In this document: piece by piece, positions 1 to 64,000 of the stretch | How the letters are laid out: each line of letters begins with the position of its first letter | How positions within the stretch are numbered: position 1 is the first letter of the stretch | NCBI GenBank assembly: GCA_003427395.1 | Contig: BFEA01000031.1 | Coordinates: 4,433,602-4,497,601 of the forward strand | Length of the DNA: 64,000 nt | Direction of reading: 5' to 3' | Source of the DNA: Chara braunii | Lineage: Eukaryota; Plantae; Charophyceae | Notes under the pieces: generated by a model | What the model was told of the DNA's origin: nothing | The model's input: the letters and a program-made list of their open reading frames with translations, nothing else | The model's database searches: none | Position numbers and translations under genes: made by a program

Positions 1-369
1 TGGTGCGCGCGTGGTGTGTGGAATGCGTCCTAGTCGACCGACGACGGGTCGCGCTTGGGACTTCAGCCCCCCAAGATGTCGGTTCACGTGCAGGTCCGAT
101 AGAGGCATACTACCGCGCGTACCCCCTATGCTACAGCGAACGAGAAATGCCCTCGGCTGGTCCAGCTCTGCGATTGCAACTGATCAACTTTCGTACTGCG
201 GACTCGTAACTCGGCGGGGATACGCCCACCGAAGGGAGGTGACAGCTCTCGTAAGGTGGAGGCAAGTCATGCCTCCCGTAGGCCCTATCCTGTCGTAGGG
301 GCTCGTGAGAGGTATGGCTGGCGCACTCCGTCGGAGCGGCTTGCGAAAGCTCCATATATATCTCACAAC
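1..369 (+). mobile_element. 3' part of a giant LTR (family G1); window starts inside it and it lacks the last ~80 bp of the LTR
   Basis: Closely similar to the reverse complement of 44473-44840 and a diverged homologue of 22225-22530; similarity stops at about 369. Confidence 0.75.
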
Positions 370-1621
370 CGTCTGGCGATCATCAGAACAAGTATCTGCA
401 CAACCTGTCTTCCTCTACAAGAGATTAAGCAATAAACATGCGAACTCGTTCCGCCTCTGCTCTGTAGCTTCTCTCATCTCCCGTGTCGAGTTATCAGTGC
501 GCTAGTACCAGGAACGTTCCCACCTGACCTCCTTTCTTTTTCCCTCCTTAACCGCAACCCTCATCACTTCTGTTGTAATGATGTCAACAAGAGGGGCATT
601 TGTAACTCAGACTTTCCAGGCACGCTTGAGCTTTCGCGTCAGTGAGTGGTGAACCTCTGCCCGGTGATGGACGCCGCGACTGATACCTATTAGATTTGCG
701 CGCACACTTCCTCGTGCTCAAGAGTCCCTTCTCGGCCGTAACCGTCACACACGCTGGCTCACCGCTCCTCCCTTTCTCCTCCGACTACCACCAGTTCCCG
801 CATGCAGAAGTCAAGTTGACATCAACATCACGTGCATGCACATCGTGCTCTTTAGTACCCATGAGCTCCTTTGCGTGAGACCCCCTTTCTCTCTTGCCTG
901 CACAAGGTCTCATTGCATGTCGGCTCTCCGTCACGAATCGGCCTCAGGACCGCTCTCCACTAGCTCCGCTGGCGGGTGGTCCCATCGCCACTGCTCTAGG
1001 CCGTGCCAGAACTGCTTCTGAGCATCGCTCATCCCACACTCCCCGCACGAGTCTCTATCGAGGTGTGTCTGTTCTCTGTCCACCGTGTTTGTTGAGGTAT
1101 CGGCCTCATGATAAGCGACAGTCACCCGCATCTCCGCCGTCACACCGTCTCTCCTGCAACGTTTTTTCCCATGGTCTTTTGCCTCTGTAATTGCCGCCTG
1201 TAGCTTTGAGTTCGCCCTCATGTCCTCTTCTTTTGCTCCCTCTTCATTAATTTTTAACTTCACTTCATTTCCTACGTTGTAGTTCAGCAGGGGCGTGATC
1301 GACGGACCTTCTCCGGACATCGGCCTCCAGTGCGTCTAGAGGTACCAGCAGTCCGGTTTGTAGCCATGCAAAGCCATAGTCGTGCTCAGAATAGGAAGGT
1401 CCTTGATTCCGAGCCCTGTTACCCGGCTCACGCAAGTTTCACACAGGCTCTCACTACTGTCTTCCCAGCCTCAGACTAGTGGCGTTGGCACACTGAAGTA
1501 GCCTGTTAACACCCTCTGATTAGTTGCCAAATAGACAATCTTGCTCTTCCTTTTGTAGGCTTGCCTCATAACGCGACCCCCGTACTTCAGATAGGAAGCC
1601 TTCCTGGTATTCCCACTCATT

Positions 1622-2083
1622 TTGGCATGGAATAAGGAAGACTTGAGCTTTCTTACAGCACGAAAAGAGAACTATGTGCTCTACATACTTCATGTGACTT
1701 GTGATGCAGAGCCCAACATAGATGAAACCATAACAGAGATCCAGAAATGGGTGGGAACGGGCTATCGACTGCGCAAGTGGCCTGAGGTCCAATGGATTAA
1801 GATTCCAAAGATATACCCAAACGGAGAAGAGATATCACTTCTCTTCCTCTTCATTGATGCTCGGCGATCCGAGGGGGGCCCGGAGGTAGCAAACATGCCA
1901 GCAACACGTTGGATACCTTGGCAGAATTTTTCCGCCCTGAATAACCCCATGACCCTCACCACGCAGCTTGGTGGGCTGTGGACAGTAGAGCTCTTGCATG
2001 AGGTAAATCGTTGTATGCAGCCCCAGTTCAAGCTTCTTGAACCTGGTTTCGCGGGACTCATAATGCAAAAATGGGTTGACTGA
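1622..2083 (+). pseudogene. Probable L1 ORF1 C-terminal region
   Basis: 153-aa ORF directly upstream of the endonuclease frame on the same strand; assigned by position only. Confidence 0.45.
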
Positions 2084-2259
2084 TTCCCGCCTCCTCCTAT
2101 GCAATCTCCCTATTAACAATTCTTCTAGCTTCTTTACTTACTTTTTTATTTTCCACTCACTCTTTTTTTTTTCTTTCTTTCTTTTTCACTCCCCCCTCTT
2201 TGCAGTGTTTGCACCCTTTTTTTTCACCGATCTCCCCCTTCCTACCTAGTCCTAGTTGA

Positions 2260-2900
2260 ATGGATAAAATAAAAGTGTTATCTCGGAATATCCGTGGCAT
2301 AGAAACACGACAGGTGGCACACAAACGTTCCCTTATCAAAATAGTGGCTAGGAATAATGGTATTGCAATTGTCTGTTTATAGGAAACTAAATTGAACAGA
2401 CAAGCAATCAATGCACAATTATCTTGGTGGCGTGGTGCACAGTTTTGGGCACCCGCAGTTGGTACAAAAGGTGGGGTAGCAATATTATTTAAACCCAACT
2501 TGCTAATCACCTTTCGTGACTACTTCAGGGATTGTGAAGGAAAATGGATATGGGTCGTTTTTGAAATGGACGGACTGCTGTGGGGGGTATACAGTGTGTA
2601 CGCCCCGGTGGATCGAAAGCACAGATCCACCTTTTTTCACTTCGTACCGGGAATAACCCCCTCTATTGACTGCCTTCTTCTGATCGATGATTGGAATACA
2701 GTTCTTCAGCCCGACATAGACACTACTACAATGCAACAACCTAATTCTACAACATTGCAATTGACTGCGATGGCCTCACATTGAGAATGGACAGATGCAC
2801 TTCATCATCTTAATCCGCATGACCCTATCTTCACATGGATTGGGACTTCCCTGACTGCTTCACAAATTTACCCCATACTAGTCGGTTGGATATCTGTTAT
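2260..2900 (+). pseudogene. L1 ORF2 apurinic-type endonuclease (EEP domain), disrupted
   Basis: MDKIKVLSRNIRG...IVCL*ETK (TAG at 2380 for QETK), GTKGGVAILF, VYSVYAP, LIDDWNTV (GDxN-like), then FTW; contains stops. Confidence 0.85.
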
Positions 2901-4081
2901 CTCACAGTTTCTATGTTGCCACTCCTGTAACAGGTGGAGGTCCTTCCCTCCCCAGGCTAATACCATTTGCCCTTGATGGTAACTCTTAAACGAGGACTCC
3001 ACACCACTAGACACTGTGACCTCGCCCACCTACCTGCTTCGCTAAGTAGAGATCAAAAATTTATAAAAAAGGTGTTGGAAATGTCAAAACAAGACCTTTC
3101 TACTATGCCACCTCACTTCCTGCCCTCTTGTCGACTGGAGGCGGTTTTGGACTCCCATGCTCGACATGGGAGAACCAAAGTTGCCCAGATCAGGCGAGTG
3201 GTCTGAGTGAATCAACGATCTCTTTCCCTCCAAGACACTCTCAATCTCATGGTTGACTCTACCTCCTCTGACTCTTGTAACATGCCCAGTTGGGCGATTT
3301 ACAGAGAAAACCGAGGAGCCGCAATGTGATGAAAATGACTGAATGGACAAGGTTGTGCAAGTACAATCTCAACTAGCAATGTGCATTCTGATACATACAA
3401 AAATTATGCTGAATAGCGTAGGGAAGACTTAGATACAATTCCTGACCTGACCGGGACGGACCTGATTCACATAGTATCCGATAGCGAAGCAGAATGCTGA
3501 CTGCTAACGCCTAACCCAATCATTGTGTGAACGCAGACCAAACATGCATCATATCCATCACCGAGTGTGAAGGAGCCTGACGCTGTACACAGGAAGAGAG
3601 CGCCAGTTCCAGACATACACAGACGAAGAGGAGAGAATCAAACGAAAGGAGGGAGAGCGATGGGAATGTCGTAAATACCAAGAACAATGTTTTTGTTAAA
3701 AGTGAAATTGTTTTCATGTTCACTTTTTTTTCAAGTGTAAAATAACACATATAAGAGAGGAATAAATGAGGAAAATAGCGATGAAATAAGGCGAAATGGT
3801 GAGAACTTAACATTGGCGATTGAGAAATACGTCATTTGCAAAATAAAATTTGGAAATTCCGGAAAGCAATATGTCATTTGCACAATAACATTTGAGAATT
3901 GTGGAAAGCAATATGAACCATAGAAACAATTGTTAACCATCAAGAAAGTGTTCAATGACACACAAAATATTGAGACTATTCTTAACTATGAACAAAGTGT
4001 CGAATGACACATAGCACTTGAAACTGTGACTAACCATCAACAAAGTGTTGAATGATATCAAACTCTGCGTATTTGGAATGT

Positions 4082-4890
4082 TCACTCATGCTCGACCATC
4101 GACAAAATGTCAAATGCTATTCTCTGCCTCATATACGGGATGTTCTCTTGCGAGAAATCGAATGATGGAAAGTGACCTTTCGCTAACAAAGATGCAAAAC
4201 CTAACATGAAAACACCACAACTGCAATCGTCATGTTGGACAGGCAACCAACCAAGTGATGTCTCGAAAGGAGTCGCAAGCTCGTCGACGTGATATCTTTC
4301 ATGAAGATTTTGACGTCTGAATTTCATTCTAAAAAATGCGGTTACTACTTCCAGCGCTGCGAGACGATCGCCGCGAGGGAGAGAGTCTAATAGCTGGAAT
4401 TCACACTTGCAACCGTCCATTCTAACACATGCCAAAGCCCAGTGGTCTCCAAAGTTCAAAGGGATAAGTACACAGTTATAATCGAAAATATTTCTTCCCC
4501 TAACCCACATCATTCCCTCACAGTAAGCAATTTCTTTGGACGTCGCGGATGCTATCCTGACATAGAAAAAAAAATCTAGAATATACACTGATGGAATGTC
4601 CTTCAGACGTTTGTCTTTAATCTGTCCTCTAGACTTCAAATTTTCTCTGGCATTATCATTGTCGATCTGGATTGCCAGCAGATACAAATTCACGGCCTCA
4701 TCATTCAACCATCCTCCTGCTACAATGATGAGCATAATGTCTTTCTTTTCCACCTTCCAGTCACCCTTGTAAACAACAATGTCGTATTCCTCGTTTTCTT
4801 CACCTGTCCTCACAACCCTTTCAACATACTGCATCTCGACCTTAGTGAGGGGTTGCGTTGCTAGAGGAATCTTGAACGACTGGTCAGACA
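4082..4890 (-). CDS. Ulp1/SENP-like SUMO protease (peptidase C48) catalytic domain; terminal exon
   Basis: GWLNDEAVNLYL, IPLNFGDHWAL (His), LLDSL (Asp), VQHDDCSCGVFML (Gln/Cys), FSQENIPYMRQRIA; AG acceptor at 4891-4892 on minus; likely upstream exons 4981-5280 and from 5604. Confidence 0.9.
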
Positions 4891-5603
4891 CTGCATACAA
4901 ACACACAGGTAAACAACAACGGTATGTCTAAGACTTCCATACAAGTAGTGCCTTTCTGAAAATAGATATAAGAANCGNACACGAAGTTCATGACGGTGCT
5001 TGTTTGCCAACTTCGTTGTCGCTGCCGCTTTCCACAACAGACACAGTGCAAACTTCACGGTGCAATTTCTTCCCTTGTTTCGTCCCTATTCCCACAACTT
5101 TAAACATCCTTAGAGCAGTTGGCCTCACAAACGGGATCGTCACATGTTGCGCTCGTCTTTTAATTGTTTTGGGTAACAACGACAGCGTTGACAAGGCTTG
5201 CAAACCACGACGTATAATTTTTTTATCACTGTTCCTTTGGGAGTGCACGCGAGGGGCTTTCCATAGTCCTTTACGCAGACCTGCACGTTCATCAATGTAG
5301 AGAGCACAATCATCACCGATAGTAACGAGTAATATGAGTAAAGATCATTTTGATATCATTACAAATCCGCGCAAACAACATGAATGTAAATGAATGTTAA
5401 TAGAAGTAAAGTATTGTGAGTCAAACTATTAAAAGTCGATCGTGTGCTTCATTTACCGATTCGGACGCACTATAAGGCACACTACATATATGTAAATAAA
5501 CATGGAACAGTTCCAATGCACAGCAGCATGCAAATCCGGAAAATCATCTCTCGTTCTAGATATAATATTACACATATATTAACTTCGTAAGGTAAGTGCT
5601 CAC

Positions 5604-8592
5604 CTCGGCGACTAACTGCGGTGTTTCCTTGAGCACCGTCTTCTTTTGCATCTCCGAACTGTCCTTCAGCACCGTCTTAATATTACACATATACTAACTG
5701 CGATGTTTATCACTTTGACAAATGGGCTGAACTGCTGTACAGGAGTTCGAAGTGTACTTTATCGTCCTTTCTCCACAGGTGTCTATTGCTCTGGAGTAGT
5801 CAGTACAATATGTCCTTCATCCTCTTCGATGTCCGGCACTTGAATTGCTTCTTTTGCCACAAGCCCCTCAAGAGTGTCGTTCTTCCTAGCAGTATCGAAT
5901 ATAATAAGCGAATCATGAGACCCTCCAGTACCAGTATCGAAGTCGCTGCCAGGGATGTCTTCATCAATTGGACTGTTAGGCTCGCCGCCCGGTTCCATCT
6001 CCTTCGCAAGCATAGCTTCCTCCTGTTAGCCTGTTACAGTACCCGCCTCCTGAGACCCTCGTTGTGCCTTCTCCTCTGATATCGGACTTTGAAATTTTGC
6101 AGGAATCTCTAAGTCGCCTCTGAGTGTCTCTTCATCAAGAGGAGTATGAGCCTCAAGTTGCCGTTCCGTTTCCGCGAGATATATGGTTTCATCCAATGAT
6201 GCCCTGAGCCGCCCTTGGCTTCCCAACCCATATGGCAAAATATCCATAGACATCCACATATGGCCTTGTGGGCTACCAATATTGCCCTTCTCGCCAACGG
6301 GGAAGACACTTGCGCCACTGCCATCACACCATTCATTATTTGTCACTGTGACAACTGTGAGTGTTGTGGTGACACTTTGCCCACCTTTACATCCTTCGTC
6401 AACCTGTTCCACTGCAGTAGACAGCTTGACCTGCGGCAAACCACGAATGTCGATGTGCCCTCCTACACAACTGACGCTTCTCTCATGGTGACGATGGGCT
6501 TGCCCTTCCGATGTGCCTGTCGTTGGCTGACTATACCCAGGCGCTTCAGATGTTCCTCCACCCTCACCGCTCCCTCCCTTATCACCTCCCTTATCACATC
6601 CTCCCTCGTCACCTCCACCCTCGTCACCACTTGGGTGTTCACCTCCCTCTCCATTCGCTCCACCGCTAGGGCCTTGTCCCCTTTTCCCACCGGTCTCGTC
6701 GCCCTCATCAATGCGCCAGTTATATCCAAATGCCTGGCTTGTTTGTCTGTCATAAAATTCTTCCAAGTACTCAAGTCTTCGCAATGCCTTGAGCTCGTGA
6801 AAAACCTCGTTCGTCCTTATGTCCACTCTCGATGGAGAAACATTTGGATTGAGTCGAGCAAGCCGCAGCCGGATCTGATTTTCTGCATGTGCATAAAATC
6901 GTGATTGCGCCATACGCCGGTGGGAGCAAAATTGTCACTGCCCATCTTCTTTGATTGCCATCCACGACGCTCTCGATCACTAATTGTATTCTCANTATCN
7001 TTCCCCTCTTGAGAACCTTCCTCTTCCTCTTCCTCTTCCCTCTGTGAACCTTCGCCACTGCTCCCCTCTCCCGGATCACCGAAATACAAAGGCTGCACAG
7101 CACCATACATAGGTTCGGCACACATGCTCGATGTACGCACAATGTCATGTAACACGGACAACGACTCTTTCACTCCAACCGAACGGAATTTCTTCGGAGC
7201 CGGTGGCGGAGCCTGAGCATGAGTCGGGCCCTTGGCAGCGATTTGTCCCGCTCGAGGGACCAGCGGCGTGGATACGAGAGCGTGTTGTCTCTCTTCTCGG
7301 ACGGCGAGCGTGGTCACTGATGGATGTCGAATCGTTGTGGCACCCACAGTCAGACGCGCCGATGACAGAACACTTTTCGGTTCCGTAATAGTGTCTTCTT
7401 TGTGGGCCACCGGACGATGGCCCTCCACCGAATTCGTGTCGAAGAACGCGAGAACTTGGTGGAGGTCAGGTAACCGGAGTCNGCTATCCGGATCAGGATT
7501 NAAAACATCCACAAGTGACTTACCATATCCCTTGTGGTTTCTCCACATGAGAACAACATGGTTCGTCTCTGCAACTCTGTGGCCTTTGCCGTTGAGTTGC
7601 ATTGTTAACTCGAAAGTGGCGAGCTGACCATCCCTCCCTGCCCAAGATTGAATACCACCTATCGGTCTAATATCTTCCCTGAACACCACGTACAACATCA
7701 AACCACTTTCAGCCTGCCCCGCCTCGCCCACCCAGTCCAACATCCAGAATTTATCTTTGTAGTCTATGACGGGAACTTTATCTGCCTGTGCATGCACAGA
7801 CCTCTCCCCCGAACCTGCTTGCCGCAGTGTATCTTGTGTGCGGGTCCGGTGACCACCACCAGACCCTCGATCGCTCGGACCACCACCAGACCCTTGACCA
7901 CGGCCACCAGACCCTTGACCGCTCCCCACAGTCCGGGCATGCTGTTCGTCACCCAGGTCCAATTCATTCGTGGACACATAGACCACAGCGTCAGTTAAGG
8001 TCCCATCCCAGTTCGGGCACACGACGCAAAGGACTCTACAACAAAAGCACTTCCCAAGACGCAGTCTAACGCAACAATACGAAACCGTTCGAGGCAACAA
8101 CCCGGGAGAGCGCAAGGGGTATGCGTCGATGAAATCGGAATGGTTTGCACAGGCGAGCAACTCGTGTTTTAGCGAACGGGGCCATGTGCGCGGTGAAGTA
8201 GTCACGACGTTACAGTCCAAAACATTGTAGCGACGGTTAAACAGCAGCGTGGCACTCAAGTGACGACACTGAACTGAACATAGCACATCAGTGGGCACAT
8301 GAATTAAACTCTCGAACTCGCACATATTCGCGAATTTGTAGTCGTCCGCCCAAGGCCAGTCCTCGACCATTTTCTCCCAAACGTACTCCTGCCACAAGTC
8401 GACGGGAGTGGTGTAGAACGGAACGACCGTCATCCATGGATAACTCTCGAAATCGTTTCTCGTCGCACCGTCAATAACAGTGAACTCTCGACACCCGGAG
8501 ACACGCAGCGAGCATGGGGGGAAAGGGTACGCAATGCGTTCGTGCCAAAGTCCCGGGGTCATCCACTCCGAGATTGCCATCGCGATCGGCAA
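5604..8592 (-). pseudogene. Upstream coding region of the Ulp1-bearing gene (ORFs 6817-8592, 6026-6913, 5783-6013), function unknown, disrupted
   Basis: Long co-oriented ORFs with Gly-rich and acidic low-complexity tracts; minus-strand donor GAG|GTGAGC at about 5603. Confidence 0.55.
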
Positions 8593-8634
8593 ACGCCCTT
8601 GAAAAAATCAGCAAATGCACACACACAGCCCGCA

Positions 8635-9420
8635 TCTATTTGTCGTGTTCAACACAATGAATGATTTCCGGCCCACAGCTCATCGCCGTGTTCAACACGA
8701 TGATGAGCTGCGGGGTGGGAAAGTAAACTACAACTGCCCGACGATTTCAACACGACGATGCCCCGCAGCTAATCTTCGTGTCCAACACGATAATGAACGA
8801 TTTTCGCCCCGCCCCGGAGCTCATTGTCTTGTTCAACACGAAGACAGATCACCTGTTGACAGGTGATCGTCGTGCTGAGCATGACAATGACATGGGCGAC
8901 CCGTAGGGCAAGCGTAGGACTGCCCTACGGGTGATCGTCGTGTTCAACACGACGATCACCCGCAGGGCTGTCCTGCGCTCGCCCTTAATGAACCCCTCCC
9001 CGTCGTTCATCGTCGTGTTCAACACGACAATCACCTCACCTGTTGGCAGGTGATCGTCTTGTCGAACACGACAATGACCTGGGCGAGCGCAGGACTGACC
9101 TATGGGTGATCGTCGTGTCGCAGGGCAGTCCTGCGCTCGCCCTCAATGAACCCCGCCCCGTCATCCATCGTCGTATTCAACACGACGATCACCTGTCGTG
9201 CTTGGCAGGTGATCGTCGTGTTGAACACGACAATGACTTGGGCGAGCGCAGGACTGCCCGACGGGTGATCGTCGTGTTCGACACGACGATCACCCGTAGG
9301 GCAGTCCTGCGCTCGTCCATATGAAACCCGCCCCGCCGTCCATCATCGTGTTTAACACGACGATCACCTGTGGTGCTTCGCATGTGATCGTCGTGTTCAA
9401 CACGACAATGAACGACGAAC
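8635..9420. repeat. Array of palindromic CGTGTT-C-AACACG motifs, some inside ~60-75 bp inverted repeats
   Basis: For example aggactgccctacgggtgatcgtcgtgtt-c-aacacgacgatcacccgcagggctgtcct at about 8916-8974; a second at about 9250-9310. Confidence 0.9.
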
Positions 9421-10559
9421 ACAGCTTGAAAGTGCCACGTGGCGAGCCCTCGTTGAATCTCACGGATCTGGGCAGATCCTCACCGTCCGTACTCTGTCCT
9501 TCGCTTCGTGTTCGTCGGTGCAAAGTCTCGCTCTCGCTCGCTCCTGCTCGCTGGCCCTGCTCCAACGGTCTGCTCTAACGGTAAGGTTTGGTCCTGCTCC
9601 GACGTGTGCTTCGACTGTGCCACCACACCAGCTATTGGAAACAAACACGCACGCATGAGAAACATGCACGACGCCCGCATGCTCGGCGCCCCCGTATGCA
9701 ACCGGGGTGCACACAAGGTCGCGATGTAAGCGCCCTACGCTGAAGGCAAAGTAGCGCCGATATCGCCCTGCGCTGAAAACACCCCTCGTGAAAGTCGGAG
9801 AGGATGAAATGAGAAGTGCGGAAGGGACCCGCAACTCTTTTCATACTCTGCGGCGTGTCCTTCCACGCGCTCCGTCGGCGGTCCGATTGTGTTGAACCGA
9901 CGGTGCTGATGACCCTGCACCAGAAGATCGGTACTGGACCGTTGACCCTCCTCCGGAAAATATCCCCTCCCATGCTACGTGGACCGTTAGATCTGAGCGA
10001 CTGACGGTGTCGATTGAGCGTTCCGGTCGACCAGCGGGAAGCAGGCCAACTGGTTTGGGACCTTCCCCCCACGTCAAAATTGGGCCGCCACGTTCTAGTC
10101 CCCCGACGGGAAGTAGGCCAATTGATGCTGATAGCTTCATTTCCTGAGGGGGGGTACTTCGACTCGTGTTTTTGGAGCACGCGCAGTTTTTATGCGGTGC
10201 GGCGGGCCGAGCTGCCGCAAGCGGGGGAAGCAAAGCTGCGGGGCAAGCAGAGCTGCTACTGCGTGAATCGCCGCTCGAAGCTGCTACTACGCAAATCGGT
10301 GATCTGGTTGACTTGACCGTGGTCCTTTGCCCAGGTAATCATCCCGCCACATCTCTCTCTCTGAAGATTGTGCTGCGAACGGTTGATGTTAATAAAACAA
10401 CGGTCATGATCAGTCTCTCGTGTTGCGTCTTGGTGACGTCAACATTGAGCATGTCCGTGGGTTGAAATGGTCCCTGTATCTCCTTCTGCACACTGTGACC
10501 GTCATGTCCAACACGACAACCAAACCTAATGGAGTGCTTTTTGCTATGCCCTGGTCATC

Positions 10560-10980
10560 TGCTGCGCCCTGGTCATCGGATCCAACACGACAACCAAACC
10601 CCGTGGAGTGCTTTTGTTGTGCCCGGGTCAAGGTAACCAAAGTTGGTTTGTTGTGCCCTGATCATCTGCTGTGCCCTGGTCATCGGATCCAACACGACAA
10701 CCAAACCCCATGGAGTGCTTTTGCTGTGCCCGGGTCAAGGTAACCAAAGCTGGTCATCGGATCCAACACGACAACCAAACCCCGTGGAGTGCTTTTGCTG
10801 TGCCTGGGTCAAGGTAACCAAAGTTGGTCATCGGATCCAACACGACAACCAAACCCCGTGGAGTGCTTTTGCTGTGCCCGTATCAAGGTAACCTACGTTG
10901 GTTATTGGATCCAACACGACAACCAAACTTGATCCAACACAGCAACCACACCGCGTGGAGTGCTTTTGCTGTGCCTTGGT
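10560..10980 (+). repeat. 74-bp tandem repeat (GGTCATCGGATCCAACACGACAACC... unit)
   Basis: Unit starts at 10678, 10752 and 10826. Confidence 0.9.
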
Positions 10981-11269
10981 TATGAATAGCTTTTGCTGCT
11001 TTTGTTGTGTCGTGGTGTCTGTCGTACCCAGGTCATCGGATCCAACACGATACCCACACGTGACGGAAGGTTCTCAACACGCGCGCACGAGGCTTTCCTT
11101 CCTCGTCGTGTTCGACTCGATCGCACCGTTTCGGTCGTCCGGACAACCGATGTCTATCCTGTGATACTGTGTCTGCCGTATCCTGGTCATCGGATCCAAC
11201 ACGATAACCACACCTGACGGAAGGTTCTCAACACGCACACACAAGGCTTTCCTTCCTCGTCGTGTTGGA

Positions 11270-11949
11270 NTACATCGCGCCGTTTCGGCCGTCTGNACAA
11301 CTNATGTGTGTCNTGTGATGGTGACTGTCCTGTGCTCTTTCTACTGACCTCTATAATAGTGCNTTTGGTGGTCCCNGACTCTNGACTGCCGACTGTTTGG
11401 CACAAACTGATGGTTCTCAAACAGAACATCTATGAAAGCGTGGGTAGTCTCATGTGTTGTCTTGCAAAGAGTCACAAGGCGCCTGTTTCGACCGTCTGGA
11501 CAACTGATGTCTATCCTGTGATAATGCCTTTCCTGTGCTCTTTCTACTGTCCTCTATGACAGTGCATTTGGTGGTCCGGACTTTGGACTGCCGACTGTTT
11601 GGCACAAACTGATGGTTCTCAAACCAAACAACTACGCAAGCGTGGGTAGTCTCATGTGTTGTCTTGCAAGGCATCGCAAGGCGCCTGTTTCGGCCGTCCG
11701 GACAACTGATGTCTATCCTGTGATACTGCCTTTCCTGTGCTCTTTGTATTGTCCTCTATGATAGTGCATTTGTGGGTCCAGACTTTGGGCTGCCGACTGT
11801 TTGGAAAAAACAGATGGTTCTCAAACCGAACATCTACGAAAGCGTGGGTAGTCTCATGTGCTGTCTTGCAAGGCATCACAAGGCGCCTGTCTCGTCTGCC
11901 TCGACAACTGATGTCTACCCTGTGACACTGCCTTTCCTGTGCTATTTCT
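11270..11949 (+). repeat. ~202-bp tandem repeat (contains CTGCCGACTGTTTGG), about 3 units
   Basis: Motif at 11386, 11588 and 11790; same motif family at 54138-55100. Confidence 0.85.
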
Positions 11950-13319
11950 AACGGAAGCGTGGTCAACCCAATCACACCCCTAAGCAGACGGTTATCACAG
12001 ATCCTTCCCCAGTCCCCGCTCGGATAAGTACGCACCCGCATACATCAATATGCATGCAATCAACAACAATCAACAGGACATCCAATCATCCATGGACTTT
12101 CACACCACACATGCATATGACAAGGTCCCGCCACTCGGGGCCTCACACACACCATGCGTGGACAAAGCAGGAATGGAGATAAAAGCGAGTCCTCCTTGTA
12201 CCAAAAAAGTCTTCACAAAGTTGGCCCAACTAGGCGCAGCCCCAATCCATCAAGACCACCGACAACCATAGCCACAAGACCCTGACGCTGTCGGCGTCTG
12301 ATCTCCACCACCGCTCTGTCCCTTCGACTGTTACACCCCGAGTCTACCGCTAAGCCCGACCCGCGTCGTCACTCCGCCCGTCACATGGGCTCGTCAAGCC
12401 TGTTCGGCGTCGCAGACCTCGCGCATAGCTCGCGCAGCATTGCAGCCGAGATCAAAGAGGAGGGGACGAGTGGGTTGCGAGAATTTATAGCGCGGGAGGC
12501 AGCGGGAAGCATGGGGTTGTAGATGAAGAGGACAAAGGAAGGGCTGGGGTTCGAGAAGGGTCGATGCCGAGAAGTCGTCTGATCCTGCGTGATTGGGGTG
12601 ATCGTTCAAGTGGTGCGTGCATTTTCGCGCCTTCCACATTGATCCGAGCATCCCAACTACTCAGCCAATCGTTCTCGGCCAAAGGCGAGGCGGGATCAAG
12701 CGTGCATAAAGGAAGACGAAGAGTCCTTGCACAAAGAAAGCGCGCGCAGCAAGAAAGGAAGATGGCGCGGGGATGCGAAGCAAGAGAAAGAGTTTGCGTG
12801 GCGCGCGAAAATTCGAAAAAGCAGCTGCGCATGCAAAAATCCGAAATTCCTCATTTCCTTCCCCACTAAGTCCTAACCGTTTCTTGAAATTCGACGCGCC
12901 CTCTATTCGGCCGCGTGAAACTTATTCCCAAAAACCAGTTCAAAGAAAAAGAAAGGTCGTTTCAAGAAAAGCAAAATACAAAAACGAAAGCAAAAAAACC
13001 CCGTCATTCGTATTCGCACTTTGGGGCTTTCAGAGGGTTTATCCTCAAGGGTACGGAAAGCCGCAAAGGACGGGTCTGGGCTCATCACATCTGTGACGCG
13101 CAGGGGGTTCTGAAAAATTAACAATCTCCTGATTGCTGATCAGATGTCCAGATTTGATTGATGATCGGCCGGCCTTTTCATCGTCAGTTGGCCCAATCAT
13201 CTCCTAGTCTACTTGGATGCATTTTGCATCCTCTGTCGCCTCCCCTCGTATGATACATCGATCGGGCGGCCCCTTCATCGTCAGCTGGCCCGATCGGTGA
13301 GTGACTTATTGCTGAAACA
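11950..13319 (-). repeat. Probable 3' LTR of the gypsy element
   Basis: Starts TGTTTCA on minus a few nt after an A/G tract; left boundary taken from where the 202-bp array stops; no clear terminal CA. Confidence 0.5.
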
Positions 13320-13322
13320 TTG

Positions 13323-13353
13323 TCCTTTTTTTTTTTTTTTTTTTTTTTTCTTC
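13323..13353 (-). other. Polypurine tract (PPT) candidate
   Basis: GAAG(A)nGGA on minus just before TG at 13319. Confidence 0.5.
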
Positions 13354-13446
13354 ACAGCCGGTATCATCGCGCGAACTATGGATCCAGGAGAAGAAGAAGA
13401 TGCAAAAGAAAGAGAAAGAAATGGATGGGGATGGGGATGGAGACGA

Positions 13447-15499
13447 TCAAAGGAAGTGATCGATCTCAGGATTAAGAGGGGGATGAAGGGGAGGGAGAAA
13501 GGCTGCGAGCGCAGCCAAGTTGGCCGACACCTCCACTTCGTTGAAGTGGTGCTGTACAAAGGAGGGGTAAAGAAAAGCCCCCGGCACGTGCGAGAGAACA
13601 CGTGGCACAAGATCGGCGATCGCCCGAATAATCCGTCGTCGCAGCGGGCGATTTCTTGGACCCGTCAGCACCAGATGGGTCTCCGTGTACGGCCTCCGCT
13701 CCCGCTTAACTGCTGCGAAGACCAGAATATGGTACATAATATTGAGTCGCCCGCCGGTCTCGTAGATGAGCGTGCCCACCATCCTCGCCGCTATACACCC
13801 GTCGAATGGAGGCTGTAAGAACGCCTCCCATGCCGGATCAGGACGCGGCGCCCCCTCGATGGCCTCAAGCCGGATGGTGGCCAGCTCCACCATGTGATCA
13901 ACATCGGTCTGACGGACCGTCCGGCTCGGAGGAACTGCTAATATCAATGACCGGGGTATCCCGAGGGGGTTGGCGAAATCGGAACGGTCCTGCGAGGAGG
14001 GGGGGTCTGGATGCGGGATATGGAACTCGTCCCAATCCCCCTCCTGCTCCTGATGGCCCAGCTCCATTGCTATTGAGATTGGGGAGGCGGGGCCGCTGAG
14101 GTGTCAGCTCCTGATGGCCTCTGGATCTCCACGGCCCTTCGGCTGCGCAGTCCTCCCCCGGCCGGGGCCCGATGATGAGGGTGGCGCTTCTCTCGGGAAC
14201 CAGATCGACTCTGCGCACCGGCGTAGGCTGGACAACCTCCTCGACAGGCCTCACCCGATTGTCTTGAGCTTCCGGCGATGGACTTCGTCGCCGCTTCCGG
14301 ACGGTCTTCTTTCTCGGTGCCTTCAGGGCCGTCGGCTTTGGATACGATGATGGAGGCCGCAGCGGCTTATCTTCGTTCACAAAGTCCACCACGGACTCTC
14401 CCTCGCGCGCCAGGTAATCAGGTATTACCGCCGCGTTATACGCTCTGCACGGGGCGGAGGCGGTCCACAGTCTGAGCTGCAGGTCTTCTTCCTCGGTGGT
14501 GATTACCTGCGCGATGGACAGCAGCTCGATGTGGATGAGTTGTAAGAGCCCCGACCAATTCGTCCTGATCCTCCCAAAATGATAAAGCGCCACCGTTCCC
14601 TCCTTCCGCTCCGGCTTCGGCTTGGTAAATACGTAGTATACGCACATAAATTCGCCGATGTTATGAACTTCGTGCTCCACGAAGAACGTAAACATGCCCA
14701 GCACCACCGATGAATACAGCGCCCGATGCAGCTCCCACGCGTCCTCGTCAGCGAGCGACAACTGCTCAACGTCCGTCAGCTCCACCAGTTACTCGGGGAA
14801 GTTGCGCATGGGGTAGGGGAGTTGCATCAGTTGGTAAGGGAGGGTAGTGTAAGAGAAGAAGGGAGGCATTTAGAGAGAAGGGGGAGGGACAGCTTGGATG
14901 TTGAGGGGCTCGGCGGGAGGGAGGAGCGTGGGGAGCTGCGGCACCAATGCAAGTGCTCCGTCCGGAGCTCGCCGCAGAAGTCCTTCGTATGTGGTGAAGC
15001 GATGGGTGCCCCTCGCCTGGACTCACGCCACCGATCTAGCCACCTGGAGAGCATATTCGCACAAGAACCTGTACGCTGGCTCCCGATCGTGCTTTGGCAA
15101 CATGGTTAAATCCCCGGTAAAGGTAGCAACGCTGTGCACGAAGTTTGACACTATCTGGATGGCTCGGAACTCGATGAACACTCGCGTGGACTCCTGACCG
15201 GGCACTGGCCATATGTCCACAAAGACGCCCGCGTACGTCACACGCTGCGCAAGGAGCGAGTACACCACCAAGTCAGCAACGTTGGGTGCCAACACGTTCA
15301 CCTGCTGAATGTCGAAGCGCAGCTGTCGATCGTCGTTGAACCGGTTCCACAAAAGAGCGTCCGAGATGGGCGGCTGGAAGTGCTCGAGCAATTCATGCTC
15401 CTGTTGGCGATGGTTCATCCTGCGAGACAAGGTCTTCCACGGATGCCGACGACGTCGATCGGAGAGAAGGGGAATAGGTAGACGAAGAAGAAGAAGCAA
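13447..15499 (-). pseudogene. Extra ORF(s) downstream of integrase, function unknown (15023-15499, 13898-14785, 13447-14067)
   Basis: About 2 kb of GC-rich, coding-like sense-strand frames between integrase and PPT, broken by frameshifts. Confidence 0.65.
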
Positions 15500-16600
15500 G
15501 AGAGAGGGAAGAAGAAGAAGATTCAGAAGGGACAGGTGGCCGCACGTGATTCAGCGATGGCCGAAAAGGCCGGAGAGCAGCAGCATGCCTCGTCAGCGGG
15601 CGGGCTTGCGAGTTGTGCCTGGGAACCAGCTTCACGGAGTGCTGGCCTTGTGCGCCAACTTCCGTCACCTCGTAAATGCCTGTGTAGCGTGAGTGGATCT
15701 TGGAGGAGCGCGCGGATTTCCGTACCTGCACCAAGTCCCGAACTTTATAGCGGGGTAGTGGTCCCGCGGACGCATGGCGGTTCTCGTAATCTCGGATCTG
15801 ACATTGATGCGTCCGATCCACGACCCTCTGTCGTCGTCGGGCTAGAGGGGGATAGGCCCTAGCCATTAAGTCCATGTAGTGACGGGCCTTATCTATGTGC
15901 TGGGCCCGGGTCGCTCTAACTTCCGTACCCACTAAGGGGGACAGTTGTACCCGAGGGAGACTATTGGTTCTTAGTTGAAATGGGGACACCCCGGTGCTGC
16001 CGTGTGGGGTAGCCCGATAGACGACCAAGATATGGTCGACAATGACAGGCCACGGCCGGGTGTCCCCAGCCGTGATGTTTCGTCTGAGAGCGGTCTTAAT
16101 TAGTCGATTGGCGTTCTCTACTAGGCCATTGGCTTGAGGCCAATGTCCCGGTGAGTATAAAATCTTGACGTCGGCCCTTACTAAGTGACGTTCTACTTCG
16201 CCTTGAAATTCAGACCCGTTATCCATGTGTACCTCTTCTACGTCTAGGTGCATGCACAAAAAGCGATTTATATACCAGGCTACTTCCACTGAGTTACGAC
16301 TAGTCATTGGATAGGCCTCGATCCACTTGGAAAAGTGATCAACGGCCACTAAAAGAACGTTGAGCTCCCCTTAATCGACGGGACCTTTCGGCACGTTGAT
16401 GTCCGTCGTATCGATACTGACCCACTGAAAGGGGCGTTCTACTCGAGTGGGCACCATTGTCCGCGCCATCTGTATTGGCGCCTTGTCAGCCGCACAGGCC
16501 GGGCAATTCTGGACGATGTATTTCACATCTTCCCGAATTCCCGACCACGGCGACCAGTACCATCCATTCTTTTCGATGGTTTTTTCCGTATACTTCATGG
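15393..16600 (-). pseudogene. Gypsy integrase (zinc-binding C2, DDE core, GPY/F-like C-terminus)
   Basis: IREDVKYIVQNCPAC, PFQWVSID, VDHFSKWIEAYP, HMDNGSEF, PQANGLVENAN, YRATPHGSTGVSPF, SRYTGIYEV. Confidence 0.95.
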
Positions 16601-17172
16601 GCTGCTCGGGTCCAATCGAACCTCGCGAGAGGGTGCGAAACCGTCATCCAGCTAGACCCTCCGTCATCATCGTCCTTTCGTTTTTGTAAGGTCGATTCCT
16701 GCCAACGGTAACCATGCGCCCATTCCGTGAGTGCCGTCGTTCGGCTTTAGTAAGTTCTGCCAGCGGATCGCCCTATAAGTCTTCTCAGTAACAGAAGATC
16801 CGTCCAGACTTCCACACGGCGGACACTTGGCAAAAATCCGTCGGTCGTCCGAGCATCTAGATACCGTTTCTCGGTAGGGACGTGGTCCATTCTAGAGTTG
16901 GGACAGACCCATTTCTTTTCACTCCGGTATCTAATGCAGTGTCCGTGGGACCGAACGATTCTACACTGGCTACATTGTACCCACGAAGAAAACTAGGCCC
17001 TCCCGGATGTGACCCTTCCCGATCCGTGATCATAAGTAAGGTGCAGAAGAAACAAGGATTCAGATGTGACCCAGAGGGGGAGGGGGAGTTGGGAATAGAA
17101 AAGTGAGTAGGAGATCCAGACGAAGGCGAGGAGGCGGCAGCTGCCATCTCTGGCGAGATCTCCATTTCGGAT

Positions 17173-17859
17173 TTATGCGGTGTTCTGGCGCAGCACGTGC
17201 AGTTCCCCGTAGCGTGGTTCCGTCGACGCTGGCTCCGGCTTCCACGGAATGAGTCGCTCGTGGGCGGGACACTCGTTGGGCAGCTGGAGGCACGTCAAAC
17301 CATCTGCATTTCCGTGTTGCCGAGTGGCGCGGTGACGGATGTCGAAGTCGTAGTCCTGCAGACGCACCGCCCACCTCCCCAGTGTTCCCGTGTAATTTAT
17401 GTTGTTGCGCAACGACAACAATGGCTGATGATCCGTCACGAGCACGGATTTATGGCCGTAGAGGTACGGTCGGAAATGCTAAATCCCCCACACCACCGCC
17501 AAACATTCACCTTTGCACGCTTCGTAGTTGGACTGCACTTGGCTCAGGGTCTTCGATGCGTATTTGATGACTCGCTCCTTGCCATCTGCTCCCTGTTGAG
17601 TCAGGACTGCTGACATCGCCTGCGGCTGCCAATCCGTGTGCAGGGCGAACGGTTTGGTCGGATCAGGTCTGGCCAGGATGGGCGCCGTTGTCAGGGTCTT
17701 TTTGAGCGCCCGAAAAGCCTGCTCACATTCCAATGTCAAGATCAACTGCTCTTCTTTCTTCAATAGATTCGTTAGAGGCTTCGCCACGTCAGCGAACCCC
17801 TGGATGAAATGCGGGTAGTAGGACGCCAGCCCTAGGAAGGCTCGAACCTGAGTAAGCGT
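17173..17859 (-). pseudogene. RT connection and RNase H of gypsy pol
   Basis: TQVRAFLGLASYY, LTTAPILARPD, ALHTDW, YASKTLS, GECLAVVWGI, VTDHQPL, RWAVRLQDYDFDI, HGNADGL. Confidence 0.95.
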
Positions 17860-18872
17860 TGTCGGGACAAATACCCTGACAAGGGTATTTGCCGGGGGTT
17901 TTCAACGTCGAACATCGTCCGACTTTTTCGTGGAGTTGAAGGACTTGATGAGATTCACGTTGCCAAAAGTTTATTCAGACCTGACCGCTAACTGAGAGAC
18001 TAAAAGATTTTAGAACCCTGGTGGGAAAGGCAGGTTGGGCCTGCTGACTGTAGGCTGGGCCTACTGGGAGTTGCATCTCTACATATACAAGAGGTGCAGA
18101 TCTAGCTCATATAATAGGAGCTAGCCCAGTAGGTTACTACGCAAGACTTTCGCCCAGCAGATACTAGGATAAAGCCCGAACGCACGCGCCCGACTGGGCT
18201 AGCCCCTTTTTGGAGCTGGCCGTTGGGGTTGGGGGCGCGGTCAATTTCGACCGCGAGATCTCGAGATCTCACGGTTGAAAACGACCGCGCAGACACTGCA
18301 TGGCCGCTGCACAAGGATGACACGTATAAATCAAGTAAAGAAAAAAATATATAAAAATAAAAATAAATAATAAAAATAAATAAATAAATAAATAAAAAAG
18401 AAAACAGCGCCACATGGCGGCCGAAGATGTGCCTGAGGGCACATAACCAGTAACCGTTGACATAAACCAACGGTTTTATTATTTGCAAAAAAAAAAAAAA
18501 AGCGTCAGATAGCGCTGTGGGAGGAAGATGGGGACTTACAGTCCCCAAAGGAAACGAGAGGCGCCTGTCGAAAATGAGCAGCCGCAATTTGGTTTCAATT
18601 TTCTTTTTATATTTTTTAGATTCTTTATTTTTTTAGATTCTTCCTTAGATTTTGTTTTTTTTTAGATTTTTTTTTTTTTAGATTCTTTTTTTTTTAGATT
18701 CTTTTTTTACGAGCTAATGGAGAAATGCCCGTTCGTCGAAAACGAACGGGCTGTACCGAGACTGTTTCGTCGGAGTTTCACCGACTCATCAGGAGGTTGT
18801 AGCCTCGATAGTCGGCCTAAGGGAGTGTGCGAACAAAATCGCACGAATCTACCCCTAAATATGGCGGGGTAC

Positions 18873-18910
<38 letters not shown>

Positions 18911-21900
18911 AAGGGTACCTACCTACCTACCTACTTACCTGGTTGGCCCCTCGTCGAAGACTCCAACGACACGATGAGCAAAATGGAATGAATCTTCCGC
19001 TAGAACATGGAAATATACACCCCCACATGTTGTCTTTCCTGTCCCCTCAATCGAATTCAGGGTCGGCGCCGGTTCATTCGAAGAAACGGGCAGCAGACTC
19101 AACTTCAGGTAAGCTTCTTGTTGTTTTCTTTTTAGTTTTTCTTTTACCTTCCCCATTTCGTGGCCATTAGACAGCAGAATATGGAGGAAAACGGGAAAAG
19201 GGGCAGAAACGAGGCAATCTGCCTCATGAAAAACTGTAAAAAAAAAAATAAAAAAATAAAAAATGAAACGAGGCAACTGCCTTGTGAAAACAAAAATGAA
19301 AAGAACAGCCTTTTTCAGGCTGTTTGGGATCAAACGCAGCTCCCCACCCACGAAGCCACAAATATTTGTGGCCGCGAGATTCAAGATCTCGCGGCTCACG
19401 ACGTGCGAGTGGGAATGGGGTTGTGGGAACTGGCTGGAAAAAGGAAGGAGGTTGGAGAAACGGGAGGATGGGAGGGGGAGGACCTACCTCTCCCAACCTG
19501 ACAACTGTCCTCCCCGCTTTCAGGGGACGGCAGAGGTAGAAGGGAGAAAAGGAAAAAGAAAAAGCCACGACCACGAATGTGGCCGAGGCTATGATCAGAT
19601 ACAGGCCAAACTGGCCTGAATGTGACTCAGGCCAGAGGGTGGGGAAATGAAGAGGTGGTGAGGGAAACTTGGCTGGAAACAGCCATTTTCCCGCTGAACC
19701 TGCATTTAGTATGGGGCTGAGTGCAGGGAAAAGGGAGAAAAAGAAGGGGGCAGTTGAGTACAACTGGCACCCTAAGTGTGTGGCTGAGGTGAGACAGCCT
19801 CAGTCCGTTGATCTGGCTCAGATCCACGGGCCCAGGCAAGTGATGAATTTTGCCTTGGGGCAGCTGAGGCTGCTGCTGCCCTCCTCAACGACTACAAAAG
19901 AGGCAGCTGTCCCCAAGCTGCCTCACACTTGCCTCCAGTTGCCAGTGTGTGACATCACACTTGCCTCATTGCTGGAGTGCTGGAAAGGAGGTAGGAGTGC
20001 TGCCGGCGGAGCTGGAGGACAGCAAAGGAGCGCCGGACAAGGAGGAGGGCAGCCATAGCCAAGGCAGGGACCACTCTGCTCCCCTCCCCTCTGGCTGGTG
20101 CTGGTCCCACGGGACGGACCCAGGGACTCTGCAGGGCTACGGCAGTGCGGCAAAGTGGAATTTGGGCCTGGGGCCCAAATTTTACTAATTTTTGGCCTGC
20201 CATTTTTCCACTTCGGTGGGGAAGTGCTGCCAAAATTGTACAGCGGCAGAGCGGCGTCGACGCAGGTTCTACGGCAGTGGTACGGAAGTGTTGCCGAACT
20301 TTTGCGGCGGCGACGCAGGTTCTACGGCAGTGGTGCGGAAGCGCTGCCGAATTTTTGTGGCAGCGGCACTAAGTTTGACGGCAGTGGTGCGGAAGCGCTG
20401 CCAAATTTTTGCGGCAGCGGCACTAAGTTTGACGGCGGAGGTGCGGAAGCGCTGCCGAATTTTTGCAGCGGCGGCACTAAGTTTGACGGCGGTGGTGTGG
20501 AAGCGCTGCCAAATTTTTGCGGCAGCGGCACTAAGTTAGACGGCGGTGGTGCGGAAGCGCTGCAGATTTTTTGCAGCGGCGGCACTAAGTTTGACGGCGG
20601 AAGCGCTGCCAAATTTTTGCGGCAGCGGCACTGAGTTTGACGGCGGTAGTACGGAAGCGCTGCCGAATTTTTTCACAACGACGACACAAGATTTACTGCG
20701 GTGACGATGGTTTTTTTTTTTGCATTGAGCGGCAACTCGGCATTGGCACAGTGAAGGTGCCGCTAGACTGGTGTATTTTGAGGTAATGTGGACTTGACGG
20801 TGCAATAACGTGGTGGCAGCGGAAGCAATTGGCAACGACACTTACAAAAAAATAAATGAGGGGGTGTTGTGGCAGGTGGTCGCAGCAAGAGAGTGGTGTC
20901 AATCAGTTTGCTGACGACTGGGGACGACTACCTTCTCATAAAAAAAAAACGTAATTCTATACGGCCTTCTTGAGTGTGCCGTACAACTTCACTCAAGGTC
21001 AGTGGTCAGTGGTCAGTAAGTGAATGACTCAGACTCCCTTCACACCTGTGTGCACCCACACATTGCTTGACCCTTTTGCTTTGAATGTTCAGGAGAAAAG
21101 GTTGAGTGGGATTGTGGGTGTCATGCATGAGTGAAAAGGTGGGTCTGACGTAAGTAGTGGGACTTTGCTCGTCTTCTTTTGGTTGTGTTGTTTGTGTGTT
21201 GTACAGGTAGGTAGACGGGTGTTTGCAAAGAAGATTGATCATGCCTATTTGAGGAAAGGAAAAACGATTATCTTCTTTTTTTTCACTTCTCACCTGCCTG
21301 AACGGCAAGAAGGTTTCCTTATTTTGAAATGTTAATTATGCAGTGTCAGTACTGTAAAAACGAATTCGATTGAAAGAAAGTAGATAAGGCTAAATCGGAC
21401 TTGGTCCTTTTCCCAAGGATTGACCCATTCTATCCCGAACGACCTTATTTACCTATACCTGTCCAAATTTTTTCATTTTTTTATCACCTCTATCACTTTT
21501 TCGTTTAAGGTACCCAAAACTTACGAAAAAGAAAACGGGAACAGTTAAAACCTGCTTGCGGTGAACACATGCTTATCTTTCAAGGAAGCATCTGGGGCGG
21601 GGGTTTGTTGCTTTAGGAGCCGACCCTGTTATCGACCCAGAGTGGACCGTTCTACGGGGGGTACTTTGCCGATTCGGTGGAGACGGCCCGACTTCTGAGA
21701 TCCGAGTCTTGTGCTCGGGTGAGGAGGAGGAGTACCCCAGACCACTTCCTAGAGGGAGAGGCATGCAACACCTCAAGCAATGCCGCTGATCAAGAACCAT
21801 CTACAAAACAGTTGTCATCCAAGAAGATTGAGAACGTACGAAAACAAGTGTGTGTGTGTTCAATCTTAGGTCGGCGGTAGGACATAATGAATAACTTTTG

Positions 21901-22693
21901 CAATGCATCTCATCAGGTCAAAACTAAGGCAACCGATTACCTTATCGGTTGCCTCAATGTTATTGTTGATAGCCAACTTCTTGTTGACGGTTGTATGGCT
22001 GTTTTGTGATATTCGACCCAAGGCGGTCGGATTGTTTTTTTGATATTTTGATGTTAAATGTATCAAATGATGATTTGAATTCTCCCAGTTATTAATCTCA
22101 ATTGGATGTATATTCTTATCAATTGTGGTCAACTCTTTTTGGTGTAATTATGTATAGTTGTTATAAATTTTGTTTGACGATGTGCCTAAGGGACTAGGAT
22201 AAATAATTGGGTTTCACGCTTGGTCTAGACCGCCCTAGTCGACCGGCGTACGCTTCGTACTTAGGAGATCAGCACCCTATGGAACAGACGATGTCCGGGT
22301 TCAATTGGCGTCTTAATCGGGCGTGCCTATACTACAGCGAGCGAGCAAACGCCCTCGGCCGACCCACCTGTACAATTGCATCTAAAAGCTTTCGCACGTG
22401 GGTCGGTAGCTCGGTAAGGATACGCCCCTAAGGGTGGTGACAACCCCTTAGGGAAGCAAGCTTATGCCCCACGGGAACCTATCCTGTCGTTGGGGACCAC
22501 GGGATGTACAGCTGGCGCACCCGGCTAGAGCGGCGAAGGAACGATGCGACCGCGACCGTCTCGACGGTCCGCAGGATTAATTATGCGTCATCCCTAAGTT
22601 GTCTCTATGGTTACTATTTAAACTCCTACGTGACATGGTCGGGAGGGCTCCCGCCTCTTTCAAAAGAAAAGGCGGCGGCCGATGCGCTCGACA
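17860..22693 (+). mobile_element. 4.83-kb solo LTR (family G1) inserted in pol, 4-bp TSD GCGT
   Basis: TGTCGGGAC...GCTCGACA flanked by GCGT at 17856-17859 and 22694-22697; removing it restores in-frame EAPAPVTLTQVRAFLG. Confidence 0.9.
20220..20675 (+). repeat. 54-bp tandem repeat inside the solo LTR
   Basis: Unit ggcagtggtgcggaagcgctgccgaatttttgtggcagcggcactaagtttgac, about 7-8 copies. Confidence 0.9.
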
Positions 22694-24068
22694 GCGTGAC
22701 CGGAGCTGGGGCTTCTTGTGCCGCTGCCACCTTCCTCGGATCCGGCTTTAGTCCGTCGGTCGTGACGATGTATCCCAAGAATGAGATTTCAGACAGAAAG
22801 AACTCGCTTTTCTCCAAAGCCACTTTGAACCCCGCATCCTTCAGTGCATGCAAAACCCACTCAACGTGTTCCACGTGGTACTCATGTCTTTTAGAAAAAA
22901 ACAAAATATTATCCATGTACACAGTCACACAGAAGCTGATCAGGGGCTGCGTCAACCGGGTTTTGTTAACGAACTCGGCAAAGGCCATGTTCATGACCCA
23001 CTGAAAGGTCGCGGGGGCGTTGCATATTCCCATGGGGCATCGGATCCATTGCCACGTGCCCTCGAATAAGACAAAAGCGGTTTTGGGCCGGTCTTCCCGT
23101 CGGACCGCGACGTGGTGAAAACCATGTCGAATATCGAACTTCGAGAAGACTAGAGCGGATCCGAAGGCATCGAGCAGATCATCGATCCGAGGCAACGGAT
23201 AGACATCCTTGGTGGTAATAGCGTTTAGCTTTCGGTAGTCAATGCACACACAGACCGATCCACTTCGTTTCGGCACAAGGCGCATGGGAAAGGAACAGAG
23301 CCCGAGTGAGGGTTCAACCCATCCCAAACGCTCGAACTCCCGTACCCTTTCCAGAGCCAGTTGTCTTTCCTTCAGGGAGTAGCGGTATGGTCGGCAGTGT
23401 ATTAGGATGTGATCCCCGGTATCTACAGCGTGTTTAATCAGGTGCGCCAGTCCGATATCGTGATCGTGGATACTGACCGCCTCGGGGTACGCCCGTATTA
23501 TTGCTAGCAAGAGACGCCGGTACTCGTCAGGCACATGGACCGGTAACTGAATATCGACGGTTCCTTTGGGAAAGGAAACCGTCGCGGTAACTGTAGGTAC
23601 CAACGCACCTTCCTCTGGTGAAGCGCCGAACAGGGAGTTGTCGGTTTTCACCGAGAGTACGGTTGCGATAAATTGACTGTCCGCCTGGCTGATTGGGTCC
23701 TTTTCGCCACCGTCTTCCAGTTCGATTTCGGTCGAGGGTTCTATCGAAAAGGCCTGGGAAAGTTTTGTCGGTCCCCATCGGTTTCCCGAGGATGTGGGTT
23801 GAAACGACACCCCTTCTTTCAGAAGAGACGCGGCCTTTGCATCGGTCAGAAAGGGTCGCGGCGGATTGAAAGACGGATCACACAGTCCTCGCAGCTCCAT
23901 AAAGCGTTCAGGGAGGGGGTCCGTTTGGAGATAGAGGGTCGCAGGGGGTTCCGAAAGGTCAGCTATTCGGGATACCCGCAACAATGGCTCACTCTTAAGG
24001 GTAGAGGAGTACACCTGGGACCACCTAGACCCACTTCGAGTATCGGAAGGGGAAGGCCTCGAAAACAA
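22694..24068 (-). pseudogene. Gypsy reverse transcriptase
   Basis: CIDYRKLNAIT, YPLPRIDDLLD, FSKFDIRHGFHH, PMGICNAPATFQ, VYMDNI (YMDD mutated), KSEFF, FLGYIV. Confidence 0.97.
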
Positions 24069-24080
24069 ATGCCACCGGTC

Positions 24081-25110
24081 CTAAACTCGGATCGAATAGC
24101 GGTCAGGTTTGTCCAACCCCTGGGTCTCAGCCGAAGATCCACTTTCGCTCGAAACTAACTGTCGAATCATATAGACTCGGTGAACTTCGGTGGAAATGCG
24201 AGGAACGAGTTGCGACCGTACATGTACAGCTGACCGCATCGGTATCGTTTGAGGTTTGGGGTGAGCCGATGTTAGCACCACTTTCGCTTTGTCAAAGTGC
24301 ATTCGAGCTCCAACTGCCGCCTGCCACGGAATTCCTAGGAGCACGTCATACGCTTCAACGGAAAAAATTCCTAGAATTAAATAATCATTCTATAGTGAAA
24401 TTATGTTCTAAATTTAAAATTTTCATTCCATCTTAAAAAATGTCATTCTAATTTTTAAATTTTCCATCTTACTTAAAAACTTTCCTTCTAACAATAGGGT
24501 GTCCCTTCTTATTTGAACTGCATGCTAGAGGTGGAATGAAAGTGTGGACGAGTTCATGAAATATTTTAATTGGACTGTCATTCTAAGTAAGGATTTCTAG
24601 TCATAAATAGGTTAATCCAATATAAATTAGAAGATATCTCTTGTAGTGGAATGAAAGTTTAATTAAAACATTTCATAAACTCGTCCAGACTTTCATTCCA
24701 TCTTGAACAAATAGATGTAGTTGGAAGGGAAAACTCATATTTAGACGGAATCTTACTAAATAAAACTGAAAATTTTAGAATTGGACAAACATTGGAATGA
24801 TAATTTATAAATATGAAGGATTTTTTTTTTATGGAATGTTTTTTCAACTTTCATTTCTCGTGGGAATTTTTCTGTTGTTGCACATCCAATACAATTGCAT
24901 CAAATAGACAATGCACCCGTCCAACCCGTATGGGCACGTTCGTGATTCGCCCCTTGCAATGAATATTGTCCTCCGTAGCCGACACATACAGTTCATCGGG
25001 TCGGAGAGGATGGACTTGCCCCTCCCGACCTAATCGTTTGGTTAGAGCCCACGAGATAGCCACGGCTGACGATCCGGAATCGAGGATGGCGGCCGAGGGA
25101 CTTTCCCAGA
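24081..25110 (-). pseudogene. Gypsy aspartic protease, split by a MITE
   Basis: AAILDSGSSAVAIS motif at about 25055-25095; VLDVQ|AYDVLLGIPW is restored when the MITE is removed. Confidence 0.85.
24356..24877. mobile_element. 522-bp AT-rich MITE, TIR CAAC(G/A)GAAAAA(A)TTCC, 2-bp TSD (TT)
   Basis: TIRs at both ends; internal TGGAATGAAAG motifs in both orientations; excision restores the protease frame. Confidence 0.9.
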
Positions 25111-25187
25111 CCTCGCAATCGCACTCGACACTCTTCCAAGTTATCGATTAGGCTCTAAGGAACACTTCGGGTTTATCCAAGGGAGGG

Positions 25188-27223
25188 TCAGCGGCCTGGA
25201 TCATGCCGATCCGTTTTGGCTCTTGAGTTTTCGAAGTCGATGGTTGGGTCTCGGCGGCTTTTGGCTGATCGTTTATGACCAGCTTTTTTGCCCTTTCGGT
25301 GTTTGTCAAACCGGCGTCGGTTTTTTATGCATCGCTCGATTAGTTTCTCATTGCCTGACTCAGAAATGGTCAGCAGGTAGGGGATGGGCACCGGGATGCG
25401 GAGATCCAAGGCCATCATGGCGTCCAGGACGTCGATCTGACTGTCCTTATACTCAGGACCAGGTGTCGCAAAGTCTTCGAACCCGGGTCTCCACGGCCCA
25501 AAATCGCTCTCCTCATTAATCTGTTGGACGTGTCTTATCACTCCAATGGTTCCGGGTTCAAGCATGACCGTCGTCATATATTCATCCATTCCTATTTCAT
25601 CCGCCGCGGGGGACACTATTTCCGTCGTTCCAGTGTCCATAACGGTGGCTACCCGACCATGTCCTGCAGCGGTAGGAGCACCTAACGGAATTTGTCTCGC
25701 GGATCCCCCTTGGGCCCGGGGCTTCGGACAATCTTTCGCTAAGTGACCCGATTGGTTAGAGTTGTAACACTGCATGGGCTGGATGGCCCGTGCAGCAGGG
25801 GCACGTGTGGCAGCGGAGCCAGCGACCATCAACGGAAAAATTTCCCAGAATTAAATAATCATTCTATAATAAAATTACAATCTAAATTTTAAATTTTCAT
25901 TCCATCTTAAAAAATGTCATTCCAATTTTAAAAATTTTCATCTTACTTGCAAACTTTCATTCCAAGAATAGGGTATCCCTTCTTATTTGGACTGCATGCT
26001 AGAGATGGAATGAAAGTCTGGATGAGTTTATGAAATATTTTAATTGTACTGTCATTCTAAGTAAGGATTTTCAGTCATAAATATGTTAATCCAATATAAA
26101 TTAGAAGATATTTGTTAGATTAGAATAAAAATTTAATTAAAACAATTTATAAACTCATCAAGACTTTCATTCCATCTTGAACAAATAGATGTAGTTGGAA
26201 GGGAAAACTAATATTTAGACGGGAACTGATCAAATAAAACTGAAAATTTTACAATTGGACGAACATTGGAATGATAATTTATAAATATGAAGGATTTGTT
26301 TTTTATGGAATGTTTTTTTAACTTTCATTTCTCCTGGGAATTTTTCTGTTGGTAGCCGCTCGCTGCCTCTGCAGGCTTTGCACGAACTCGGTTGAGGGTG
26401 TCACCGCCAAAACTAACTGTGCGGCGACCTCCTTCATGGATATATCGTCCGCGTCCTGTCCCCTTGGCGTAGGTTGAGAGCGCTTGGGGACCGGGGACGG
26501 CGGTGCCTTTCGGTCCATACCCTGCGTAGGTAGTCCTAACCCGGAACGCTCTTCGAACATCCGAGCCGCAGCCGAATAGTTGTTGTGTCGGACACCTCCA
26601 GGATCATCTTCATCTGATTAAGAATCCAGTCCCCCATCGTATTTCTCTTTACCGTACCTGATAGCATACTTCATTAGCTCCGTCAGGAAATTGTCGATGG
26701 GGTTGCATTTCTTGCGGATCTTTTTCCGCAAGTGAGAATCACACAAGCCTCTAACAAAGTCGGTTCGCACCATCTTTTCATCCGCCCCGGAGCGTTCGGC
26801 TAAGTAGGAAAACCGCTCGGCATATCTAGCTAAGGTCACACGGGGCTGCTGCGTGTATTCTTTTATTAAGCGCAGACACTGCCCTGGTGCAATATGGTCA
26901 AAACACCCCAGGAACAATCGCGAAAATTTTTCCTAATTGGTATAGGGATTTTGTCCATACCATTCGAAGGCGGTTCCCGCCAACCAACCTGGGATTCGTT
27001 CTCGGAGCAGCTGGTCCGACCACCCCTGAGCCTTCAGGGCGCCCAGCGACGTGCGTGGATCCGTTTCATCCTCGGTGAAGATTGGAACCTTCGAGGGCAG
27101 AGGGACCAAGTACAGAGGCGGGTTAGCCATATCCTCATGATTCGCCACCCCTTGTCCAGGTTCAGCCATGGTGCGAGGCCGGTTTTGACCCCGCTCCCTT
27201 GCTGCGTCCTGATTTCCGTTCAA
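25188..27223 (-). pseudogene. Gypsy gag (capsid-like region and CCHC knuckle), split by a MITE
   Basis: WLAGTAFEWY, YAERFSYLA, DFVRGL; CYNSNQSGHLAKDCP (degenerate CCHC). Confidence 0.85.
25830..26351. mobile_element. Second copy of the 522-bp MITE, same orientation
   Basis: Same length and TIRs as 24356-24877; flanks AT/GT fit a 2-bp TSD with one CpG-type transition; excision keeps the gag frame. Confidence 0.88.
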
Positions 27224-28484
27224 GGAGATGGATGGGGATGGGCCATTTGCGAAAGGGCTTTACATTGGGGGATGAAGCTCCGCTCGCACGTTTAGATGGT
27301 AGCTCTTTGATCACTCGTGGTGTTTTCTCGATTCATTTGAGTGTGACTAGGCAATTGCTCCTTCCAATATGCAGGCAGTCCAGGGAGTTCATTGGAGATT
27401 TAACTTCTTTTCCTGTGTAGGCCAAGCGTCATCCATTGGACAACACACCTTTTCACTAGGTGCAGCTATTCTAGACAGTTTCTACTACATCCTCGGGGTG
27501 CGGTGACGCCGCCCAACCCCTAGCCCCTACAATTTTTTTTTTTTGCTTAAAGCTTCGGCGTAGCATTCACATCATTCATGGGCGCCCTTAGTCTTTCAGG
27601 GCTTTGCATTGCACGCACACATCCATCATGCCAAATCACATCTGGTCATTCATCCTTTACCCAAGCATTCAACCCTCAAACCCTTCCCGCATTCATAGTT
27701 TAGGCTAAGTCCGAGTCTTTCCCTTGTCCTTTTTCCCACCCTTGCCCGCATTCCGCGGATCTAGTCCCGCTCGAACCTTCCCAAGCTACTCACCTGCGCA
27801 AGACCACACAAAGCAAGGACCAAGTACAATCCCTATTGGGGTCAACACATCGCCCCTTCCCACAAGTCTAAGTTGTCCTTTCTCTTCCAGTTCTCTTATG
27901 TGTTCCCTTTCCTTCCCCGCAAGCAAGCCATGCAACCACCGTAGTCATGCAGTCGGGGAAAATGGTTGAGTCAAACTGACCTTATCACAAGACCTTACTC
28001 CTTTCCGCTTTCCCAGACACTCACAAAAGTTCGGTACCTTTCCTTCTCAGTGGCACAAGGGACCGGCGACCCTCCCCTTGCCCTCGCTTTCCACCAAGTG
28101 AGGATCGAGTTCTTTTACCGTTCGTTTCCTGACAATGTAACAAGGGAGGGGGATAGTTAGTCATGTACCAAGGAGGGGAGGGGAGAGAGGGGTACAGGTT
28201 AGGTGCATAGGGAACGAAAGAAGAAGAGAGAGAGAGTGAGAGAGAGAGGAGGAGAAAGAGAGAGAGAAAGGGAGAGAAGGAGAGAGGGAGGGAAAGGGAG
28301 AGAGGAAGAGGGAGGGAAAGGGAGAGGAAGAGGGAGGGAAAAGGAAGAAGAGAGAGGGGGAGAAGGAGAGAGGGAGATACTTCTTCCGTCCTAACCGACT
28401 TCGCTCCTTGATCTATCCTAATCGACCCTACCTAAGGTCCCTCGCGCCCCTTGGGACCCCCTACGCCCTTTAAGCGGATGAGGG

Positions 28485-29535
28485 TGCTAGTGGCGGAAGA
28501 AGGTGTGAGGTGCTTGGTTATGGCGGGCGGGTGTAGGTGACGGAGGAGGAAGAAGGTGTGAGGTGGTTGGCTCTGGTGGATGGGTGTAGGTGGCGGAGGA
28601 GGATGGAGGTGTAAGGTGGTTGGCTATGATGGATGGGTGTAGCTGATGGTGGAGGAAGAAGGTGTGAGGTGGTTGGCTATGGTGGATGGGTGTGGGTGAC
28701 GGAGGAGGAAGAAGGTGTGAAGTGGTTGGCTATGGTGGGTGGGTGTAGGTGAAGGTGGAGGAAGAAGGTGTAAGGTGGCCGGCTATGTTGGATGGGTGTG
28801 GGTGATGGAGGAGGAAGAAGGTGTCAGGTGGCCGGCTATGTTGGATGGGTGTAGGTGAAGGAGGAGGAAGAAGGTTTGAGGTGGTTGGCTATTGGTGGGT
28901 GGGTGTAGGTGGATGAAGAAGGTGTAAGGTGTCCGGCTATGGTGGATGGGTGTGGGTGACGGAGGAGGAAGAAGGTGTGAGGTGGTTGGCTATGGTGGGT
29001 GGGTGTAGGTGAAGGAGGATGAAGAAGGTGTAAGGTGTTTGGCTATGGCGGATGGGTGTGGGTGACGGAGGAGGAAGAAGGTGTAAGGTGGTCGACTATG
29101 GTGGATGGGTGTAGGTGATGGAGGAGGGAGAAGGTGTGAGGTGGTCGGATATGGTGGATCGGTGCGGGTGATGGAGGAGGAAGAAGGTGTGAGGTGGTCG
29201 GCTATGGNNNNNNNNNNNNNNNNNNNNNNNNNNNNNNNNNNNNNNNNNNNNNNNNNNNNNNNNNNNNNNNNNNNNNNNNNNNNNNNNNNNNNNNNNNNNN
29301 NNNNNNNNNNNNNNNNNNNNNNNNNNNNNNNNNNNNNGATGGGTGTAGGTGATGGAGAAGGAAGAAGGTGTGAGGTGGTCGGCTATGGTGGATGGGTGCA
29401 CGTGATGGAGGAGGGAGAAGGTGTGAGGTGGTTGGCTATGGCGGATGGGTGCAAGTGATGGAGGAGGAAGAAGGTGTAAGGTGGTCAGTTATGGTGGATG
29501 GGTGTGGGTGATGGAGGGAAAGGAAGGTGTGAGGT
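28485..29535 (+). repeat. 53-bp G-rich minisatellite (contains an N gap)
   Basis: Unit ggaggaggaagaaggtgtgaggtggttggctatggtggatgggtgtgggtgac; period 53 (28701, 28754). Confidence 0.92.
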
Positions 29536-30609
29536 GTTTTAGGTTTTTTTTTTTTTTTTTTTGGACATCCGGACAAGGTGGATGGGTGCGGTGGAAGGGC
29601 GAGGGTGATGGTGAAGGGGTGGCGGAGTGCAAAGTGTCCTCGGCCCCACGTTGCCCCTTCCCCGAGTGATTGGGCTCGTTGCCCTCCGTACGCTCTAGTC
29701 CCGGAGCAAAACATAGTCCCCAAAGTACACAGTCTACAGTCAATATGCAGAAAAGACACAGTTGCAGTAGACACAGTTGGCTGGGAACCTGCAGAATCTC
29801 CAGATTTCGCTGGTTGCAGTAACTTACCGCTTTTGCTGGTTTTTTTGCCCAAGGTGAAAAATCGATGTGCTCATGCCTATGTTTTTCTGCCTCAAACGTC
29901 ATCAGAATCACACAAAACTTGGTGGGCTGTCTCACTGTATCACAGGGAAGACCCTCACAAAATTTTGTGTCATTCCGACACCGTTTAGGCCAAGTTGCCC
30001 GTTTGGGGCGTTCGCCGACTTGCGGGTGAACAGTTCCGAGGAAGTCCGTTTTCTTATTTTTTCAGAAAACGGACTCTGATGGTCTGCTGGGTCTGCAGGC
30101 CATCTGTTTATACTCAGAACATGAGGTCTGAGAATTCTCAGACCTCATTCCCAAGTTTTCGCAGCGCTGTTGCCGACGTGCCGTCGTCCACATTCCGCCT
30201 GTTTGCGTTTCCCGCGCAGTCCTTGCATCGGTGGTGGTTACTCTATCTCTTCCCTGGGCCAGCAGTCTGTCAAGGATTGCAGACCTACAGCTAACAGTAA
30301 AAAAAAACACAGCAACATCTCAAACTGCCGGAAAACAGCAACCCATCAAACCTCCCAATTACCGCGTTCGAATAGAACACGGGGGGAGGGGACGTGAGGA
30401 CATGCAGTACCAAGCCTAGAACGTGAAGGGGAGAAATCAGCGTTTTGTCGGAGGGTGAGAGACAGACAATGCAGACCTCCTACACTCCTAGACCACTATA
30501 CCACACAAGTATTGAAGTTGCATCACGTCCAAGTGAAGAATCAGGCAAAGGAAGAATCACGGAGGAGGGGAACACACGCACAGGCTCACGTACCAAAGGA
30601 GGAAAGTTG

Positions 30610-33600
30610 CGCTACATATGGGGAAGGAAGAACATTCAAAACAAGCACTTTGCAATAATCACTCACTGCACAACACTGAGATTGAAGCTGCGATTCACAC
30701 CCAAGTAGATAAACAAGTTAAAAAGTGACGAAGGGGAGAGAACTACACTCTCATAGGCTCACAATCACAAGGGGGAAAGTTGCGCTACATGTGGGGAAGG
30801 GAGAACAACCAAAACAAACACTTTGCAGTACTCATACGTCCCACAATACAAATATTGAAGTTGCGATTCACACCCAAGTAGCCAAACAAGCAAAAAGTGA
30901 CGAGCGGGAGGGAACTATACTCACATAGGCTCACAATCACAAGGGGGAAACTTGCGCTACACATGGGGAAAGAAGAACAATTAAAACAAGCACTTTGCAC
31001 TACTCACACACTCCACAACACAAAGATTGAAGTTGTGATTCACACCCAAGTAGCAAAACAAGTTGAGCACAAAGAATATGACGGAAATTCACAAGTTTGA
31101 GCTCACATACACTAGGGAGAGAGTTGCGATTCACATGGGAGTGAAAAAATGAACAAAACATGCACTTCACAACACTCAAATACGAGTTGGCGTCAACATA
31201 GGAGTTGCGCTTCACACCCAAGTAGAAAAACAAGTAGAATCATGAAGAATACGAGAGAAAATCACAAGTTTGAGCTCACACACACTANNNNNNNNNNNNN
31301 NNNNNNNNNNNNNNNNNNNNNNNNNNNNNNNNNNNNNNNNNNNNNNNNNNNNNNNNNNNNNNNNNNNNNNNNNNNNNNNNNNNNNNNNNNNNNNNNNNNN
31401 NNNNNNNNNNNNNNNNNNNNNNNNNNNNNNNNNNNNNNNNNNNNNNNNNNNNNTTCACACCCAAGTAGAAAAACAAGTAGAATCATGAAGAAAATGAGAG
31501 AAAATCACAAGTTTAAGCTCACATACACCAGGGAGAGAGTTGCGATTTACATGGGAGTAAAAAAATACACAAAACATTTACTTCACATCACTCAAACTCT
31601 ACTTGACATCAACAAAGGAGTTGTGATTCACACCCAAGTAGAAAAACAAGTAGAATCACGAAGAATATGAGAGAAAATCACAAGTTAGAGTTCACATATA
31701 CCAAGAAGAGAGTTGTGATTCACTTGGGACTGAACAAATGGATAAAACATGCACTTCACAACACTCAAACACTAGTTGGCCTCAACATAGGAGTTGCGCA
31801 TCAAACCCAAGTAGAGAAACAAGTAGAATCATGAAGAATGTGAGAGAAAATCACAACTTTGAGTTCACACACACTTGGGAGAGATTTGTGATTCACATGG
31901 GAGTGAAGAAATACACAAAACATGCACTTTACATCACTCTAACACAAGTTGACATCAACATAGAAATTGCGCTTCACACCCAAGTACAAAAACAAGTAGA
32001 ATCATGAAGACAATGAGAGAAAATAACAAGTTGGCGCTCACATACATCATGGAAAGAGTTGCGATTCACGTGGGAGTGGAGAAATAGACAAAACATGCAC
32101 TTCACATCACTCAAACACTACTTGAAATCAACATAGGAGTTGCGATTCACACCTTTAAGTTAGCAGAAAAACAAGTAGAATCACGAAGAAAATTAGGGAA
32201 AATCACAAGTTTGAGCTAACATACATTAGGGAGAGAGTTGCGATTCACATGAGAGAGAAGAAATGGACAAAACATGCACTTTACATCATTCTAACACTAG
32301 TTGACATCAACATAGAAGTTGCGCTTCACACCCAAGTACAAAAAATAAGTAGAATCATGAAGAAAATGAGAGAAAATCACAAGTTTGAGCTCACATAAAC
32401 TAGGGAGAGAGTTGCGATTCACATGGGAGTGAAGAAATAGACAAAACATGCACTTTACATCACTCTAATACTAGTTGACATCAACATAGAAGTTGTGCTT
32501 CAGNNNNNNNNNNNNNNNNNNNNATGAGAGAAAATCACAAGTTTGAACTCACATACACTAGGGAGGGAGTTGCGATTCACATGGGAGTGAAGAAATAGAC
32601 AAAACATGCACTTTACATTACTTTAACACTAGTTGACATTAACATAAAAGTTGCGCTTCACACCCAAGTAGAGAAACAAGCAGAATCATGAAGGAAATGA
32701 GAGAAAATCACAAGTTTGAGATCACATACACTAGGGAGAGAGTTGCGATTCACATGGGAGTGAAGAAATAGATAAAACATACATTTTACATCACTCAAAC
32801 ACTACTTGACATCAACATATGAGTTACGATTCACACCCTAGTAGAAAAAAACAAGTAGAATCACGAAGGAAATGAGATAAAATCACAAGTTTGAGCTCAC
32901 ATACACTAGGGAGAGAGTTGCGATTCACATAGGAGTGAAGAAATGGACAAAACATGCACTTCACAACACTCAAGCACTAGTTGACATTTACATAGGAGTT
33001 GCGCTTCACACCCAAGTAGAGAAACAAGTACAATCATGAAGAATATGAGAAAAAATCACAAGTTTTAGCTCACAAACAATAAGGAGAGAGTTGCGATTCA
33101 CATGGGAGTGAAGAAATGAGCAAAACATGCACTTCACAACACTCAAACACTGGTTGACATCAACATAGGAGCTCCGCTTTACACCCAAGTAGAGAAACTA
33201 GTAGAATCATGGAGAATATGAGAGAAAATCACAAGGTTGAGCTCACACATACTAGGGAGAGAGTTGCGATTCACATGGGAGTGAAGAAATGGACAAAACA
33301 TGCACTTCACAACACTCAAACACTAGTTGACATCAACATAGAAGTTGCGCTTCACACCCAAGTAGAGAAACAAGTAGAATCGTGAAGAATGTGAGAGAAA
33401 ATCACAAGTTTGAGTTCACACAAACTAGGGAGAGAGTTGCGATTCACATGGGAGTGAAGGAATGGACAAAACATGCACTTCATAACACTGAAACACTAGT
33501 TGACATCAACATAGGTGTTGAGTTTCACAGCCAAGTACAAAAACAAGTAGAATCATGAAGAATATGAGAGAAAATCACAAGTTTGAGCTCACACACACAA

Positions 33601-33775
33601 GAGAGAGAGTTGTGATTCACATGAGAGTGAAGAAATAGACAAAACATGCACTTTACATCACTCTAACACTAGTTGACATCAACATAGAAGTTGCGCTTCA
33701 CACCCAAGTAGAAAAACAAGTAGAATCATGAAGAAAATGAGAAAAAATCACAAGTTTGAGCTCACATAAACTAGG
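30610..33775. repeat. 173-bp satellite-like array inside the LTR (about 18 units including N gaps)
   Basis: CACACCCAAG register at 33007, 33180 and 33353. Confidence 0.92.
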
Positions 33776-34408
33776 GAGAGAGAAAGGAGGAAGATGGGGA
33801 GAAAGGGGAGAGGAGGACGAGGGAAAGGAAGGAAGAGAGGAAGGGGAAGAAGATGGAGATGAAGAGGAAGAAAAAGAGGAAGGAGAAAAGGAGGAAGAAG
33901 GAGAAGGGGAAGGAGAAAAAGATAAAGAAGAAGTAGAAGAAGAAGAAGAAGAGGAAGGGGAGTGGGAGAGGGGGAAGTAGAAAAAGGAGAAGAATGGGGG
34001 ATGTCTCTTCACTCACCCCTTGGATGTCTTCCACTCTCAACGAAACTTCCTTCCTCTTGGCTATGACTCCCTTCTTCTTCAAGCCTCTCTCCTTCCTCTC
34101 TCTTCTCCTCCAAGTTGTAACGGGCTCCTGTCACTAAGGCTAGGGAGTCCTCCCCTCTAGGAGGGCTAATGAGACCCCTCTTAGCCTTGTCTCCTTCTCC
34201 ACTAGCCTGGGAGCTATGGCAGATAACCCTCCTCACTACCACTAGCCGGTTGAGTCTCTCCTCACTAGCTCGCAGCGTCCTCCACACTCTCAAATTGGTA
34301 GGGGTTCCCCTCACTACTCTTAGAATGCCTCTAGAGTTCTCACGGGCTCATTTGGGCAGCATGGACACTCCTCATGCAAGTGTGAGTGTGGCGGACTGAA
34401 TCCCCAGC

Positions 34409-34415
34409 TTATATA
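34409..34415 (-). promoter_or_regulatory. Candidate LTR TATA box (TATATAA)
   Basis: Conserved in both G2 copies (also 62144-62150), in GC-rich context in the LTR sense orientation. Confidence 0.6.
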
Positions 34416-35236
34416 GGCTGGGGACAGCACTCCGGCCAGCCCATGGGTCTCCCCAAGGTGCCCCACAGTGAACCGAGGTACCCCCTTGGCCAAATTTTCC
34501 CTTTAGGCCTCTCCGGGGGCACCTGGGCCTCTTTTTGGCTAGGTACATGCAGTCCGAGAGGCTGGTACCAACTCGGCCTACCCCTTGGGCTTTTTTCCAG
34601 CCTCCTACCTCTTGGAAAAAACTGCCCTCTTGAATCCAAGGTCCAAGGGGTAACCCACTTGGAAGAAAAAAACCTAGTGGACATTTTTCTCGATTTTTTC
34701 AAGTTTCGGCCTCCTTTGGGTAGGCCGGACCATTTTCCCAAGTGGCGGCACATTTTCAGCCTTGGATCAGGCTGAAATCCAAGGCCACCAATATTCAAAG
34801 CTACCCTATGGTGGTTCTTGGTTCAATTTTGAGCCTATAGGCTCAATTTTTCAATTTTTGGTGCATCTGGACCTCTTTTTGGACCAAATGCACTGTTTCG
34901 TATTTTTCTTCTTCTTTGTTTCTTTCCTTTTTGGGGTGCCACCTCATTCCGGATCTAGTCGTTTTGTGCTGGCCCATAAAAAACGGTTGTTTTCTCTCCA
35001 CCATGAGATCTGATGTCAGATCCATGGTTCAAAAGAAAACCGGATTCTCTCCTTTATGCATTTTCTCTTATTTTTGCCTTTTTAATTCAGATTTTATTGA
35101 GAACAATCCGGCCTACTCCCCTTGGGTGTTGGAGAAGTGAAATCATCATTGGGACCTGGCAGTCCCTACCACAGCCATCCCAATGGGCCGGCACACTCTC
35201 CTCCACCCATTTCTCCTATTTTGTCTCATTCTCCCT

Positions 35237-35277
<41 letters not shown>

Positions 35278-36554
35278 GACATGTGTCAAGTTGCTGTGCA
35301 CCCTTTTTCTAGGTCTTAGAACCTTAATTGAGGCCAGGTTTATGGCCGGCTGTTGGCCGTTACACCCCGGCCTGCCAAGGTGGCATGCCCTTGCTCCTAG
35401 GGAGCCAATTATTATCCCCTTAGCCTTCATTTTGAGCCCCTTTGGCTCCAATTTTTCTTGGTTAGCCTATTTCTTGATTGGAGCCCCTTAAGCTCTTGTT
35501 TTCTTAGGCCTAGCTTGTCCAAAATACCCCGGACTGCTGGGCAACCCTCCCCTTATTATTTTATTTTTTTTGCCCCTCACTGTCGTTTTTCATCCGTTTA
35601 AGTCCCGCTAGTGTTTGCACTAATGGTGCTAATATTTTCCACCGTCTAGATCCTCGATCTTGGCGGTGCCGTTTGCTTCTTACGACCATTTCCTACCGTG
35701 GCTAGTGGTTTCCCCCTCGGGATATCTCAAGTCCCCGCCGCTTCCTGCACTAGTTCTATTTTTCCGTTCCGCCGGCGGCGCCGTCGATAAAGCCCTATTC
35801 CCAACAATTTTCATTTGGGTCCATTTGGCCCCCGGTGTCATCCCGGTTGACGCCCAATTTTTATTCGGGACTTCCTATGTCCCCGACAGTCCTGTTTTAT
35901 TCTTTTTCGTGCGCCTCAAGTGCCGTCGATAATTTTCCGGCCGCAGGACCCCCGTCGTGTCGTCGTCGTTTTACAGTCGCACTCCCCTAGGCCCGCTGTG
36001 CCGTTTTCTAGTTTTTCGGGCATGCCACGGCCCGTTTTTCCTTGGCTCGGACATCCTTTATATAGTCCTTTATTTCTTGGACTTCATCCACAACCATTTT
36101 GCTAGCCCCACAGTCCGATGTCATGCCCCATGCCTATGGAAAATAAAACGTTAATTACCCCAAGGCAACCGGGCTCAATTTTGGCTCTCGGAGTCCAAAA
36201 ACCTTATGTTTGCCCCTCCTTATGCAGTCCGTTACATCTCGGACTGCACTAGGGGCGGTTTTCCTTGCCTCAATCTCCCACAACTAACCCCCTACCAAAA
36301 GAAAATCAAGCGGTCAATTTCCAAGTGCATTCGATCTCAATTTTGACTTTCGGTGCACTGAAGACTTGTTTTTGGCCTCCCCCATGCAATCCGTTATTTT
36401 TCGGTTGCAAGGGGCCTTGATTTTTTTTTAATTTTCTCTGCATAAATCAAAAAAAATAAAGGTCTTTTGTAACCGCCATATTGCTAAAATGAATCTGGTC
36501 CAAAATCTCTACCCTAGGTGGCCGTTTTCGTCCATTAGTGCCCTTTTGACTTTT

Positions 36555-36657
<103 letters not shown>

Positions 36658-37479
36658 TTTTTTTTCTTTTTTTTTCTTTTTCCTCCACTTGTGGACAGTT
36701 GGGACTTGGCAGTCCCTACTCGTTGCAGTCCGAACTGACGGCCAACTCACTTATCCTCTCTCACCTCTCATTTTTTTTTATTTTTTTTTTCTTTATGCAT
36801 GCCAAGTGCCAACAAGCTGTTAAGGCCCTTTTCTCAATTTTCTTTTCTTTTCTTTCCTTTTTCCTCCTTCCTTGGACAGTTGGGACTTGGCAGTCCCTTT
36901 TGACGGCCACCTCACTCATCCCCTCTCACCTCCTTGTCTTATTCTCTTTTTTTTTTTTTTTTTTTTTTGCATGTCCAGTGATAACTAGCCGTTAAGGCCC
37001 TTTTGTTGTCTTGTTTTCTTAGTTTTGGCCCTTCCTATGCCCAAGGGTCAGTCCGTTATTTTTTGGACTGCAGTTGTGGCCCTCCCATGCCCTTGGGAGC
37101 CACCGTTAACCCTTCTCTCTCCCAAACGGTAGGCCCCCATGCACCGATTTTTCCCAGGGAGCCTATTTTTCTCATATTGGCCCTTTTGGCCCCATTTTCT
37201 TGGGGGAGGCTAATCCGGGATTTTTCGGATTGCTCCCATGCCTCCAAGTACCTATTTTCTTTACTTTTTATTTTTCTTTTGGCCTTCCCACTTGCTCTCA
37301 CTAGTGCTTGCACTAGTGGTGCTAATAATTTTGCCCGTCAAGATCTTCGATCTTGACGGTGCAACTTGCTCTATAATTTTTTTTTTTTTTGCACCACGTG
37401 CCGTACCGCAAGTTTTCCTTGGGACGTCACAGGTCCCCGCCACTTGTCCCGCACTAGTCCCCGACACGAGTCTCTGACA

Positions 37480-37865
37480 CTAGTCCCGCCGGTACTTGTC
37501 CAGCCGGTACCGCATTTTACGCCTAGCCCCACGTAGTCCTCCGCACTTGTCCCACTGGTACCGCACTTTCTCTCGGTCTTACGCGGTTCCCGTCACTTTG
37601 TCCCGTCAGTACCGTATTTTCTTTTCGTCTCACGCGGTCCCCGACACTTTGTCCCGCCGGTACCGCATCTTCTTTTAGTCTCACGTGGTCCCTGACACTT
37701 TGTCCCGCCGGTACTGTATTTTCTCTTCGCCTCACGCGGTCCCCGACACTTTGTCCCGCCGGTACCGCATTTTCTCTTGGTCTCACGTGGTCCCCGACAC
37801 TTTGTCCCGCCGGTACGGCATCTTCTCTTGGTCTCACGCGGTCCCCGACACTTTGTCCCGCCGTT
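37480..37865. repeat. 51-bp tandem repeat inside the LTR
   Basis: Unit gcggtccccgacactttgtcccgccggtaccgcatcttctcttggtctcac; counterpart at 58695-59150. Confidence 0.9.
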
Positions 37866-38366
37866 GGCCTCCCCCGACATCCTCGTCATTTTCCCACCTT
37901 ATGGCGGCCTCCCTCCCTTGTCCTTCTTGCGTCCCTTGCATCGTCTTCCCCGGGCGTGAGTCCTCACTCAGCCCATGGCCCCCTTGCCGCTGCGTCCTGG
38001 TGGCTGCCTGGCCTGACTTCATCCTCTCGCGTCGGTGCCTTGCATACTATTTCTCCCTCTCCCTCGCTTCTTTTCTCTCTTTGCGGCACGCCTCCTACGT
38101 CATTACCTTTTCCGACGGTCCTTCTCTATTTCGGGGAAGGGTCGCCTTAGCTGTTTTCTCACGGTCCTTTGTCACTCCCTGTTCTATAAGTTTCTTCTTA
38201 GTTCAATAGTCCTAACAACTTTGGGCACCCCCTAGATCCTCAACGCTCATGCCTATGCCTTACTCCTTCCGTCCTTCTTGCCTCCGGTTTTCTCTGTCGT
38301 GCACTAATTAGCCGTATACAACCTCTCGAGTGATGAGAAGTTATTCGTGACTCACCAGTCCCGACA

Positions 38367-38380
38367 TATTCCCCCCACTC
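38367..38380 (-). other. Polypurine tract
   Basis: GAGTGGGGGGAATA directly before TGTCGGGAC on minus. Confidence 0.8.
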
Positions 38381-38525
38381 ATTCGCGATGTCCTCATCGT
38401 GCACCCGTCCATAGTCAGTAGAGGTTCGGAAATGCGGACAAGGGGAAAGGAGGGGCGGGGTAAGACAGATAATTAGCTTGCTAAGGTTCGTTTTTTTCTT
38501 TTACCGTTCCTTTCTCAAGTTTTTT

Positions 38526-39260
38526 TTAACTTCCGCTCCGTGGGGTGGAGGAGGGTATGGGGAAGTCAAAGGTTCTTCTTTGGGCTTCTCCTTTTTTCCT
38601 ACAGCATAGACCAGGTTGCTCATTTTTATCATAGCTCTGCTTCTTTATCTTTCCCTTGATCGAGACACGAACTTCCTCTTCAGTCAACTCTGTATACCCA
38701 GCAGGGTAGCCCATAATTCTTTCGACTTCAGTAACATGAAGCAGACGAGACTCTCCTTGCTTCATGCATTTAACTACTAGCATGCTGACTTTATTCCAAG
38801 GATGACAAATTGTTGTCATAACACAATTGGTTTTTTCTTTACATGCCTTGGCATTGTTGATAACAATTTGTAGGTAAGTTTTCGGATGTGACTCAATGTC
38901 AGGCATTTGCTCCGGAAGGGGGATGTTCGTCCGGTGCAAACGCCGTCTTTACTGTGGTGATACACACCTCGAATCAATGACCACAGACACAACTCTCCTT
39001 CAGTGCTTTGTAATCTCAAATTTTTCTTCTCATTTCATTGAGAAAACATTCTCGAGCAGAAAACCATTTTGGTTTCGTCTCATTCATTACTCTTAGAACA
39101 TAAAAAAAAAATCTACTTTTTTGCCCGTGCAATCCATGCTTTCCCGTCACCCTTCCCCGGAGCTCAGGCTTTGCCAAATCCACATACATTTCCCCCGAGT
39201 CATTTGACGCGGCCTTTCTCGGGTCCTGGCAATTCTGCATGCATATCACCATTTTGTCCT
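38526..39260 (-). pseudogene. C5-cytosine DNA methyltransferase fragment (DNMT3-like/phage-like), disrupted
   Basis: GLHGQKSRFFF..VMNETKPKWF/LLENVFSMK (motif VI, ENV at 39045-39053), IDSRCVSPQ*RRRLHRTNIP (motif VIII), RLLHVTEVERIMGYPAGYT (motif IX); one frameshift and three stops. Confidence 0.85.
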
Positions 39261-40689
39261 TCCTTGCTTTTTCCCTTGATTGGATTTCCATGTGCATTGC
39301 TCAGCTCATCCCTTCTGCATCTCTTTTCCAACCACCTTGTCAGACCTTTTTCTCAGGCTCATGCAAACTAATTACTCATATGTTTCTCATCCTGCCATTC
39401 TTTTTCTCAGATCCATACAAAGTCACTTATACAAGTCTTTTCCTTTTCGGACATATCGCCCGACTCATTTTCACGCTCATGCCAAATCAATCACACAAGT
39501 CTTTTTCTCTTCGAGGCATCTTGCAAGACCCCTTTTTTCAGGCCTACGCAAAACCAATTACACAATTCTGTTATGTTCTGGGCATCTTGCCAAACCCCTT
39601 TTTTCAGGCCTACGCAAGCCAATTACACAATTCTTTTTTGTTTTGGGCATCTTGCCAGACCCCTTTTCTCAGGCCTATGCAAAACCAATTACACAATTTT
39701 TTTGCATGTGTTTTCATTGGCAGATGGCATCCCTTTCCGCCACTCAAAACGCGATGTCCCCATCGCGCGACTGATTCTCACTCGGAGGTACGCAGACCTT
39801 TGGCCCACCAACCACAATCAAGGACACAAGCCCATCCGCTTCACAAAAGGAAGAGTGACCAGTTTCTCCCCAGCGGACAACGCCTCATCCTCCTACGCGG
39901 TCCGACCTTCTTCTCTTACGTGGCGAGCATCAATACTGAGGTTCCTCCTCACGTCTGGCAGGCAGGTCCAATCCGAGTCTCCCAGGGCCTCGTCTAGCCG
40001 TAAGAGCGTTCCTCGCGAATCGTTCCTCCCGAGTGGTGATTTTGTGGATCCGGCCTCTTCCTTTCAAGAGAGTTGGACTCTTAATTAGTCAACGAGTGCA
40101 GTTACGAAGACCTCGCAATTAGTTCTGAAACGGTTGTAATGTTCCGGGAGGAGAGTGTCAATGCTCCGTGGTGGTGGCGGACTCCACCCGGTACCTCGTC
40201 CAGCCCCTCCCCTTGGACAGTGTCACCCAACTTAGCGCGGGCAGCCGAGGTCCGACCCAAACGGCCATGGCACCCTTCTATGACATGGCGTGTGGTTGGA
40301 GAGTAGCAAAATAGACTAGATGAGAATGACTCTCTCACCCATTTGGTTCTCTCGCCCTTTGACGTTTAGGCATTCAACACGAGACGGAGTTTGAACTCCC
40401 CGACTAGAGCTCGTTGTTGGAGTTGGTTCCGGACGGTCGGCACGGATCCAAGTGGTAGGTGCCTTGGTCCTTTAACCCTCATCCCCTTAAAAGAGGAACA
40501 TATCGCGCTGAGACTCTTTCCCTCAAAGGGATAGAGGTCTTGAGGTCGCGGTGCATGCACCAATATCCCCCTCTTGTTGAAGCCAAGGACTAGAAAAAAA
40601 GAGAAATTTCATTTCAATGTTATTTTCATGGTCGGCCCGACGACCTTTTTTCAAAGTTGTCTAGAGTCCCCTGTTTATGCAATGCAATT

Positions 40690-41255
40690 TTCAATACTCA
40701 GTCCAATTTCAATGCTCAAGACCATTCCGATGCTCAATCCAATTACAGCGCTCAATCCAATTCCAATGCTCAATCCAATTCCGGTGCTCAATCCAATTTC
40801 AATGCTCGATCCAATTTTAGTGCTCAATTCAATATCTCTTCCAAGGTTGAGTCCAATATCTTTTCCAAAGTTCATCTCAATATCTCTTCCAAGGCTGAGT
40901 CCAATATCTTTTCCAAGGCTTAGCTCAATATCTCTTCTAGAGCTGAATCCAATATCTTTTCCAAAGCTCAACTCTTCCCAATTCCATGCATCTCAAACAG
41001 TCATGCAAGGGGACCCTAGTGCCAATTCCAAAGAATGACCTTTGTCAGGGACCATTCCGAACAACCTGGTTAGGGTCGTTCTTTCCAATTCCAAGTCGAA
41101 CAGCCTGGTTAGGGCCATTCTTATCCATTCCAATCGGACGGTCTGGTTAGAGTCATCCTTATTCATTTCAATTGGGCAGCCTGGTTAGGGTCATCCTTAT
41201 CCATTTCAATCAGACAGCCTGGTTAGGGTGACCATCATTCTTATCCATTCCAATG
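40690..41255. repeat. Short tandem repeats (18-bp, 24-bp and ~38-bp units) in the internal region
   Basis: tgctcaatccaattccaa; aatatctcttccaaggctgagtcc; cagcctggttagggtcatccttatcc... units. Confidence 0.8.
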
Positions 41256-44200
41256 TTAGCGCCCGAGGGGGTGGGCCTCGAGGACACGGATCGTATTCTC
41301 GTCTCAAGGGTTAGAAGGTGGTCATCTTCTCAGACTTTTACGCATGCTTCTTCCTCTTTCTTGTGTCATTTGTCATTCTTATGTCCATCCATACATCCGA
41401 CTTAGCGTCTAGTACTCAAGTTAAGGCTCGCAGCCCCAAGCAGCACTAGCCCACCCGGTCGTTTAGTCACAACAAAGGGTGTGTGCCCTCACCGTTTTCT
41501 CTCTCTCTGAGTTCTCCTGCGTCTTGCTGTTCTGGACTTATGTGGGACTGGTTGGATTACGCTCCTAGGGAAGAGGATTCTTCATGCCTCTTTACCCATA
41601 GGTCCCCTAACCTCTCATAAGAACTCACGACACGACTATTCATTCATGGGTACACAATTCTCAAAAGGAAACTCTTTGCCATAGTCTTTCTCCAATCTTC
41701 AGCAGTTCACATGCCCCCGCCCATCTCTCAAAATAGAGTCAATCACTTCCAATTTCTGTTTACTTCCCCAGTTCCAGGACCTGTTTTGTCGCAGTTCTTC
41801 CAAAAAAAAGAAAGAGACAAAGTTCGAATGCAAAAGAATCATCACAGACTTGTCTCATCTAGACCCTTATATTTTCCCTTGCTTCCCTCAAACGACACCA
41901 GCCCTTCATAGTTTCAATCTCAAGCTCGATGACCCTCATTCCCTTTCTGAAGAAGCAACTGCTCGTTCAAAATAGTACAAGCTACCCAGTCCTTAGTCAT
42001 TCCCAGAAAGTTGTCCCGTCTTGGAAAGTTCAAATACAAAATGCAAAATGGCAATGCTGCCTGCCCAGGTACCAAGAAGTATGACCATCCAGCTTATAAA
42101 AACTTATAGTGGTAATATATCATAATAATTGTTCATTCACAGATATCAAAAATATTCTGTAATAATAATAACTCATGGAAAATGATATATCATCTTATAA
42201 TTGTTCATTCACAGATATCAAAAATATTCTGTAATAATAATAACTCATGGAAAATGATATATCATCTTTATGGTTGACAATAACAACACCTCAAATGCAT
42301 CATACTCCGATTAGTCAACCACATTGATAAGTTTATATCATCAGGTACATCATATAATGGATATGTCATGATTAAAGATAGAATCGCCAACCAATAGCAT
42401 TCTTAGACATAACAATAACAAAAATATCACACTTTACTCCCCAGTTTTGACAGAAGTGGCGAGGGGTAGTGTAATCCCTTTTTAGAATGGATGGCTTCTC
42501 AAACCCTTGAGCCCCGCTCAAGGATTAAGCCTCACTGCTGCTCCTTCCGATTCTAGCATTCGTTCCTTGCAGACCTTTGTCGACAAGGTAAACCACCTCA
42601 CCATACACGCTTCGAGGTGGTGTAGCCCCTTCCTGTGTCGGTGAACCTACTTGTCACAAAGAAAGTTAGGGATTCACCCCCTACTTTCCTGTGGCACGTA
42701 GTAGCTGCTTCCCTCGTAGACTAGAGTTTAGCAAGGACCAAACACTCTCCTCCTTTTCAGTAGTAGTGTGTAGTTATTTTATCACAAGAGATACAACAAC
42801 AACACCCCACTATGGACCAGGAACATAGTTCCGGCGTGGGTCTCATCACTACTTACAAGACAACCTATAACTTCTTCAAAGCCATCTTTCATCGGAATAA
42901 TAGCATAGGATTTCAACCTTCCTTAGGGCAGACCTTACACATCGACCACTTCATGAGTCAATATCTCATCTCAAGGAAGTGGTCACTCCATTCATCCCTG
43001 AATCCTCATCAGACGTGGATTCTGTGCAATATCTCTAACCCTCTTTGAAGAACAACCCAAACACATAACCTCATTAGCCAATCGTAAATCGATATTTGAA
43101 CTTGAGACACTCATATAAATCCCTGCAGATTGATAGGTTCAAACCAGGACAGTCAGTACTTCAAATCAATAACCTATGTGGATATCAAAAAAGGAATACC
43201 AATTAGACAAAACGACATCAAGCATATAGCCTCACATATATAAACACAAACAGAGTTATTCCCAACAAAATCTGGCATATATGAATAAAATTAACATATA
43301 ATTCAAAAGAAAACCTATAAGAAAAATAGTCTCAAGTCCTTAGTTCAAACTCCATATAGATTCAAAGTCGATGGCCCAAACCTGAGAAAAATAGTCGCAA
43401 GTCCTTAGTTCAAACTCCATATAGATTCAAAGTGGATGGCCCAAACCTGAAAAGGTATCAGTGGAGGTATAATATTACCTACATCCCATCGTCCTAGTGA
43501 AAGTAAACGGGATGACCTAATTGTTAGCCCCTTTTCTGTCACTTTTACTGCCTCTAAGGTCAGATACCACTTTTGTAGAGAGGACGTTATACAGATCTAT
43601 TATCTTCCATTGTTATACAAATTGATCAACCACTCAGAACCCAGACTCAAACATCTCAGTCTATACTCATAATATCTTTCAGCTTTCCTTAACCTACCTC
43701 TTCTCAAAGTGCTGAGACAACTCCTAACCTGACACTCAGGAGAGGAACTTTACTTTCAACTCCTGGCAGAAGAATACTATCTTACTCCTTCCTAGCTTCA
43801 TTCTGATGCAACCGTATTACGATGCTTCCCTAATCACTCAGATGACTCTCATGGCAGTAAAAAATGATACATCATAGGACTAACTCTCACAATAGCGATG
43901 CATAACCTTAGCCACATCAAGCACGCAAAGCATCGTCCCAATCCGTCAGCCATCTGATCAGAGGGGTTATCAATTCCAGCTATCGTTATGCCAGTAAGGG
44001 CTCGTGAACACATCATCAAAACTCTTATCACTCTTGAACTACTCTTACCGCGTCAATCAAAACCCAGTCGTCTCGACCAAAACCAACTCACACAATCAAC
44101 CCTCACTTCATGCCTTATCCAACATCGTCTGTAACCAACCGTTTCTCCTAAAACAATCAATAAAGCAGAAGCGGTCATCTCGCCTGAGCCATCATCCAGC

Positions 44201-44371
44201 ATCAAATCTAGGCTCGATCTTTAAGGACTTCCTAGTCTTGCAGCATCCCCAACGATAATCATAATATTAACAAATCGTTCATACAGTCTAACAAAAATTT
44301 CTCATTTGCCTATTTTCTCACTTCAAATACCCGGATGTCGTTCCATCAGGGACAACGGTAGGCAACCATTA

Positions 44372-44389
44372 TCCTCGGCAGCGGCGCCA
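44372..44389 (-). other. Primer-binding site, tRNA-Asp type
   Basis: TGGCGCCGCTGCCGAGGA 2 nt after the LTR end; matches the Athila-type PBS TGGCGCCGTTGCCGGGGA with 2 mismatches. Confidence 0.85.
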
Positions 44390-44391
44390 CC

Positions 44392-47300
44392 TATCGAGCG
44401 CATCGGTCCGGCACCGCACGGGGCAGTGCGGGACCCTCCCGACCGCGTCACGCAAGAGTTGGTTTAAATCCTTTGTCGCAATGTACATGGGGCTTCCGCA
44501 AGCCGCTCCGGCCGAGTGCGCCAGCCATACCTCTCCCGAGCCCCTACGACAGGATAGGGTCTACGCGAGGCACGACTTACCTCCATCTTACGGGAGCTGT
44601 CACCTCCCTTCGGTGGGCGTATCCCCGCCGAGCTACCAGTCCACAGTACAAAAGCTAATCAGTTGCAATCGCAAAGGTGGACCAGCCGAGGGCGTTTCTC
44701 ATTCGCTATAGCATAGGGGGTACGCGCGGTAATACGACTATTGGGCCCGCACGCGAACCGACATCTTGGGGGGCTGAAGTCCCAAGCGCGGCTCGTCGTC
44801 GGTCGACTAGGACGCATCCCACACAACACGCGCACACCGCTTTACAGACACAAAATAAAACACACACACACACACATACGAAATGACACAACACAAACAA
44901 CGCGACAACGCTTCAAGACCCTCGGTAGCCAACCCATAACATTTCAATGTGGAAATCTGATAGGCGTCGCGCGTGAGAGTTGATATAAAACCGCGGGGAC
45001 GCAGGGCTAAGCCATATCGACTCGCAATGTAGGCGTACACAAACAGTCGCAATGATGACGTACCATGTAGTGCCCATGATCGTGTGGTCCTCGTTAGTCT
45101 CGAGGGTCGCATTCGACACTCAAGTGTCGGATGACACGCGCCTTAAGGGTTAACCTCTCGACGCTGAACAACCGCCGAGCGGGGTTGAAGACCACACACC
45201 CTCTTTTGCACCTTATGCAGAGCGGGTGGTACACAGGTCCATACTTGTGGTGGAAGTCGTTTTCTTGCGGCCCTGGGATGAGTCTTTCTCCAGGCCTGGG
45301 CGAAAGTCAAGGGGTTTGACTTTGACGGTTGCCACAGACTAGAACGTCCAACCATAAAAATCTCTAACAAGCAAAGGATAAAGGGGAATCCCCCCTTTTC
45401 TCTCAAATACATAATATGGTCAACCCTTACACACAATTACAGTAGGCCTCTCAAGTACTCAGGGTACTCGTAAATATATGAGGGTTAATTGCTTAGGAAG
45501 ATCACTTCTCACAGTCACAGTGGGGCTCCTCTCAGCCATATATGTATGTAATCGCAGACAGTCACATCCAGAGTCCGGACCACAAACATAACTACAAATC
45601 ACATCAGAGATTCAACCAAAGGGTCCACACACTACACGGGGTCATCTTCAATCATTCTCTGTTCTCATACCATTTGCTTTAGCCATGCAAACCTCAACCT
45701 CATGGCAACCTCCCCGCAATAAAAATACTCAGTATCATTGTTAAATGACCATTCAATAAAGTCCGGGTAAAAACACAACAAAACAGATAAACCACCAGGC
45801 TAAAGCCTTTAGGTTGAGTGGCAGAAGTGAATTGGAGTTGAATCGTAAACCGACGAATCGACAACCGACCTATTATTAGTGATAACAGAAAATGATCCTC
45901 AAGGGATCAAGCTGAATCTAGTCCTGAACTTGAATCAAAACGATCAAGATGACCTGTAACACATGACGGGTCAATCCCAAAGGCTAAACCTATAAGTCCA
46001 TGAAGAATAATCCCCACATCATGATCTCACTCAAATCTTTCTAATTTACTAAGCCTGAATCTACCTTTAAGCAGTGCCCAAAGCAAAGGTAGACTCTGGC
46101 ATAATCTCGCCTATATAGAGTGGATTGCTAGAATTGCCATCTCTCAAAATATAATTTATCTCCACTAAACTAAGAAAATTTCGGCAGCGCTTCCCGTAGG
46201 AAAAGTGCATTTTCAGAATTTATATAAGTCCATATATGGGCGCATAGATAATCTCTAACTCTAGAAAGTCAAATCTAATTTAAATATTCTCTAACTATGA
46301 AAGCATTCCCTTTAGAAAGGAAAACTTCCCAGATTTATACTAAGTCAGATATGAGCTCAGAAAACAACTTGAGATCAACTTAGACAAGATTTAACTAACT
46401 CCTTAGTTTTGCTGAAATTTCGGCAGCACTCCCTTTAGAAAACTGTTATTCCAAAATTTATAACTCCCTTAATTAGCAAAAATTTGGGCAGCACTTCCTT
46501 TAGAAAAGGAGACTTTCCAGATTTTTACTAGGTCAGATATAAAGAAAAAAAAGTTGAACTTGGACAAGTCAAAAATTGAATAACTCCTTGAATTTGTAGA
46601 AATTTCAGCAGCGCTTCCCATAGAGAAAGTAGCTTGCCGAGATTTATACAAAGCCCAGTACAAAAAATGATCCCATAAAATGCAAGAATTGACCTAAGCA
46701 AAAAAAAATATCACAAAAAACGCAGGCATTGAAACTAACTCTTATGACTCTAGCACGTGGCGAGCAACTAAAGCAACTACCTATCAACCTGAAACTCAGA
46801 CTAAGTAGTGGCCTCACTCAGTCACATGCAAGTCATACCACAAAGGTAAGTACTCTCGCCAATCCCAAGTTAACCTTAACGAAGAATAGTTCATGATCCC
46901 TCAATGATTTAACCCATTACACCCAACTTACATAAGGCATAGGTCAGGCCGCCTGAACTTACAGAGGGCACCCAACTTAGCCAGGCCTAGAGTTAGAATA
47001 CCTAAACTTATAGAGTGTTCTCACTCGGCCAAATATACGCAAACAGAGGACACAACTACTTTTCTCTTCTTTGGGCACAGGACTAGACCACTCTAGTCGC
47101 CCCAGACTGTTTAAAGTATCCAAGTTGTATATATTTGTCTTCGCCTTTGTCTTCTAAGGCTGCATATGACTGAACTAACTTAAGTTCAGTCTGCCCCAGT
47201 TTACCATCAGTTCTATTCTTATTTATATTTTCTTCAAGTTGTGATACGGCTATAGTCAGACAACCTAAACTTATAGAACAGTCCGATTAACTCATTCTTA

Positions 47301-50300
47301 GATAGAGTAGTCGTAAAGTATAGCCAAGTTATAACCATTGGTTCCAGCATGTGCGAGGCTTTGAGCCAGACCCCCTGAACTTACACAAGGGTCTAACTCT
47401 CTGCCAGATTCGTTTCTATCTGAGTCATCATGTGTGTGGCATCGAGTCAAACCCCCTGAACTTACTGAAGGGTCTGCCTCTTTGCCAAAAATATTTCTTC
47501 AGAATAAAGAGCAGGAAGAGACTGAGCCACCTGAACTTACAGAACAACTCGGTCTCCTCGTTCAGGAACCAGAGAAACAAGTAAAATCCCAATAAAAACA
47601 AAGCAACCCAGGGCACCAAAACTTATTGAGCGCCCTGAGTCCCTGAAAATTAAGCACAATTAAACCCCTCACAGGTCAGAGCAGTTAGGCCACCGGAACT
47701 TACAGAACAGCCTCACCCTCCATGCAAAACCATAGCACTGGGTCTCCCCAAACTTATGGGGACATCCCAGTCTCAAGAGCAATCAGACCCCCTAAACTTA
47801 TAGAAGGGTCTGACGCTCCACGCAAACCAAAATAAACAAAGCACTGGGTCTCCCCAAACTTTTGGGGACCTCCCAGCCTTAATGACCCAGTCAACCTTTA
47901 TGCAACACATTTCCCAATCGTGCCCCTTTCCCTGATGCAATTCCTTTCACAAGTGTGACTTCAATCAAGCAACAAAAGTTGAAACTGAACTTAGACAGAC
48001 ATTCCTTTACTTAGTCAAACTTAATGTCCTGAAAGTCAAACAAAGTCAAGTAGGGTTACACGCCATATACCTAGTCAAAGATGCAGTGGGAGATACAGAT
48101 AGGGGTTATAATCTGGGTTTATAGAAGAAAAGCAACAGTTACCTTCCAATTCCCTGCCTCCAGAGCCTCGCCTAGGCTCCGGAAGAGCGTCCGCAATCGG
48201 TGGGCTGACTCCCCACTGAGTCTTGCTGCGGTCCTATGGGTTGCAATCCCGCCTGCCGCCTTCCTCTCGTTACAAGATTAGACTTAGACTTAGAAAGACA
48301 GATAGATGGGTCTGAGACTCTCGAGATACAAGGAGGGGACAAACACAACTCCCATGAGAGGGTCTTGAAACCTTCACTCGCCTGAGGACCCCACAATGGC
48401 AACCAATGTAATAACTTGGTCAACTTCTGACGTCGAACTGCCGAAGTCAATCCCCTGACGATCTCCCAATCGCAGCATCAACCCCCTATTTGTCCAGTTT
48501 GATCGCCTCCTCGAACCTCAACACCCCTCCTCAGCCCAACCGCGGCTGCACAACAGCCTGTAACAGTCCTTAGATGCAGCAGCCATACTCAGCGGCAGTC
48601 AATAGTAACAGCAGTAGTCGCCAGCAGCAGCAGCAGCTTATGCACAATTTGCAGCACTTGTCCGTCCACAACCTACAACACCTGTAGCGGTAGCCTGACA
48701 ATGCTTACAACAGACTGCGGCAGCGGTTGTTCATGCCCGGCTGCAACAGATTAGCAGCAGTCCGCACCAAATACCCAAAAGATATTGCTGCTCTCCTTAT
48801 ATGGTCAGAAACAACCCTCCTTCCTCTTCCTTTGCTGACGCCCACCCCGACAAGATATAAGTAACCCCAATGGTGCAGGCGCAGCAAGGTCTGGCTTCTT
48901 AGTCCACAGGCGCACTCCCCCTCCAGAAACAAGTTCCATTGGTCAGCCACGAACAGACCACATAATCCAACACAGCTTGCCGTATCCGTCACTCGATAGT
49001 GAAATGCGCTGCCAAACGCAGAGTGAATTTGCCGCCCCTGTTGCCTACCCTCCTTCGCTTTATTCGATAGCAAACAACATGTCAATCTACTCCCTGCTTA
49101 CTACTCCCGCCACCACAGTGGCCTGCCCCGCCCAAACCTATAGGTCCACAATCCCAATCCGCTTGACTGTGGTTCTGCTAATGGGTCAGCATACCGTCAT
49201 CCGGCAGGTCCCTAACTCGATGGCTAACTGTAGCTTCCCCGTCCGACAGACTATGCACCCCATCGGTCAATCAGTACGCCTTCCGGCCTTACGGCTCACG
49301 TCCTCACCGCCCCAACCGACGAGGTAAGCGATCCCCTTTTCTTCCCCTCTCTCTTCTCTCTCTCTCTCTCTGGGCATGAGCGTACCGGGGCAGCTGCTCA
49401 GCCATGTTCGTTCAGGAACCAGCGATAGTCAGTGTACAGGAGGACACCGCCCGCGGAGTGGGCAGCTGGGCGCAGAGGTGAACAAGGTGACACCGAAGCG
49501 TCGTAAGTATACTTCAAGGAGGAGAGAGGGAGTCTTCTATCTGTAGGCGGAGCAGCGCACTTAAGTCTCCATCCCCGCGACTCGGCCCACGCTACTTTTG
49601 TCAACAAGATAGCCAAAAATTGAATGAATCTTCCATAAGAACGCGGAGATGTGCATTTCCCCCTTTTTAAGTCCCTTCTCCATGTGCGCAACTCTAAACC
49701 ACCACGCCGCCAAACCTGCACCTTGAACGAGAAAACTGTCGATGCCATCCCATCCGCGATGGCTAAAAACCGCAGGCTACCATCTTTCCCCGCCTGACCT
49801 TGTCAGACCTCGAATAAGGTAAGTGATTCCTACATGCGCCATACCCATGCTCCCGACAGTTTTGCGCACTCCATTTCTCAACTAACTCTTTCCCTACTCA
49901 CTTTCTGACCAATCTAACTTTACTAACGGACTCGCCTTACCTTAAACCCGTCGACCGCATCCTTCCTCCACTCGATCCCCCCGAAGATCGAGTGACATCT
50001 CGCTTTTTCACTCTCGCCTCCTCTCCATCTCCATAGCTTCGCGCGACCCGACTTTCTGTCCTATCTCCTAACTTACTTACTCTTATACTAATCTGACTGC
50101 ATATTTGGGGTCGCCATGGCCCAAAACGTCAGAATAACATCTTTCCTCACCCGTTTTCGTCAAGAAACGGGTGAGATCGACATCTTTTTCTCCCCACTCT
50201 TTCTTCCCATCGCCATATCCCGACGCACTCTCTCTTCCTTGTACCACCTAACACACTAACTCTCCCTCTAATCTAACCTTACCAACGAGGTCGCCCGGGG

Positions 50301-52771
50301 TAAAAACCCCAAACTCGCCCCTTTCTCCGCCCGATTTCACCAAGGTTCGGGCGGGATCTCAACTTTTCTTGTCTCAATAGCCAAGTTTCCTCCATCTCTA
50401 TTCCGCACACATCTGGCAGGAAGTGCGTCCAGATTCTTTTCTTTGTTTTTTTCTTCACTTCTTCAGCGTTTGTCGCCACTCGTGCCTCGCTGCAGCGCTC
50501 CGCCCCCTCTCGGTCCCTTAGTACTTCGTTCTCATTACTTCATCTCCCCGTCGTTGCGCCCCGATCATCTCCTCGCCATCTGCAGCTCTCCCTTCAGTCC
50601 GCATGCACCTGGCGCGTTTCCTCGCCTAGGTTCATCCGCACCCCCCTTCTCTGTGCCTTCGAGCACTCCTCCGGCCATGTCCCNNNNNNNNNNNNNNNNN
50701 NNNNNNNNNNNNNNNNNNNNNNNNNNNNNNNNNNNNNNNNNNNNNNNNNNNNNNNNNNNNNNNNNNNNNNNNNNNNNNNNNNNNNNNNNNNNNNNNNNNN
50801 NNNNNNNNNNNNNNNNNNNNNNNNNNNNNNNNNNNNNNAGCTATCCCTTCAGTCCGCATGCACCTGGCGCGTTTCCTCGCCTAGGTTCATCCGCACCCCC
50901 CTTCTCTGTGCCTTCGAGCACTCCTCCGGCCATCTCCCTGGGCTCCCTACCGCCCTCGCCCTGCTGCTAACGCAGCTTCGGCGGTCGCGGCCCGGTGGCA
51001 ACCTGCGCTGTTCAGAATGCCTAGTTGGCCTCGGTACTCCGCTCCTCATTCGTCACTCTGCCCGTTTGCGCCCTGCCATCCATCATCCTGCTGCCTGTTT
51101 CCCCCTGCCTCAGCGCTCGTCACCTCGACGCAGTCTGGCCTATCGTCCGCTCCTCCTCCCGTCTCAGTCAAGGCGCGTTTTGTGCGCTAGCCCCGGATTC
51201 CCAAACAAGTGCCGCACGCTACTACCGGCAGACCGCTACTGCAGGTGGTCACACGCTCCGGCCCTGTTTTATCCAGCAGTCCTAGCCCCCCCCCCTCCTG
51301 CGTTTACGCCGTAGCTGCACTTTAGCCGACAGTGCCCCGACACAGCGGTCCGCCCGCCGCTACCCGATACTGCTCGCTTCTCGTTCCCAATCTCCCTTGC
51401 TGCCCATCGGTTCGCTGTCCCAAACACGGTAGTGGGACTTAGTGATACAGTCAGTGGGCCGGCGATCATGGAAGTTGAATCTGCGAAGGTGTGTGTAGCA
51501 ACTCCCTGCCAGTCCGTCCATCCATTGACATGTGCCCGCCTTGACAAGGCACGCGGCCTATGTTCTATCGTCGGGGCAACTCTCGATCCTTGACGAGTGG
51601 GCAAATGCTGGGCTCACTCCAGCACCTGCAGTATGTGTCTGGGCGACGCGGACCCTAGTGCAGATCTTGGTGGTAGTAGCAGATATTCAAATGAGAATTT
51701 TGAAGACCGAAATGGAGACGGTTCCACGGGGATGACCACAGGGATAGCCTGCCACAACATCGAAGTTGTGGCAGCGCACCCTCCAAGTATCCCCAAACCT
51801 CCGCCTAGGCATAATTCACCATCCAGCAGGTCCGAGAGGGCGCTCACACTCAACTCCCACCACGGCCGTTGGTGACGTGCGTTAAATTTCAGAGAGCCCT
51901 GCTAAAAGAGGCGCGTGCTCAAGGTTTTTGACCGTCACGACGACTCCCAAGTCTGGCGTCACACCTGAGTCGATAGGTACTAAAGCAAAAAGTAATAACA
52001 TGGCAGAATTTAAGTTATTCTAGACTTTTGATCGTCAAGATATGACGAACGGGGAAAACAAAAATGTTAGCCCTGTCCTAACGTCGCCGATGACAAAACC
52101 AAGGGGGATAGCCCCGCCGGGCCCTCAACCCCTCGGTCCCTTCGCGCCACTCTGATATTCCCACGTCGCCGCCACTCGATCTCGATCCCTAGACCTCCGT
52201 ATCGTCAACCCAATGTCATAACCTATAGGGCTACGCCCAAGACTGAGGCCCACATCCGCTGAGTGCTATACAAGGCAGTGCGGCGCGGTGCTTTGGGCCA
52301 ACAAACCGGCTGCGCGGTTCCTGGTGCCCGCGCCGGCTTGCCTATGCCGTGCCATAATTGCCCCGCGCACCCTCCTACGACACCCCGCTCACCACTCGAA
52401 GTCGCGTCGTCGCTGTCGATGCCGTCGTCGGGGCCGTCCTCTGCACACTCACTTGACTTGGTCAAACGTACCACTGAAAGAGAATATCCCCTAGATCCTA
52501 GTTTAATCAAGGGTAACCAAAAATAAAAGTTAGTAATATCCTTAACAGGGTGACCGACGTCCGAGTCGGCTCTATGATCAACGACAGAAAAGAATCACGT
52601 GCGCCTTTAGCCTGCGCGCCCACGCACTCTTTACTCTAGTCAACCATCCAGTCGACGTAATCACAGAGACAGTCGCGCCTAGCGCGGTATATTTAAACTT
52701 TAAACCAAAACCATTTTCTGCCACTTACAAAAACCAGAGCGGATACCCTTGTAAGGGTATTCGCACCGACA
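44392..52771 (-). mobile_element. 8.4-kb giant 5' LTR (family G1)
   Basis: Starts TGTCGGTGCGAATACCCTTACAAGGGTAT (same subterminal hairpin as 17860) and ends GATGCGCTCGATA (compare GATGCGCTCGACA at 22693); followed by the PBS. Confidence 0.8.
51640..51728 (+). pseudogene. LSU (25S/28S) rRNA fragment
   Basis: CTAGTGCAGATCTTGGTGGTAGTAGCAGATATTCAAATGAGAATTTTGAAGACCGAA..GGTTCCA matches a conserved eukaryotic LSU segment, recognised from memory. Confidence 0.88.
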
Positions 52772-53865
52772 GCTTACCGGACCATATTAAGCGACGTCCC
52801 CGTCGCTTCGCCAAATCAGAAAGCTAAAAATTCATCCACGCTCCAAATGCTGACGAAAGACGAGCCAACCCGATTATCCAATAAACACGGGGTAGAGGCC
52901 TCCATCAAACCATGCCTTCACAACTATATGCTGCCAGGTTTCTAACCCGGGCCTGTCACCGCCCAGAAATTAGAACGCTGACAGCATAAATTTCAAAGAC
53001 CCTCCCAATCGTCCTCTCCCTGGTCCTAGACCTTCGGCTTCTCGTTGAGTGTTCCTGGTCCTGGCAAAAACTAGGGACGCAGACCTTAATCGAGACCTTT
53101 CAAGGCATTCTCGCCTTCCTTCTCAAAATCTCTCGCAATCAAATACACATAAGTACATATGTATACTTAATATCCGCTCAGCTCTTTGTACAGTCTAGTA
53201 CAGAAAGGCTAGGTCTCCACCTTGGCCCACCATAGCTTGGCTGATCGGACCTGGACCACGGTCCACCGCATTGCTATTTAACGACAGTACCCTCGTTGGT
53301 TACCCAACGATAGGTTTTCTTCCTAATAAGCATTCAATCAGGATTCCCCAAAAATCTCAATCTTCACTATCCCACGGAGTAATTTCCCTGGGGCGGGCAA
53401 CTCCCCTTAAACTCTTACCCCGCGGTCCCGCAATCAGGTTGCGCCGGCTAGCAGCCATCCACTGGGGTTACGCCCTCGTGGCGCTAAACTTTTACCGTTA
53501 GCTTGGTCTTTCTCAATATGTCCATGCACTAGCACAAGTGGTTAGACAGAGCGTCGCAAAACAAAATCGCAGGCCCACTGCGCGATACGCAGGGGTCCGA
53601 AGGCATTTACCAACCCTCCCACAATAGGCATGACATCCTTCGCACGCTCACAAACAAAATCACCGCTAGGTCCACCACGCCGTGACCCCTGACTTGATCA
53701 GAGTCAGCGGCCACCCATCCTAAGACATCTCTCGCCCTGCACTCATTGCGACTTTCTCAAACATTCCAAGCAAAAGTGACCCTTTTCGTCATACTTTATC
53801 ACCCATCAGACAACTTTCATGCCATAAATCAGTTTACTCACTTTTGAAGGTGAGTCTTCCAACAA

Positions 53866-54105
53866 CAAAAACATCCCCTTTTTTCAAAAATCCAAGGGAC
53901 TCTCATCATAAAACAAAACACCCCCTCTTCCAAAAATCACGAGGGGTCTCACTACAGAACAAAACACTCCCTCTTCCAAAAATCACGAGGGGTCTCATCA
54001 TAAAACCAAACTCCCCCTCCTTAAAAATTCGAGGGGGTCTCATCATAACACACAACATCCCCTTTTTCAAAATTCAGGGGTCTCTTCATACAACAAAACA
54101 TCACT
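53866..54105 (+). repeat. 46-bp tandem repeat, about 5 units
   Basis: tcttccaaaaatcacgaggggtctc at 53926 and 53972. Confidence 0.85.
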
Positions 54106-54137
54106 GAGAGACCATCTTATAGGTCCTCGTCACAACT

Positions 54138-55100
54138 TATGTCCTCCATAATACTGCATTTGGTGGTCCGGACTTCGGACTGCCGACTGTTTGGCACAAA
54201 CCGATGGTTCTCAAATGTTGTTGGCACCTGTTACGACCGGTCCAGAATAGGGACTGCNNNNNNNNNNNNNNNNNNNNNNNNNNNNNNNNNNNNNNNNNNN
54301 NNNNNNNNNNNNNNNNNNNNNNNNNNNNNNNNNNNNNNNNNNNNNNNNNNNNNNNNNNNNNNCCGGTCCAGAATAGGGACTGCCTCACCCTATCAAATGT
54401 CCTCTACAATAGTGCATTTCGTGGTCCGGACTTCGGACTGCCGACTGTTTGGCACAATCCAATGGTTCTCAAATGTTGTTGGCGCCTGTTTCGACCGTCT
54501 GCACAACTCGTGTCCGAGTTCATTACCGGTTCAGAATAGGGACTGCCTCGCCATGTCAAGTCCAAGTTGCGTGGGTAGTCTCCAATGTTGTCTCACTGGG
54601 CGTTCCATCGTCATCGTGTTCAACACAATAATACGATAATAGAGTGCTAGAGACTGTCTCGGCCTGACCGGACATAATGTGCGCAGTGGTCAGGCGTCTA
54701 CTAATAGTGAAGATGCCTCGAGCCTTTTGGGATACCAGTGAAGACTAACTCACACTGTCAATTGCCTAACCAAACATATGTCCGCAGTGGTACGACCTCT
54801 ACTAATGGCCTTTTTCGACCGTATGAAGAAGTGGTGTGCGCTGTGCTCTTTCTGCTCTGTGTCCTCTATAACAGTGCATTTGGTGGTCAGGACTTCGGCA
54901 AGGCGACTGTTTGGCACAAACTGGTGGTTCTCACAGGGCGTTCCATCGTTACTGTTGCCTGTTCTGCATACCAGACAATGCCTCGCGCTATCGTGGTCGG
55001 ACGTGTTCGACACGATCATGGCTACTGGTGGCTCATATGTGTCCGAGTTCGTTACCAGTCCAGAATACTAAAGACTGCCTCGCCCTGTCAAGTATTATTG
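54138..55100 (+). repeat. Repeat array of the same family as 8.6-11.9 kb
   Basis: gcatttggtggtccggacttcggactgccgactgtttggcacaaac and cgtgttcaacac motifs recur in the same orientation. Confidence 0.8.
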
Positions 55101-55651
55101 TAAGGGACACGACATCTTCCAGCTTCCCCGACAGCAGTGTGTGGTCGAAGGCTGTTGTCCTATGGAAGACAGTTGTTTCCATATATTAATAAAACACAAT
55201 GTCATTATTCGTTGACCATATGCTGCTCCACACTTCGAACTGCCGACTTGTTAGAGTTGATATGGAAGGTTTTCTGATTGGTCATTATGAAGATGTATGG
55301 TCTACTGGCTAAATGAAAACAGTCCGTTCACATTATGTGTGTTGTCATACCTTGTTTGCCATATTTTCATGAATATAAAATTCGTTGCAGAACACTATCG
55401 TGGCAAGGCTTTCTAAATGGTCATCATGTTAAAAAAATGTGTGATGTACTAGCTAAATGAAAACAATCCGTTCACATTTCTCAACCGATGTTATTGGCAT
55501 GTGTGTCGTCATACGTGGATTGCCATATTATATTGAATTTTGTTTTCTTTTTAGGTCTCTGCGTTTTTCACAATAGCGCTTCGATTGAGTAATCCGTATT
55601 CCGTGCCTAACACATGCGTTGAATGATTATTAACTCTTCGTCATATACGTC

Positions 55652-56308
55652 GTGAGTTCTCGCCTTCAGTGCATCAACGAGCTTATTTGTCCTCGCAGAC
55701 TCATTATGCCTTGCGACACTTCGTATCGGAGAGTTGAATATCCAGCGCTGGCAAGTATGGACTGCGCAGCGTCTAACACATTACTGGATGAGAATTGTCA
55801 TGCGGAAATGCACAACCTCGCTACGTGCTCTCCAGATTCCGAACATGTAATTCGCGACGACGTCTTCACTTCCAACACGCCTGCTCGTAAAAGAAAGAGA
55901 GAATTGGAAATCGATGTCGCTACTTGCGCGAGCACCTCCCTTGCCGTTCATCGGCAACGACATGCATATGAATCCGATGTTGCATGTCGTAGAGCTAACG
56001 ACCGTGACACTGACACTTCAACATCTGATGTGACGTCATTCCTTGTTCATAACGATTACTTGGCACGCGCAAGCACATCAAATGCTGAAGTGCGTCGTGT
56101 AGCTGAATTTCAGAGAGCAATTACAGAATTGCCAGCGTTGAAAATACTACGTGATGGCCTCGTTGACACTACAATCATGTATGTCCGACATTTGCTCTTG
56201 CGGGAGTATAAGAGCATAGAAGCGCATGTAGAATACAGAGATCCCGCACATCATGAACGAAATGAGACCACTGTTTTAGAAAACTGGATAGTTTACAATA
56301 GACGATAG
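55652..56308 (+). pseudogene. Unknown coding remnant, probably transposon-borne (218-aa frame with an RKRKR NLS-like motif)
   Basis: Long ORF next to the repeat array, with an upstream acceptor-like TTTTAG at about 55555; downstream frames contain stops. Confidence 0.4.
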
Positions 56309-56989
56309 TTAGATTGTTATGATGACAATACCGCAAAGTGGATCGTTTATTGACTTACTTAATACAGGAATTCTATCAAACTGAGTCCAGATACCATGAA
56401 CTGGGTTGCTTTAAATTTTGTTATGTGGTTGTTTTTTAAGTGACGATCCTTGAAGATGTACGAGAACCTTGTACGTCATGGACAAAATGTGTCGCTGATC
56501 AGTGTTTTGGAAGTTAACTAGGTCAAAGTATGATCATCACGGTTACCGTACAAGGTTCAAATCTTTCACAATAAACAGGGGTGCTATCTGTCCGGGAACA
56601 TTGCGAAGGTTTTTTTTGCTTGTGCACTCAGCTTGTTTAAAATTTGAAATTAAAATGGCAAACTTGGTGAATCAGATGTAAGCATCGAGGCCTTTTTGCA
56701 AGGCATATGATAGTCGCCTTTTACCCAACATATTATAAACCTTTCAAAGACAATTTTTCTCTTGCGATCTTCAATGACATGTAATTACTATCGACAAGAA
56801 GTTTTCCTTTGTTAACATCATGAAAGTAATGTTCTTTGTCGGTCGTTGTTATATTTTTCATATATAAAAAATCATCTCCGTCCCTCTAATAAATGTCGTT
56901 GACGTGTGTTTTGGCCGTTCCCCGATTCATTTTTATATGTTCACTTTTCGTAAAACATTTCATTTTTAACGAAAACATCATTCAAGTCT

Positions 56990-57892
56990 TAGTCACAAGT
57001 CCTGAATAATCCCTCGTTACAATGTCTGAAGTCCAGAAGTCGAGTCTGGATCCGATGTCCCCAAGCTCTCTCTCTCTCTTCTCTCGTAGTCTGCAGATGT
57101 AGTGAAGTCAGATGATGAGAGGGCGAGAAGGAGATGGTGGACTGAGAAGAGGAGGAAGAAGAACCCTCTCTTTCTGTTACGAGCCAGATACTAACCTGTG
57201 ACGTTGGTACTGTGCTGCAGGTACCTCGAAGACGAAGTTGGAGCAACGGCGCTGCAGATAAGTACTTCTGGCCTCCGCCCAATCTCTCTCTCTCTCTAGT
57301 ACTCTAGCTATGGCGCCCAACGCTCAAGACTACTACTAACGTCGTAAGCGCCCAACGTTGAAGACTAAGGCTAACGCTACTCCTACAGTAACTACTGCAG
57401 CGCTCCTCCAGAGTGCTGCGGACGAATCCTGAAGACTACTGTCTCCTGCCTCCCCGTGAAGTGTATGGGAAGTCCCTATGTACTACCTCGGCCTGCCTCC
57501 TGACCGTTTGAAGGGCGAGCTAGGCCGAGGAGGCTGCTCTTGCCAATGCTGAAATGTGCGAGGGGCTGACGCTGCAGCAGCTGCTGCAGTTGGCGTGGGA
57601 AAAGGCCAAAAATAGCCTGTTCCTAAAACCCTGGTTTGGTGCCTGAGTTTCGGGGTAGGTCAGTCTAATGAGGGCCCGAAAATGACCCTCAGTTTCAGGC
57701 TAAAAAGGCTCATGCCGTTTTTAGTCTGAACCGACGCAGGGCCTGTAGGCCCCTGTTTCCAGCTCTACGAGCTGAACGGACACGGGGCCTGTAAGCCCTA
57801 AATTTCAGGCTTTCGGCCTGAAAACCAGGCTTTTAGCCTGAAGGACGCAGGGCCTGGGAAATGACCCTCGTGTGCAGGCGCATCATGTAACA
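56990..57892 (-). repeat. 3' LTR of a chromovirus-type gypsy element
   Basis: TGTTACA start on minus immediately after the PPT; distal boundary approximate. Confidence 0.65.
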
Positions 57893-57907
57893 CCCCCCCC
57901 TCCTTTT
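57893..57907 (-). other. Polypurine tract
   Basis: AAAAGGAGGGGGGGG directly before TGTTACA. Confidence 0.85.
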
Positions 57908-57911
57908 GAAG

Positions 57912-58194
57912 TCAAGTCGGGGCGAGGGCGAAGCTGACGATCTGAAGGTGGAACCTGGACGCGGGCGCGACGTGGAACCGAAGAACCAGCTTGCCTTGCA
58001 TCTTGCGTTCGTAGCGTGCGAGAACGTCAAGAGTTGTTGCTTGAAGTTTCGCACGGGTCAACCAACGGTCAACTCGATGTGTGCAGTATGCAAAATGTAC
58101 CAAGTACTCGGTAGGCCTGTTATCGTAGCGTCTCTGGCAGATGATGTCGCCGACCTCCTGAAATCCGTCCATAAAGGTTGGGTCTTGCGAACGT
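57912..58194 (-). pseudogene. Chromodomain at an integrase C-terminus (chromovirus), interrupted upstream by an LTR insertion
   Basis: QEVGDIICQRRYDNRPTEYLVHFAYCTHRVDRWLTRAKL...VLARYE, directly before PPT and LTR. Confidence 0.8.
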
Positions 58195-61100
58195 TGTCGG
58201 GACTAGTGAGTCCCGAATAACTTCCCATCACTCGAGAGGCTGTATATGGCTAATTTATGCATAACAGAGAAAACCGGAGGTAAGAAGGACGGAAGGAGCA
58301 AGGCAGAGGCACGAGCGCTGATGATCTAGGGGGTGCTTAAAGTTGTCAGGACTATTGAACTAAGAAGAAATTGACAAGACAGGGAGTGGCAAAGGATCGT
58401 GAAAAACATCAAAGGCGACCCTTCCCCGAAATGGAGAAGGACTCCCGGAAAAGGTAATGACGTAGGAGGTGTGTCGCAGAGCAAGAAAAGAAGTGAGGGA
58501 GAGGGATAAATAGTACGCAAGGCACCGACGCGAGAGGATGAAGTCGAGTCAGGCGGTCACCAGAACGCAACGGCAAGGGGGCCGTAGGCCAAGTGAGGAC
58601 TCACGCCCGGGGAAGACGATGCAAGGGACGCAAGAAGGACAAGGGAGGGAGACCGCCATAAGGTGGAAAAATGACGAGGATGTCGGGGGAGGCCAACGGC
58701 GGGACAAAGTGTCGGGGACCACGTGAGACCAAGAGAAGATGCGGTACCGACGGGACGAAGTGTCGAGGACCGGGTGAGACCAAGAGAGAATGCGGTACCG
58801 GCGGGACAAAGTGTCGGGGACCGCGTGAGACCAAGAGAAAATATGATACCGGCGGGACAAAGTGTCGGGGATCACGTGAGACCGAGAGAAAATACGGTAC
58901 CGGCGGGACAAAGTGTCGGGGACAGCATGAGACCAAAAGAAGATGCGGTACCGGTGGGACAAAATGCCGAGGACCACGTGAAACCAAAAGAAGATGCGGT
59001 ACCGACGGGACAAAGTGCCGGGGACCGCGTGAGACCGAGAGAAAGTGTGGTACCGGTGGGACAAGTGCGGAGGACTACGTGGGGCTAGGCGTAAAATGCG
59101 GTACCGGCCGGACAAGTACCGGCGGGACTAATGTCAGGTACTAATGTCGGGGACTAGTGCGGGACAAGTGGCGGGGACCTGTGACGTCCCGAGGAAAAAT
59201 TGCGGTACGGCATGTGGTGCAAAATAATTTAAATAAATAAATAAATAATAAAGCAAGTTGCACCGTCAAGACCGGAGATCTTGACGGCCAAAATTATTAG
59301 CACCANTAGTGCAAGCACTAGTGGGAGCAAGTGGGAAGGCCAAAAGAAAAATAAAAAGTAAAGAAAACAGGTACTAGGAGGCATGGGAGCAATTCGAAAA
59401 ATCTCGGATTAGCCTCGCCCAAGAAAATGGGGCCAAAAGGGCCAATATGAGAAAAATAGGTTTTTCCGGGAAAAATCCGTGCATGGGGGCCTACCATTTG
59501 GGAGAGAGAAGGGTTAACAGTGGCTCTTAAGGGCATGGGAGGGCCACAACTGCAGTCCGAAAAATAACGGACTCGCTTTTGGGCATAGGAAGGGTCAAAA
59601 CTAAGAGGAGGAGACAAGAAAAGGGCCTTAACGGCTAGTTGACACTTGACATGCAAAAAGAAAAAGAAAAAGAAAAAGAAAAAGAAAAATGGTGGAGAAT
59701 AAGACAAGGCGGTGAAAGAGGATGAGTGAGGTGGTCATCAGTAGGGACTACAGCAAGTAGGGACTGCCAAGTCTTAAGTGTCCAAGGAAGGAGGAAAAAG
59801 AAAAGAAAAAAAAAGAAAATTGAGAAAAGGGTCTTAACGGCTAGTTGATACTTGACATGCAAAAAAAAAAAAAAAAAAAAAGGAAATGGTAGGCGAGAGA
59901 GGATGAGTGAGTTGGCTGTCAGTTGGGACTACAGAAAGTAGGGACTGCCAAGTCCCAACTGTCCACAAGTGGAGGAAAAAGAAAAGAAAAAGAAAAGAAA
60001 AAGAAAAGTAAAAGGGGAAAAAGTCAAAAGGGCACTAATGGACGAAAACGGTCACTTAGGGAGGGATTTTGGACCAGATTCATTTTGGCAATATGGCGGT
60101 TACAAAGGACCTTGATTTTCTTTGATTTATGTAGAGAAAATTAAAGAAAATCAAGGCCCCTTGCAACCGCTAAATAACGGATTGCATGGGGGAGGCCAAA
60201 AATAAGTTTTGAGTGGACGGGGAGCCAAAATTGAGACCGGATGCACTTGGAAATTGGCCGCTTGATTTTCTTTTGGTAGGGGGCTAGTTGTGGGAGATTG
60301 AGGCAAGGAAAACTGCCCTGTAACGGACTGCATAAGGAGGGGCAAACATAAGGTTTTGGGGCACCGGGAATCAAAATTGAGCCCAGTTGCCTTGGGAAAA
60401 TTAACGCTTTATTTTTCATCGGCATGGGGCATGACGTAGAACTGTGGGGCTAGCAAAATGGTTGTGGATGAAGTCCGAGAAATAACGGACTGCATAAGGA
60501 TGCCGGGGCCAATGAAAAATAGGTCGTGGCATGCCTAAAAAGCTAGAAAACGGTACCGCGGGCCTAGAGGAGTGTGACGGTAAAACGACGACGACACAGC
60601 AGGGGTCCCTCGGCCGGGAAATTATCGACGACATTTGGGGCGCACGAAAAAGAATAAAACGGTACTGTCGGGGACATGGAAGTCCCAAATAAAAATTGGC
60701 CGTCAACCGGGATGACGCCGGGGGCCAAATGGACCCAAATAAAAACTGTCGGGAATCGGGCTTTGTCGACGGCGTCGCCGGCGGAATTGAAAAATGGAAC
60801 TAGTGCGGGGAGCGGCGGGGACTTGAGGTGTCCCGAGGGGGAAACCACTAGTCACGGTAGGAAATGGCCGTAAGAAGCAAACGGCACCGCCGAGATCGAG
60901 GATCTCGACGGTGGAAAATATTAGCACCACTAGTGCAAACACTACCGGGACTTAAACGGATGAAAAACGGGAGTGAGGAGCAAAAAAAATAAAATAATAA
61001 GGGGAGGGTTACCCAACATTCCGGGGTCTTTCGGACAAGCTAGGCCTAAGAAAACAATAGCCCAAGGGGCTCCAATCAAGAAATAGGTTAGCCAAGAAAA

Positions 61101-64000
61101 ATCGGAGCCAAAGGGGCTCAAAATGGAGGTTAACGGGACAAAAATGGGCTCCCTTGGGGCAAGGGCATGCCACCTTGGCAGACCGGGGTGTAACGGTCAA
61201 CAGTCGGCCATGAACCTGGCCACAATCAAGGTTGTAAGGCCTATAAAGAGGGTGTACAACAAATTGACACATGCCACATTAAAAATAAAAGAAAAAGAAA
61301 AGAAAAAGAAGAGAAAAAGGAGGGAGAATGATACAAAATAGGAGAAATGGGTGGAGGAGAGTGTGCTGGCCCATTGGGATGGCTGCGGTAGGGACTGCCA
61401 GGTCCCAATGATGACCTCACTCCTCCAAGACCCAAGGGGAGTAGGCCAGATTGCTGAGCTCAACAAAATCTGAATTAAAAAAACAAAAATAAGAGAAAAT
61501 GCAGAAAGGAGAGAATCCAGTTTTCTTCTTAACCATGGATCTGAGATCAGATCTCATGGTGGCGAGAAAACAGCCGTTTTTTGTGGGCCAGCCCAAAACA
61601 GCTAGATCCAAAATGAGGTGGCAGCCCAAAAAGGAAAGAAACAATGACGAAGAAAAAGACAAAAATGTGCATTTGGCCCCAAACGAGGTCCAGATGCACC
61701 AAAAATTAAAAAGTTGAGCCTATAGGCTCAAAATTGAACCAAAGACCACCATGGGGTAGCTCGGAGTATTGGTGGTCTTGGATTTCAGCCTGATCCAAGG
61801 CTGAAAATGTGCCGCCACTTGGGAAAATGGTCTGGCCTACCCAAAGGAGGCCGAAACTTGGAAAAATCGAGAAAAAGGCTCATTAGGCTTTTTTCTCTCA
61901 AGTGGGCTACCCCTTGGACCTTGGATTCAAGGGGACAACTTTTTCCAAGAGGTAGGAGGCTGGAAAAAGGCCCAAGGGGTAGGCCGAGTTGGTATTAGCC
62001 TCTCGGACTGCATGTACCTAGCCAAAAAGAGGCCGAGGTGTCCCCGAAAGGCCTAGAGGGAAAATTTGGCCAAGGGGGTACCTCGGTTCACTGTAGGGCA
62101 CCTTGGGGAGGCCCATGGGCTGGCCGGAGTGCTGTCCCCAGCCTATATAAGCTGGGGATTCAGTCCGCCTCACTCACACTTGCATGAGGAGTGCCCATAC
62201 TGCCCAAATGAGCCCGTGAGAGCTCTAGAGGCATTCAGAGAGTAGTGAGGGGAACCCCTACCAGTTTGAGAGTGTAGAGGAGGTTGTGAGCTAGTGAGGA
62301 GAGACTCAACCGACTAGTGGTAGTGAGGAGGGTGATCCGCCATAGCTCCCAGACTAGTGGAAAAGGAGGCAAGGTTAAGAGGGATCTCATCAGCCCTCCT
62401 AGAGAGGAGGACTCCCTAACCTTAGTGATAGGAGTCCGTGACAACTTGGAGGAGGAGAGAAAGGAAGGAGAGAGGCTTGAAGAAGAAGGGAGTCATAGCC
62501 AAGAGGAAGGAAGCTTCGTTGAGAGTGAAAGATATCCAAGGGGTGAGTGGAGAGACACCCCCCCTTCTGCTCCCTTCTCTCCTTCCCCCTCTCCTTCTCC
62601 CCTTCCTCTTCTTCTTCTTCTCCTTCTTCTTCTTCTTCTTCTTCTTCTTCTTCTTCTTCTTCTTCTTCTTCTCCTTCTCCTTCCCCTTCTTTTTCTTCCT
62701 CCTCTTCTCCTTCCTCTTCTTCTTCCTCTTCTTCTTCATCTTCTTCCCCTTCCTCTCCTCCTTCCTTTCCCCCTTCCTTCTCTCCCCTTTCTCCCCATCT
62801 TCCTCCTTTCTCTCTCCCTAGTGTATGTGAGCTCAAACTTATGATTTTTTCTCATTTTCTTCATGATTCTACTTGTTTTTCTACTTAGGTGTGAAGCACA
62901 ACTTCTATATTGATGTCAACTAGTGTTAGAGTGATGTAAAGTGCATGTTTTGTCTATTTCTTCACTCCCATGTGAATCGCAACTATCTCCCTAGTGTATG
63001 TGAGCTCAAACTTGTGATTTTATCTCATTTTCTTCATGATTTTACTTGTTTTTCAACATGGGAATGAAGCGCAACTTCTACGTTGATGTCAACTAGTGTT
63101 AGAGTGATGTAAAGTGCGTGTTTTGTCCATTTCTTCACTCCCATGTGAGTCGCAACTCTCCACCTAGTGTATGTGAGCTCAAACTTATGATTTTATCTCA
63201 TTTTCTTCATGATTCTACTTGTTTTTCTACTTGGGTGTGAAACGTAATTTCTATGTTGATGTCAACTAGTGTTAGAGTGATGTAAAGTACGTGTTTTGTT
63301 TATTTCTTCACTCCTATGTGAATCGCAACTCTCTCCCTAGTATATGTGAGCTCAAGCTTGTGAATTTCTCTCATATTCTTCGTGCTGCACTTGTTTTGCT
63401 ACTTGGGTGTGAATCACAACTTCAATCTTTGTGTTGTGGAGTGTGTGAGTAGTGCAAAGTGCTTGTTTTGACTGTTCTTCCTTCCCCATGTGTAGCGCAA
63501 GTTTTCCCCTTGTGATTGTGAGCGTATGTGAGTATAGTTCTCTCCCGCTCGTCTCTTTTCGCTTGTTCGGCTTCTTGGGTGTGAATCGCAACTTCAATCT
63601 TTGTATTGTGGGATATATGAGTAGTGCAAAGTGTTTGTTTTGGTTGTTCTCCCTTCCCCATGTGTAGCACAACTTTCCCCCTTGTGATTGTGAGCCTATG
63701 TGAGTGTAGTTCTCTCCCATTCGTCACTTTTTCACTTGTTCGTCTACTTGGGTGTGAATCGAAGCTTCAATCTTAGTGTTGTGCAGTGCCTGAGTACTGC
63801 AAAGTGTTTGTTTTGACTGTTCTTCCTTCCCCATATGTAGCGCAACTTTCCTCCTTGGGTACGTGAACCCGTGCGTGTGTTCCCCTCCTCCGTGAGTCTT
63901 CCTTCGCCTGACTCTTCACTTGGACGTCGATGCAACTTCAACACTAGTGTGGTACAGTGGTCTGGGAGTGTAGGAGGTCTGCATTGTCTGTCTCTCACCC
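58195..64000 (+). mobile_element. ~5.8-kb giant LTR (family G2), ending a few bp past the window
   Basis: Starts TGTCGGGACTAG; colinear with the reverse complement of 30453-38366, with only about 6 satellite units (62818-63860). Confidence 0.92.

What the first reader, a model, noticed from the sequence alone, without database searches (positions are those of the whole stretch)
22210..22693. Conserved, covarying ~480-nt structured RNA candidate at the 3' end of G1 LTRs, next to the PBS
Seen: the G1 LTRs at 17860 and 44392 barely align by eye over most of their length, yet this terminal block is conserved in three copies (1-369, 22210-22693, reverse complement of 44392-44840). Compensatory changes are visible: GCCGACCCAC/GTGGGTCGGT versus GCTGGTCCAC/GTGGACTGGT, and CCGCCT/AGGCGG versus CCGCAC/GTGCGG. 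A GGTGACA-containing loop is kept on different stems, and one copy has a GGCTT-GCGA-AAGCT GNRA hairpin. Inference: selection on a large RNA fold such as a packaging/dimerisation/priming element, an IRES-like element or an unrecognised ribozyme.
Basis: partly seen in the sequence, partly recalled or inferred. Interest (0 to 1): 0.8.

Follow-up and report, generated by a model that had tools for sequence, protein, structure and literature searches.

The report
Folded RNA leader in stonewort retrotransposons
A roughly 300-base stretch near the end of the long terminal repeats of jumping genes in a stonewort alga stays conserved while the rest of the repeat diverges, is predicted to fold into a multi-hairpin RNA, and likely acts as the element's packaging and priming signal, with one unchanging loop that could grip the anticodon of the tRNA that likely primes copying.

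Summary
Real feature, smaller than reported. The window is Chara braunii-like. A ~305-nt core (22230-22534) is 70% identical between two otherwise almost unalignable Ty3/gypsy-type LTRs (E 4e-39). A ~70-nt terminal hairpin is shared by two of three copies; the spacer is not conserved. In genomic contigs the core is 12-19 times deeper than the median of the flanking LTR. Structure support is moderate. Consensus-fold z is -3.3. A blind test gave 8 double changes against ~2.5 expected (P 0.001-0.004) in one direction, not significant in reverse. Rfam finds nothing. Two invariant loops are mutually complementary (GUGACA/UGUCG), like Ty1's kissing loops. One is also the only 6-7-nt complement among 27 tRNA anticodon loops, that of tRNA-Asp, the likely primer by the PBS. 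Best reading (0.5): cis-acting leader RNA for dimerisation/packaging and primer placement. Boldest (0.12): a T-box-like tRNA clamp. Only three DNA copies were available and no function was tested. The scan had not noted this element elsewhere; earlier notes on Chara elements concern accessory ORFs.

The parts
17860..22693 (+). Solo LTR (LTR1, 4834 bp), TGTCG...CGACA, 4-bp target duplication GCGT (NCGN type), inserted in the pol region of an older Ty3/gypsy element on the minus strand
   Evidence: ends, flanks; RVT_1 at 22626-24080 minus, rve at 15393-16370 minus
22230..22534 (+). Conserved core, copy 22k. Predicted closing helix P1 (22230-22241 with 22522-22533) coincides with both edges of conservation
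   Evidence: 11 of 11 pairs in 22k, 9 of 11 in 44k; 144 contigs stop matching at 44502, next to the equivalent edge
22260..22281 (+). Hairpin P2 with invariant TCAGC in its loop; one double change
22319..22427 (+). Central domain: long stem PC closing a junction with P3 (loop AAACGCC) and P4 (GCCGACCCAC/GTGGGTCGGT); four double changes against copy 44k in hand-set registers
   Evidence: (z -3.9 in 22k, -2.4 in 44k; windows chosen after the fact)
22426..22453 (+). Hairpin P5a with invariant loop GGTGACA (22436-22442); GTGACAG in copies 1 and 44k is the exact reverse complement of a tRNA-Asp(GUC) anticodon loop
   Evidence: P0123 keeps the loop codons and likely adds an A-T to G-C double change
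22459..22513 (+). Hairpin P7 with invariant loop CCTGTC(G), complementary to the P5a loop; followed by invariant GCTGGCGCAC (22511-22520), whose TGGCGC repeats the first six PBS bases
22621..22693 (+). Terminal element: second GTGAC (22630), hairpin CCGCCT/AGGCGG in an outer stem, LTR end GATGCGCTCGACA; shared with copy 44k only
44392..52771 (-). LTR2 (~8.4 kb, contains an assembly gap); core at 44815-44503, terminal element at 44460-44394
44372..44389 (-). PBS TGGCGCCGCTGCC..., 2 nt after the LTR2 end; 12 of 13 bases match the ATHILA tRNA-Asp/Asn PBS
1..361 (+). Third copy of the core, 89% identical to copy 44k, cut by the window start and followed by unrelated DNA

Best explanation
The conserved core is likely a folded cis-acting domain in the 5' leader (R/U5) of the genomic RNA of a family group of Chara Ty3/gypsy-type retrotransposons, and it would help pair and package two RNA copies and place the tRNA primer at the nearby PBS. 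Shown: position at the LTR 3' end, conservation against a diverged LTR, high genomic depth, double changes in several stems, two invariant and mutually complementary loops, and a PBS of tRNA-Asp/Asn type. Predicted: the helices P1-P7. Inferred: the P5a loop (GUGACA) kisses the P7 loop (UGUCG), within one RNA or between two, as Ty1's SL1a/SL3a loops do. The P7 loop resembles the tRNA-Asp anticodon loop, so the real primer (stronger duplex: -7.4 to -9.0 against -4.6 to -6.5 kcal/mol) could displace it and be held for annealing to the PBS, as HIV's A-rich loop holds tRNA-Lys3. That the block lies in R/U5 and not U3 is assumed from position; no start site was mapped.
For: Conservation is confined to the LTR end. 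In DNA run X1 the two core bins have depth 765k and 491k against a median of 39k (range 2.9k-155k) over 24 flanking LTR bins. Consensus fold is -98.2 against -81.0 +/- 5.2 for shuffles, reached by 0 of 100; SCI is 0.78 against 0.67, antisense 0.68. Structure predicted from 44k, or from 44k plus copy 1, shows 8 double changes in 22k against 2.3-2.8 expected, P 0.001-0.004 in 4 of 4 such tests. At 44536 most contigs and RNA reads carry the base that pairs in P7, where this copy does not. P0123, an unnamed metagenome protein holding a translated fourth copy, breaks 0 of 10 P4 pairs (7 determined, 3 open) and 1 of 9 P5a pairs. tRNA-Asp is the only one of 27 anticodon loops with a 6-nt complement in invariant columns; the chance of GTGACA in shuffled invariant runs is 0.006. 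Precedents: Ty1 326-nt leader domain with complementary 7-nt loops (PMC5454406); HIV A-rich loop and tRNA-like element (PMC11181671).
Against: Only three DNA copies, two of them 89% identical. The reverse blind tests (22k to 44k or to copy 1) gave 3-5 double changes against 1.5-3.3, none significant. Copy 1 to 22k gave P 0.13 and 0.011, and one of ten antisense controls reached P 0.008. On the unedited alignment the named structure has 6 double changes in 74 pairs, reached by 32 of 500 shuffles. The model is 12-19 kcal/mol above the free MFE. Whole copies fold no better than shuffles. The invariant loops cannot covary, so kissing and anticodon pairing rest on complementarity noticed after the fact. 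The tRNA set is bacterial and incomplete; Chara's own tRNA-Asp was not seen. RNA reads per unit DNA depth are lower in the core than in flanks (0.4-0.6 against median 1.8). The other LTR family in the window lacks the block, so it is not required by all Chara elements.
Confidence: 0.5

Rival explanations
1. The fold is real but serves translation: an IRES-like or ribosome-shunt element that lets a long, structured, possibly polycistronic element RNA be translated.
For: Size and multi-domain shape fit. Each copy has 4-6 ATGs in the core that would hinder plain scanning.
Against: No IRES family in Rfam at E up to 10. The block lies upstream of the PBS, and the 6 kb behind LTR2 has no minus-strand open frame above 140 aa. 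It does not explain the anticodon complement.
Confidence: 0.14
2. The block is a captured small-RNA gene or SINE head acting as a polymerase III promoter in the LTR (Cassandra/Helenus type), or an independent SINE. Conservation is then of DNA boxes and the stems are inherited.
For: An A-box-like TAGTCGACCGG at the core start with a B-box-like word 62 nt later in copies 22k and 1; such pairs occur only 4 times in the window under a loose pattern. No run of 4 T in two of three cores. High depth and the orphan copy 1 would fit a separate repeat.
Against: Helenus keeps GGTTC in box B (PMC10886601); only 22k has it, and the abundant type reads GGTCC. ARAGORN finds nothing by default or at relaxed score 90, and Rfam finds no tRNA, 5S or SRP. 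Conservation runs 230 nt past the boxes. Contigs diverge after the 3' edge with no common tail (agreement 0.41). Two copies sit at the same LTR position.
Confidence: 0.12
3. Conservation is at the DNA level (promoter, polyadenylation or factor sites such as TGAC words), or reflects exchange of LTR ends between families. The apparent covariation is chance in GC-rich, transition-biased sequence.
For: Transitions dominate (58 of 90 differences between 44k and 22k) and give G-U pairs freely. Several structure tests are not significant. TGTAA and TATA-like words lie just upstream.
Against: The permutation null kept the substitution spectrum and still gave P 0.001-0.004. The consensus-fold signal is strand-specific. 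Indels fall mostly in loops, and a helix joins the two edges of conservation.
Confidence: 0.19
4. An unrecognised self-cleaving ribozyme that processes the element RNA.
For: Long invariant single-stranded runs (13 runs, 98 nt) are what a catalytic core would show. LTR-borne ribozymes exist in plants (recalled).
Against: No Rfam family; no hammerhead core on either strand; no pile-up of RNA ends in the core in two oligo-dT runs (weak evidence); at 305 nt it is much larger than known small nucleolytic ribozymes (recalled).
Confidence: 0.05

Closest known systems
Ty1 TIPIRT leader domain (PMC5454406; abstract and section 3.4 read)
   Same: About 326 nt against about 305 nt, at the 5' end of an LTR-retrotransposon RNA; two hairpins with complementary, near-invariant 7-nt apical motifs.
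   Different: Ty1 is Ty1/copia and its domain runs into gag and is a pseudoknot. Here the domain is non-coding, inside the LTR of a Ty3/gypsy-type element, the loops are on neighbouring hairpins, and there is no sequence likeness or experimental test.
HIV-1 PBS segment: A-rich loop and tRNA-like element (PMC11181671, PMC10424219; passages read)
   Same: A loop upstream of the PBS complementary to the primer's anticodon loop, plus a loop that mimics that anticodon loop; a three-way junction near the PBS.
   Different: The HIV loop is a few bases from the PBS; here it is about 210-260 nt upstream in a separate domain, the complement is 6-7 nt, and the two loops can pair with each other.
Phygy lineage and ATHILA (PMC6317226 passages and one supplement row; bioRxiv 10.64898/2026.03.20.713144 passages)
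   Same: 4-bp NCGN target duplication as in Phygy; PBS 12 of 13 like ATHILA's tRNA-Asp/Asn site; very long LTRs as in non-chromoviruses.
   Different: Phygy elements are 7.7-10 kb in all and mostly use tRNA-Trp. No pol belongs to these LTRs in the window, so the lineage was not placed. Neither paper's passages mention such an RNA domain.
Cassandra, Helenus, Ajax (PMC10886601; parts 1-3 of 6 read)
   Same: A highly conserved RNA-like island inside otherwise variable LTRs.
   Different: Those are miniature elements with recognisable 5S or tRNA sequence and intact Pol III boxes; here the LTRs are 5-8 kb, with no 5S or tRNA match and a degenerate box B.
T-box riboswitch (PMC10424219 passages; UGGN motif recalled)
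   Same: A codon for the tRNA (GAC) in an invariant loop and an invariant UGGC that could pair with the tRNA's GCCA end.
   Different: Bacterial; no Rfam T-box match; no terminator platform; the candidate sites are about 75 nt apart in a different architecture.

Membership tests
LTR of a Ty3/gypsy-type retrotransposon | TG...CA ends with short inverted repeat and a target duplication | tested here: met
   TGTCG...CGACA, GCGT both sides for LTR1
LTR of a Ty3/gypsy-type retrotransposon | tRNA PBS 1-3 nt after the 5' LTR | tested here: met
   TGGCGCCGCTGCC 2 nt after LTR2; only exact match in the window
LTR of a Ty3/gypsy-type retrotransposon | Own gag-pol in gypsy order and a matching second LTR | tested here: inconclusive
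   LTR1 is solo; behind LTR2 lie 6 kb without long sense ORFs, then a PPT and an LTR of another family. Superfamily is inferred from TSD, PBS and genome context
Retroelement leader packaging/dimerisation domain (Ty1 TIPIRT type) | Conserved secondary structure at the 5' end of the genomic RNA | tested here: inconclusive
   Structure moderately supported; transcription start not mapped
Retroelement leader packaging/dimerisation domain (Ty1 TIPIRT type) | Complementary or palindromic apical loops | tested here: met
   GTGACA(G)/CTGTCG, -4.6 to -6.5 kcal/mol; the invariant palindrome GTCGAC is no better than chance (0.50)
Retroelement leader packaging/dimerisation domain (Ty1 TIPIRT type) | Required for dimer formation, packaging or transposition | not testable with these tools
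   needs experiments
Helenus/Cassandra-type Pol III LTR | Recognisable tRNA or 5S sequence | tested here: not met
   ARAGORN and Rfam blank
Helenus/Cassandra-type Pol III LTR | Box A and box B with GGTTC conserved | tested here: not met
   Box A-like word in 3 of 3 copies, GGTTC in 1 of 3
T-box riboswitch | Match to the T-box covariance model | tested here: not met
   no hit at E up to 10 in any copy
T-box riboswitch | Specifier codon covaries with the cognate tRNA | not testable with these tools
   only one PBS available
Known self-cleaving ribozymes / known IRES families | Rfam family match or hammerhead core | tested here: not met
Protein-coding exon | One open frame kept in all copies | tested here: not met
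   All six frames have stops in all three cores; frame-shifting indels; two protein searches blank; the two true hits are short translated pieces

The most novel reading that the evidence does not exclude
A eukaryotic retrotransposon carries a T-box-like RNA clamp for its own primer. The invariant GUGACA(G) loop reads the tRNA-Asp anticodon, the invariant UGGCGC takes the uncharged 3' end before hand-over to the PBS, and an internal anticodon-mimic loop (CUGUC) keeps the clamp closed or bridges two genomes until the primer arrives. This would couple dimerisation, primer choice and possibly translation to tRNA-Asp charging.
Probability: 0.12. Interest if true: 0.85.

Novelty: new variant of a known kind. 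Interest (0 to 1): 0.52.

Why it matters
Structured leader domains are mapped for yeast Ty1/Ty3 and retroviruses, but my searches found none described for green-lineage LTR elements. This one is large, very abundant and shared by LTRs that have otherwise diverged beyond alignment. Its genome should hold enough copies for a decisive covariation test, and it could serve as a marker for classifying Chara elements. If the loop tracks primer type across families, it would show RNA-only recognition of a primer tRNA at two points in a eukaryotic mobile element.

Tried and rejected
No whole genome is held, so no deep alignment or covariance model was built. Pattern scans gave only chance hits. Metagenomes: 117 loci, partial scan, none extending beyond the seed. 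Viral contigs: 120, 0, 0 and 2 loci (checked in 39 and 71). Prokaryote genomes: 1 locus, weak seed-only match. Rfam: nothing at gathering score; at E up to 10 only two chance hits, E 5.7 and 4.2. Translated-frame searches were blank for two frames among longer proteins. The HMMER search gave 3 hits, of which P0122 is an unrelated repeat protein and was dropped. Pairing of the LTR end or PBS junction with invariant core segments looked attractive but is at chance level (27-51% of shuffles); rejected. The palindrome GTCGAC as a dimer site is at chance. A recalled likeness to picornavirus type II IRES motifs found no Rfam support. ARAGORN at scores 80 and below returns noise. One search used wrong P5a coordinates and wrong coordinates for several helices; corrected values are (P5a). 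An alternative 10-bp helix (CGGYR.GGATA with TATCCTGTCG) fits all three copies and is not excluded. One search listed no holder on record as RNA. The RNA runs laid disagree in strand bias, so no strand or start is claimed. Only LTR2 from 43900 to 48400 was laid; LTR1 was not.

Full report
Context. The reverse-transcriptase frame beside the finding has Chara braunii gene models as its best 35 hits, and a Chara model, CBR_g8957, contains a translated piece of the block itself. The window is therefore taken as Chara braunii-like repeat DNA. LTR1 runs 17860-22693, begins TGTCG, ends CGACA and has GCGT on both sides. It is a solo LTR inside the pol region of an older minus-strand element. A 4-bp NCGN duplication is the mark of the Phygy lineage in Neumann et al. 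(PMC6317226, passages and one supplement row). LTR2 runs 52771 to 44392 on the minus strand and is followed after 2 nt by TGGCGCCGCTGCC, 12 of 13 bases like the ATHILA PBS for tRNA-Asn/Asp (bioRxiv 10.64898/2026.03.20.713144, passages; its supplements are closed). That the primer is Asp and not Asn rests on my recall of plant tRNA 3' ends.

What is conserved. A sensitive comparison of the two LTRs finds 70.3% identity over 22231-22534 (E 4e-39) and 72% over 22621-22691, plus three short islands elsewhere. Identity in 60-nt steps is 0.62-0.77 in the core, 0.30 in the spacer and 0.27-0.53 upstream. Copy 1-361 is 89% like copy 44k and lacks the terminal part. In one DNA run laid at 80% likeness, the core bins have summed depth 765k and 491k. 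The 24 flanking LTR bins have a median of 39k and a maximum of 155k, and the two bins furthest into the internal region 0.6-0.7k. Summed contig depth is no copy number, but 144 contigs stop matching at 44502 with mixed continuations (agreement 0.41). The core is therefore likely shared by many LTR bodies. A sediment metagenome shows the same peak at low depth.

Is it structured? Whole copies are not unusually stable. The three-copy consensus fold is: -98.2 kcal/mol against -81.0 +/- 5.2, with 0 of 100 shuffles reaching it, and SCI 0.78 against 0.67; the antisense strand gives -80.3 and 0.68. In a blind test, pairs predicted from one lineage were scored in the other against 5000 permutations that keep the substitution spectrum. 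From 44k or 44k plus copy 1 to 22k there were 8 double changes against 2.3-2.8 (P 0.001-0.004, 4 of 4 tests). From copy 1 alone P was 0.13 and 0.011. From 22k none of 4 tests was significant. One of 10 antisense controls gave P 0.008. On the unedited alignment my named structure has 88% of cells paired (9 of 500 shuffles; slid controls 37-44%) and 6 double changes in 74 pairs (32 of 500). With registers set by hand I count 7 double changes in the core and 2 in the terminal hairpin; that count is fitted, not a test. P0123, a divergent fourth copy seen only as protein, is compatible with P4 and P7. It likely changes an A-T pair of P5a to G-C, if its serine codon is of the nearer family, while keeping the loop. 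Verdict: a conserved RNA fold is likely (about 0.75), not proven.

Anatomy and mechanism. P1 joins the two edges of conservation. Inside lie P2, the central PC/P3/P4 domain, P5a and P7. Thirteen invariant runs (98 nt) remain. Two are hairpin loops that complement each other: GTGACA(G) and CTGTCG. Ty1's 326-nt leader domain has two hairpins with complementary 7-nt motifs; changing either cut transposition to 7-8%, with partial rescue by restoring the pairing (PMC5454406, abstract and section 3.4). Ty3 dimerises through 5' palindromes (PMC11381356, abstract only). The P5a loop is also the reverse complement of the tRNA-Asp(GUC) anticodon loop CTGTCAC. That loop came from a bacterial genome and agrees with the human motif (PMC8682788, passages) and with Arabidopsis C38 (PMC4535395, passages). 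Of 27 loops tested it is the only one with a 6-nt complement in invariant columns, and the full 7-mer is in 2 of 3 copies. Chance levels in shuffled invariant runs are 0.006 for GTGACA, 0.023 for TGGCGC (the PBS start) and 0.045 for CTGTC, all chosen after the fact. HIV uses both an anticodon-binding loop and an anticodon mimic near its PBS (PMC11181671, PMC10424219, passages). I commit to a leader domain for dimerisation/packaging and primer placement (0.5). The loop contacts are inferred.

Rivals. Translation element (0.14): plausible given an unreviewed note on polycistronic Chara elements, but without positive evidence. Pol III head or SINE (0.12): box A-like and box B-like words 62 nt apart, but GGTTC in only 1 of 3 copies and no tRNA or 5S match. 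DNA-level or chance (0.19). Ribozyme (0.05). Coding is excluded by stops and frame-shifting indels. RNA reads cover the LTR throughout, with no enrichment over DNA depth and no clear ends, so there is no sign of a discrete abundant polyadenylated RNA.

Novelty. No Rfam family matches. Six literature searches (listings only) showed no description of it, but the library lacks most subscription papers and I did not see the Chara genome paper or Repbase. The scan's own index has no look-alike. It works like a retroelement leader domain, a known kind, with its own sequence and architecture: a new variant. Interest 0.52. The T-box-like clamp reading has probability 0.12 and would deserve 0.85.

Noticed in passing
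window 17860-17895 (+) and 52771-52734 (-): Both LTRs begin with a related hairpin (ATACCCT/AGGGTAT core, different outer pairs); z -3.1 and -2.4. A second conserved structure, at the U3 end.
   Followed up: partly
window 38366 to ~30446 (-) and 58195-64000 (+): A second LTR family (about 85% alike) starting TGTCGG, with ACGT before the 58195 copy; it lacks the block. The 38366 copy follows a PPT, so LTR2, a 6-kb region without long sense ORFs and an LTR of a different family lie in line: a chimera or deletion product, unexplained.
   Followed up: partly
window 18876-18928 (+) and ~49371-49322 (-): Both LTRs keep a GA repeat followed by CTTACC (79% over 53 nt), which reads as a 5' splice site plus CT-rich tract on the antisense strand; possibly an outward antisense transcript.
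   Followed up: no
window 24355-24877 and 25829-26351: Two 523-bp, AT-rich, palindromic insertions 90% alike (MITE-like) interrupt the older element's gag-pol.
   Followed up: no
window ~27200 to ~13400 (-): The older host element: zinc knuckle, RT and integrase hits, followed by further ORFs at 13447-15550 without Pfam match for the two tested; possible 3' extra ORFs.
   Followed up: no
window 4082-9417: Minus-strand ORFs including a Ulp1-type protease next to a palindromic repeat array at 8640-9417; DNA-transposon-like.
   Followed up: no
window 31454-33782, 62810-63880, 28476-29539, 37496-37863: Tandem arrays with units of about 173, 53 and 51 bp, most inside the second LTR family.
   Followed up: no
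window 333-353 (+) and 44509-44489 (-): GGAGC/GCTCC can close a variable loop just after the core in the copy 1/44k type (compatible with P0121), competing with helix P1; a possible alternative conformation.
   Followed up: partly

What the first reader, a model, noticed from the sequence alone, without database searches (positions are those of the whole stretch)
38367..39260. Cytosine DNA methyltransferase carried in the 3' internal region of a giant-LTR retroelement
Seen: motifs VI, VIII and IX of a C5-MTase lie on the element's sense strand, in a frame ending about 150 bp before the PPT and the 7.9-kb LTR. The spacing ENVFSMK.EEKFEITKH.RRVVSVVIDSRCVSPQ.RRRLHRTNIP follows the compact DNMT3/phage-type layout, and no intron is visible. 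A possible motif IV relic (CQD) sits at about 39223-39231; motifs I and X are not visible. Known (from memory): DNMT capture has been reported in dinoflagellate and charophyte retrotransposons. Inference: a gypsy-type giant-LTR family carries, or carried, its own MTase, perhaps to methylate its cDNA, LTR or satellite. This copy is non-functional.
Basis: partly seen in the sequence, partly recalled or inferred. Interest (0 to 1): 0.85.

Follow-up and report, generated by a model that had tools for sequence, protein, structure and literature searches.

The report
Retrotransposon-amplified fragment of plant DNMT3
This is a broken, intron-less middle piece of a plant-type DNMT3 DNA-methylation gene lying just before the end repeat of a giant jumping element and present in many related copies, most likely picked up from a host mRNA and carried along as dead cargo rather than serving as the element's own enzyme.

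Summary
Window 39138-38679 (minus strand) is a DNMT3-type catalytic-domain piece: PDB hits are all DNMT3, and the closest proteins are streptophyte host DNMT3s (about 40% identity). It is intronless, ends about 145 bp before a PPT and a 7,921-bp TG..CA LTR, and is highly multicopy in DNA runs.

The 'own methyltransferase' reading is not supported. Motifs I, IV and X score at chance. The 'CQD' cysteine is private to this copy (97-100% of the laid depth differs). The upstream flank shared by other copies is non-coding. The piece sits between 18-bp direct repeats with an A8 tract, as a truncated processed-mRNA insert would. No pol is linked.

Best reading (0.72): passive Bs1-like cargo, a host DNMT3 mRNA fragment amplified by an LTR family. 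It differs from KnitGypsy-Dnmt3, where the enzyme is whole and sits inside Pol.

Twist: if the host is Chara braunii (my guess, unproven), a published table lists no DNMT3 there, so this would be a fossil of a lost or unannotated silencing gene. The scan noted DNMT3-in-Pol elements on other genomes (unchecked notes), but nothing like this arrangement.

The parts
38679..39138 (-). DNMT3-type catalytic-domain fragment (post-motif-IV helix, motifs VI, VIII, target-recognition region, IX); 1-nt frameshift at about 39060-39063; stops at 39032-39030, 39002-39000 and 38951-38949
38526..38678 (-). In-frame K/E-rich continuation, likely the start of the host DNMT3 linker; ends at a TAA formed with the A-tract; no motif X, no DUF3444
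38520..38527 (-). A8 tract, possible poly(A) or internal-priming relic at the 3' end of the insert (inferred)
39139..39156 (-). 5' copy of an 18-bp direct repeat flanking the insert; 12/18 to the 3' copy here, 16/18 when the letters seen in other copies are taken site by site
38493..38510 (-). 3' copy of the 18-bp direct repeat
39157..39270 (-). Non-coding 5' flank shared by other copies; holds the chance CQD at 39231-39223
39330..39720 (-). Degenerate 65-bp tandem array, clean at 39484-39703
39732..39758 (-). Second, upstream PPT-like motif; laid DNA depth falls from about 23,000 (39774) to about 320 (39721) across it
38367..38392 (-). PPT and the motif before it, abutting the LTR
30446..38366 (-). 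7,921-bp LTR with TGTCGG/CCGACA ends and internal 51-bp and 173-bp arrays; a second, inverted copy 85-92% alike starts at 58195

Best explanation
A truncated, intronless piece of a plant-type DNMT3 gene lies in the non-coding 3' region of a giant-LTR element and is present in many related copies; it was most likely copied from the host's spliced DNMT3 mRNA and amplified as passive cargo that could not make a working methyltransferase. SHOWN: DNMT3 identity, no introns, absence of motifs I, IV and X in this copy, flanking direct repeat and A-tract, multicopy state, and a non-coding 5' flank in the copies that could be laid. INFERRED: (1) The source was a spliced host mRNA. (2) It entered once, either by LINE-type target-primed reverse transcription into an element copy (repeat + 5' truncation + A-tract; my odds about 55%) or by a template switch between element RNA and co-packaged mRNA (about 35%). 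(3) That copy stayed mobile, probably in trans, and its descendants diversified their LTR U3 while keeping the cargo. (4) The cargo has decayed without protein-level constraint.
For: Top hits among 1.84 billion representatives are host-type: 3 of the best 7 carry DUF3444, and named ones are from Calypogeia and Closterium. The tree places it sister to the streptophyte host DNMT3 clade (94/86, just under the starred threshold). Gene calls on relatives break at two recurring places, 6 of 40 hits starting at R|FL(V/A)ENV and 12 of 40 leaving homology after K(T/C/I)GV, which I read as host introns; the window runs through both. Summed contig depth over the fragment is about 1,000-6,200 in run X1, against 7-9 for contigs identical to this copy, and 53 distinct X1 contigs differ at one site; the link to the PPT has depth 1,200-1,500. 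The Cys codon of CQD differs in 97% (X1) and 100% (X2) of depth and in 13 of 13 RNA reads. The 13 majority differences in 39151-39250 are 10 non-synonymous, 2 synonymous and 1 stop-forming in that frame. All 4 listed other-copy letters in the 5' 18-mer agree with the 3' repeat; 0 of 5,000 shuffles reach 16/18. Inside the insert, the 16 listed differences are 11 non-synonymous, 2 stops and 3 synonymous, with no sign of purifying selection on the line to this copy. Other copies show a tandem duplication of about 30-34 nt and further indel-type loose ends. No protein above 46% identity was found.
Against: Two of the three stops are private to this copy: 99% and 89-98% of depth carry a sense codon there, for residues that host DNMT3s conserve, so the family once had a more open frame. 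The third stop was too thinly covered to judge. Only 14-22% of depth shows the frameshift base left out, with many contigs clipped there, so whether it is shared is unresolved. The fragment is more widely shared at 80% identity (depth in the thousands) than the adjoining LTR U3 (depth 100-150), which could mean constraint, although the non-coding 39.7-40.5 kb stretch is shared even more widely (about 10,000). In this copy alone the direct repeat is only 12/18, which 16% of shuffles reach, and three of the four agreeing letters are held by only about half of the depth. Only 18 of 136 loose ends were shown, and copies under 80% alike are invisible. The tree puts it outside, not inside, the host clade. 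No empty-site copy appeared among the 15 of 63 joints shown.
Confidence: 0.72

Rival explanations
1. One reading: the family, or an unseen master element, carried a complete DNMT3 as a separate 3' ORF to methylate its own cDNA or LTR, and the visible copies are deletion derivatives.
For: Two stops are private and the majority letters restore conserved residues. The tree position is outside the host clade. Precedent exists for active retrotransposon DNMT3 (PMC5890265). A weak 'WSML' after motif IX recalls motif X, but 0.68 such matches are expected by chance. A few RNA reads in X8 lie in one direction over the fragment.
Against: No motif I, IV or X above chance. The CQD is private and the shared 5' flank is non-coding. 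Direct repeats bound the piece at the point where homology starts. No close intact protein was found in four searches (the word-index searches are weak evidence).
Confidence: 0.14
2. The fragment is kept because it helps the element. As part of silenced repeats it would feed siRNAs that methylate or repress the host DNMT3 gene, or camouflage the element; less likely, it makes a truncated peptide that poisons DNMT3 oligomers.
For: It has been retained across many LTR variants. Captured fragments acting as siRNA sources against donor genes are described for maize (PMC13317346 section 11). Chara braunii is listed with 0 DNMT3 and 2 DRM (PMC12344493 supplementary table 1), if that is the host.
Against: I have no small-RNA data. 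The host species is not established (0 of 10 exact look-ups found). The same table lists DNMT1 as 0 for that species and DNMT3 as 0 for Penium, so annotation gaps are plausible. Neighbouring non-coding DNA is shared as widely or more. There is no coding constraint on the line to this copy.
Confidence: 0.1
3. A single local processed pseudogene that happens to lie beside an LTR.
For: Direct repeat, A-tract and 5' truncation fit a retrocopy.
Against: Depth is 100-fold or more above single-copy level, with dozens of distinct variant contigs, continuous through to the PPT.
Confidence: 0.02

Closest known systems
KnitGypsy-Dnmt3 of Klebsormidium nitens (de Mendoza et al. 2018, PMC5890265; abstract, passages, sections 9 and 11 read, supplements term-searched)
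   Same: DNMT3-type, intronless, canonical motif order, multicopy, in an LTR-type retrotransposon of a streptophyte-like genome.
   Different: There the domain is complete, inside the Pol ORF, with key residues kept, Ka/Ks below 0.2, in a divergent DNMT3 clade and with DIRS-like repeats. Here it is a fragment lacking motifs I, IV and X, in the non-coding 3' region before the PPT, nearest to host DNMT3. No KnitGypsy sequence was in my tree.
Maize Bs1 and other LTR-retrotransposon transductions of host gene fragments (review PMC13317346; passages and section 11 read)
   Same: Partial host coding segments without a full ORF, carried and amplified inside an LTR element.
   Different: The cargo comes from a DNA-methylation enzyme of the host's own silencing machinery, there is one segment rather than three, no chimeric ORF is seen, and the LTR is 7.9 kb.
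Host DNMT3 of non-flowering streptophytes, MTase + DUF3444 (Yaari et al. 2019, PMC6453930; passages read, supplements term-searched, one file unreadable)
   Same: Nearest sequences (38-41% identity; hosts are 43-52% to each other), same motif order, sister group in the tree.
   Different: No introns, no motifs I-IV or X, no DUF3444, broken frame, many copies.
SymbioDIRS-Dnmt3 (PMC5890265)
   Same: Host-derived DNMT3 in retrotransposons; the authors suggest the native Dnmt3 was lost after capture, which parallels the possible absence of DNMT3 in this host.
   Different: Those are DIRS elements with the enzyme in Pol and shown active on CG in yeast; this one cannot be catalytic as it stands.
LARD-type non-autonomous elements (recalled, no call)
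   Same: Very long LTR with a non-coding, repeat-rich internal region.
   Different: The 5' LTR, PBS and full internal region are not delimited in this window, so membership is untested.

Membership tests
DNMT3-type C5 methyltransferase (sequence family) | Homology to the DNMT3 catalytic domain, above other C5-MTases | tested here: met
   26 of 26 PDB hits are DNMT3; blastp bits 126 for a liverwort DNMT3 against 76 for the best viral locus tested; no match in 50,697 phage records
DNMT3-type C5 methyltransferase (sequence family) | Canonical motif order (post-IV block before VI, VIII, IX), unlike the permuted DRM | tested here: met
   the DRM permutation is from established knowledge, and no DRM sequence was in the tree
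Functional C5 DNA methyltransferase | Motif I (SAM binding), motif IV Pro-Cys nucleophile and motif X present | tested here: not met
   All three at chance level; the CQD cysteine is private to this copy
Functional C5 DNA methyltransferase | Open reading frame | tested here: not met
   3 stops and 1 frameshift in this copy; two stops private, frameshift and third stop unresolved in other copies
DNMT3-encoding retrotransposons (KnitGypsy-Dnmt3, SymbioDIRS-Dnmt3) | DNMT domain inside the Pol polyprotein ORF | tested here: not met
   It lies between a tandem array and the PPT; no gag/pol hit among 140 ORFs in 39.3-58.3 kb
DNMT3-encoding retrotransposons (KnitGypsy-Dnmt3, SymbioDIRS-Dnmt3) | Purifying selection across copies (Ka/Ks below 0.2) | tested here: inconclusive
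   Only 16 majority differences against this copy could be classified, 13 amino-acid-changing or stop to 3 synonymous; no copy-to-copy dN/dS was possible without the genome
LTR retrotransposon | TG..CA repeat with terminal inverted ends, preceded by a PPT | tested here: met
LTR retrotransposon | Paired direct LTRs, PBS and target-site duplication | not testable with these tools
   The only second LTR in the window is inverted and belongs to another insertion; no genome held
Ty3/Gypsy superfamily | pol with RT-RNase H-integrase order linked to this LTR | tested here: inconclusive
   No pol linked; the pol remnants at 15.4-25.9 kb lie beyond the LTR's 3' end and belong to other elements
LTR-borne transduced host fragment (Bs1-like) | Host-gene-like, intronless, partial segment inside the element and present in many copies | tested here: met
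LTR-borne transduced host fragment (Bs1-like) | Donor gene identified in the same genome; empty-site elements exist | not testable with these tools
   No genome; no close protein; no empty-site joint among 15 of 63 shown

The most novel reading that the evidence does not exclude
A retrotransposon family captured a piece of the host's DNMT3 mRNA and, by spreading it in hundreds of silenced copies, turned RNA-directed methylation against the host's own de novo methyltransferase gene. That gene has since been lost, so these copies are the only fossil of it. The milder half alone (fossil of a DNMT3 missing from the host's gene set) has my probability of about 0.3.
Probability: 0.07. Interest if true: 0.85.

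Novelty: new member of a known kind. Interest (0 to 1): 0.36.

Why it matters
If the best reading holds, it is another case of gene-fragment capture by an LTR element and a caution: DNMT motifs in a retrotransposon are not by themselves evidence of a self-methylating element. It still dates and documents a host DNMT3 that gene sets may lack. If the host proves to be Chara braunii, listed without DNMT3 in one survey, the copies show that the lineage had an expressed DNMT3. They also make testable whether capture by a transposon can precede or drive loss of a silencing enzyme, as was suggested for Symbiodinium.

Tried and rejected
No genome is held for the window, so copies were seen only through laid contigs and reads. 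Summed depth is not a copy number; 'hundreds' is a rough ratio to contigs identical to this copy.

Searches that found nothing: word-index protein searches gave 0 hits at 100-319 aa (15 candidates), 320-2000 aa (183 candidates) and 1183-3375 aa with the alignment (5,514 candidates); these are weak negatives. The metagenome scan confirmed 0 of 96 pattern matches. The phage collection gave no match. IMG/VR gave only weak generic C5-MTases, from a scan that stopped at 28 of 64 parts.

Expression: no RNA holder was listed by the index. Laid raw RNA gave 15 reads on 2,801 bases in X8 (6% of the run read; one direction over the fragment; none 95% alike or more), 106 reads on 421 bases in X9 (both directions about equally; 1 at 95-99%, none at 99% or more) and 1 read in X10. 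This is inconclusive and compatible with DNA carry-over or read-through.

Motif relics rejected: CQD as motif IV and 'WSML' as motif X (0.68 expected by chance). My early idea that 39150-39250 aligns to the 65-bp repeat unit was not supported for this copy (scores at shuffle level).

Host species: 0 of 10 exact look-ups were found, so Chara braunii remains a guess from recalled genome features (48% GC, 1.1-1.3 Gb of contigs, dense LTR remnants).

Tree: 37 rows. It left out hits covering under 110 residues and 6 near-duplicates, and held no DRM or KnitGypsy sequence.

Literature: seven searches listed no paper on a DNMT3 fragment in a Chara LTR element. The library lacks most subscription journals, and bioRxiv supplements are closed.

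Full report
OBSERVATION. On the minus strand, 39071-38526 reads LLENVFSMK, then RRRLHRTNIP, then EVERIMGYPAGYTE, with three internal stops. Read through with X, it matches only DNMT3A/B/C among PDB chains (26 of 26 hits, best E 3.9e-6) and is colinear, with two single-residue gaps. Pfam PF00145 gives just E 0.12. tblastn with the nearest proteins extends the match across a 1-nt frameshift to 39141, adding the post-motif-IV block. Block scans put post-IV, VI and IX first among about 128,000 windows, while motifs I, IV and X score as expected by chance (0.22, 1.33 and 0.68 equal matches expected nearby). The frame closes at 38528-38526, the PPT abuts the LTR at 38367, and the LTR spans 38366-30446 (7,921 bp) with TGTCGG/CCGACA ends. 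A second LTR copy, inverted, starts at 58195 without a PPT, inside chromodomain-coding DNA, so it is a separate insertion.

WHAT IT IS RELATED TO. An HMMER search of 1.84 billion representatives returned 40 proteins at E up to 0.001, with identities of 29-46% and none higher. The best are host-type streptophyte DNMT3s: 3 of the top 7 carry DUF3444, the architecture described for non-flowering streptophytes, and named ones come from Calypogeia and Closterium. Identity to four such hosts is 31-40%, against 43-52% among the hosts themselves, which neutral decay could account for (inference). In a 37-row tree the fragment is sister to the 8-row host clade (94/86), apart from animal, chytrid and viral/bacterial rows. 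No DRM or KnitGypsy sequence was available for the tree. Phage records gave no match. Among the 40 hits, 6 gene calls enter homology at R|FL(V/A)ENV and 12 leave it after K(T/C/I)GV. I read these as conserved host introns; the window passes both places without a break, which points to a spliced-mRNA source (inference).

IS IT FAMILY CARGO? Yes. On 37900-40700, contigs identical to this copy have depth 7-9, while summed depth over the fragment is 978-6,221 (X1) and 1,229-4,768 (X2), and 1,200-1,500 in the link to the PPT (X1 and X2 are one sample, and depth is only a rough guide to copy number). The LTR U3 beside it has depth 100-150 and the LTR start about 20,000, so many LTR variants share the PPT end and the cargo spans several of them (inference). 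The non-coding stretch 39.7-40.5 kb is shared more widely still (about 10,000), so wide sharing is not special to the DNMT piece.

WAS IT EVER A WORKING ENZYME HERE? The narrow lay listed 32 majority differences, classified site by site. Two stops are private to this copy (99% and 89-98% of depth differ, giving residues that hosts conserve); the third was barely covered. The frameshift base is left out in 14-22% of depth with many contigs clipped there, so its status is open. Against function: the cysteine codon of the 'CQD' differs in 97-100% of DNA depth and in 13 of 13 RNA reads. The upstream frame shows 10 non-synonymous, 2 synonymous and 1 stop-forming difference. This flank is shared at depth 300-2,400 up to about 39250 and then falls to 10-40. 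Inside the insert the differences are 11 non-synonymous, 2 stops and 3 synonymous, near or above the neutral ratio of about 3:1 (established knowledge); this describes mostly the line to this copy. By eye, none of the 18 loose ends shown (of 136) encodes motif I or IV, and two from X9 (at 39149 and 39205) resemble the element's own repeat unit.

HOW IT GOT THERE. Homology starts at 39138, directly inside an 18-mer (39156-39139) whose best partner in 38400-38700 is 38510-38493. This copy matches 12/18, which is not significant alone (16% of shuffles), but all four other-copy letters listed in that 18-mer agree with the 3' partner (16/18; 0 of 5,000 shuffles). An A8 tract lies at 38527-38520, just inside the 3' repeat, and supplies the frame's stop. 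Repeat, 5' truncation and A-tract fit target-primed reverse transcription of a prematurely ended or internally primed DNMT3 mRNA into an element copy. A template switch within a degenerate repeat array would also leave a duplicated unit. Both mechanisms are inferred; either leaves an insert that never had the SAM-binding motif or the catalytic cysteine.

THE ELEMENT. Upstream lie a degenerate 65-bp array (39720-39330) and a second PPT-like motif (39758-39732), across which depth drops about 70-fold. The 1.36-kb array-DNMT3-PPT module therefore looks like an add-on behind an older 3' end. None of 140 ORFs in 39.3-58.3 kb hits gag or pol; the RT, RNase H and integrase remnants at 15-26 kb belong to other elements. 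The superfamily is thus unproven, and the copy may be non-autonomous or cut by nesting.

EXPRESSION is inconclusive: 15, 106 and 1 reads in X8, X9 and X10, none 99% alike, with X9 in both directions.

COMPARISON. De Mendoza et al. 2018 (PMC5890265) describe complete DNMT3 domains inside Pol under purifying selection. This finding fails those defining features and is better filed with Bs1-like fragment capture (PMC13317346). Two unchecked notes of this scan report DNMT3-in-Pol gypsy elements in liverwort and moss genomes; nothing similar to this stretch was on file. Sarre et al. 2025 (PMC12344493; passages and supplementary table 1) list Chara braunii with DNMT3 0, DNMT1 0, CMT 1 and DRM 2. No call identifies the window's host. 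If it is that alga, as I guess from recalled genome features, the copies record a DNMT3 that is lost or unannotated; the zero for DNMT1 warns that the table may reflect annotation gaps. I also saw passages only of 10.1101/2021.11.30.470311 and 10.1101/2024.07.11.603080; neither bears on the element.

VERDICT. A real feature, correctly spotted and over-interpreted. Passive, amplified fragment of host DNMT3: 0.72. Element-owned enzyme now decayed: 0.14. Retained as an anti-silencing decoy: 0.10. New member of a known kind; interest 0.36.

Noticed in passing
window 39758-39732 (-): A second PPT-like motif, nearly the same as the one at 38392-38367. Laid depth falls from about 23,000 to 320 across it, so a much larger family ends its internal region here and the DNMT3 module follows as an add-on or as a remnant of another LTR.
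   Followed up: partly
window 39010 (loose end in run X9): 16 RNA reads leave the reference here; by eye the loose letters, read in another frame, resemble a DNMT3 block that lies about 120 nt further on. This may be an internally deleted subfamily, a second diverged DNMT3 copy, or chance.
   Followed up: no
window 39073-39106: Some other copies carry a tandem duplication of about 30-34 nt inside the DNMT3 fragment (joint and loose ends).
   Followed up: no
window 57915-58202 (-) and 58195-64000 (+): The second giant LTR copy is inserted into a chromodomain-coding stretch (PF11717, E 3.2e-5), probably the integrase tail of another element. The 5 bases flanking both LTR copies contain ACG.
   Followed up: partly
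window 30596-33782 and 62810-63855; 37496-37863 and 58697-59115: The LTR owes much of its 7.9 kb to 172/173-bp and 51-bp tandem arrays, so it may seed satellite-like DNA.
   Followed up: no
window 37900-40700: Differences between other copies and this one are dominated by T>C and A>G (111 and 75 places in X1, against 74 C>T and 45 G>A), so this copy has a net loss of C and G, as methylation-driven deamination would give.
   Followed up: no
window 4082-4927 (-): Ulp1-family protease ORF (PF02902, E 4.5e-16), possibly part of a DNA transposon.
   Followed up: no
window 15393-17901 (-) and 22626-25850 (-): Remnants of other LTR retrotransposon pol/gag regions: integrase, RNase H, RT and zinc knuckle.
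   Followed up: no
window 2-361 and 44481-44838; 22293-22534: A 360-bp inverted repeat pair (89%) with a third diverged copy; another dispersed repeat family.
   Followed up: no
proteins P0009 and P0021: Chytrid DNMT3-like proteins with PHD and GATA domains (P0009 also PWWP) rank among the best hits.
   Followed up: no
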